Shown: in pieces, positions 1 to 64,000 of the stretch | How the letters are laid out: the number at the start of each line of letters is the position of its first letter | How positions within the stretch are numbered: the first letter of the stretch is position 1 | Assembly (NCBI GenBank): GCA_021772465.1 | Contig: JAJFLX010000003.1 | Coordinates: 279,551-343,550 of the forward strand | Origin: Chlamydiota bacterium | GTDB taxonomy: Bacteria; Chlamydiota; Chlamydiia; Chlamydiales; JAAKFR01 | Length of the DNA: 64,000 bases | Direction: 5' to 3' | Translations under genes and position numbers: made by a program | The notes under the pieces: generated by a model | Databases searched by the model: none | What the model saw: only the letters and a program-made list of their open reading frames with translations | What the model was told of the DNA's origin: nothing

Positions 1-27087: not shown

Positions 27088-27891
27088 ATGCAAGTCATCG
27101 CCGTTATCCCAGTTCGTTGGCAAAGTACGCGGTTTCCCGGTAAACCTCTCGCTGATTTACTAGGAAAAAGTTTAATTCAAAGAACTTACGAAAACGCCAA
27201 GCAAGCCACGCTTATCGATCGCCTTGTAGTCGCAACCGATGACAAGCGAATTTTCGACCATGTTCAAGCATTTGGAGGTGAAGTCTATATGACCTCACCT
27301 GAGTGCGTAAATGGAACGGAACGTGTGGCTGAGGTGATTGAAACCCACTTTCCTGATGCGGACTATGTACTCAATGTGCAAGGGGATGAGCCTTGCTTGA
27401 ATCCCCTGACGCTCGATAGGCTTATCAAAAAGATGGAAGGCACTCCCGAAGCGAGGGTAACAACACCCATCACTAAAATAGAAGATCCCGAACATATTTT
27501 TGGGCCCAGCGCAGTAAAATGCGTGTTTGACCGCTTCGGAAAAGCTCTCTATTTTAGTCGAGCGCCCATCCCCTTTCCTCGAAAAGTCGATCAAATCCAT
27601 GACTACTACAGACACATTGGAATCTACTGCTTTCGAGGACCTTTTTTGTTAGAGTATGTCAAGATGCCTACATCGAGACTGCAGTCGATCGAAGACTTGG
27701 AACAGTTGAAGATTTTAGAGGCGGGTCATGCGATTTATGTGGAAGAGGTCGCAGAAGAGGGAATTGGGGTCGATACCCCAGAAGATCTAACCCGAGTCAT
27801 ACCAATTTTGAAGATTAGGGATGAAAATTTAGTACCGAGTTTACAGGCAAGTGGGGCTCGAAGTTCGACATTAACCACAGGGAGTCAATGA
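27088..27891 (+). CDS. kdsB: 3-deoxy-manno-octulosonate cytidylyltransferase (CMP-KDO synthetase)
   Basis: N-terminal IPVRWQSTRFPGKPL, plus NVQGDEP and IGVDTPEDL blocks. Confidence 0.9.
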   Translation: MQVIAVIPVRWQSTRFPGKPLADLLGKSLIQRTYENAKQATLIDRLVVATDDKRIFDHVQAFGGEVYMTSPECVNGTERVAEVIETHFPDADYVLNVQGDEPCLNPLTLDRLIKKMEGTPEARVTTPITKIEDPEHIFGPSAVKCVFDRFGKALYFSRAPIPFPRKVDQIHDYYRHIGIYCFRGPFLLEYVKMPTSRLQSIEDLEQLKILEAGHAIYVEEVAEEGIGVDTPEDLTRVIPILKIRDENLVPSLQASGARSSTLTTGSQ

Positions 27892-27910
27892 GAATGAAGG
27901 TCGTATCTGA

Positions 27911-29945
<2,035 letters not shown>

Positions 29946-29981
29946 TTGTAGAGTAGGTCAATTTTCAAAAATTAGGTATTC

Positions 29982-31583
29982 ATGCGCGAGTCACCTCACC
30001 CTCTTCCAGATATCACTACGATCACCCTCGACGAGAATAAAGGGGCAGTGTTTCAAAGCCCCCTTCAAGAGGAAGGGGCAGACAATAAGGTCGTCGACCC
30101 GTGCGTTGTTGTTATTTTTGGGGCGACAGGTGATTTAACCTCTCGAAAGCTTTTCCCCGCTCTTTACAATCTCGCACGCGATGGGCAGCTTCCCTCGCAT
30201 TTTGCTTGCGTAGGTTTTGCTCGCCGCGAGAAAACCCACGAGCAATTCCGCGGGGAGATGCAGAAAGCTGTAGGAGAATTTTCTCGTGTCAAACCTCTAG
30301 ATGAAAATCTTTGGTCCTCTTTTAACAATCAGATCTACTACCACTCTTCAAATTTTGATGATGACAAAGGGTACGACGATTTGCGCACTTTTCTCGAACA
30401 GCTAGACAAAGAGCATGGCACCAAAGGAAACCGAGTTTTTTACCTCTCAACTCAGCCCCGCTACTTTCCTCTCATCATTGAGCATCTGGGTAAACGGGGA
30501 TTGATTTACGATACGGGTAAGGTGAAAGACAAATGGTCTCGAGTGATCATCGAGAAGCCCTTCGGACACGACTACAGCTCCGCAATTGAGCTGCAACAAT
30601 TCGTTCTCAACCACCTGGCTGAGTCTCAAATCTACAGAATCGATCACTACTTGGGAAAAGAGACCGTACAAAATCTTTTGGTTTTCAGGTTTGGAAACTC
30701 CATTTTCGAGTCAATTTGGAACAATCATTACATCGATCACGTACAAATTACTGTGGGAGAAGAAATAGGGATTGGAACCCGTGGTGCTTTCTTCGAAGAG
30801 GCTGGAATCTTGCGTGACATTGTTCAGAATCACATGATGCAACTGCTCAGTTTAACCGCTATGGAGCCGCCCTCAAGTCTTTCAGCAGACGCGATTCGCG
30901 ATGAGAAAGTGAAGGTATTAAAAGCACTTCGTCCCCTCGATATGGAGAGGTTCAGCGAACAGGTAGTCCGGGGACAGTATGGCCCTGGTTATGTCGACGG
31001 TGAGGATGCTATTGGGTATCGACAGGAAAACAATGTCGATCCTCACTCTTCGATCGAGACCTTTACCGCTTTAAAACTCTATATCGATAACTGGCGATGG
31101 TCTGGTGTTCCTTTTTATTTGCGTGCAGGAAAGAGACTGCCCAAACGGGCCACAGAGATTGCAATCACCTTTAAAGGGGTGCCCGGTGTTTTATTTTCAC
31201 AAAATGAGAAGAAGACGGAGCACAATGTACTTGTAATACGTATTCAGCCCGATGAGGGAATCTCTCTTCGGATGAACTGCAAAGTTCCCGGCCCAAGCAG
31301 CCCTATTCAGCCCGTTAAAATGGACTTTAGGTATAGCTCGTATTTCGGACTTACTCCTCCTGAAGCGTATGAGAGGTTGATTTATGACTGCATGCTTGGT
31401 GACGGTACGCTCTTTGCCCGTGGGGATGAGGTGCTCACTTCATGGAAATGGATCACTCCTGTATTAGACCGCTGGCACGAGAGCGCACCCAGTGATTTTC
31501 CAAATTACCCTTCAGGTACTTGGGGACCCCAGGCTGCCGATGAGATGCTCGCGCGAGATGGACGCGAGTGGAGACTTATCTAG
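29982..31583 (+). CDS. zwf: glucose-6-phosphate 1-dehydrogenase
   Basis: IFGATGDLTSRKL (NADP site) and the RIDHYLGKE active-site motif; EKPFGHD. Confidence 0.95.
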   Translation: MRESPHPLPDITTITLDENKGAVFQSPLQEEGADNKVVDPCVVVIFGATGDLTSRKLFPALYNLARDGQLPSHFACVGFARREKTHEQFRGEMQKAVGEFSRVKPLDENLWSSFNNQIYYHSSNFDDDKGYDDLRTFLEQLDKEHGTKGNRVFYLSTQPRYFPLIIEHLGKRGLIYDTGKVKDKWSRVIIEKPFGHDYSSAIELQQFVLNHLAESQIYRIDHYLGKETVQNLLVFRFGNSIFESIWNNHYIDHVQITVGEEIGIGTRGAFFEEAGILRDIVQNHMMQLLSLTAMEPPSSLSADAIRDEKVKVLKALRPLDMERFSEQVVRGQYGPGYVDGEDAIGYRQENNVDPHSSIETFTALKLYIDNWRWSGVPFYLRAGKRLPKRATEIAITFKGVPGVLFSQNEKKTEHNVLVIRIQPDEGISLRMNCKVPGPSSPIQPVKMDFRYSSYFGLTPPEAYERLIYDCMLGDGTLFARGDEVLTSWKWITPVLDRWHESAPSDFPNYPSGTWGPQAADEMLARDGREWRLI

Positions 31584-32669
31584 ATGGGCACGATCGAACT
31601 TGCAAATCTCAATGAGCAACTCTCCAAGCTTTGGGATGAGAAGCAAGGTGAGAAAAAAGTCCGCGCCTCGCTTTTCAACCTCATCATCTACGCACAGAAA
31701 AGCGATTCACCACGCGACTATGAAGACCTTGTCAGGTCTGTAGTCAGTAAGTTTCCCTGTAGAATCATGCTCATCATCCACGAGGAGAAGAGCTCCGAGG
31801 CCTACTTACGCACCTCAGTCAGCTCTGAGACCTTAGGTGAGGGAGAAAACCAGGCGTATTGCGAGATCATACGAATCGAGGTGGCTGGAGACCTCGTAGA
31901 GCGAGTCCCCTTTATCGCAATAGCGCAGCTTTTACCCGATCTTCCAGTCTACCTTCTTTGGACGCAAGATCCGACAAGTGAGAGTACGATTCTTCCTCAC
32001 CTCGAGCGGTATGCAGACAGGATTATTTTCGATTCAGAATCTTCTGATAATTTACAGAGCTACAGCCAGGCGGTTCTCGCCCTCTTCCACCGCTTCAAAT
32101 GCGCAATTGGCGACCTCAACTGGAGTGCAATCTCAGGCTGGCGTGAGCTTTTATCAGCGACATTTGACTCGCAAGATAGCTTTCAAACGCTTGCCGAGAG
32201 CAAAATTATTCGCATTCATTACAACCGTGTCACAGGTCAGTCCCACAGATACACCGAAATAGAGGCGGCCTATCTCCAAGCGTGGCTCGCTTCTCGCCTC
32301 AATTGGAAATTTCGTATGGTAGGGACACATGAGGGAAACATTCGCATCACCTACCAAACACCTACGCGTGAAATTGTGATCCTTTTGACTCCCCAAGAAT
32401 CTTCAGAACTTGCTGCTGGCTCTATTCTCTCTTTAGAAATTGAGAGTGCTCACAACAAAGGCCACTATGATTTTAAAAGACACCTTGAGACTCGGCAGGT
32501 GAGCCTACAATTTTCTGACAAAAGCCGCTGCGATCTCCCCTCCTGCAATCACCTTTCGGGACTCTCTGAAGGGCAGGAGATTGTCGAAGAGATCTTCCAA
32601 CCTTCTGCAGGGCCTCACTACCGTGAAATGCTTGAACTCTTAACCCAAATCCCCTGGACACGCGAATGA
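31584..32669 (+). CDS. opcA: OpcA-like glucose-6-phosphate dehydrogenase assembly protein
   Basis: 361 aa, starting immediately after the zwf stop. The N-terminal pattern LNEQLSKLWDEK...VRASLFNLIIYAQ matches my recollection of the cyanobacterial/actinobacterial OpcA signature (IE.EL..IW...RA..F.L.VY). Sits between zwf and pgl. Confidence 0.6.
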   Translation: MGTIELANLNEQLSKLWDEKQGEKKVRASLFNLIIYAQKSDSPRDYEDLVRSVVSKFPCRIMLIIHEEKSSEAYLRTSVSSETLGEGENQAYCEIIRIEVAGDLVERVPFIAIAQLLPDLPVYLLWTQDPTSESTILPHLERYADRIIFDSESSDNLQSYSQAVLALFHRFKCAIGDLNWSAISGWRELLSATFDSQDSFQTLAESKIIRIHYNRVTGQSHRYTEIEAAYLQAWLASRLNWKFRMVGTHEGNIRITYQTPTREIVILLTPQESSELAAGSILSLEIESAHNKGHYDFKRHLETRQVSLQFSDKSRCDLPSCNHLSGLSEGQEIVEEIFQPSAGPHYREMLELLTQIPWTRE

Positions 32670-33424
32670 AAACGCCTTTAACTTTTGATGGTCGTCGCCA
32701 GATTATTATTCCCGGCAAGCGAGAAGAGACCCTGAACTATGCCGTAGAGAAGTGGATAGAGATCGGGCGAGAGTCTATTGAAGATCACGGCTTTTTTGCA
32801 GTCGCTCTCTCTGGAGGATCCACTCCAAAAAGCATCTTTCAAGCTTTGGTTGAATTGCCCAAAGCCCTCGATTGGAGCAAGGTATACCTTTTTTGGGGTG
32901 ATGAGAGAAGTGTAGCCCCTCAAGATCCCGAGAGCAACTACCACATGGCCATGCAAGAGGCTGGGTTAAGCCGCTTGCCGATTCCAGAGAGTCAGATCTT
33001 CCGAATGGTTGCTGAAGAGGATATTGAAGCAAATGCTAAGCGCTACGAAGAGCTCTTGAGAAAGCAGCTCGCAGGTCGCCCTCTCGACCTTGTCATGCTT
33101 GGAATGGGCGATGATGGACATACAGCCTCGCTATTTCCCCATACAAAAGGGTTGCAGGCTCCTGCTGGAAAGTTTGTTATTGCAAATGAAGTGCCTCAAA
33201 AAAACACTTGGCGCATGAGTCTTACCTTTGAGTATATTAATTCAGCGCGCCATATCTCCCTCTACGTAATGGGGGCGAGTAAAGCAGAGATTTTAGAGAA
33301 GGTGCTCACCACCTCTTTTGATCCAAAAACCTATCCCTCTCAGATGATCGGAAGCCAAACCTCCCCGGCTCTTTGGATTATCGATCACGATGCTAGCCAA
33401 AATCTCTTGGCCCATCTAAAATAG
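32666..33424 (+). CDS. pgl: 6-phosphogluconolactonase
   Basis: ALSGGSTP and LVMLGMGDDGHTASLFP motifs. ATGA overlap with the previous gene. Confidence 0.92.
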   Translation: MKTPLTFDGRRQIIIPGKREETLNYAVEKWIEIGRESIEDHGFFAVALSGGSTPKSIFQALVELPKALDWSKVYLFWGDERSVAPQDPESNYHMAMQEAGLSRLPIPESQIFRMVAEEDIEANAKRYEELLRKQLAGRPLDLVMLGMGDDGHTASLFPHTKGLQAPAGKFVIANEVPQKNTWRMSLTFEYINSARHISLYVMGASKAEILEKVLTTSFDPKTYPSQMIGSQTSPALWIIDHDASQNLLAHLK

Positions 33425-33429
33425 CCTGT

Positions 33430-34482
33430 GTGAAATACGTACTTGGTATCGAAAGCACCTGTGATGAGACAGGCATTGCAGTTGTAGGAGATGGGTGGAA
33501 GATCTTGTCTAATGTCGTGATGACGCAAGAGGATCTCCACGCTCGTTACGGAGGGGTCATCCCTGAGGTGGCCTGCAGGCGTCATGCCGATGTTTTACTC
33601 CCCTTGCTCAAACGCTCACTTCATGAGGCGGGGCTCACTTTAGAAGAGATCGATCTGATCGCCGTTGCAAAGGGTCCAGGGCTCATAGGAGCTCTTCTTG
33701 TAGGAGTCAATTTTGCAAGGGGGCTTGCGCTTAGTACTCGAAAACCCCTTGTAGGCGTCAATCACATTGAAGCGCACCTCTATTCGACTATCCTAGATCA
33801 GAGGCCCCCATTCCCTGCCCTTGGAGTCGTTGTATCGGGAGGACACACCTCACTTTTGCTCGCCGAGTCTGTTGGGAGTTATCAAATGATTGGCAAAACT
33901 CAAGACGACGCTATTGGGGAGGCTTTTGATAAAGCCGCTCGTCTTCTCGGACTCCCCTACCCAGGAGGGCCTGAAATAGAAAAACTTGCTAGGGGAGGAG
34001 ATCCTAAGCGCTACCCTTTCCGAGCTGGGACTCTGAAAGGACGACCTTTTGATTTCTCTTTTAGCGGGCTGAAGACCGCACTACTGTACAGAATCAAGGG
34101 GCAAAATGCTCAAAAAACAGGCTCAATAACTTTAAGTGATCTCGAAAAAAAAGACTTAGCCGCGAGTTTTCAAAGGGCAGCCTTTGCCGATGTTATCAAT
34201 AAAATCGAGCTTGCTGCTGACCATTTTTCGTGCAATAGTATCCTCATAGGTGGTGGCGTGAGTCAAAACCGGGCTTTCAGAGCCATGCTTGCCGAGCAGG
34301 TCTCTCTTCCGACCTTCTGGCCTGCCCCTGGACTCTGTTTAGACAATGGAGCGATGATTGCCGCCCTGGGATACCACTACCACCGAGAAGGAGAAACCAC
34401 TTCTTCTTTTCAGGCCGACCCTCGACTCGGAGTGACACATGCGCTGGCTCGTTCTTCTTTGGATCCTACTCGCTCATACTAG
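33430..34482 (+). CDS. tsaD: tRNA N6-adenosine threonylcarbamoyltransferase TsaD (Gcp)
   Basis: GTG start. LGIESTCDETGIAVV, GVNHIEAH and VSGGHTSL motifs. Confidence 0.95.
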   Translation: MKYVLGIESTCDETGIAVVGDGWKILSNVVMTQEDLHARYGGVIPEVACRRHADVLLPLLKRSLHEAGLTLEEIDLIAVAKGPGLIGALLVGVNFARGLALSTRKPLVGVNHIEAHLYSTILDQRPPFPALGVVVSGGHTSLLLAESVGSYQMIGKTQDDAIGEAFDKAARLLGLPYPGGPEIEKLARGGDPKRYPFRAGTLKGRPFDFSFSGLKTALLYRIKGQNAQKTGSITLSDLEKKDLAASFQRAAFADVINKIELAADHFSCNSILIGGGVSQNRAFRAMLAEQVSLPTFWPAPGLCLDNGAMIAALGYHYHREGETTSSFQADPRLGVTHALARSSLDPTRSY

Positions 34483-35908
34483 CTGTGAAACTGAGCAAGA
34501 GTTTCAAGACACCCTCCGACTCAACCTTGCGCAGAACCCCACTTCACTCGATCCAAGAGAGATGTGCACACTTCGAGAGCTCAGCTTGGCCAAGCAGCTC
34601 TATGAAGGACTCACTCGAGGTGATGAGCTTGGAATTGCTAAGTCGATCGACATCTCTGAAGATGGACTCACCTACACTTTCCATCTTCGAGAGAGCTATT
34701 GGAGCAATGGCGATCCCCTCTTCGCTGATGCTTTTGAAAAAAGCTGGAAAGAAATTCTCGACCCTTCCAATAGAATTCGCTACGCGCATTTGCTCTTCTC
34801 CTTGAAAAATGGGTGCAATGCTTATCGAGGAATCTGCCCACTCGATGAAGTGGGAGTGAAAGCAGTCGATCAACACACACTTGTCGTCACCCTTGAATTT
34901 CCCACCCCCTACTTACTTCAACTCGTCGGTTTCCCAACTCTTTTCCCCACTCACCCCGAGCCAGGCATTTTCAACGGCCCTTTTGGTGTGGTGGCCTACT
35001 GCCCAGGAGATCGCCTGCACCTTCAAAAAAATCCACTCTATTGGGACTCTGAAGAGGTCGCGCTCGATCGGATTCATTTTTCTATCATTGAAGAGAGCCA
35101 CACTGAGGCCCTTCTCTTTGAAGCCGGAGAGCTCGACTGGCTCGGACATCCGATGTCTCATCCCCTCTCAGCTGAGCTTAGCGACCACTTTGCCACCGAA
35201 TCTTATCCAGTTGCGGGAACGAGCTGGTTCGTTTTTAACACCAAAAAAGCTCCGTTTAACGACTTGGAAACCCGCGTGAAATTTGCAAAGACTCTAGAGC
35301 GTCAAGAGATCATCACCCATATCTTTAGAGGAAACCAAGAGCTTGCAACTAGCATTTTGCCTCCCTCTATGCGCCTAGTAGAAAAGCTCCCTCTTCAGCA
35401 GGTAGCCCAGAGCTCTAGAAAGGAGCCGCTACCAAAATTGAGACTCCTCTATTCAAGCTCCAATAAAAATGCTGCCGAGGGTGATATCGTCCAATTCGCT
35501 AGGGAGCGGTGGAAAAATGCACTTGGCGTGGAAATCGAGCTTGTGGGGCAAGAGAGGCATCTTTATCTTCGCTCACTCGCTGCGGGGGATTTTGAGCTCG
35601 CTCTTGGCAACTGGATCGCTGATTTCAATGACCCCCTCTCGATGCTAGCGGTCTTTAGCAGCTCGAGCGAGGTAAAACTTATCCCCTGGCAGAGCGAGCG
35701 CTTTGATCAGTTGATCGAAGGAGCAAAAAAAGAGTTAAACCTTGGAGTGAGAGATGCGCTGCTTTTAGAAGCAGAGACCCTTCTAATCGAGCAGATGCCT
35801 GTCATCCCTCTTAGGCATTACACGTTTAGCTATGTAAAAAAACCGTGTGTCAAGGGAGTGGCAATTTCCCCTCAGGGGATTGCAGATTTTAAAAGGGCTC
35901 GCAAGTGA
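34439..35908 (+). CDS. oppA: oligopeptide ABC transporter substrate-binding protein (family 5), probable lipoprotein
   Basis: 489 aa with signal peptide MRWLVLLWILLAHTSC. Family-5 SBP features (LNLAQNPTSLDP, WSNGDPL). First gene of the opp operon. Confidence 0.8.
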   Translation: MRWLVLLWILLAHTSCETEQEFQDTLRLNLAQNPTSLDPREMCTLRELSLAKQLYEGLTRGDELGIAKSIDISEDGLTYTFHLRESYWSNGDPLFADAFEKSWKEILDPSNRIRYAHLLFSLKNGCNAYRGICPLDEVGVKAVDQHTLVVTLEFPTPYLLQLVGFPTLFPTHPEPGIFNGPFGVVAYCPGDRLHLQKNPLYWDSEEVALDRIHFSIIEESHTEALLFEAGELDWLGHPMSHPLSAELSDHFATESYPVAGTSWFVFNTKKAPFNDLETRVKFAKTLERQEIITHIFRGNQELATSILPPSMRLVEKLPLQQVAQSSRKEPLPKLRLLYSSSNKNAAEGDIVQFARERWKNALGVEIELVGQERHLYLRSLAAGDFELALGNWIADFNDPLSMLAVFSSSSEVKLIPWQSERFDQLIEGAKKELNLGVRDALLLEAETLLIEQMPVIPLRHYTFSYVKKPCVKGVAISPQGIADFKRARK

Positions 35909-35917
35909 GAAGTAGGT

Positions 35918-36084
35918 GGCTGTGTTGAAAAACTTATTGCACTCACCTTCAACTATCTTTGAAAGCCTATTTTTTTACCCCACTCTCACAGAGGTAGCTC
36001 TGGGGCTACCTCTCTCGCTTGTGGTGTAAAAACTAGACTTCAAATCTAGCTGAATTTGAGTGCAATAAGTTTTTCAACACAGCC
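35918..36084. repeat. 167-bp palindromic, MITE-like element with perfect 28-bp terminal inverted repeats
   Basis: 35918-35945 (ggctgtgttgaaaaacttattgcactca) is the exact reverse complement of 36057-36084. There is an inner 9-bp hairpin (35990-35998 / 36005-36013). The heptamer gaagtag flanks both sides (35909-35915 and 36085-36091). No ORF. The inverted repeat is certain; mobility is an inference. Confidence 0.9.
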
Positions 36085-36160
36085 GAAGTAGAGTGTACGA
36101 GTAGGCCCGAATTTATGACTTTTTTTCTCCCCTTTGGTATAAGATAGCGAATTCATAGCA

Positions 36161-37090
36161 ATGCATTATATTTTCAAAAGATTATTTTCTAACTTGTTGG
36201 CACTCTGGATCATAGTATCTCTCACCTTCTTTTTGATGAAGGCGGTTCCAGGCGATCCTTTTACCCAAGAAAAAGCGCTGCCTGCAGAGGTTTTAGCTTC
36301 GCTCTATGAGCACTACAAGCTCAACGACCCTTGGTACAAACAGTACACGCACTACCTCCTATCCATTGCCAAATGGGATCTCGGCCCCTCTTTCAAATAC
36401 AGGGGGCGCACCGTCAATGAGATCATCCGATCGGGTTTTCCCATCTCAGCCCTTCTCGGGTTAGAAGCCCTTGCGATTGCGCTCACTTTTGGAATTACGC
36501 TCGGAACCCTTGCTGCTTTGAGGCAAAACCAGTGGCAAGACTTTGCTGCGATGGCTGTTGCAGTGCTAGGCATCTCTCTTCCAAGCTTTATTTTAGCAGC
36601 CTTCTTGCAGTACGTATTTGCTATTAAGCTCGATCTTTTTCCAGTGGCGCGGTGGGGAACCTTCCAGCAATCCATTCTTCCGGCGCTCTCTCTCGCAGCC
36701 CTTCCCACAGCCTTTATAGCTCGGCTGACGCGGGCGAGTATGATCGAGGTGCTTTCGAGCGATTACATCGAAACAGCCCGAGCTAAAGGATTGAGTGAGT
36801 GGATGGTGCTTACAAAGCATGCGATGCGCAATGCCCTGCTTCCTGTACTTACCTACTTAGGACCGCTCATCGCAACTATTTTGACAGGAAGTTTTATCAT
36901 CGAGAAAATTTTTGGAATACCGGGCCTCGGCAGCTGGTTCATCAATAGCATTTCGAGCAGAGACTACACTGTAATTATGGGAATCACGGTGTTTTTTAGT
37001 GTGATTTTACTAGGGGCAATTTTTCTGGTCGATCTCGCCTATGGGTGGCTAGATCCACGGATGGGAGTGGGGAGAAAGGCTCGTGATTGA
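36161..37090 (+). CDS. oppB: oligopeptide ABC transporter permease OppB
   Basis: 309 aa, 6 TM, binding-protein-dependent transport motif (YIETARAKGLSEWMVLTKHAMRNALLP). Confidence 0.9.
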   Translation: MHYIFKRLFSNLLALWIIVSLTFFLMKAVPGDPFTQEKALPAEVLASLYEHYKLNDPWYKQYTHYLLSIAKWDLGPSFKYRGRTVNEIIRSGFPISALLGLEALAIALTFGITLGTLAALRQNQWQDFAAMAVAVLGISLPSFILAAFLQYVFAIKLDLFPVARWGTFQQSILPALSLAALPTAFIARLTRASMIEVLSSDYIETARAKGLSEWMVLTKHAMRNALLPVLTYLGPLIATILTGSFIIEKIFGIPGLGSWFINSISSRDYTVIMGITVFFSVILLGAIFLVDLAYGWLDPRMGVGRKARD

Positions 37091-37997
37091 TGACTCTCTT
37101 TTTCTCCCCTTAAATCGGGATCTGGCCGCTGGCGAATCAGCTGAGAGCCCCTCGCTCTCCTACTGGAGTCAAGTGAGGCGCCGTTTTCGTCGAAACCGTG
37201 TCGCTACAGTTGGAGCTCTTTTTTTGATCGGCATGTTCCTTTTTGCTCTTTTGGTTCCTTGGCTCAGCCCTCATACTTACTATGAGACCCACCTCGCTTT
37301 AAAAAATTCCCCCCCCTCGAAAACATTTTGGTTTGGTACAGACAACTTGGGTAGAGATATGTTCACGCGCATCGCTTGTGGAGCGCGCATCTCTTTGTTT
37401 GTTGGAGTCTCTGCTGCGATCATCGATCTGATCATCGGGGTGCTCTTTGGAGGGATGGCTGCCCTTGGAGGAGCGAGAATCGATAATGCCATGATGCGCC
37501 TTGCAGACATCATGTTCGCCATCCCCTATCTATTGATCGTGATCATGCTCATGGTTGTTCTCGGCTCTGGGCTGATCCCGATCCTCATTGCCCTCACGCT
37601 TACAGGGTGGATTGGAATGGCCCGCATTGTACGCGGACAGCTCCTTCAACTCCAAAAACTCGACTACGTCCAAGCGGCCATCGCCTTAGGGGCGGGGCCT
37701 AGAAGAATCCTTTTTAAACACCTTTTACCAAATGCTATGGGGCCCATCCTTGTCACACTCACCTTAACCATTCCTCTCGCTATCTTTACTGAAGCATTTC
37801 TCAGCTTTTTGGGTCTGGGCGTTCAAGCTCCCATCGCCAGCTGGGGAACGATGGCAAGTGATGCTCTCCCTGCGCTGCGGTACTACCCTTGGCGCCTCTT
37901 TTTTCCTGCCTGCTTTATCAGTCTCACCATGCTTGCCTTCAACCTTGTGGGAGATGGACTGCGTGACGCGCTTGACCCCAAGCAGAGGGTAGGATGA
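37083..37997 (+). CDS. oppC: oligopeptide ABC transporter permease OppC
   Basis: 304 aa. N-terminal OppC-type segment and EAA loop (YVQAAIALGAGPRRILFKHLLPNAMGP). Confidence 0.9.
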   Translation: MIDDSLFLPLNRDLAAGESAESPSLSYWSQVRRRFRRNRVATVGALFLIGMFLFALLVPWLSPHTYYETHLALKNSPPSKTFWFGTDNLGRDMFTRIACGARISLFVGVSAAIIDLIIGVLFGGMAALGGARIDNAMMRLADIMFAIPYLLIVIMLMVVLGSGLIPILIALTLTGWIGMARIVRGQLLQLQKLDYVQAAIALGAGPRRILFKHLLPNAMGPILVTLTLTIPLAIFTEAFLSFLGLGVQAPIASWGTMASDALPALRYYPWRLFFPACFISLTMLAFNLVGDGLRDALDPKQRVG

Positions 37998-38929
37998 AAA
38001 AATTGCTCCAGGTAAAAAATCTTTCTGTGAAATTTTTCTCTGAGGAGGGAGAGATTGAAGCGGTTCGAGGTGTCGACTTTTTCATTTCAAAAGGTGAGCG
38101 CGTCGCTTTGGTGGGAGAGTCGGGCTGTGGGAAGAGCGCAGCGGCCAAAGCTCTTTTAGGGCTATCCTCAGGGGCCATCCATGCCGATTCTATTGAGTTT
38201 GAGGGAGAGGAGCTCACTGGCCTCTCAAAAAATAAGAGACGCAGTATTCGTGGCAGGCAGATTGGTATGATCTTTCAAGACCCTATGACCTCTCTCAATC
38301 CGACGATGCGTGTGGGGTTGCAAATCATGGAAGCGACTGTGCGCCTCCCTGCGCGAGAGAGAGCCCTTGAACTTCTCAAGCAGGTAGGCATCGACTCCCC
38401 TGAGCGCGTCTTCCGCCAGTACCCCCACGAGCTGAGTGGAGGGATGCGCCAGAGAATCCTGATTGCAATGGCGATCGCAGGTGAGCCGAGTCTTTTGATC
38501 GCAGATGAACCTACTACTGCTCTTGATGTCACCATCCAAGCCGAAATTCTCGAGCTGCTCAAGAGAATTGAAATCACGACTTTGCTAATCACCCACGACC
38601 TTGGAGTGGTCGCGGGTCTGTGTGATCGCGTCTTGGTTATGTATGGAGGGAAGATTGTCGAGATGGGCCTTGTTGAACAAATATTTCATGAGCCGGGACA
38701 CCCTTACACTAGGGCCCTGCTCCGGTCGATCCCAAGAATCGATCTTAGGCGCGATCTTCCCCTCGAGGTGATTGAGGGGTATCCCCCTTCTCTCCTCTCC
38801 CCCCCAGCTGGGTGTCCCTTTGCAGCGCGTTGCTCGGAGGCCATGCAGATTTGCGCTCTAAAAGAGCCACCCCTCACCTCTTTCCACTCCACGCAGGAGG
38901 TGACCTGTTGGCTGAGCGAGAAACCGTAG
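37994..38929 (+). CDS. oppD: oligopeptide ABC transporter ATPase OppD
   Basis: Walker A GESGCGKS, signature LSGGMRQRILIAMA, Walker B LLIADEPTTALD, and a C-terminal oligopeptide-type Cys motif (GCPFAARC). Confidence 0.92.
   Translation: MKKLLQVKNLSVKFFSEEGEIEAVRGVDFFISKGERVALVGESGCGKSAAAKALLGLSSGAIHADSIEFEGEELTGLSKNKRRSIRGRQIGMIFQDPMTSLNPTMRVGLQIMEATVRLPARERALELLKQVGIDSPERVFRQYPHELSGGMRQRILIAMAIAGEPSLLIADEPTTALDVTIQAEILELLKRIEITTLLITHDLGVVAGLCDRVLVMYGGKIVEMGLVEQIFHEPGHPYTRALLRSIPRIDLRRDLPLEVIEGYPPSLLSPPAGCPFAARCSEAMQICALKEPPLTSFHSTQEVTCWLSEKP
38895..38900 (+). promoter_or_regulatory. Shine-Dalgarno AGGAGG for oppF
   Basis: AGGAGG lies 7 nt upstream of the in-frame TTG at 38908, inside the 3' end of oppD. 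Confidence 0.6.
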
Positions 38930-39828
38930 TCGAGATCAGAAATGTGAATAAAGATTATGGAGGGGTCGCTGCTCTCAAAGCGATCTCCCTAAACATCTAT
39001 CGAGGGGAGACGCTCGGTCTTGTAGGAGAGAGTGGGTCGGGCAAATCGACGCTAGCGAAGACTCTGATTCAGCTGGTGAGGCCAAGCTCAGGAAGCCTCT
39101 ACTTTCAAGGCAGCGAGATAGGCTCTTTAGAAAAAAAGCCTCTCAAGCAGCTACGCCGCAAGATGCAGATAATTTTTCAAGACCCCTACGCCTCTCTCAA
39201 TCCCCGGATGACTGTCCGTGAAATACTTAAAGAGCCCTTAGAGATCCACCAATTGGAAGGCTCTGCCGAGCAGCTTCTAGCGCAGGTGGGGATGAATGCG
39301 AGTCATTTAAACCGCTTCCCTCATGAATTTAGTGGGGGGCAAAGGCAGCGCATCGCAATTGCTCGCGCGCTTGCGGTTGATCCCGAATTTCTCATCTGTG
39401 ATGAACCTTTTTCAGCCCTAGATGTCTCCATCCAAGCGCAGATTGTCAATCTCCTCCAAAAGGTCCAAAAGAAGCGGAAGCTCACCTATTTGATCATCGC
39501 CCACGACTTAGCGATGATTCGCTACCTCTGTGACCGAGTCGCGGTGATGTATCGAGGGGCCTTAATGGAGCTAGCGCCCAGTGAGGAGCTATATCGAAAT
39601 CCTATGCATCCCTACACTAAGGCCTTGCTTTCAGCAGTCCCTATCCCCGACCCCCACCTCGAGAAGAAGCGTTCGAAGGTTATTTTAGAAAAGAGGCTCC
39701 CTTTGAGCTCTGAGGGGTGCCCTTTTGCGCACCGATGTCCCCTAGCTACTACAATCTGCCATACACACCGTCCGGAGATGGAGCTCCAACACCAGCGCCA
39801 CGTGGCGTGTCACCATCTTCGCGCATAG
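38908..39828 (+). CDS. oppF: oligopeptide ABC transporter ATPase OppF
   Basis: Walker A GESGSGKST, signature FSGGQRQRIAIARAL, Walker B FLICDEPFSALD, C-terminal GCPFAHRCP...HVACH. The ORF track begins at 38812, 118 nt inside oppD. TTG 38908 with a perfect Shine-Dalgarno gives a normal-length N-terminus (LAERETVVEIRNV...). Confidence 0.9.
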   Translation: MAERETVVEIRNVNKDYGGVAALKAISLNIYRGETLGLVGESGSGKSTLAKTLIQLVRPSSGSLYFQGSEIGSLEKKPLKQLRRKMQIIFQDPYASLNPRMTVREILKEPLEIHQLEGSAEQLLAQVGMNASHLNRFPHEFSGGQRQRIAIARALAVDPEFLICDEPFSALDVSIQAQIVNLLQKVQKKRKLTYLIIAHDLAMIRYLCDRVAVMYRGALMELAPSEELYRNPMHPYTKALLSAVPIPDPHLEKKRSKVILEKRLPLSSEGCPFAHRCPLATTICHTHRPEMELQHQRHVACHHLRA

Positions 39829-42800
39829 GTCCTTTTCCCTTGTCCCTACGAGCTTCTCCCCGCTTCTCTTTTGCCGAGGTGCGTAGATCAGTAAGGAAGT
39901 CATGAGACTCAGGGCGTATTTCGTTCAATAGCTTTTTGTATTGAGCAGACCCTAAGCCCTTGAGCCATTCGGCGAGCTTCTTTTTTTCAGCAGCAGAGAA
40001 TTTAAGGGGATTTTGCTTGCAATGCTTATGAAGAAGCTCAAGTTTTTTTCTCGCGAGCTTGAGTAGTAGTTTTGGATCCCCGTCATTAATACGCCCGAGG
40101 AGAGCTGCCGATTGCTTCGTTTTGAACCCTGTATCTAAGTCCTGGTAGAATCGCTCATAGGTGCCTTCTCTTTTCCATTTTGGCACGAGCGTATTCCACA
40201 GATAGTCTTCTTCAACTGTAGAAAACCGAGGCATATCAATTAAAAGCTTGACGAGGATCGATTTCTCAATAAACCCTTCACTTTTGGAATCAGGGGTCGC
40301 ATTGCCCCGATCTACACAAAGGATTTCATGTTCGTTAGTAAGAGAATAAAGACCCAATTGGTAATTAGTATTTGAACCATCTTTCCCCCGTTCAGTCGCT
40401 AAGAATGAACGTAGACTCTCTGAGTATTCATCTGGGGTGACTATTAACACAGTAGGAGGATTTTCTGGGCTTTTGGCTACGAGGATCCTGAAAGCGGGCA
40501 CACCCGTGACACTTCGACGCAGCTCGTGTGCACGCTCTGAAATATAGAGATCTGTGAGGATCTTGCGTGACGTGGGGCCTATGATATCAGATACACATTG
40601 ATAATGATCGCTAACCATAGATCTATAACGGTATCTTTCTCTTTCAAATCTTCCCATCGTTACGCTCTCAGCAATAAATGCTCTGTAGTCGACAAGACCG
40701 GTCTCTCGAAAATACGAAGTGGGTTGGATTGACGATTCAACTTCCTGCTCTTGCTCCTGTTCCTGCTCTTGCTCTTGCTGTAGCTGCACTTGTTGCTCAG
40801 AGTGAGCTCCTTCATTTTGATGCAGAGGGATTTTCTCAGCGAGATGATTTTTGAAAAAATCCCGATGCGCTTCTTCTGCAAGTTTTGCTTTCTCTGCTTC
40901 AACCACTTTTTTTGCCGCCGTGAGTGCGCTTAGTAGCCCAGCATATTTAGTTTTAATTAAGGGGTAGTTTCCAACTGCTTTCTGCGCCAAATTTTTAATC
41001 AACCCCCAAAAGCCACTGCCTGTATTTGCGTCTTGGGGAGGATTGTAACGACTGTTGAACTCTGCCATATTCTTTTCAAGCTGAGCTGTAAGCTTGACAA
41101 TCATCTCAAGTTGTTTGTTATACTGCGCCTCAAGAAACGCAAGTGTGTCGACATAGGTGGGAGGCGCATAATCTTGGAGCCATTGAATCTCATTTGAAAT
41201 GATGTGAAGATCTCGAATAGCCGGGAAGAGAACTTTCCCCTCAAATTCCACATAAGGCGCTATATCATTTTTATCGTTTGGAAGGGGCACGTATACTCTC
41301 GTGATTCTGTCTAGCTCTAAATCGAGAGGCGTTCGGATTTGCTTGAGCATTGCCTTGGTGTGGTAGAGCTGCTCGGCATCTAAAGTGTTTATGATACAGT
41401 ATTTTAGAGCATGCACAATGAGGAGGTCTTTTGTGGGCTCTAGTTTTAAGCACCGTCTGATTTGGCTCTCGGTTTTCTTATCGAAAGCAATTTTTACTTT
41501 TTGGCCGAGGCCCAGCTGGCGCATCCGGCCGAGCATCTGAGCTACATCATCAATTTTGTTACCGACACCAAAGAGTGCACACCCCTCGATCTCTTCTCCT
41601 ACAGGGACGTGAAAATGCACGCCACGAGTATCTGAAGGGCCGTAGAGAAATAGAGCCCCTTTCTCAATCGCGGAAGCTTCGTAATCCATAACTTCCCCGC
41701 CCCGGCTCATCATTTTCTTCTCGTGGTGGCGCGTACGGTAGATGATCTGCCGCTCCACGCCATTCGCTTGAAGGTAAGCAGCGAGCCTTTCGCAGTCATT
41801 GCCAAGCACCTCATAGTCGTAGTTCATAAGCGCTTGAGTTCCACTTCTAGCTTTTTCAAGCATAAAAGCAAGAGGGTCTGTGAAGCTTGTTTCACACTTA
41901 TCTTCGACATCCATCAAAAGAAGAAGTTCTCCGAGCACATCGTCAGGACGCTTTTCACCAGGTCTTGCGAGATTGAGCGAGAAGAGGTCTCCCGTACCTG
42001 AAGCAATGCGCGCATCTCCCCCTTTTGCAAAACGAGGTCCGATCACGCAGTCTTGAGTGTTGAAGACAATCTGCTCGGCGTAAACTTTGATGTAGTTTGT
42101 ATAGAGCATTAGATGTCTCAAATACACGAGTCGATGCAAACTAAGGCCTTCATCTCCAATAAATGCTTCGTATAGGGTCTCGTACTTTCCAGAAGTAGGT
42201 TTGTCAGGGAAACGCCGGTTGCTTTTGAAACAATCCATGATTTCAGCTTTCCATTCACTCCAAGTCATTTCGGATAGCTGAGGAGAGCAGTGCTCATCGC
42301 CTGGAAGATCGTCATAATTTTTGGCAAATAGCTCCTGATTGAGAGCATTCGATGCTCCTAAATAGTGGAGGATGTGGTGAAAAATGTTTTCAGGCTCATT
42401 CCCATAAAGGACATTCTTTTTTTCGATTCCATCCATATAAGGAACAACTGTGACCCCATCGCGCCTGCAAATACCACGATCGAGTTTAGGATTGATCCCC
42501 GCAACTGAGGGAAGGGCAAGAGTTAAAGAGATTCGCAAAGCAATCAAATAGTGGAACTTCTGCAGCTCCACTTCACCAGCTCCGTTTGGATAGGGAGGAA
42601 GACCCTTTGGAAGGCTCGTTCGGTGTCCTGTCAAATATTCGACAAGCTCCGCTTTATTAATCTGTTCCCACTCATCTTTTTTCCAACCCACAACTGTCCA
42701 CCAGAAATCATCTTCAACTAATGTCTTTGCTACTGTTTGAAGCTCTTGCTCTAGATTTTCAACTGAGCGGAGGTCATTGCCCACCATTTTTTCATAGAGG

Positions 42801-45800
42801 GCTTTATGTTTCTCGCAGATATGACGTACCATTTTTTCCGCCATCGTAAAGCGAGTGGAGTCGACTGTTCGGTGCTCTCCCGTTGCAAAGTTGTATTCAA
42901 AATTGATGTCAAAATTGGTGTCTTCATCAATTAGATAGGAAACGTTCTCTGTTTTGAAAAAACTTTCAATCTTACGAAGCATTTGCAGCTGCACATAATA
43001 TACCTTCAAACGCCCTTGAGCAGACGGGTCGAGCTGGTTAAAATGGCGACCCTCAAGCTCGCAGCAAAGGATGTCTTGTAGTTCAATGCGTTTATTTCTA
43101 AGGCCTGCCAAGTCCTTTGGAGCTGTAAGCACAGCTCGCTTCTCAGACTTTAGTTTATTGAGAGTTCGGAGAATACGCTCAAGATGCTCTTCAATTTCCT
43201 TATTTGTTGGGTCCTCCTTTTTCAATCCGAAGTTGATGTCAAAACCGAAGAGATAGCTCCGTTTTCCAAGCGATTCGTGCAACTGCGTGACGAGCTCTTC
43301 ATTGGTGACCATAACGGGCTGTTTCCCTCGTTGGAGAAGAAGCTCTACTGCTTTTGGAAAAATAAAGTCAGACTTACCAGCCCCCATAATGAGACGAACA
43401 AATCTGTCGGGCTCTTTCGTCTCATCCTTAAGGTCCGCTAGCATCCTCTCAAGGGCGTCATTGGCAAAATCTCTTGAAATCCACCCTCTTCGAACCTCCG
43501 TTACGAGATACCGTCTGGTAAAGAGTTGGTTTTTTAAGCATTGGTTCTTCTCGTCTGCGTATCTCTTCCAGTTGCCCCCTTCAGAGAGGTAGCGTTGAAG
43601 CTCAAATGAGGCCAAGTCCCAATCGCGTGATTTTCCTGACTTTAGAAATTCTTCGATCCGATCAGCCTTCCCTTTACCAGAGCCTTTCGTCTCCTTATGC
43701 ACCTCGTGCATAATCCGCTGGAGCTTCCAACACTGCGCCTTAGCCTTTTCATACTGTTGAAGCTGAGTGGTGCAGAGGATAAAATTTGTTATCATAGCGG
43801 CATACGGTTGCTCGCTTCTATTGTCTTCAAGACCTAGAATGGACCAATCTTGGTAGAGATCAAAGACAGCGTTGAGGATTTGATCCTCGCCCACTCTTTC
43901 CCCATCAGCAAAAAGATCGAGAAGCCCCAGCTCCTTGGCGTGGTATTGTGTAGCCTCTAGCAGCTCAACTTTCATGCGATGCTGCTCCTTTTTGAGAGCC
44001 TCGATCCGCGTCGCAAGATCTTGATAGAGTGTTCTAAGCTTAGAAGAATCTAGCGTCGATTCCGTTTTTTTAACAAGCTTATCTTTTGCCAGCTCAATTC
44101 CACTGCAAATCTCCTGGAATCGAGCAGCTTTGCGAGGATTGGTCACTATAGTCGAGTCAAAATAGTTTTTAGCTTGCTCTTCGCGCACCGTCCATTTACC
44201 AGTCTGTTGATTGATAAAATATGTATTTATGTTTAAGATATCTCGCTTTTCAAGATGAATTTCTGGGTAAGGAACGTCATTTTTTCTTTGCAATGGGACT
44301 TCGGAAGGAAGAGGTACGGCACATCTCTCTTCAGCAGGGCCTGCACGCTCTTGTGCAGGTTCAGGGGTCAGCATTTGTTTTAAGAGGCCTTGTAAATTTC
44401 CAAACCACTCTTCAATCCCTTCAACTGCTGGATTTGTCCCTTCAGTAGCCGCATCGAGCGTGTCTGGGAGTATCTCATTTAAAAAATCTTGAAGATAGGG
44501 AATGAGTAGGGAGTCGCTCTGAGCAAGAAAGTCGGTCATTAGGCCCCGAGGCACTCGCCTACCCCCGATTTCGTCGTATGAAGTGTAGTGGGAGATGTAA
44601 AGCTTATACACTGCGTAGAGTTTGTAAAATCCCTGTTTGTTGATCCCCAGTATTGAGGGGTTGCGAAGTTGCTCATCCCAAAGTTTTTTCTGCTTTGTAT
44701 GGAGCTCTCCAAAGGGAGGGAGCCGATTTCCAGAAATTTTGACATTTTTCACAAGAAGCGCAATATCTCGTACCCGAGTTTGCCACTTTGGCCCTTGCTC
44801 CTCTTTAAACTTATGGATGAGCAAGAGCAAATGCCTTGCCGTATCCACTAAAGACTCTGTACCCTCCGGAAGAGGTCTTCGAAGGAAGGCTAGATCTTCA
44901 GAAGAGAGCTCTTCTTCAATAATCCACTCCCAATAAGACCAAAAATTTCCTACAACAGTTTCGATTTTCGGATAGTGTCCGAATCGCTGGTGATGCTCCT
45001 TTACAGGCGCTGGGTAGTAGCGTTTTGGAAGAGCCAAAATCAGTTCGTGCAGCTGGTCTTTTGAAAACTTACTTTGAAGCTCAAAAGGTTTTGGAGGCGT
45101 TTTAAGTTTCTGAAGTTTTTCTCGGATCTGAGAGATCACATTCTGACCTCCCGTCAAATTGAACGAAGTATAGAGGCCGAGGAGCGAGGAGATCCGCTGA
45201 TTTTCTGGAATTCGAATAGAGATACGAGTCATCTCATCATCTGTCAGAATTAAACTATGTTCATGCAATTGATTGCGAAAGTGACCTCGTTGCTTTTGAT
45301 GTTGAGAGAACAGAGTTGAAAATACGAAAATGAGAATAGATTTCTCCTTTTCATTATAAGGTAGTTCGCCATGTTGGCTTTCAAAATGGTGTTCCAATGA
45401 AAAAATTGAAACGAGGAACTTCGTCCAATAAGCAGTTTCTAACGGAGTGAGAGAAGTGGGGTCGGAAATAAAATTAAGAGCTTTTGCTAAGAATTGTTGA
45501 ATTCCAATGCCTCGGATCATCTCTTTTAGCTCTTTAAAATCGATTGCTTCAGAGTGCCCTTTCTCAACAAATTGAGTGAGGTATCGGTTTGCTGCCCCCC
45601 ACTCTTGGCGAGTCGCTGCAAGGTAGCTGAGATAGAGAAATCCTCGGTGTGTCGACTGCTCTCCAGAGGCATCAATGTCAACTAAAGTGGGTGTCGGTTT
45701 CGCGATGTGGTTGATCAGAGTGCCAAAAAATTGGACGTTTTCATCCGATCCTTCCATCAACTTCGTTGCAATTTCCTCTGTTCCAACGAATATTTTACCA

Positions 45801-48800
45801 ATAGCCGCTAACTGTTTTATAAGTGCTATCGATTTCGTCATCCCAGCGAGCATGTTATTATCAACTGACTCCAGTAATGGCAAGATGGAAGAGAAGTCGT
45901 GCAGAGCATCTCCTCCCAAATCGAGCAGATCCTGGATAGTTTTGATGTAGTGAAGAGGTTTTCCCTTCTGAGCCACATTTGTTGCAAAGTAGGGAAAAAC
46001 CCATAAACGGAGAGCACCCGTTTCGCTATTTCGAAGCGCAAGGGTATTTTCGCGCCAGTTGGCTCCAAACTGCGCTTCGATTTGCTTTGTACCTGAAAGC
46101 GCGAGTTTCCAGTTTGCATTCCCCGCTACATGCCACCCCTCATCGGTCGTATGTTTCAAGATAAGTCGTTTCTTAGAACTAGGATCTTCAGGAAATCTCA
46201 CTTCATCAACATGGGTTCCATCAGACGAGAGCATTAAAAGCTCTTGGTTGGAACAGCATTGAAAGAGATGAACCCCTTTTTTCTTCATCTGGGCGCAAAC
46301 GGTTTTCTGCTCGCTCCCCACACCTAGAGTCGCCTTTCGGATAGATTTTGAATTCAAATGAAGCTCAATAGGGTCGTTTTCTAGGTCCCGACCTCTCCTA
46401 GCTACAAGAGCGCGGCTAGAATCTAGTTTTCCCTTGGAATCAATAGGGACCCATATTCCTTTCTCTGTTATCTGCTGTTCGACAAAGGTATTTCGATGAG
46501 TCGAGAAAAGAGGGGTGAGCAAAATATCTGCTTTCCGCCTTTTCAGAGTTACGACTTGAAAGCGGTACTCCGCATCTCCACGCTTTTGGATCACATCGAG
46601 TTTATTACCTGAGGTTCTAAAAGTTATGGAAACGCCACAGGGGTCAGTCCATAAGTATTCAACGACGTTGTTATCGCGCACCTGTTCTTTAACCCACATC
46701 CTGGCCGGCTTTCCAAAAAGGAAGGTGAAATTAGGATCACTTTTAAAGCGTTCAGGAAATTCCTTGAGGCCGCCTGATTCTATTTGTGTGGTGCACCCCA
46801 TGCCGCTGACTAAATCCAAAACGATTTCGTCTGGGCCTTGAAGGGTGTAGCAGTACGGGTTATGAGGCTGCTCTTTCCATTTTCCCTCAGAGCCACTCAA
46901 GCGCTTGAGAAGCTCATTGCGAAATTCTTCATCAGTTTCTAGTTCCCCGCGAAGCCTGGGGAGTAAATCTCGCTTTGTAAATGCGATATTTTCCTCTTGC
47001 AGCCCTGAATGGCCTATTGGGAAGGGTGATTTCTGAAGGATGTAAAGAGCAGAGATGATCGCTCTCCATTCAGCCAAATTCGCTCCATCCTTAGGAGGGT
47101 ATCGGTTGAAATGGCTTAAGAGATGGGTGGCAAAAATTTTCTGATCGCGCTTCTCTTCATTGTCTCTAAAGTCAGATAAGAAGTCGCTTGCGTTGTACTT
47201 ATAAAGAGCATCCGAAATAGCGGGTGCACAAACATAGATCAGAAGCCGAGAGAGATCGCCCGATCTGGTTAGTCGATAAGATAAAGCAAGCACATTGTCT
47301 TCATCTGAAATTTTTTGAGCTAGTTCGTGAGCAAATTCCTTGTAAAGAGTCGTCGTCTCTCCCCTTTCCATTTCTCTTCTAAGAGGCGAATCTTCTTCAA
47401 GTTTTTCACGAATCCACTTCTCGATCACATCCCTTGAAGCGGGGCAGATCTTCAAAATGGAGGTAGTCACTTCACCGATGATAGTCGAGCGGAGCTGATT
47501 TGCCATGCTGCGGATCCTCTCAGAGATATCCATCAAAAAGAGAAGAGTAGCTCTCTCTTGACGCCTTGTCAGACGATCAATAATCTCTTCGAGCGCAGCT
47601 TTGTTATCGATGAAGAGGTGGGGGTGTGTGAGAAGTTGCTTGCGCAAAAGACCCGGCGAGAAAAATCTCTGGTAGAAAGTATCCCTCACGTGCTCAATTT
47701 TCAAGGCCGTAGGGCATTCATAGAGGTATTCCCAAAGACTTGAGATAGATGTCACATCGAGTTCTGGAACGAACTCAAATATTTTGTCCCCCCCCTCTCT
47801 ATTTGCAACGGACGTTTGTCGCAAACAATACTCCTCTGCCGGGCTTAGCGCAGGGAACTCTGGTTTTTCTCCTACTCTCGTCGCAAACTGCCTCTCCTCG
47901 TCATTTTTAAGAGCATCTTTTGCAATCACTAAAGGCATGTTCCCGATGTCATAGGGCCTGTGATCGATTGTGGGAGGAGTGCCTATTTTCTGTGTGTAGA
48001 TTCGAAAGGGTCCCAACTCATTTTTCTTATCCGTCAGAGTGTAACAACAGTGCGATTCCCTGTTATCCAAGCACCATGGGGTCAAATAGAGGCGATCTAG
48101 CTCTCCGAAACGCTTTTGAAGTTCTTTGAGTTTTGGAGGGTCATTATTCACTAGAACAAATTGCGCAACTTTTCCCTTCCTATCCCATCCAGCGAAACGG
48201 TGCATCATGCCCGTTGGATCTTCAAGAGCATCACGCATCGCAAGCTGGCGACGCAATAAGCCGATCTCTTTCGGCCCCAGGTACTCATAGGCATCTTTAA
48301 GGTTGAAAACACCACGTTGATGAAAGAGGACATTGTTAGCCAGCCTAGTGCTAGGTGTAGCCTCGTTTAATGCACTCAATTTTACCCGCTCAGGGAATGT
48401 GGGTTCTGGGAATTGAGTTCCGTCGCCAAGTTGATCGTATCCGATTAAGAAAGAGTGTTTATTTTCTGAAATAAAATGATTAAAAGCTACGCCGCGAGAC
48501 AGGTGTTCTCTGAACTCATTGTAAGCGACAATACAGCTTTGATATCTTGCCTGAGATTGAGGGTCATTGCCATAAGGTAGGCTGCGATCGCCCGAGAGGA
48601 GCCAATGATTTTGTTTGCAGGTATAAGTCCAAATAAAGGTATTGAGAATTTTGGGGTCTATGTAACTTATTTCACTTTTAGGAATCTCTAAGATTTTGAA
48701 AAATCTGCCTACCATGGCGACAAAGCGACGATTACTTCTACTTCTCCCACCTAAATCTGACTGATAATTAATAGTTCCTAAAAAATTATCAGGATTAAAA

Positions 48801-51385
48801 TTAACTGCTCGAATCTTTTTCAATAGATTATCTTGCTGCTGGCTTGTCACAATCTCCTGGTCGAGCACCTTTTGCTTCTCCTCCGGAGGGGGGCTTTGCT
48901 CTGGAACTTCGGGTCTAGGACCTTGAGCTCTTTCAGGTAAGAGTCTCCATACCATTAAGGCTCTAGTTGCTTTGTTATGATCTGAATCTTGCTTTGCCCA
49001 TTCACGATTCAATCTTTGGGTCGTCTGCTTAGCAACCTCATCTTTACGCAATTCAATGAAAGCCTCTCTTTTCGCCTGAAGCTTTTGAACTATTTCAGCA
49101 TTGTTTAAGTTTGCCTTCAAACGCTCATTAAATCGACGTTGCATCAAGGGCACTTTTTGCTGGAAGAGGCGGAGCTGGATGAGGGGAAGGACCGAATGGA
49201 ACTCAAGTATTTCATGGGGAGAAAGGGGGAAGCTGCCAGAATGAAGAGCTGCTTCAAAAAAACGCTCTCCAAGATCGCCCAATGCGCTACCCCATTTTTC
49301 AATTGCCTCGACATCAACTACACTCTCCCAAAAATCGTCGGTTGGAGGAGGCACAGCCTTCAAAAGGCTCGCTAGAAACATTTTTGCTGCTAGAGGATCC
49401 TTCTGCTCAACAATATACGTTTCAGCTACCTCAAGAAGCTCAGAGAGAGCTTCAAGCCTAAAGTCCGAGCTCAAGGCATCGATCTTTTCTTGATGCTGAG
49501 GGAGAACGCGGGACATGGGGGCATCATTCAAAGTCAACTGAGAGGCGAGAGCGCTTGCCTCAATAGAGTTGGTGAGTTCAGCTTTGAATCGGTTCGCGGA
49601 ACTCGACAGCCTCGCTAGATCTGCAGCCTCCTTCTTCTCACGGAGTTTATGTACGTCAAACTTTTGTTGTAATTGAGCTGAAAATAAGTCAAGAATCACC
49701 TTCGCGGCATCGATACCGAGCTCGTTTTTTAGTTCTTGATGCAGGTCCTGCGCGCTATCTTGAATCCGCTCTAAGACGCGTATCTGCTCGCTATTTGAAA
49801 GCTGAGACTCATAGCGATCATATGTTTCAACCAGATGATTGAGGTAGACTTGATAGAACCGATACCGCGCATACGCTCGATCTTCCACTTGATTTTCAGA
49901 AGTAATAAAGGCGCCATTCTCGACTCCTAGTTGCTTAATAACGCCGTAGAGGGTGGTGACTGGATCGCGAGTAGGCTCTCGCTTGACGATAGGATTACCG
50001 ACTTTTTCAGCCTCCCAACTACGAAAAAGAGCTTCAAGAGAGTGATCTTTTTGGCGTTGAGGACGATCTTGAGCCTCTTTTATGTCTTTAGGACGAGAGA
50101 AGGATTGGATTGCGAGAAGTTCTCGAATTCTCTTAGGCCCAAATTCTTTTAACTTAACAGTTGAGCAGGTATCAATCAGCCCCGATTCTTTTTCCTTGGT
50201 CGAAAAACAGACATCGGTGATTTCAAACGTCTCTTCATCGGTTTTTTTGATGACTAAAAAATGAGGGAGATACTCTTTCCCTTCACCTATAGCGAAAGGG
50301 AGCAAAACGGGAGCGAAACCCTCTACCGCCTTATTTAACTTAGAGACCGCTGATTTTATCCGCTTGAGATCACCCGACTCAAGAGCTTGCCGTGTGATGT
50401 GCGCTAAGTGACTTCCCTGCGATAAGATGCGTGAGAGTCGCTCTGCTGAATTGCCCGACTCGTACTTGTTTTCATTTGAACGCACATCCTTAGAGCGCAC
50501 TTTTTTCAGTAAAGGATGGCTTCGAGGCAAAATTATTTTGTCACCCAAAACAAATCGGTAGATGTGGTGTTTTGTATCCTTCGATATTTTTCTGGCAAAG
50601 GAAGCTAAAGTGGGGTCGTCCACATCGAGATAGAGCTCTATCTCCTCCTGAATTAAAATATGAACCTCATTTCCTATGATCTTGCAAGGTTGCAAAGAAA
50701 CTGGCTGGTTTTCCTTGTCGCCAGAGGGGGCATTCTTAATGAGCTCAGCTGATTTTGTATACCCTATCAAGCTCGACTCATTAGGGGTAAGGTCTTGAAA
50801 ATATGTTGCCATAAAGTCGATGTGATCCAAAACCATCTGGTGGTTGAATTCACCCACACAACTTGGCTGCAAGGGCGCCATAAGAGAAGCAAACTTCGAC
50901 GCATCCCCACCCTTTGTCATAAGCCGATACAAGGAACTAAAGGGCTTTTTAAGCAACGCGCCAAACGCATATAGAGCGCCCATCACCGACCCTCGGGTCG
51001 ATTTTTCCGCAAAATGGCGAATCGTCAGATCGTGAACTCTTGCTGCAGTCGCGACTGCACCCTTGGCGGGCAGGTCCACCTCTTTTTTTGTGACAGGTTG
51101 TTGCGAGTTCAAATCGTAATAACGATAAGAGACCGCGTTTCTGTCATATTCAGTGATTTCGACAACTAATTTTTGGTTAAGATCTCTCGAGGTTTTAACC
51201 GGATCCTGCGCATCTTTAAATATAGTCTCTAAACAGGTGTTCCGCTCTCTCTCATTCCACTTAAAACTTCTTCGGGCAAAAAAAACGACCCCTTGCGCCC
51301 TCGGCCCTACCGGAATATATTCAAAAGCTTCGCCCGATCCCACTAAATCAGTGAGCTCTTTACCCGATTTATTAACCTTATTCAC
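39749..51385 (-). CDS. giant hypothetical protein (3,878 aa) with an internal P-loop/SF2-like NTPase core (DUF3638/DUF3645-like)
   Basis: Single uninterrupted 11,637-nt ORF; ORFs in the other frames are <=101 aa. Walker A-like RLIMGAGKSDFIFP (MGAGKS = nt 43370-43387, aa 2667-2672). LIDED (nt 42920-42934, aa 2818-2822). Arginine-rich QMLGRMRQLG (nt 41510-41539, aa 3283-3292). QQ(EQ)5E linker at aa 3536-3548. No TM or signal peptide seen. GTG start without Shine-Dalgarno (start uncertain). Confidence 0.8.
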   Translation of the reverse strand: MNKVNKSGKELTDLVGSGEAFEYIPVGPRAQGVVFFARRSFKWNERERNTCLETIFKDAQDPVKTSRDLNQKLVVEITEYDRNAVSYRYYDLNSQQPVTKKEVDLPAKGAVATAARVHDLTIRHFAEKSTRGSVMGALYAFGALLKKPFSSLYRLMTKGGDASKFASLMAPLQPSCVGEFNHQMVLDHIDFMATYFQDLTPNESSLIGYTKSAELIKNAPSGDKENQPVSLQPCKIIGNEVHILIQEEIELYLDVDDPTLASFARKISKDTKHHIYRFVLGDKIILPRSHPLLKKVRSKDVRSNENKYESGNSAERLSRILSQGSHLAHITRQALESGDLKRIKSAVSKLNKAVEGFAPVLLPFAIGEGKEYLPHFLVIKKTDEETFEITDVCFSTKEKESGLIDTCSTVKLKEFGPKRIRELLAIQSFSRPKDIKEAQDRPQRQKDHSLEALFRSWEAEKVGNPIVKREPTRDPVTTLYGVIKQLGVENGAFITSENQVEDRAYARYRFYQVYLNHLVETYDRYESQLSNSEQIRVLERIQDSAQDLHQELKNELGIDAAKVILDLFSAQLQQKFDVHKLREKKEAADLARLSSSANRFKAELTNSIEASALASQLTLNDAPMSRVLPQHQEKIDALSSDFRLEALSELLEVAETYIVEQKDPLAAKMFLASLLKAVPPPTDDFWESVVDVEAIEKWGSALGDLGERFFEAALHSGSFPLSPHEILEFHSVLPLIQLRLFQQKVPLMQRRFNERLKANLNNAEIVQKLQAKREAFIELRKDEVAKQTTQRLNREWAKQDSDHNKATRALMVWRLLPERAQGPRPEVPEQSPPPEEKQKVLDQEIVTSQQQDNLLKKIRAVNFNPDNFLGTINYQSDLGGRSRSNRRFVAMVGRFFKILEIPKSEISYIDPKILNTFIWTYTCKQNHWLLSGDRSLPYGNDPQSQARYQSCIVAYNEFREHLSRGVAFNHFISENKHSFLIGYDQLGDGTQFPEPTFPERVKLSALNEATPSTRLANNVLFHQRGVFNLKDAYEYLGPKEIGLLRRQLAMRDALEDPTGMMHRFAGWDRKGKVAQFVLVNNDPPKLKELQKRFGELDRLYLTPWCLDNRESHCCYTLTDKKNELGPFRIYTQKIGTPPTIDHRPYDIGNMPLVIAKDALKNDEERQFATRVGEKPEFPALSPAEEYCLRQTSVANREGGDKIFEFVPELDVTSISSLWEYLYECPTALKIEHVRDTFYQRFFSPGLLRKQLLTHPHLFIDNKAALEEIIDRLTRRQERATLLFLMDISERIRSMANQLRSTIIGEVTTSILKICPASRDVIEKWIREKLEEDSPLRREMERGETTTLYKEFAHELAQKISDEDNVLALSYRLTRSGDLSRLLIYVCAPAISDALYKYNASDFLSDFRDNEEKRDQKIFATHLLSHFNRYPPKDGANLAEWRAIISALYILQKSPFPIGHSGLQEENIAFTKRDLLPRLRGELETDEEFRNELLKRLSGSEGKWKEQPHNPYCYTLQGPDEIVLDLVSGMGCTTQIESGGLKEFPERFKSDPNFTFLFGKPARMWVKEQVRDNNVVEYLWTDPCGVSITFRTSGNKLDVIQKRGDAEYRFQVVTLKRRKADILLTPLFSTHRNTFVEQQITEKGIWVPIDSKGKLDSSRALVARRGRDLENDPIELHLNSKSIRKATLGVGSEQKTVCAQMKKKGVHLFQCCSNQELLMLSSDGTHVDEVRFPEDPSSKKRLILKHTTDEGWHVAGNANWKLALSGTKQIEAQFGANWRENTLALRNSETGALRLWVFPYFATNVAQKGKPLHYIKTIQDLLDLGGDALHDFSSILPLLESVDNNMLAGMTKSIALIKQLAAIGKIFVGTEEIATKLMEGSDENVQFFGTLINHIAKPTPTLVDIDASGEQSTHRGFLYLSYLAATRQEWGAANRYLTQFVEKGHSEAIDFKELKEMIRGIGIQQFLAKALNFISDPTSLTPLETAYWTKFLVSIFSLEHHFESQHGELPYNEKEKSILIFVFSTLFSQHQKQRGHFRNQLHEHSLILTDDEMTRISIRIPENQRISSLLGLYTSFNLTGGQNVISQIREKLQKLKTPPKPFELQSKFSKDQLHELILALPKRYYPAPVKEHHQRFGHYPKIETVVGNFWSYWEWIIEEELSSEDLAFLRRPLPEGTESLVDTARHLLLLIHKFKEEQGPKWQTRVRDIALLVKNVKISGNRLPPFGELHTKQKKLWDEQLRNPSILGINKQGFYKLYAVYKLYISHYTSYDEIGGRRVPRGLMTDFLAQSDSLLIPYLQDFLNEILPDTLDAATEGTNPAVEGIEEWFGNLQGLLKQMLTPEPAQERAGPAEERCAVPLPSEVPLQRKNDVPYPEIHLEKRDILNINTYFINQQTGKWTVREEQAKNYFDSTIVTNPRKAARFQEICSGIELAKDKLVKKTESTLDSSKLRTLYQDLATRIEALKKEQHRMKVELLEATQYHAKELGLLDLFADGERVGEDQILNAVFDLYQDWSILGLEDNRSEQPYAAMITNFILCTTQLQQYEKAKAQCWKLQRIMHEVHKETKGSGKGKADRIEEFLKSGKSRDWDLASFELQRYLSEGGNWKRYADEKNQCLKNQLFTRRYLVTEVRRGWISRDFANDALERMLADLKDETKEPDRFVRLIMGAGKSDFIFPKAVELLLQRGKQPVMVTNEELVTQLHESLGKRSYLFGFDINFGLKKEDPTNKEIEEHLERILRTLNKLKSEKRAVLTAPKDLAGLRNKRIELQDILCCELEGRHFNQLDPSAQGRLKVYYVQLQMLRKIESFFKTENVSYLIDEDTNFDINFEYNFATGEHRTVDSTRFTMAEKMVRHICEKHKALYEKMVGNDLRSVENLEQELQTVAKTLVEDDFWWTVVGWKKDEWEQINKAELVEYLTGHRTSLPKGLPPYPNGAGEVELQKFHYLIALRISLTLALPSVAGINPKLDRGICRRDGVTVVPYMDGIEKKNVLYGNEPENIFHHILHYLGASNALNQELFAKNYDDLPGDEHCSPQLSEMTWSEWKAEIMDCFKSNRRFPDKPTSGKYETLYEAFIGDEGLSLHRLVYLRHLMLYTNYIKVYAEQIVFNTQDCVIGPRFAKGGDARIASGTGDLFSLNLARPGEKRPDDVLGELLLLMDVEDKCETSFTDPLAFMLEKARSGTQALMNYDYEVLGNDCERLAAYLQANGVERQIIYRTRHHEKKMMSRGGEVMDYEASAIEKGALFLYGPSDTRGVHFHVPVGEEIEGCALFGVGNKIDDVAQMLGRMRQLGLGQKVKIAFDKKTESQIRRCLKLEPTKDLLIVHALKYCIINTLDAEQLYHTKAMLKQIRTPLDLELDRITRVYVPLPNDKNDIAPYVEFEGKVLFPAIRDLHIISNEIQWLQDYAPPTYVDTLAFLEAQYNKQLEMIVKLTAQLEKNMAEFNSRYNPPQDANTGSGFWGLIKNLAQKAVGNYPLIKTKYAGLLSALTAAKKVVEAEKAKLAEEAHRDFFKNHLAEKIPLHQNEGAHSEQQVQLQQEQEQEQEQEQEVESSIQPTSYFRETGLVDYRAFIAESVTMGRFERERYRYRSMVSDHYQCVSDIIGPTSRKILTDLYISERAHELRRSVTGVPAFRILVAKSPENPPTVLIVTPDEYSESLRSFLATERGKDGSNTNYQLGLYSLTNEHEILCVDRGNATPDSKSEGFIEKSILVKLLIDMPRFSTVEEDYLWNTLVPKWKREGTYERFYQDLDTGFKTKQSAALLGRINDGDPKLLLKLARKKLELLHKHCKQNPLKFSAAEKKKLAEWLKGLGSAQYKKLLNEIRPESHDFLTDLRTSAKEKRGEARRDKGKGPMREDGDTPRGAGVGAPSPDGVYGRL

Positions 51386-51474
51386 GTAATGCCTATAGAT
51401 AATGAAATTTCAAATATAATAACCTAAAAAGATTAAGATTACATAAATTTTTAACGGGAAGAGAGGCTGATTTG

Positions 51475-52053
51475 TTAGGTGCACCTAATCTCTACAATTT
51501 CGAGAGTTTTGATCGGAACATCTTGATGCCCTTTTTTCGTGCTCGTCTCTACGGCTTTAATGGCTTCTACAACATCCATTCCCGAGGTGACCTCCCCAAA
51601 AACGCAGTAGCCATACCCGCTTGGGGTGGCAGAGCGATAATCAAGAAAAGTATTGTCGGCGACATTGATAAAAAACTGCGCCGTCGCTGAATGAATATCT
51701 GAGGTTCGGGCCATAGCTAGAGTCCCTCTCTTATTCGAAAGTTTATTTGAAGCTTCATTTTCGATGGGCGACCGTGTGGGCTTCTCTCTCATTTCAGCGT
51801 CCATGCCACCCCCTTGAATCATGAAACCATCAATCACTCGATGAAAAATAGTTTTATCGTAGTGTTTAGTATCGACATACTCAAGGAAGTTTGCCACAGT
51901 TTTAGGAGCTTTATCCGCGTAGAGTTTGACGTGGATATCCCCCATTGTGGTCTTGATGGTGACTTCAGGTTCATTCATAGGTTTTTCCTTTGGATTTGGG
52001 TTTTGACAGGCGAAAAGTAAGGGGATGCATACAACTAACAACCACGACCTCAT
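51475..52053 (-). CDS. cyclophilin-type peptidyl-prolyl cis-trans isomerase, lipoprotein
   Basis: 192 aa with lipobox LLFAC. Cyclophilin blocks [14 protein letters not shown] and GYCVFGEV. Confidence 0.9.
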
Positions 52054-52143
52054 TGACCTCTCCTTTGAAAAAATTCTCGGATGAGATGTTACCTAAAAAA
52101 GGGTTTTTGGCAAAGCTCGTTTCCTGGTATAAGCAAGGTAGGT

Positions 52144-52893
52144 ATGGATTTAGCGCATATTTTAGAAGAACTCGCTTACGATATGGGAGGAGACCTTCCA
52201 AGAGAAGCTATCGAGGCTGCAATTGCCAAGCGGAATGCTATTACACCGCATTTGCTCGCTATTTTGAGCGATGCGACCCAGCGCATTGACGAGGTGATTG
52301 AAGACGACAACTACCAAGGACACATCTACGCGATGTATCTATTAGCGCAGTTCCGAGAGAAAGAGGCCTACCCCCTTTTAATTGAGCTGTTCTCTTTTCC
52401 TTGCGAGATTCCTCACGCGATAGCCGGGGATGTGCTCACTGAGGATTTGAGTCGCATATTGGCTAGTACATGCGACGGAGAGACTCGCCTCTTAAAGCAA
52501 CTAGTTGAAAACCCCTCAGCGAATGAATACGTTCGAGCCGCTTGCCAAGAGGCGTTGGTACTGCTTGTTGGATGTGGTTTTTTGAAAAGAGAGGCGGTTA
52601 TCGCCTATTTCCATGAGCTTCTCACATCGAAACTCGAAAAAGTCCCCTCATTTGCTTGGGACTACCTCATTGCTTGTTGCTGCATTCTCTATCCCGATGA
52701 GCTCCACCGTCCTATACTTCAAGCTTTTGAAGATGAACTTATTAACGAGAATTTTATTTCTCTTCAAGATGTAGCTGCAACCCTTACTCTTGATAAAACC
52801 ACTCACCTCTACCAGCTCTACCACGACGCGGAATTAATAGACGATACCATCGTTGAGATGGAAAAATGGGTGGGCGACTACTCGGTCCAATGA
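52144..52893 (+). CDS. DUF1186-like hypothetical protein
   Basis: The ORF track starts at 52081. ATG 52144 is preceded by AAGGTAGG and gives MDLAHILEEL.... The helical repeat-like sequence (LPREAIEAAIAKRNAITPHLL; YAMYLLAQFREKEAYPLL) matches my recollection of DUF1186. Confidence 0.55.
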   Translation: MDLAHILEELAYDMGGDLPREAIEAAIAKRNAITPHLLAILSDATQRIDEVIEDDNYQGHIYAMYLLAQFREKEAYPLLIELFSFPCEIPHAIAGDVLTEDLSRILASTCDGETRLLKQLVENPSANEYVRAACQEALVLLVGCGFLKREAVIAYFHELLTSKLEKVPSFAWDYLIACCCILYPDELHRPILQAFEDELINENFISLQDVAATLTLDKTTHLYQLYHDAELIDDTIVEMEKWVGDYSVQ

Positions 52894-53312
52894 AACTCCA
52901 TGGGCACCGCAACATCGGGATGCAGACTTGCATGTACAGGGCAGGTTTTTGCTATCAGCTCTATTTGTGACCTCTGCTTCGATGAAAAAGAGCCTCGAAT
53001 GTTAATCTCACACTCTAGTTTAGCAAGGCGCCGTTTGCCACGACTTGTCATCGTTTTTTCGACTTCAACTTCCATCCCATGAAGTTTCCACCCACAACTC
53101 TCTACATACATCGCGATCACAGTAGCTATGCAACTTCCCAAAGAGGCTGCTAAAAGATCTGTTGGAGAAAAAGTGCGCCCTTTCCCTTTAAGGTCCACAG
53201 GTGCATCTGTTTCGATCACTCGCCTAGAAGGAAGATGCGTGATCGTGGTTTGGAAATTGCTGTCATAAGTGAGTTCGATTTTGACCATAAAGCTCCTTTG
53301 AGCTATGTTCAC
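52878..53312 (-). CDS. OsmC/Ohr-family peroxiredoxin-like protein
   Basis: 144 aa with two conserved Cys contexts (LAASLGSCIATV; AKTCPVHASL) typical of the OsmC family. Confidence 0.8.
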   Translation of the reverse strand: MNIAQRSFMVKIELTYDSNFQTTITHLPSRRVIETDAPVDLKGKGRTFSPTDLLAASLGSCIATVIAMYVESCGWKLHGMEVEVEKTMTSRGKRRLAKLECEINIRGSFSSKQRSQIELIAKTCPVHASLHPDVAVPMEFHWTE

Positions 53313-54726
53313 GCCTACTATGAATAGAAGGCAATGGATTTATTTTTGCATTGTATCCCTCATAGGATGCGTGATTTGGTTTCTTCCACAACCAGAATCT
53401 GTTGATCCTCGCGGGTGGCACTTGCTCGCGATTTTTATCGCGACCATCATCGGGATTATCTTAAAGCCTCTTCCTATAGGAGCCCTTGTAATTTTATCGA
53501 TGACAGTGGCCACTGTCACTCAAACGTTGACACTCACAGAAACGCTTGCCGGATTTCACAATTCGATAGCTTGGCTTGTCGTCTTTGCTTTCTTCATTTC
53601 ACGTGGATTCATCAAGACGGGTCTTGGCAGTCGCATCGCCTACTATTTTGTCTCTCTGATGGGCAAACGCACGCTAGGTCTGAGCTACGGTCTGCTCTTA
53701 AGTGAGACTATTTTGGCTCCAGCGATCCCAAGTGTCACTGCCAGAAGTGGAGGTGTGATCTTCCCTATCGCCCAGGGTTTGGCGAAATCCTTTGGCAGTG
53801 AACCTCACCTCGGGACAGAGAGACGGATCGGCTCTTTTCTTATGATGGTAGCCTATCAAGGCTCTACCATTACCAGCGCAATGTTTCTAACGGCTATGGC
53901 TGCCAACCCTTTCTTGGCGGGACTGGCAGCAGATGCTGGCTATTCGCTCACGTGGGGCACTTGGGCTTTAGCTGGCTTAGTCCCTGGACTCATCAGTTTG
54001 GCTGTCATGCCTTGCGTCGTTTACAAGCTTTATGCCCCAGCGATCAAAGAGACGCCTCATGCCGCTGAGATAGCTCGGCACAAACTCGATGAGATGGGCA
54101 AATTTGAACTCAAAGAGTGGTTGATGTTTGGGGTTTTTCTCCTCCTTCTGATTCTTTGGATTTTTGGAGCATTTTTCAATCTCAGCGCCACGGTTGCGGC
54201 TATGGTGGGACTCTCGTTGATTTTGATTTTGGGAGTTCTCAACTGGAATGATGTGGTCAACGAGCATGCAGCTTGGGACACCTTTATTTGGTTTTCAACT
54301 TTGATTATGATGGCGACACAACTCAACACCTTAGGATTCACCCCCTGGGTGAGCGAGCAGGTCGTTCATGTCGTCGGCGGAATGAGTTGGCTCCCCGCAT
54401 TTATTATCCTCGCACTTGTTTATTTCTATTCTCACTACTTCTTTGCGAGCAATACTGCGCATGTAGGGGCGATGTTTCCCGCCTTTTTCCTCGTAGCGAT
54501 AGGAGTCGGAACTCCCCCGCAAATCGCCTTATTGGTGTTTGCATTTTCAAGTTCTCTTATGGGGGGGCTTACCCAGTACGGAAGTGGTCCAGCGCCCATC
54601 TATTTTGGATCGGGCTATATCGATGTCAAGGATTGGTGGCGTATGGGATTTCTTCTCAGTGTCGTAAATATCGTTATCTGGATGGGGATAGGTCCCCTCT
54701 GGTGGCGCCTGGTAGGAATTATCTAA
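53305..54726 (+). CDS. DASS-family anion/dicarboxylate transporter (2-oxoglutarate/malate translocator-like, YbhI-like)
   Basis: 473 aa with more than 10 TM. Hairpin motifs SVTARSGGVIFPIAQG and GGLTQYGSGPAPIYFGSGY are typical of DASS/SLC13 transporters. My recollection is that ybhI follows the opp block in C. trachomatis. Confidence 0.85.
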   Translation: MFTPTMNRRQWIYFCIVSLIGCVIWFLPQPESVDPRGWHLLAIFIATIIGIILKPLPIGALVILSMTVATVTQTLTLTETLAGFHNSIAWLVVFAFFISRGFIKTGLGSRIAYYFVSLMGKRTLGLSYGLLLSETILAPAIPSVTARSGGVIFPIAQGLAKSFGSEPHLGTERRIGSFLMMVAYQGSTITSAMFLTAMAANPFLAGLAADAGYSLTWGTWALAGLVPGLISLAVMPCVVYKLYAPAIKETPHAAEIARHKLDEMGKFELKEWLMFGVFLLLLILWIFGAFFNLSATVAAMVGLSLILILGVLNWNDVVNEHAAWDTFIWFSTLIMMATQLNTLGFTPWVSEQVVHVVGGMSWLPAFIILALVYFYSHYFFASNTAHVGAMFPAFFLVAIGVGTPPQIALLVFAFSSSLMGGLTQYGSGPAPIYFGSGYIDVKDWWRMGFLLSVVNIVIWMGIGPLWWRLVGII

Positions 54727-55421
54727 GCTAAGTCAAAAAGAAGAAGCTCACCAGGCTCCAAGCAGTGCACATCCAAAACACTCTCTTCCTCTGCAATAAG
54801 AGCGTCCCCTCTCTCAACTGGCGTGCCTTGTATTGAGAACTTTCCGCTCAAAATTTGGAACCAGAAATAGCGGTCTAAAAGAGCCTCATAGCGTAGTGCA
54901 TCTCCTTTTTCTAGCAACGTAGCGTAAAGCTCAACATCTTGATGGACTCGCAATGATCCATCACGTCCGTTGCGCGATGCCATGAGGCACCATCTTCCCC
55001 ACTTCGCTGCTCCCGAAAAAGTTTTTTGCTGGTAGCTCGGCTCTAGATTGTGTTGGTCTGGCTGGAGCCAAATCTGCAAGAAGTGGACGGGAAGATCGGG
55101 CGAGAGGTTATGTTCACTATGGGCAACACCTGTGCCAGCACTCATACACAAGACATCGCCTGGCATAACAAGACCAGAGCCTCCCAGCGTGTCTTGGTGT
55201 TCAAGAGACCCCTCAAGAACGAGGGTTAAAATCTCAACTTCCTTGTGGGTGTGTAAGCTAAACCCTTTGCCCCCTTTGACTATATCTTCGTTGATCACCC
55301 GCAATGCGCGGTAATCGAGATAATCGGGATCGTAGTAGTCATCGAAAGAGAAGGCGTGATAAGTCTGGAGCCACCCCTTATCATCGTATCCTCTCTCACC
55401 GCTTTTTCGCACTCGGATCAT
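54723..55421 (-). CDS. pirin-family (cupin) protein
   Basis: 232 aa with a cupin metal site (FSLHTHKEVEILTLVLEGSLEHQD) and GTGVAHSE. Confidence 0.85.
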   Translation of the reverse strand: MIRVRKSGERGYDDKGWLQTYHAFSFDDYYDPDYLDYRALRVINEDIVKGGKGFSLHTHKEVEILTLVLEGSLEHQDTLGGSGLVMPGDVLCMSAGTGVAHSEHNLSPDLPVHFLQIWLQPDQHNLEPSYQQKTFSGAAKWGRWCLMASRNGRDGSLRVHQDVELYATLLEKGDALRYEALLDRYFWFQILSGKFSIQGTPVERGDALIAEEESVLDVHCLEPGELLLFDLA

Positions 55422-55927
55422 AAGACGTGGGCGCTGAGCTCTGCGAGAATGTGCTCATAATCGGGTTCATCAGTTACCTCTTGAACGAGGTAGCTGTGGC
55501 GCAACGTGAAGCTACTATCGATAATAAATAAAGCGCGAGCGAGGAGCCCGAGATCGGGAATCAACACCCCATACTTCTCGCCAAGCTCTCGCTTCAAGTA
55601 ATCAGAGAGGGTAATGACAAACTCCCCTTCCTCAGCTCCACACCACCTTTTTTGCGCAAAAGGAAGATCCATGCTCACAAGAAGTGGCGTAATTTGCCTG
55701 CCAAAGCGGCCCAGCTCTTGGTTAAAGCGGTGCGCCTGTTTGCTGCAAACAGGGGTGTCAAGAGAAGGAACCGTCATCAAAAGGATCGTTTTTCCCTTAA
55801 AAGAAGAGAGCTGTGTGCGCTCGAGAGTCTCATTCATCAACTCGCAGTCAGGAGCCGTTTCACCCTCGGTGGGAAGAGAGCCTGCCAAAGAAAAATGCTT
55901 CCCCTTCATCATCACATGATTTGCCAT
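55418..55927 (-). CDS. tpx: thiol peroxidase (Tpx)
   Basis: PSLDTPVCSKQ peroxidatic-Cys motif. The ORF track starts at 55972, but ATG 55927 has AGGAGG 5 nt upstream. Confidence 0.88.
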   Translation of the reverse strand: MANHVMMKGKHFSLAGSLPTEGETAPDCELMNETLERTQLSSFKGKTILLMTVPSLDTPVCSKQAHRFNQELGRFGRQITPLLVSMDLPFAQKRWCGAEEGEFVITLSDYLKRELGEKYGVLIPDLGLLARALFIIDSSFTLRHSYLVQEVTDEPDYEHILAELSAHVL

Positions 55928-56003
55928 ACCAACCTCCTTCTTGATTATTACAAATTCTTTGGATAAGATCACCCTTTTTAGAACTTAACCTCTAAAGGTC
56001 GAT

Positions 56004-56654
56004 ATGAAAAAATTTGTGCTCCTTCTAGCCCTCATCTGTTCCCTCTCACTCTCAGCAGAGCCTTACAAGGCAAAAGATTTTTCCTACCTCATCGGCATGC
56101 CAGGATTTACTGAAGATGCGCTGAGAATGCATTTCACTCTCTACCAAGGATATGTAAAATCAACCAATCTGTTCCTCGATATTTTGAAAGGGTACGCCGA
56201 TGATGGGAAAGAACGCACTCCCCAGTATGCCGAGATCAAACGAAGGCTGGGTTGGGAATTTGATGGGATGCGCCTACACGAGCTCTACTTCTCCAACTTA
56301 GGCGGGCTGGGAACCAAAATCAACCCTGCAGGAGCCCTCTACAAGCAGATAGAAAAGGATTTTGGCAGCTACAAGGCTTGGCAGACCGATTTCATGAATA
56401 CAGGCCTTCTTCGAGGAATCGGGTGGGTCGTGCTCTACAATGACCCTGTGCAAGAGCGGTTGATCAACGCTTGGGTGGGTGAGCACGATATTGGAAACCT
56501 TGTAACGAGCAATCCTCTACTTATTATGGATGTTTGGGAGCACGCCTATCTGATCGATTACGGCCTTGATCGAATGGCCTATTTTAAGGCGTTTTTCAAC
56601 AACATCAACTGGGATGTGGTCCAAAAACGTCACTCAGGTAGCCTTGGAAAGTAG
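56004..56654 (+). CDS. Fe/Mn-family superoxide dismutase with N-terminal signal peptide
   Basis: Signal peptide MKKFVLLLALICSLSLSA. All four metal ligands align with E. coli SodB: RMH (His26), RLHELYF (His73), and DVWEHAYLIDY (Asp156/His160). GIGWVVL block. The KHH gateway is replaced by LYQ. Confidence 0.8.
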   Translation: MKKFVLLLALICSLSLSAEPYKAKDFSYLIGMPGFTEDALRMHFTLYQGYVKSTNLFLDILKGYADDGKERTPQYAEIKRRLGWEFDGMRLHELYFSNLGGLGTKINPAGALYKQIEKDFGSYKAWQTDFMNTGLLRGIGWVVLYNDPVQERLINAWVGEHDIGNLVTSNPLLIMDVWEHAYLIDYGLDRMAYFKAFFNNINWDVVQKRHSGSLGK

Positions 56655-57330
56655 ACGAGTAGCGGGATTAGATCTTTTGGTATCGCCGGGCGATCCCGGA
56701 GGGATGCACATCGTTTTGTTGCACGGGTATGGAGCTAGTGCCTCGGATCTCGCCTCATTGAGTGAAAGGTTTGAGTTGACGCCTCGACCCACTTTTGTCT
56801 TTCCCGAGGGTCCCCTTGAAATTGAATTTGCTCCGGGATTTACAGGAAGAGCTTGGTTTCCTATCGATCTAGGGGCCATTGAAGAGGCCTTTCGAGCCAA
56901 AAGGTATGACCTTGTATCAAAGGCTTTTCCCTCTCATATTGAACAGGTTCGTACCCAAGTGCACCATCTGGTTCAAGAGCTCGACATCGCCCCTGGCAAG
57001 GTCGTGCTTGGAGGGTTTAGTCAAGGGGCAATTTTGAGCGTAGAGTGCGCCCTGCATGCACCTGTAAGCTACGGTGCCCTTTTGATCTTCTCTGGCAGCA
57101 TGATTCACGAGGTGAGCTGGAAGCGATTGGCTCCACTTCATCTCTCAACCCATTTTTTTCAAAGCCATGGAAAAAACGATACGATCCTCCCCTATTCTCT
57201 GGCCCAATCACTTGAAAAGGTGCTAGTAGAGGCTGGATTAAAAGGAAGACTCCATAGTTTTGAGGGGGGACATGAAATCCCAGAAAAAATCCTCAAAAGT
57301 GCTGAGGAATTTCTGTGTCGTTTAGTCTGA
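56644..57330 (+). CDS. alpha/beta-hydrolase carboxylesterase/phospholipase family protein
   Basis: HIVLLHGYGASASDL and nucleophile elbow GFSQGA; HGKNDTILP, GGHEI. The ORF track starts at 56566, inside the SOD gene. TTG 56644 or ATG 56704 are likelier starts. Confidence 0.8.
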   Translation: MESRRVAGLDLLVSPGDPGGMHIVLLHGYGASASDLASLSERFELTPRPTFVFPEGPLEIEFAPGFTGRAWFPIDLGAIEEAFRAKRYDLVSKAFPSHIEQVRTQVHHLVQELDIAPGKVVLGGFSQGAILSVECALHAPVSYGALLIFSGSMIHEVSWKRLAPLHLSTHFFQSHGKNDTILPYSLAQSLEKVLVEAGLKGRLHSFEGGHEIPEKILKSAEEFLCRLV

Positions 57331-58009
57331 GAAGAAGGATATCAAGGCAGTTTTTAGGTGAGATGGCGCGTTCTAGGCCTAAACGCGCCTCTACCAATAG
57401 TTTTTCGACATAAGAGAGGGGCAATTTTGTTGTCTTTCTTATCGCTTCCCGATGCTGGGGAAAGCTCAAGTAGATCTCTCCTCCCTCCACATCCAGAAGA
57501 AGGCGGTCTCGATACCAAAGAAGGATCGACTCCAAGATAGCATCTGGGGCCTCTTCTAGGGCTATCTCACCGCGCAAGATATCTAAAACATCAAAAGCTG
57601 ACTCTCTTTTTTTGGAGGGTAGATCGATCCTTTGACATCTCGACGTCACAGTAGGAAGTAATTGCTTAGGGTGAGTGGTCAAAAGCACGAGAATCGTCTG
57701 GGCTGGGGGTTCTTCGAATGTTTTGAGAAGCGCATTCGAACTAGTCGGCAACATCCGTTCAGCGCGGTGAATGAGAAAAAGCTTCCACTTTCCCTCAAAA
57801 GGGTCGAGCCACACCTCTTGAGAGAGCTTTCTAAGATTTTCAATGGGGTGGCGGTCTGATTTTCCTTCCGGGAAATATTCGTGTAAATCGGGATGGCACG
57901 GCCTTCCAAGAAGGCGAAGAGCTAAATGACTTCCTGCCTCTATTAAGGAGGACTCATCATCTGCTACAAAAACCATAGCGTGAGGAAGCTGATCTAGATC
58001 GGGAAACAT
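57293..58009 (-). CDS. holB: DNA polymerase III delta' subunit (compact form)
   Basis: SSNALLKTFEEPP and LPTVTSRCQ (SRC motif). Only 238 aa. Start overlaps the tmk stop (TAATG). Confidence 0.8.
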   Translation of the reverse strand: MFPDLDQLPHAMVFVADDESSLIEAGSHLALRLLGRPCHPDLHEYFPEGKSDRHPIENLRKLSQEVWLDPFEGKWKLFLIHRAERMLPTSSNALLKTFEEPPAQTILVLLTTHPKQLLPTVTSRCQRIDLPSKKRESAFDVLDILRGEIALEEAPDAILESILLWYRDRLLLDVEGGEIYLSFPQHREAIRKTTKLPLSYVEKLLVEARLGLERAISPKNCLDILLLRLNDTEIPQHF

Positions 58010-58668
58010 TATAGTCGAGAGGGTTTGAGTGTAAGGTGGCGCTCAAGCGCGGTGACAGATTGGGCAAAGACCTCGTCTGGCAAAAGAGAAGCATCGATTA
58101 CAACAATACGCTCAGGGTGCTCATCTGCTAAGTGGAGATACCCTTGTCGTACCTCCTGGTGAAACTGCAAGCCCTCCTCTTCCATTCGGTCTGGGGCGCC
58201 AAGCGAGCGTTGACTTCCAACAGATGGATCGATGTCGAGGAAAAATGTGCAGTCAGGTTCACTGAGCCCCTCAGTTGCAAGCTGGCACAACTTTTCTACA
58301 TAATTCTTTCCAAGGTGACGAGCGACTCCTTGGTAGGCGACACTTGAGTCATTGAAGCGATCACAAAGGACTACTTTTCCCGCGTGAAGTGCTGGAAGGA
58401 TGGACTCCTCTACATGTTGAGCACGCGCTGCGAGAAAGAGCAAGAGCTCAGCGCGCTCTCGAATGAGAAAAGGGGTCTTTTTATCGAGGACCATTTCACG
58501 AATCTTTTCAGAAAGAGCTGTTCCACCCGGCTCTCGGGTTTTGATGACATCATACCCCCGAGAAGTGAGCTCAACTGCCAGCCGCTCACAAAGGGTGGAT
58601 TTTCCCGAGCCCTCTCCCCCTTCAAATGTGATGAAAAGCCCCTTATACGGTTTGTTCATCTGTTGCAT
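58009..58668 (-). CDS. tmk: thymidylate kinase
   Basis: FITFEGGEGSGKST P-loop, and the TREPGGT and DRF motifs. Confidence 0.93.
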   Translation of the reverse strand: MQQMNKPYKGLFITFEGGEGSGKSTLCERLAVELTSRGYDVIKTREPGGTALSEKIREMVLDKKTPFLIRERAELLLFLAARAQHVEESILPALHAGKVVLCDRFNDSSVAYQGVARHLGKNYVEKLCQLATEGLSEPDCTFFLDIDPSVGSQRSLGAPDRMEEEGLQFHQEVRQGYLHLADEHPERIVVIDASLLPDEVFAQSVTALERHLTLKPSRL

Positions 58669-61123
58669 CGGATTCTTCCTCCATACACTCTAATTTTTCG
58701 ATTGCAAGGAGCTTATCTCCCTCTTTGAGATTGACCAGCTTCACCCCTTGAGTGGATCTGCCCACAACTCGAAGATCTCGCATACTGATCCGAACCGTTT
58801 GACCTAAAGCTGACATCATGAGTAGACCATCTTGATCTGAAACAGCTACAGCCCCCACCACATTTCCATTTCGCTCACTTGTAATGATCGAGCGAACACC
58901 GACTCCCCCACGATTGGTTTGGCGGTAATCTCCAATTAAAGAGCGCTTTCCAAAACCATTTTCACAAACGACCAGTACACTCTGCTCTTCACTCGACACT
59001 ACCTCACAGCCGACTACGTGATCTTCACTCGACTTCAATGTGACACCTTTCACTCCACGAGCTGTCCTTCCCATGGGGCGCACCTTGCCGTGATCGAAAC
59101 GAACGGCCATGCCAAGGTGGGTGAAAAGCATCACCTGATCGTCTGGCTCTACAAGCCGAGCTGCGATGAGCTCATCGCCCTCATCAATATCTAGAGAGCG
59201 AATACCTTTTTTTCGCACGTTCCCAAACAAGGAGAGGAGCGTCTTCTTTACGATCCCATTTTTCGTAGACATCAATACATAACGCTCTTGTTCAAAATCT
59301 TTGGTTCGCAAAATGGTTGCAATTCGCTCTCCAGGCTCGATGTGCTCTACGAGGTTGATCAGCGCTTTTCCTTTGGCCCTTCTTTCTCCTTCTGGAAGCT
59401 GCCATACTTTAAGCCAGTAACACCGCCCCATATTAGTGAAAATCATGAGGTAGTCGTGGGTCGAGGCGACATAAACGCCTTTAAGAGCATCCGTCTCACG
59501 CTTGATATCAAACCCAGTAACCCCTTGCCCCCCGCGCTTCTGCTCACGGAAGAGATCCATCGACATGCGCTTCACGTAATCGTCTTCTGAAATGGTGATC
59601 ACTACCGCCTCGTCTGCTATCAAATCTTCCATGTTGAAGTCACCTTCAGCTTGAATAATCTGAGTACGCCTTGGAGAGGCGTTCGTGCGCTTGATATCGG
59701 CGAGCTCCTCGCTAATGATGTCTCGAACCATCGACTCGCTGGCTAAAATAGCGCGCAAATGTTCGATTTTTTTCAAAAGCTCCTGGTATTCGTTGTTGAG
59801 TTTGTCTTGCTCAAGCCCAGTCAACTGGTAGAGACGAAGATCGAGCACGGCATTGGCTTGACGCTCAGAAAATTCGAACTTCCCAATGAGCTCGCGGCGT
59901 GCCTCTTCTCGATTTGCAGAGGCTCGGATGATACGCACTACTTCGTCGAGATGATCGATAGCTTTGAGGTACCCTTCGAGGATATGTGCGCGCGCTTCGG
60001 CCTTTCCTAGTTCAAAACGGGTGCGGCGGCGGGTCACTTCCATACGGTGAACAATCCAAGCAGCAATCATCTGCTTGATATTCATTGTACGAGGCAAGCT
60101 CTTGTCCAGCGCCAACATGTTGCAGCCGAAGGTGACTTGCATATCGGTGAATTTGTAGAGCTGATTGATGCACACATCAGGAATTTCACCCCTCTTAAGC
60201 TCTACGACGAGTCTAAGGCCATCTTTGTCCGATTCATCTCTCACATCACTGATAGCAGTCACGACTTTGTTATTCACAAGATCTGCAATCTGTTCGATCA
60301 AACGGGACTTGTTCACATTGTAGGGAATCTCATCGATGATAAGACGAGAGCGGTTGGGACTTCCAGGGTGCTCTTCAGCGCGCACTTTTCCACGAACGAT
60401 TAACTTCCCTCTTCCTGAGTGAAAAGCCTCTGTAATGCCCCGTCTTCCACAGATCACGCCGCCAGTTGGAAAATCAGGGCCAGGCATCACTTGCATGATC
60501 TCATCGATAGTCACGTCTTTGTCACAAAGAACGAGCAGAGTAGCTTCAATAAGCTCGCCTAAGTTGTGCGGAGGAATGTTTGTGGCCATTCCCACCGCAA
60601 TTCCCGACGACCCATTGGCAAGTAAATTAGGGAATTTGGAAGGAAAGACCGTGGGCTCAACTTTGGTCTCATCATAGTTGGGGACCATGTCGACAGTCTC
60701 TTTGTCGAGATCCTCCATCATCTGAAGTGAACTGGCAGTCAGTCTAGCTTCAGTGTAACGCATCGCAGCTGGAGGGTCTCCATCGATCGAACCAAAGTTC
60801 CCCTGACCGTTGACAAGGGTGTAGCGCATCGCCCAGTCTTGAGCCATGCGCACAAGAGTGGGATAGATCACCGACTCACCGTGAGGGTGGTAATCTCCCG
60901 AAGTATCCCCGCAAATCTTTGCACACTTTCTATGCTTTGCACCAGGAGTGAGGTTGAGCTGCCGCATCGCGTAGAGAATTCTTCGCTGAGAGGGCTTAAG
61001 TCCATCACGGACATCGGGTAAGGCCCTCGAGATGATTACTGACATCGAATAGCGGAGATAGCTATCTTTCATCTCATCTTCGAGATTGCGCAGGACAATT
61101 GTTTCGTTTTCTCTAAATGACAT
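58643..61123 (-). CDS. gyrA: DNA gyrase subunit A
   Basis: YHPHGES, AAMRYTEARL (catalytic Tyr), GIAVGMATNIPPHN, and C-terminal beta-pinwheel repeats. Confidence 0.98.
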   Translation of the reverse strand: MSFRENETIVLRNLEDEMKDSYLRYSMSVIISRALPDVRDGLKPSQRRILYAMRQLNLTPGAKHRKCAKICGDTSGDYHPHGESVIYPTLVRMAQDWAMRYTLVNGQGNFGSIDGDPPAAMRYTEARLTASSLQMMEDLDKETVDMVPNYDETKVEPTVFPSKFPNLLANGSSGIAVGMATNIPPHNLGELIEATLLVLCDKDVTIDEIMQVMPGPDFPTGGVICGRRGITEAFHSGRGKLIVRGKVRAEEHPGSPNRSRLIIDEIPYNVNKSRLIEQIADLVNNKVVTAISDVRDESDKDGLRLVVELKRGEIPDVCINQLYKFTDMQVTFGCNMLALDKSLPRTMNIKQMIAAWIVHRMEVTRRRTRFELGKAEARAHILEGYLKAIDHLDEVVRIIRASANREEARRELIGKFEFSERQANAVLDLRLYQLTGLEQDKLNNEYQELLKKIEHLRAILASESMVRDIISEELADIKRTNASPRRTQIIQAEGDFNMEDLIADEAVVITISEDDYVKRMSMDLFREQKRGGQGVTGFDIKRETDALKGVYVASTHDYLMIFTNMGRCYWLKVWQLPEGERRAKGKALINLVEHIEPGERIATILRTKDFEQERYVLMSTKNGIVKKTLLSLFGNVRKKGIRSLDIDEGDELIAARLVEPDDQVMLFTHLGMAVRFDHGKVRPMGRTARGVKGVTLKSSEDHVVGCEVVSSEEQSVLVVCENGFGKRSLIGDYRQTNRGGVGVRSIITSERNGNVVGAVAVSDQDGLLMMSALGQTVRISMRDLRVVGRSTQGVKLVNLKEGDKLLAIEKLECMEEESDATDEQTV

Positions 61124-61133
61124 GTAGTCTGTC

Positions 61134-63970
<2,837 letters not shown>

Positions 63971-64000
63971 TCAGCCATCTAAGTAAATTCTGTTGAGAAC

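Follow-up and report, generated by a model that had tools for sequence, protein, structure and literature searches.

The window analysed here is a 64,000-nucleotide stretch of the genome of a Chlamydiota bacterium. Its minus strand carries a giant gene of 11.6 kb, which fills 18% of the window. The neighbours of this gene are oppBCDF and the genes for a cyclophilin, a DUF1186 protein, OsmC and a Na/sulfate symporter, as an earlier annotation made without database searches (the sequence-only reading) had described them. The gene and the spacer preceding it lie as follows:

39749..51385, minus strand: giant gene, whole (3,878 aa, 444 kDa, pI 6.7, GTG start)
51386..51474, minus strand: upstream spacer of 89 bp, 74% A+T, from the cyclophilin gene to the GTG start

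Neither the ORF listing nor the translation shows an internal stop, and the probability that a frame of 3878 codons stays open by chance is ~1e-97 at the local base composition. With one exception, no ORF in the rival frames of the gene exceeds 101 aa; the exception is the 3' tail of the convergent oppF (38812-39828), whose 3' end overlaps the last 80 nt (~26 codons) of the giant gene. An in-frame TGA is found at 51412-51410, upstream of the GTG at 51385, and this GTG is therefore the first possible start. The start is also supported by homology, because orthologue N-termini align with that of the giant protein: MNK-VNKSGKELTDLV-GSGEAFEYIP as read from the GTG aligns with MSK-EIKISKPITLET-KHSEVYEFSP in the orthologue P0010. 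No clear Shine-Dalgarno sequence precedes the GTG, neither a sigma-70-like promoter nor a terminator was found in the 89-bp spacer, and the window gave no match in Rfam or tRNA scans.

The 3,878-aa protein has no signal peptide and no transmembrane segment. The top 19-residue Kyte-Doolittle mean is 1.68 (aa 2946-2964), and this hydrophobicity peak corresponds to a high-confidence helix (pLDDT >90) in the ATPase model described below. Self-BLAST detected no internal repeats. We conclude that the gene is genuine and intact and that it encodes a 444-kDa cytosolic protein. A pseudogene or an assembly artefact was considered and rejected in view of the uninterrupted frame, the minute chance of such a frame, and the presence of intact collinear homologues in dozens of lineages. 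Much of this agrees with the sequence-only reading, which had reported a single uninterrupted minus-strand ORF of 3,878 aa beginning with GTG, other frames of no more than 101 aa, an 89-bp AT-rich gap after the cyclophilin gene, no Shine-Dalgarno sequence, and a soluble product lacking a signal peptide or transmembrane segment. It had also named frameshifts or stops as evidence that would count against the gene, and none was found in the reading frame. The E/K/L/Q-rich composition that it described is not striking (L 11.4, E 8.6, K 7.4, Q 4.7%).

An exhaustive profile search revealed that the giant protein belongs to a family of 250 cluster representatives at E<=1e-3, 96 of them at E<=1e-30; a word-indexed homologue search had yielded two relatives with the protein as query and one with a profile. 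Almost all representatives are 3,000-6,000 aa long, and more than 100 among the 150 listed are intact ORFs of this length. Approximately 30 are collinear with the giant protein over nearly its entire length at 23-32% identity by BLAST, with the P0010 alignment covering aa 1-3443 at 30% identity. In a 25-sequence MAFFT alignment, conserved blocks stand out at aa 1-200, 300-1300, 1390-2330, 2400-3450 and 3500-3800. The corresponding profiles match 21, 48, 68, 144 and 40 of the 150 listed representatives, in collinear order, and the representatives matched include P0128, which passes the Pfam threshold for DUF3638 (see below). These alignments indicate that a collinear five-block architecture is common to the family. 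The parts of the giant protein are:

50786..51385, minus strand: N-terminal domain, aa 1-200 (conserved in closer orthologues; profile A2, 21/150)
47486..50488, minus strand: block 2, aa 300-1300 (family-conserved, no known domain; profile A3, 48/150, collinear position)
44396..47218, minus strand: block 3, aa 1390-2330 (AF2 model mbb981d86baa5, pLDDT 76.4; profile A4, 68/150)
45941..46879, minus strand: predicted beta-rich domain, aa 1503-1815 (conservation profile and AF2 model)
41036..44188, minus strand: ATPase module, aa 2400-3450 (AF2 model m5dfeca4ec084, pLDDT 87.8, pTM 0.83)
40742..40780, minus strand: QQ(EQ)5E low-complexity linker, aa 3536-3548 (read from the translation)
39986..40738, minus strand: C-terminal domain, aa 3550-3800 (weakly conserved; profile A6, 40/150)

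All family members whose genomic context was examined are bacterial, distant paralogues included, and the neighbourhoods of orthologues carry chlamydia-type genes, for example those for an ATP/ADP translocase and an F-box protein. A search of a genome-contig collection matched one MAG, which was already known. A metagenome scan with the giant protein found no close relatives, and a scan with alignment A5 found three loci, two of them already known. In the literature on DUF3638, DUF3645, DUF6606 and chlamydial giant genes we found no functional study.

The sole catalytic unit of the protein is a superfamily-2 type motor with two RecA-like lobes, located in the C-terminal third. Membership of superfamily 2 rests on the two lobes together with motifs I, II and VI. 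In the AF2 model the motor proper spans ~aa 2650-3450 and is preceded by a helical lead-in. Lobe 1 comprises about aa 2655-2840 plus 3100-3135, and lobe 2 about aa 3140-3315. An insertion of ~260 aa (2843-3099) separates Walker B from the SGTG motif, and a scaffold of long helices (3320-3446) follows lobe 2. The sequence-only reading had placed an enzyme-like region near aa 2650-3300; such a region is present, and the module extends further than was proposed. The following motifs were identified:

43370..43384, minus strand: Walker A / motif I, GAGKS, aa 2668-2672 (G2668, G2670 and K2671 invariant in 25/25)
42917..42928, minus strand: Walker B / motif II, DEDT, aa 2820-2823 (D2820 and E2821 invariant in 25/25)
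42356..42478, minus strand: insertion motif, aa 2970-3010 (R2970, G2971, P2982, D2985, E2999, H3003 and Y3008 strongly conserved)
41990..42001, minus strand: SGTG, motif III-like, aa 3129-3132, after the insertion (S3129, T3131 and G3132 invariant)
41510..41632, minus strand: motif V-like DTRGV (3252-3256) and motif VI-like Q3283..GRMRQLG (3286-3292), from conservation

The invariant residues R3287 and R3289 are candidate arginine fingers, and a motif Ia-like PV..TT..L..Q (PTxxLxxQ-like) is also present. The motifs GxGK[ST], DED, SGTG, D[TS]RG and Q..GRxR are intact family-wide. The insertion motif forms a beta-hairpin and a helix in the AF2 model and is possibly a second functional site.

A Foldseek search of giant-virus proteins with the ATPase model returned, at E 3e-19 to 4e-15 and probability 1.00, seven proteins annotated as DUF3638 or 'ubiquitinyl hydrolase 1', from sources that include Harvfovirus, Fadolivirus, Hokovirus and Hyperionvirus. 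These matches have TMq values of 0.40-0.53 over 850-1140 aligned columns, the targets being segments of long proteins that are split into pieces by BFVD. At the sequence level, Pfam DUF3638 (PF12340) matches lobe 1 at 22.6 bits (E 7.6e-5) in the whole protein and at 26.3 bits (E 5.4e-6) in the excised module, both below the gathering score of 31 bits. Two profile-linked family members exceed this threshold, P0128 at 50.6 bits and P0090 at 31.7 bits. DUF3645 (PF12359), expected on the second lobe, has no match at E<=1 in the giant protein and the other two members of A1, and none at E<=0.01 in three remote representatives.

Based on the modelled fold, we identify the ATPase module as a divergent DUF3638 type that is also carried by giant viruses of amoebae. 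The giant DUF3638 proteins of eukaryotes and of Klosneuvirinae/Mimiviridae viruses have the same ATPase fold as the chlamydial module, and the DUF3638 trait of a Walker A and an acidic Walker B is kept in 25 of 25 sequences of the chlamydial family. However, the identity of the chlamydial protein to its viral counterparts is only 10-14%, and its host is bacterial. The suggestion that the locus encodes a new class of giant NTPase is not upheld, as the motor appears to be a divergent form of a module that is already in Pfam and present in giant viruses. Some of the viral and eukaryotic DUF3638 proteins are automatically annotated as 'ubiquitinyl hydrolase 1'. Cysteine is shared by at most 20 of the 25 family members in any column, the best two being C1697 (18/25) and column 3183 (20/25, with a Thr in the giant protein). 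We rejected a thiol deubiquitinase activity for the chlamydial family because no cysteine is conserved in this alignment.

The ~2,900 residues outside the ATPase contain no named domain in Pfam, NCBIfam, PADLOC, or PDB sequence and profile searches, consistent with the earlier statement that the NTPase is the only recognisable catalytic unit. Scans of the whole protein against Pfam, NCBIfam and PADLOC returned the sub-threshold DUF3638 match alone, and phmmer and four block profiles found nothing significant among PDB sequences. The N-terminal domain is followed by a linker (aa 200-300) that is variable in the conservation profile. Block 2 has no PDB sequence match. Block 3 consists, in the AF2 model, of a helical segment, the beta-rich domain, a disordered linker and an alpha-helical domain; a fold search against the PDB gave nothing significant (best E 1e-2, probability 0.16). 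Outside the ATPase, conservation is highest in the beta-rich domain, where W1503, Q1600, G1643, W1645, G1688, W1751 and G1774 are invariant or nearly so. We infer that the N-terminal ~2,300 aa are a family-conserved scaffold with helical and beta-rich parts, as predicted for the modelled portion (aa 1390-2330). Neither catalytic residues nor any cysteine is conserved in this scaffold. The QQ(EQ)5E linker is located where the sequence-only reading had placed it, and the C-terminal domain beyond it matches no known domain, with S3616, R3618, A3619, T3650 and E3725 conserved.

Among PDB structures, the top three fold matches of the ATPase model are to SecA (3iqm, 6sxh and 4ys0; E 5.5e-4 to 9.5e-4, probability 1.00), with TM-scores of 0.30-0.37. 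They are followed by MDA5, DinG, SNF2-type motors, ALC1, Chd1 and RecQ (E 6e-3 to 0.4). SecA has a PPXD domain after Walker B and a helical scaffold domain after lobe 2. The order of elements in the model of the giant protein would fit this plan: the motor has two DEAD-like lobes, Walker B is followed by a large insertion, and lobe 2 by a scaffold of long helices. However, the giant protein is five times larger than SecA, has no link to the Sec channel and shows no sequence or profile similarity to it. An hhalign comparison of A5 with E. coli SecA, a query sequence that matched 6s0k at 1844 bits, gave a probability of 0.2%, and profile searches of PDB sequences did not recover SecA. Because the TM-scores are low and the profile comparison is empty, the likeness is topological at most, and membership of the SecA family was rejected.

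The protein resembles superfamily-2 enzymes such as MDA5/RIG-I-like proteins, DinG/XPD and SNF2 in its RecA1/RecA2 core and motifs I, Ia-like, II, V and VI. It differs from them in the placement of the insertion, the lack of recognisable nucleic-acid-binding accessory domains and the lack of sequence-level matches. It also shares with LifA/Efa1 and the large clostridial-type cytotoxins, which have chlamydial homologues too, a length of more than 3,000 aa, an origin in host-associated bacteria and the lack of a classical signal peptide. However, the chlamydial architecture is centred on an ATPase. Glycosyltransferase (DXD), cysteine-protease (C58/C80) and other toxin domains are absent at E<=1 in Pfam and NCBIfam, and there is no PDB sequence match. 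A LifA/TcdB-type toxin was rejected on these grounds; homology to such toxins, which had been named beforehand as a finding that would overturn the proposal of a novel protein, was not detected.

The metN, metI and metQ genes directly precede the giant gene, on the same strand, in nine of the nine orthologue loci examined. The window has a metNIQ cluster at 13.4-15.9 kb with intact downstream genes and no giant gene. The giant gene instead lies 24 kb away on the opposite strand. The vacant place is:

15867..16296, no strand assigned: empty ancestral site at the junction of metQ and a ParA-like gene (orthologues carry the giant gene here)

This site holds a C10 run (15959-15968), and tblastn found no remnants of the giant gene elsewhere in the window. 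The giant gene is ancestral, its original place was directly after metN-metI-metQ, and in the present genome it has moved 24 kb and been inverted. It had previously been considered a lineage-specific insertion. However, given a family of 250 representatives, nine of nine orthologues after metNIQ and a metNIQ site without the gene in the window, only its position is lineage-specific. The place beside a methionine ABC transporter, which is conserved in other genomes, speaks for vertical descent of the gene and would be compatible with a housekeeping role.

In comparisons at the same loci, identity to orthologues is 23-32% for the giant protein, 73-83% for DeoC, 59-64% for MetI, 45-60% for MetN and mostly 52-59% for BrkB. 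The giant family evolves far faster than its neighbours.

We consider it probable that the giant gene is an intact ancestral member of a DUF3638-type motor family that carries out ATP-driven translocation or remodelling of a macromolecular substrate. The protein would hydrolyse ATP, movement of the lobes would translocate or remodel the substrate, and the insertion domain and the huge N-terminal scaffold may grip it. It can be speculated that the role of the family lies at the host interface and not in housekeeping; we lean this way because of its fast evolution and its structural relatives in amoeba giant viruses. A possible extension that overlaps with the motor explanation, and that we place somewhat on the unlikely side, is a type III secreted effector, exported unfolded via the injectisome and acting as an ATP-driven remodeller in the amoebal or host cytosol. 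The lack of a Sec signal peptide and of transmembrane segments is consistent with export of this kind, as are a polar, Ser/Lys-rich N-terminus whose style is conserved among orthologues and an evolution faster than that of the syntenic neighbours. Additionally, its structural relatives occur in amoeba giant viruses as DUF3638 proteins, a family that is eukaryotic according to its Pfam description, and genes for F-box, RING, LRR and eukaryote-like kinase proteins are found near related loci. However, no chaperone-like gene, of the kind that often accompanies type III substrates, is conserved adjacent to the gene in the loci examined, export of a well-folded multi-domain ATPase of 444 kDa would be extreme, and the constant same-strand position after metNIQ suggests an old core-genome location, not an effector island.

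That core-genome-like synteny would suit an intrabacterial superfamily-2 helicase or translocase whose substrate is the DNA or RNA of the chlamydia itself and which might, for instance, remodel the nucleoid at the EB/RB transition, and such an enzyme would account for motifs I, II, V, VI and Ia-like and for the Foldseek matches to MDA5, DinG, ALC1, Chd1, RecQ and viral SNF2/DEAD helicases. We nevertheless regard it as unlikely, since SecA outranks the PDB helicase matches, which are weak (E>6e-3), Pfam and NCBIfam recognise no nucleic-acid-binding domain in the 3,878 aa, and an orthologue identity of 23-32% is unusually low for a housekeeping nucleic-acid enzyme whose neighbours are at 50-83%. 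By analogy with SecA, the protein might be a polypeptide motor that holds a protein substrate in its insertion, as in a clamp, and pushes or unfolds it with its lobes. The rank of SecA among the PDB matches, the insertion between Walker B and SGTG and the long-helix scaffold after lobe 2 are in keeping with this, but the low TM-scores, the hhalign result, the absence of SecA from profile searches of PDB sequences and the lack of a SecYEG link make it improbable. Giant superfamily-2 ATPases are known in defence systems, and beside the giant gene of one orthologous locus lie a transposase gene and a gene for an NTase-substrate-binding protein. However, an anti-phage or anti-mobile-element ATPase is very improbable and was rejected: PADLOC gave no family at E<=1, and the gene keeps its place beside housekeeping genes, not in defence islands, and has no conserved partner genes. 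We give almost no credence to a pseudogene, an assembly artefact or a LifA/Efa1/TcdB-type cytotoxin, as only protein size speaks for a large toxin, while the uninterrupted frame, the intact collinear homologues and the lack of any toxin domain at E<=1 speak against them.

Beyond the preferred reading of a DUF3638-type motor, a wider proposal is that amoeba-associated chlamydiae, amoeba giant viruses and eukaryotes share one class of giant motor protein of 3,000-6,000 aa, in each case with a motor that is SecA-like in topology and a conserved multi-kilobase scaffold. The chlamydial form, encoded by the largest gene of the genome, would be an ancient, fast-evolving and host-directed machine that may be exported and remodel protein or nucleoprotein complexes of the host. 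We offer this only tentatively and think it unlikely to hold as a whole.

Reduced intracellular genomes seldom retain genes of 11-17 kb without strong selection. Although their sequences change rapidly, the homologues of 3,000-6,000 aa are intact in all lineages examined. What was a lone hypothetical giant is now a defined family whose five blocks are mapped, whose motor is modelled with confidence and whose genomic address after metNIQ is conserved. The analysis also names catalytic residues for mutation, K2671, E2821, R3287 and R3289, as well as R2970, E2999 and H3003 at the second conserved site. The analysis links the chlamydial family to the DUF3638 proteins of giant viruses and eukaryotes, which are uncharacterised. 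The link points to gene exchange inside amoebae, and it also makes a function found in one of these groups informative for the others.

The minus-strand ORF at 39749-51385 is a real gene. It begins with GTG and continues for 3,878 codons with zero internal stops, which rules out a pseudogene or an artefact; the chance of an open frame this long is approximately 1e-97 given the local base composition. As the sequence-only reading had described, the frame is uninterrupted and has no rivals, with ORFs in the other frames across the gene reaching at most 101 aa and the tail of the convergent oppF as the sole exception. An in-frame TGA at 51412-51410, 25 nt upstream of the start, makes the GTG at 51385 the earliest possible start. 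This start is also backed by homology, since the N-terminus it gives aligns with those of the orthologues. The 89-bp spacer separating the gene from the cyclophilin gene is 74% A+T, in agreement with the AT-rich gap and GTG start reported previously. The absence of any TM-length hydrophobic segment was likewise borne out when the whole protein was scanned; in the ATPase model the top-scoring hydrophobic stretch (aa 2946-2964) forms a helix predicted with high confidence (pLDDT above 90). The QQ(EQ)5E linker is found at the same coordinates as before, aa 3536-3548. However, the composition is ordinary and not markedly E/K/Q-rich, contrary to the E/K/L/Q-rich product first described. No internal repeats were found in the protein.

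The neighboring genes are oppBCDF and those for cyclophilin, DUF1186, OsmC, a Na/sulfate-type symporter, pirin and a redoxin. At 39749-39828, oppF (plus strand) and the giant gene (minus strand) overlap by 80 nt at their 3' ends, the last ~26 codons of each share the same DNA, and no terminator separates the two genes. The C-terminal tail of the giant protein is G/R/P-rich and poorly conserved across the family. Third-position GC is 0.44–0.47 in the giant, cyclophilin, DUF1186 and OsmC genes (39749-53312) and 0.52–0.57 in oppBCDF and the symporter gene. The former four may have been relocated or acquired together as one block.

A library scan of the whole protein gave a single match, to DUF3638 (aa 2653-2861), at 22.6 bits and below the cut-off of 31. 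No match was found in NCBIfam, PADLOC or PDB sequences. On the Pfam and PADLOC scans, respectively, a LifA/TcdB toxin and a defence system are rejected. A word-indexed homologue search identified two giant relatives (5,681 and 4,883 aa) that align collinearly with several blocks of the query. With a profile of the ATPase core of these three proteins we then searched 1.84 billion cluster representatives exhaustively, and identified 250 proteins at E<=1e-3, 96 of them at E<=1e-30. The ORF is consequently not without kin. Nearly all of the relatives are 3,000–6,000 aa long and have the module roughly two-thirds into the sequence. Approximately 30 are collinear with the query over its full length at 23–32% identity by BLAST; the representative P0010, for instance, is 30% identical to query residues 1-3443.

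A 25-sequence alignment shows five conserved blocks (aa 1-200, 300-1300, 1390-2330, 2400-3450 and 3500-3800) separated by variable linkers. Among the 150 representatives listed, the profiles of blocks 1 to 5 match 21, 48, 68, 144 and 40 proteins, respectively, and the order is always collinear. The profiles reach even remote members, including P0128, in which Pfam DUF3638 scores above threshold (50.6 bits), and therefore the whole giant architecture is conserved and not the ATPase alone. The protein belongs to a large family of giants that is bacterial wherever context was checked, with chlamydia-type neighbors around the orthologues. Two distant paralogues, P0044 (4,221 aa, locus L008) and P0131 (3,907 aa, locus L017), have weak DUF3638 matches. 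Their contexts differ from those of the orthologues and are still clearly bacterial, with RING-finger and LRR genes adjoining and an 805-aa, eukaryote-like protein-kinase gene nearby. This suggests several paralogous clades of giants in intracellular bacteria.

The motor module (block 4) contains the following family-invariant motifs:
aa 2667-2672, M-G-x-G-K-[ST]
aa 2820-2822, D-E-D
aa 3129-3132, S-G-T-G
aa 3252-3255, D-[TS]-R-G
aa 3283-3294, Q..G-R-x-R..G

In addition, a PV..TT..L..Q element past the P-loop resembles motif Ia. An AlphaFold2 model of aa 2400-3450 built on a 27-sequence alignment (mean pLDDT 87.8, pTM 0.83) consists of a helical lead-in, a RecA-like lobe 1, an insertion, a RecA-like lobe 2 and three long helices. 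The insertion, ~260 aa of helical and beta structure, separates the Walker B strand from the SGTG strand. A search of predicted viral structures with this model found DUF3638 proteins of Harvfovirus, Fadolivirus, Hokovirus and Hyperionvirus (E 3e-19 to 4e-15, TMq 0.40–0.53), two of which carry the automatic label "ubiquitinyl hydrolase 1". Proteins of Megaviridae and Yasminevirus match less strongly, and ordinary SNF2/DEAD helicases match only above E 1e-3.

In SecA, a large insertion (PPXD) separates DEVD from GMTGTA, and the second lobe is followed by a helical scaffold. The three best PDB matches of the motor model are all SecA proteins (E 5.5e-4 to 9.5e-4, probability 1.00, TM 0.30–0.37 over ~1,000 aligned columns), followed by MDA5, DinG/CasDinG, ALC1, SWR1, Chd1 and RecQ. 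However, hhalign of the motor against the E. coli SecA sequence, confirmed against 6s0k (1844 bits), was negative for sequence-level kinship (probability 0.2%), and the motor is not a SecA. Together with the viral matches, these results indicate a predicted DUF3638-type SF2 motor of SecA-like layout with its catalytic motifs intact. Outside the motor, the near-invariant residues are mostly G, P, W, L and F, and the family has no conserved cysteine. This speaks against a thiol protease or a deubiquitinase, the latter reading being rejected, and it favors a putative scaffold or binding role for the region.

The insertion also carries a family-wide invariant motif, R-G...VVPY.DG.EK....YG.E.E..H...Y (aa 2970-3010, window 42356-42478), with conserved R2970, G2971, P2982, D2985, E2999, H3003 and Y3008. 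The SF2 motor model does not account for this motif, which could be a candidate second active or ligand-binding site.

The region aa 1390-2330, modelled on a 20-sequence alignment (pLDDT 76.4), consists of a helical segment, a beta-rich domain, a disordered linker and a helical domain. The beta-rich domain (aa 1503-1815) is well predicted and, with many invariant W and G residues, is the best-conserved part outside the motor. Foldseek found no credible analogue for this model; the top matches were propeller-plus-solenoid proteins of IFT-A, Elongator and nucleoporin type (E 1e-2, probability 0.16).

We fetched the encoding contigs of nine orthologues. In all nine the giant gene directly follows metN-metI-metQ and is read in the same direction; deoC lies upstream in divergent orientation, and BrkB, a methyltransferase and a ~1,100-aa gene are often found farther upstream. 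One contig is a MAG ("Chlamydiae bacterium"), and the rest have an ATP/ADP translocase gene or F-box genes, as is typical of chlamydiae associated with amoebae. The same site is present in the window:
12296-13369, deoC
13440-15866, metNIQ

Directly after metQ come a ParA-like gene, a 1,244-aa ORF, glucokinase, M19 dipeptidase and aconitase; in the other genomes the giant gene precedes this set. Within the 64-kb window, neither the metQ site nor any other stretch contains a remnant of it. Taken together, the nine loci and the vacant site show that a broad group of chlamydiae has this gene ancestrally and that it has moved: in this lineage it was displaced by 24 kb and inverted, and now has oppF and the cyclophilin gene on either side. 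The lineage-specific insertion proposed from sequence alone thus holds for the position and not for the gene.

The metQ-ParA intergenic region (15867-16296), empty here and occupied by the giant gene in the nine orthologous genomes, contains a C10 homopolymer (15959-15968) that could be a relocation scar or a phase-variable tract. At 57293-63623 (minus strand) gyrB-gyrA-tmk-holB is followed by seven unrelated genes and then the giant gene, whereas the MAG locus (L001 1-6146) reads gyrB-gyrA-tmk-holB-deoC/metNIQ-giant. In both, the giant gene thus lies about equally far downstream of holB, with different genes between, and the region may have undergone more rearrangement than the move of one gene alone. 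In the 2.4-Mb genome encoding P0006, the giant gene is followed directly by an integrase/transposase (rve) and an NTase-substrate-binding gene (L004 23070-25528), and therefore mobile DNA is at the locus in at least one lineage. Two ORFs without a Pfam domain look like further fast-evolving large proteins. The 1,244-aa ORF (17249-20983, plus strand) aligns at 24% identity with part of a 1,897-aa ORF after the giant gene in locus L006, and a 1,102-aa ORF (5354-8662, minus strand) is conserved at ~30% identity in five related loci, each time upstream of BrkB.

Identities to the window's copy across the nine orthologue loci are as follows:
DeoC, 73–83%
MetI, 59–64%
MetN, 45–60%
MetQ, 48–60%
BrkB, 52–59% in five loci and 34% in locus L002
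giant protein, 23–32%

The closer syntenic orthologues of the giant protein are mostly 35–50% identical to one another, and the query is ~30% identical to each. Despite this divergence the frame is open in all orthologues, and the combination points to strong selection for the product together with fast sequence change.

In the mechanism we propose, the insertion and N-terminal scaffold would grip a macromolecule, which lobe movements powered by ATP hydrolysis would translocate or remodel. As the protein changes fast and has relatives of viral and eukaryote type, we lean slightly towards action at the host interface, with secretion as a candidate only, although the core-genome-like position of the gene argues to the contrary. 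DUF3638 is already a catalogued domain. Its mechanism is undefined according to a 2025 paper (PMC12615304), and another paper mentions it only as a domain within a large microsporidian gene family (PMC5423893). A literature search on the chlamydial giants found no publication. The protein is probably best described as a divergent bacterial DUF3638 variant, below the Pfam threshold and with family-specific extra blocks. At the family level a new and testable picture of the chlamydial giants emerges: synteny is conserved, the architecture extends over the full length, the motor is modelled with confidence and has a SecA-like layout, and the proteins are linked to giant viruses of amoebae.

Follow-up and report, generated by a model that had tools for sequence, protein, structure and literature searches.

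Does the giant protein encoded in the window, the 64,000-nucleotide stretch of DNA analysed here, contain an ATPase core related to that of the eukaryotic DUF3638/DUF3645 proteins, and if so, where does it come from and what might it drive? The open reading frame in question (positions 39749–51385, minus strand, GTG start) encodes 3,878 residues and is homologous over its whole length to proteins of 3,000–6,000 residues from uncultured Chlamydiales. Identity amounts to 29–32% with 10 relatives in a full-length alignment (A3) and to 36–40% with three Chlamydiales MAG loci, where nearly the entire length is aligned. The gene order gyrB-gyrA-tmk-holB is present in the window and is counted as a chlamydial setting; a contig with the order recR-bamA-ompH-lpxD carries two paralogous relatives, one of them with a faint ankyrin match. 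One relative is named "DUF3638 domain-containing protein [Chlamydiota bacterium]" by NCBI. From predictions, the giant protein is soluble: neither a signal peptide nor a membrane segment is predicted in its 3,878 residues, and searches of the same protein found no internal repeats and a single, marginal hydrophobic window.

Motifs and conservation of the ATPase module

Residues ~2600–3360 of this protein (41306–43588, minus strand, as for all features below) very probably constitute a DUF3638-family ATPase core of the SF2 type, as judged from homology, motif conservation and fold. The initial annotation had pointed to three motifs between positions 41510 and 43387; all three are found there, and this segment corresponds exactly to M2667 through G3292. 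Motif I is the P-loop MGAGKSD (43367–43387, residues 2667–2673), in which G2668 is conserved in 99% and G2670 and K2671, the predicted phosphate-binding lysine, in 100% of 93 full-length modules, the set to which all following percentages refer. Motif II, the Walker B or DExD sequence IDEDT (42917–42931, residues 2819–2823), shows D2820 and E2821 at 100% and D2822 at 97%. It is followed by an insertion of ~260 residues (42086–42868, residues ~2840–3100) that appears in the model as mostly helical with β-hairpins and includes the block TVVPYMDGIEKKNVLYGNEPENIFHHILHYLG (42356–42451, residues 2979–3010; P2982 99%, E2997 76%, Y3008 87%), equivalent in position to Pfam DUF3645. Further on are the motif III-like SGTG (41990–42001, residues 3129–3132; G3130 96%, T3131 98%) and, in the second RecA-like lobe, the motif V-like DTRGVH (41615–41632, residues 3252–3257; R3254 96%, G3255 100%) and motif VI, QMLGRMRQLGLG (41504–41539, residues 3283–3294), whose GRMRQLG occupies residues 3286–3292 (41510–41530). 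Q3283, R3287 and R3289 of motif VI are conserved in 100% of the modules, the two arginines being the predicted arginine fingers. A long helix after lobe 2 (41306–41419, residues 3323–3360, helix 763–800 of the model) closes the module. Homologues show no variation in the residues on which the annotation had staked its reading: K2671, D2820/E2821 and the arginine block.

A HMMER search of 1.84 billion representative proteins with residues 2561–3361 as query yielded 126 matches at E≤1e-3, 89 of them at E≤1e-10, nearly all in proteins of 3,000–6,000 residues in which the module is similarly placed. Pfam DUF3638 matches the whole protein with 22.6 bits (E=7.6e-5) and the module alone with 26.5 bits (E=4.6e-6), both below the gathering score of 31; the matched residues 2653–2861 (42803–43429), which hold the first RecA-like lobe and its motifs I and II, correspond to positions 35–222 of the 225-position profile. 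The Pfam comparison proposed with the annotation thus gave a sub-threshold match for DUF3638 and none for DUF3645 or the helicase models, as DUF3645, DEAD, ResIII, Helicase_C and SecA_DEAD found no match on the window protein. With a DUF3638 match present and the key residues conserved in homologues, the checks suggested in the annotation do not refute its reading. Taken together, the HMMER matches, the invariance of the motifs and the Pfam match place the motif pattern far beyond chance.

The P-loop is a non-canonical Walker A motif, with L2665 at the first G/A position, and the pattern [AG]xxxxGK[ST] is absent from the entire giant protein; the form x-M-G-x-G-K-[ST] is family-specific. This deviation and the sub-threshold DUF3638 score could suggest that the P-loop is a degenerate relic, inactive and retained only as a structural scaffold. 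We consider this very improbable, given that 93 or more homologues, less than 50% identical to one another, keep all catalytically required residues unchanged or nearly so, that canonical eukaryotic members share the deviant MGxGK[ST] form, and that the module is the conservation peak of the giant protein in a profile over 79 full-length members. As the module is conserved more strongly than any other region and holds the only conserved catalytic signature, its description as the engine of the protein seems reasonable.

Family membership and descent

Comparison with eukaryotic proteins bears out the proposed homology to the DUF3638/DUF3645 module of proteins of ~3,000 residues. DUF3638 is matched by 11 of 13 diverse relatives of the window protein (best E=4.7e-24 with Pfam), and single weak ResIII and DEAD matches occur in the same set. 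Searching 5.8 billion proteins with a profile of the bacterial modules recovers named eukaryotic DUF3638+DUF3645 proteins (E=4e-20 and 5e-14), and hhalign pairs the module with named algal, fungal and oomycete members at 99.8–99.9% probability (E=1.8e-30 at 99.8%, ~640 columns). Moreover, the 93-module profile and Tetrabaena P0130 form one continuous alignment that runs from the P-loop through DExD, the DUF3645 block, SGT and RGxD to QxxGRxRxLGxGQ, so that the order of motifs is indeed that of the eukaryotic module. IDEDT is aligned with LLDESDE and IVDESDE, SGTG with GFSGT, and motif VI, QMLGRMRQLGLG, with QAAGRLRLLGRGQ of Tetrabaena. One assignment has to be corrected: the late Q..GR.RQLG block is helicase motif VI rather than DUF3645, and the 33-residue DUF3645 model maps to residues 2979–3010, the columns aligned with the DUF3645 matches of the eukaryotic members P0130 (2276–2305) and P0131 (2384–2416). 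Pfam DUF3645 itself gives no score, either on the window protein or on those relatives from its clade that were scanned.

The family is common to environmental chlamydiae, giant viruses, algae, fungi and oomycetes, and the window protein lies within a radiation of 106 representative clusters (50% identity) whose placeable members are all chlamydial. This radiation is separated, with a bootstrap of 100/100, from a clade of 31 sequences that contains all the named eukaryotes and also bacterial genes in plainly bacterial contexts. The views that the family is overwhelmingly eukaryotic and that this is a bacterial copy of a eukaryote-type NTPase do not agree with the size of the chlamydial radiation, the bacteria in the eukaryote-containing clade and the presence of the family in giant viruses. 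The split and those bacterial genes make a recent transfer from eukaryote to bacterium unlikely. Capture of a host DUF3638/DUF3645 gene would find an opportunity in the obligate intracellular life of chlamydiae, which share hosts with algae, fungi, oomycetes and giant viruses bearing the family, and the G+C content of the open reading frame (0.454) is slightly lower than that of the remaining window (0.477). This difference is small, however, and the closest relatives of the window protein, only 46% identical, come from Chlamydiales and are homologous to it from end to end. Beyond the module, resemblance to the eukaryotic proteins is marginal or absent (hhalign), which also argues against recent capture: a collinear island at residues ~1501–1559 reaches 64–73% probability against the eukaryotic profile, and a conserved island at residues 1901–1950 reaches 60% with alignment A2 but only 1% with the 79-sequence alignment. 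Capture of this kind is thus improbable. Between the two origins that the initial annotation had left open, an old shared family agrees with the data and a recent transfer does not; the window protein belongs to an old chlamydial branch, rich in paralogues, within a family also present in eukaryotes and giant viruses.

Fold and likeness to known motors

The AF2 model of the module (pLDDT 76.3, pTM 0.66; pLDDT falls below 50 in the strand preceding the P-loop and in the loop surrounding motif III) and the five conserved motifs support the view that the predicted core is SF2-like, as initially suggested. The model matches giant-virus DUF3638 proteins in BFVD (best E=3.3e-19, TM 0.50–0.59). In the PDB, the top five Foldseek matches are all SecA (best E=4.8e-5, probability 1.0, ~860 aligned columns); the alignment covers the entire module, but the preference for SecA comes from the Foldseek E-values, the TM-scores being low (0.35–0.39) for this flexible multi-domain model. 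After SecA come ISW1, Hef, SWR1, UvrB, XPD and SMARCAD1 (E≥1.6e-2, TM 0.14–0.25). The likeness to SecA, ISWI, Hef, SWR1 and UvrB points to an SF2 motor in which motif II is followed by a large insertion. Profile-versus-sequence hhalign did not discriminate among E. coli SecA, RapA, UvrB, HsdR, DeaD and RecQ, all below 5% probability.

The motif spacing resembles that of E. coli SecA in its large gap between motifs II and III (309 residues vs. 182 in SecA); SGTG stands where SecA has GMTGTA, DTRGVH where it has AGRGTDI, and QMLGRMRQLGLG where it has QLRGRSGRQGD. The positions of the SecA and SNF2 domains are established: the large insertion follows motif II in SecA, as in the module, whereas in SNF2 enzymes it lies between the lobes. 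The insertion would thus occupy the place of the SecA preprotein cross-linking domain, and the helix of residues 3323–3360 may be placed like the start of the SecA helical scaffold.

These comparisons bear on the substrate. The module might be a nucleic-acid-dependent SF2 translocase or helicase that tracks or remodels host or bacterial DNA or RNA in the manner of SNF2/ISWI, Hef, UvrB or XPD. Every PDB match after SecA is a nucleic-acid motor, weak ResIII and DEAD matches occur in some relatives, and all SF2 enzymes share motifs I, II, III, V and VI; those PDB matches, however, are at least 300 times weaker than that of SecA, no nucleic-acid-binding domain was detected across all 3,878 residues, and the insertion does not have the inter-lobe position seen in SNF2, so that this reading appears rather unlikely. 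Because the insertion directly follows motif II, which is the SecA arrangement, we weakly prefer a SecA-like role in handling or remodelling polypeptides over unwinding of DNA or RNA. ATPase activity, substrate, SecA-like mechanics and secretion are each inferred.

The predicted superfamily-2 (helicase-like) motor consists of two RecA-like lobes. Lobe 1 bears K2671/S2672 in the P-loop, D2820/E2821 in the DExD box and, beyond the insertion of ~260 residues with its DUF3645-equivalent block, SGT (3129–3131); lobe 2 bears the RG motif (3254–3255) and motif VI with R3287 and R3289, with the long helix next. In the mechanism proposed, ATP would be bound within the cleft separating the lobes, and its hydrolysis would open and close them, shifting the insertion domain relative to the C-terminal helix. 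By such a movement, SecA and other SF2 motors grip or push a polymer substrate.

Flanking regions and possible role of the giant protein

The motor would be located behind a scaffold. AF2 modelling of residues 1400–2560 (pLDDT 74.5) suggests a β-rich, propeller-like domain N-terminal to the module (45944–46879, residues ~1503–1814) and an α-solenoid or TPR-like region running into it (43709–45937, residues ~1817–2559, also from Foldseek), for which Foldseek returns only weak, scaffold-type matches (IFT-A, nucleoporins, Elp1). A Gln/Glu-rich low-complexity tract in the C-terminal region (40742–40795, residues 3531–3548) has a Q-rich counterpart in the family consensus; it gives rise to spurious poly-Q matches in PDB sequence searches.

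Could the giant protein instead be a deubiquitinase, with the P-loop module as an accessory? UniRef gives homologues from eukaryotes and viruses the name "ubiquitinyl hydrolase 1", and one relative has a zf-RanBP finger, which binds ubiquitin in other proteins. Chlamydia-like bacteria are, besides, rich in such effectors, of which they encode many (PMC9741609, PMC10643670). The labels, however, are apparently automatic annotation, the literature search found no description of such an activity, and neither the window protein nor the eukaryotic members examined gave a match to a peptidase or deubiquitinase family, the latter containing only DUF6606, DUF3638 and DUF3645 (Pfam). Beyond the module, conservation among the 79 full-length members falls on P, G, W, F and L; every Cys and His there stays below 80%, and none is invariant. 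We therefore regard ubiquitin cleavage as an improbable function.

The window protein is a new, divergent member of the DUF3638 family, which is already known but uncharacterised. A type III secretion signal, a chaperone gene and a conserved neighbourhood were looked for and not found, and a size of 3,878 residues is atypical for a secreted effector. The giant protein, its motor placed behind a scaffold, is nevertheless most readily read as a factor that an environmental chlamydia directs at its host, delivery into the host being a plausible though somewhat doubtful proposition.

Motifs and conservation of the predicted ATPase module

The giant gene is one uninterrupted minus-strand ORF (39749..51385) that starts with GTG and encodes 3,878 residues. 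The three peptides from which the initial annotation had proposed an internal P-loop ATPase core are all found in this ORF: the P-loop MGAGKSD (residues 2667–2673; minus strand, 43367–43387), the DExD box IDEDT (residues 2819–2823; minus strand, 42917–42931) and motif VI, GRMRQLG (residues 3286–3292; minus strand, 41510–41530). M2667 and G3292 are the exact limits of the region 41510–43387. The P-loop departs from the textbook Walker A motif: its first G/A position is taken by leucine, and no match to [AG]xxxxGK[ST] exists in the whole protein. The form present here is the variant MGxGK[ST].

An exhaustive HMMER scan with the module (query residues 2561–3361) against 1.84 billion representative proteins yielded 126 matches at E ≤ 1e-3 (89 of them at E ≤ 1e-10 and 40 at E ≤ 1e-30); with few exceptions, these are proteins of 3,000–6,000 residues in which the module aligns end to end and lies at a similar position. 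Alignment of 93 full-length modules with that of the window protein reveals that G2670, K2671, D2820, E2821, Q3283, R3287 and R3289 are 100% conserved, with G2668 at 99% and D2822 at 97%. The residues whose conservation the initial annotation had singled out (K2671, D2820/E2821 and the arginine block) are thus constant in the 93 homologous modules. The same alignment brings out two motifs that had not been listed, S-G-T at 3129–3131 (G 96%, T 98%) and R-G at 3254–3255 (96% and 100%). The SF2 motifs I, II, III, V and VI therefore follow one another in the correct order (2668–2672, 2820–2822, 3129–3131, 3254–3255, and 3283–3289) in the forms GxGK[ST], DED, SGT, RG and QxxxRxR, 96–100% conserved. 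The conserved core of the DUF3638 family is predicted to be a complete SF2 motor, and the SF2-like character first proposed is borne out by the motif order as well as by the predicted two-lobe RecA-like fold described below.

Homology within the bacterial family spans the full length of the protein, the module being its region of highest conservation. In the rest of the protein, conservation of at least 80% is confined almost entirely to P, G, W, F, L and A, and among 79 full-length members no cysteine or histidine attains it. Pfam searches of five segments for a second catalytic domain gave only noise below threshold (CIDE-N, Cyclophilin-like, HALZ), and neither these searches nor the AlphaFold2 model of residues 1400–2560 nor the conservation analysis revealed a second catalytic signature in the window protein. 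The view of the module as the engine of the protein is supported by both observations, its conservation and its being the single catalytic signature found. A deubiquitinase activity is unlikely, as no peptidase family was found with Pfam or NCBIfam and no cysteine or histidine outside the module reaches 80% conservation in that set; in the sequences examined, the name 'ubiquitinyl hydrolase 1' carried by some homologues has no support.

The protein contains only one marginal hydrophobic window, and neither internal repeats nor a signal peptide-like or transmembrane segment were found in it. Its C-terminal region includes a Gln/Glu-rich tract, QQVQLQQEQEQEQEQEQE (residues 3531–3548; minus strand, 40742–40795), and the family consensus has a Q-rich tract at the equivalent place. 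This tract accounts for the matches of a profile search against PDB sequences, all of which were poly-Q artefacts. The G+C content of the ORF (0.454) is slightly below that of the remainder of the window (0.477). Among 15 billion proteins, the closest homologue reaches only 46% identity in the module, the best-conserved part of the protein, so that the source genome appears to belong to a lineage that the searched collections do not contain; the null result of a word-indexed homologue search with the module agrees with this, given that this lossy index did not return the protein itself either.

Family membership and predicted fold

In a Pfam search of the whole protein, DUF3638 (PF12340) was the single family recovered (22.6 bits, E = 7.6e-5), and the module alone scored 26.5 bits (E = 4.6e-6), residues 2653–2861 being aligned with profile positions 35–222 of 225. 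Both scores are under the Pfam gathering threshold of 31 bits. The DEAD, ResIII, Helicase_C and SNF2 models gave no match on the window protein, nor did DUF3645 (PF12359, 33 residues) at E ≤ 10, and searches of the protein against NCBIfam, PADLOC and PDB sequences were empty. Of the Pfam families expected from the initial annotation, DUF3638 is thus recovered, below threshold, and DUF3645 and the helicase models are not. Among 13 diverse full-length relatives, 11 match DUF3638 (best E = 4.7e-24), with one weak ResIII match (5.4e-4) and one weak DEAD match (3.1e-3) besides; in another set it is matched by 13 of 19 (best E = 2.3e-27). PF12359 is absent from the families found in the scanned relatives of the window clade (the 106-sequence chlamydial clade described below) at E ≤ 0.01, and it is not among the 25 families listed in another search.

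The relation to the eukaryotic proteins becomes obvious once profiles are compared. Searched against a database of 5.8 billion proteins, a profile of the bacterial modules retrieves a protein of the green alga Tetrabaena socialis containing PF12340 and PF12359 (E = 4e-20) and a 'ubiquitinyl hydrolase 1' of the fungus Periconia digitata containing DUF6606, PF12340 and PF12359 (E = 5e-14); a further search adds proteins from Pleodorina, Gonium, Volvox, Edaphochlamys, Dunaliella, Parachlorella, Mesostigma, Didymella and Pythium. The HMM built from 93 modules and the Tetrabaena protein form one continuous alignment (HMM positions 106–796), in which the P-loop, DExD box, DUF3645 stretch, GFSGT, RCRGADL and QAAGRLRLLGRGQ are all covered. 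Over about 640 columns, hhalign of the module against a eukaryotic DUF3638/DUF3645 profile gives a probability of 99.8–99.9% (E about 1e-30). Together with the Pfam matches of the relatives, these results establish that the homology to the eukaryotic DUF3638/DUF3645 module, as first proposed, is real. The window protein is a new, divergent member of the known, uncharacterised DUF3638 family, and some chlamydial relatives already bear this label in database annotation, one of them (MGM0440519.1) being named 'DUF3638 domain-containing protein, partial [Chlamydiota bacterium]' at NCBI.

The alignment also places the two DUF domains. IMGAGKS and IDEDT of the window protein align with NMGEGKT/S and with LDESDE or VDESDE in the Tetrabaena protein (P0130) and in a second eukaryotic protein with both domains (P0131). 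DUF3645 is expected about 120–140 residues after DUF3638; it lies at residues 2276–2305 of P0130 and 2384–2416 of P0131, and these columns align with residues 2979–3010 of the window protein (TVVPYMDGIEKKNVLYGNEPENIFHHILHYLG), which are thus its positional equivalent. The late GRMRQLG block does not align with DUF3645 but is motif VI; the place of DUF3645 is the one detail of the initial annotation that this alignment corrects.

The likeness to the eukaryotic giants, such as the Tetrabaena socialis proteins TSOC_000242/000243 (UniRef name 'ubiquitinyl hydrolase 1'), is concentrated in a collinear module of about 700 residues with the signatures MGxGK[ST], DExD, VP[YF]...E[FY], [FS]SGT, RGxD and QxxGRxRxLGxGQ. 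In these proteins of about 3,000 residues the module lies near residues 2000–2700, with two weak collinear islands upstream; the window protein has no N-terminal DUF6606 domain such as that of the Periconia protein. A longer hhalign alignment pairs residues 1217–3339 of the window protein with residues 922–2645 of the Tetrabaena protein at 99.6% probability. That the whole giant architecture might be common to both was nevertheless rejected, as segment-wise tests show this alignment to be carried by the module. In these tests a collinear island at about residues 1501–1559 reaches 64–73% probability, another at residues 1911–1957 is not reproducible, its probability being 60% or 1% depending on the alignment used, and neither the N-terminal segment of about 1,200 residues nor the C-terminal one of about 530 residues has any detectable similarity to the eukaryotic proteins. 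An AlphaFold2 model of residues 1400–2560 (pLDDT 74.5) predicts a beta-rich domain (about residues 1503–1814) followed by an alpha-solenoid (about residues 1817–2559), with weak matches of scaffold type only (IFT-A, nucleoporins, Elp1).

The module itself (residues 2561–3361) was modelled with AlphaFold2 from a 19-sequence alignment (mean pLDDT 76.3, pTM 0.66). In this predicted structure, alternating beta-alpha elements surround the motifs and form two tandem RecA-like lobes. A Foldseek search against the PDB returned SecA as the top five matches, among them the B. subtilis entries 1tf5, 1tf2 and 3jv2, with E = 4.8e-5, probability 1.0 and about 860 aligned columns for 1tf5; these whole-module alignments have TM scores of only 0.32–0.39. 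The next matches are ISW1, Hef, SWR1, UvrB and XPD (E ≥ 1.6e-2); those at E < 0.05 are mostly SF2 proteins (SecA, ISW1, Hef, SWR1, UvrB). The predicted layout resembles that of SecA in the order of the SF2 motifs, in a large domain that directly follows motif II and in a long helix that comes after motif VI, and the motif spacing is compatible with the SecA domain plan, in which the insertion emerges from lobe 1 and a helical scaffold follows lobe 2. The SF2 motifs of E. coli SecA are located at 105 (GEGKT), 209 (DEVD), 391 (TGTA), 508 (GRGTD) and 570 (QLRGRSGR), those of the window module at 2668, 2820, 3129, 3253 and 3283, with an insertion of about 260 residues after motif II; the preprotein cross-linking domain of SecA is likewise inserted after motif II. 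The local wording of the motifs is similar as well (GEGKT, DEVDSIL, MTGTA, GRGTDI, QLRGRSGRQG in SecA). On the other hand, the stretch from motif II to motif III comprises 309 residues in the window protein and 182 in SecA, with unrelated sequences, and the module is embedded in a protein of 3,878 residues without a link to the Sec machinery. The Pfam models SecA_DEAD, SecA_PP_bind and SecA_SW do not match the window protein. Moreover, the local matches that hhalign finds to E. coli SecA, three in number and collinear, are insignificant (probability ≤3%), and against single sequences of E. coli SecA, RapA, UvrB, HsdR, DeaD and RecQ all values are below 5% and do not distinguish a nearest SF2 subfamily. 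Because of these low values and of the missing SecA Pfam matches, we describe the modelled module as having a SecA-like design, a likeness in plan rather than membership of the SecA family. Two comparative-genomics papers note 'SecA-like helicase-related domains' among the effectors of Amoebophilus asiaticus, a symbiont of amoebae (PMC3482391), and, for giant toxins of actinobacteria, a SecA-like ATPase (PMC8195603); by description, these cases resemble the present one in having a SecA-like SF2 ATPase within very large proteins from bacteria that are host-associated or conflict-related.

Distribution, phylogeny and genomic setting

Among the nearest known systems are giant proteins of uncultured Chlamydiales and Chlamydiota (for example MCP5469520.1, from a Chlamydiales MAG, MGM0440519.1, and loci on OY969414.1, CAWHVD010000001.1 and CAZPPS010000001.1), which are homologous over their full length (29–32% identity overall, 40–46% in the module) and equal to the window protein in size and motif set, whereas their gene neighbourhood is not conserved. 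A contig search with a profile of ten closer full-length relatives located three loci in Chlamydiales MAGs with 36–40% identity to the window protein over nearly its full length. Giant viruses (Klosneuvirinae/Mimiviridae) constitute a further group. A Foldseek search against BFVD recovered nine giant-virus proteins at E ≤ 2.4e-9, seven of which carry the name 'DUF3638 domain-containing protein' or 'ubiquitinyl hydrolase 1'; no other structures match the module model as well as these seven. The named matches, which include proteins of Harvfovirus (A0A3G5A476), Hyperionvirus (A0A3G5AAN1) and Fadolivirus (A0A7D3V923) and four DUF3638 paralogues of Hokovirus (A0A1V0SH35, A0A1V0SFG7, A0A1V0SG42, A0A1V0SG94), have E values from 3.3e-19 to 3.7e-13 and TM scores of 0.50–0.59 over about 760–900 columns; unnamed proteins of Yasminevirus and Megaviridae come next (E about 1e-9). 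These viral proteins share 11–15% sequence identity with the module, and the comparison is one of predicted structures on both sides. The viral matches thus provide an independent confirmation of DUF3638 membership and place giant viruses in the range of the family, which spans chlamydiae, eukaryotes and giant viruses of protists.

Neighbour joining of 137 modules over 731 columns with 100 bootstraps gave a distance-based, unrooted tree that includes few eukaryotes. It splits with 100/100 support into a clade of 106 sequences with the window protein, all placeable members of which are chlamydial, and a second clade of 31 sequences with all named eukaryotes. Within the second clade, these eukaryotes group with two unnamed proteins containing PF12340 and PF12359 at 65% support. 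The second clade also includes bacterial genes: one encodes a protein of a Chlamydiota MAG, another is located among compact bacterial genes on a contig of 2.26 Mb, and the neighbours of two more are plainly bacterial, rplM-rpsI adjoining one of these two. The initial annotation had seen in the protein a bacterial copy of a eukaryote-type NTPase, arising either by inter-domain transfer or from an ancient shared family. The 100/100 separation from the clade that holds the eukaryotes, and the presence of bacteria in that clade, speak against a eukaryote-type copy; judged from these sequences, a recent capture of a eukaryotic gene by the bacterium is unlikely, and the tree is compatible with the other option, an old chlamydial family that would also have reached eukaryotes and giant viruses. 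Since bacterial diversity surrounds the eukaryotic sequences, the usual description of DUF3638 as 'found in eukaryotes' may reverse the true history.

Additional domains occur in some second-clade proteins: P0151 (4,520 residues) contains a thioredoxin-like domain and a zf-RanBP, the Volvox protein P0146 a pyridine-nucleotide disulfide oxidoreductase domain, and two Pleodorina proteins (P0133/P0134) are named 'thioredoxin-disulfide reductase', which hints at redox or ubiquitin-binding accessories. On one contig (ena:ERZ25039491:contig_23251) two paralogues are encoded within 10 kb, one of 3,328 residues with a faint ankyrin-repeat match (L013:1-2574) and one of 3,244 residues (L013:10001-19735); the gene order recR-bamA-ompH-lpxD of this contig is also that of Chlamydia (CT240–CT243). 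This suggests a paralogue expansion of the DUF3638 family in some chlamydiae.

In the window, the giant ORF is flanked by ordinary housekeeping genes, encoding an Opp-type ABC transporter, TsaD, 6-phosphogluconolactonase, G6PD, CTP synthase, aconitase and a cyclophilin lipoprotein, and by gyrB-gyrA-tmk-holB, an order that also occurs in Chlamydia (CT187–CT191). The upstream neighbour of the giant ORF (51475–52053, also on the minus strand) is separated from it by 89 bp (51386–51474) and encodes a cyclophilin-type peptidyl-prolyl isomerase whose N-terminus is lipoprotein-like. No terminator-like site was found between the two, and the sole promoter-like site is located upstream of the cyclophilin gene; co-transcription is possible. 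The promoter and terminator scans were at chance level. Neither the cyclophilin nor the opp neighbours are conserved beside the homologues. A DUF1186 protein (52081–52893, plus strand; E = 3e-91) is encoded divergently from this pair. At the other end, an oppF-like ABC ATPase ORF (38812..39828, plus strand) converges on the giant ORF, whose stop lies at 39749, and the two 3′ ends overlap by 80 bp (39749–39828); alternatively, the oppF-like ORF may have been called too long at its 3′ end. Two other large ORFs, of 1,102 residues (5354–8662, minus strand) and 1,244 residues (17249–20983, plus strand), have no Pfam match at E ≤ 1e-5 and may be lineage-specific proteins. No tRNA, tmRNA or Rfam family was detected at threshold within the 64 kb.

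Putative mechanism and biological role

ATP would be bound between the two lobes, with K2671 and S2672 holding the phosphates and Mg, D2820/E2821 activating the water, R3287/R3289 sensing the gamma-phosphate and S3129–T3131 coupling the two lobes. Hydrolysis would then move the insertion domain, including the DUF3645-equivalent block, relative to the C-terminal helix, and in this manner a polymer could be gripped or moved. As this polymer we weakly prefer a polypeptide or protein complex over DNA or RNA, since the insertion is placed as in SecA and no nucleic-acid-binding domain was found.

A host-directed function appears the most plausible candidate role of the window protein, since it contains neither a signal peptide nor membrane segments, the family shows paralogue expansion, the upstream domains are of scaffold type and the family is restricted to obligate intracellular bacteria, eukaryotes and their viruses. 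With regard to a possible type III secreted effector, the indications are indirect: the missing signal peptide-like and transmembrane segments, the occurrence of the family in eukaryotes and giant viruses, and the paralogue with the faint ankyrin match. Concerning previous work, the accessible parts of the literature yielded passing mentions of the domain label and no description of a fold, an activity or bacterial members of DUF3638; a search for PF12340, PF12359 or DUF6606 found no mention. DUF3638 is among the Pfam domains of the large gene families catalogued in microsporidia (PMC5423893), and the study of the VTD deubiquitinases (PMC9741609) deals with effectors of Waddlia and Simkania and not with this family.

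A more far-reaching reading, which we regard as improbable, is that DUF3638 constitutes an undescribed class of giant SecA-like polypeptide motors that originated and diversified in Chlamydiota and later passed to eukaryotes and to giant viruses of protists. If this were true, the protein would belong to a paralogue-rich, host-delivered arsenal that unfolds, extracts or translocates host proteins, possibly tied to ubiquitin and proteostasis, and the eukaryotic giants named 'ubiquitinyl hydrolase 1' would be its domesticated descendants.

The value of the locus lies in a catalytic hypothesis, in the SecA-like design and in the distribution over chlamydiae, giant viruses and eukaryotes. The SF2 core makes that hypothesis testable by biochemistry, with K2671, E2821 and R3287/R3289 as the key residues. 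Moreover, the family occurs in environmental chlamydiae, in giant viruses and in several lineages of eukaryotes, which corresponds to the typical pattern of gene exchange among organisms that meet inside protists. For chlamydial biology, the DUF3638 giants represent a very large, paralogue-rich family and a candidate host-interaction machine.
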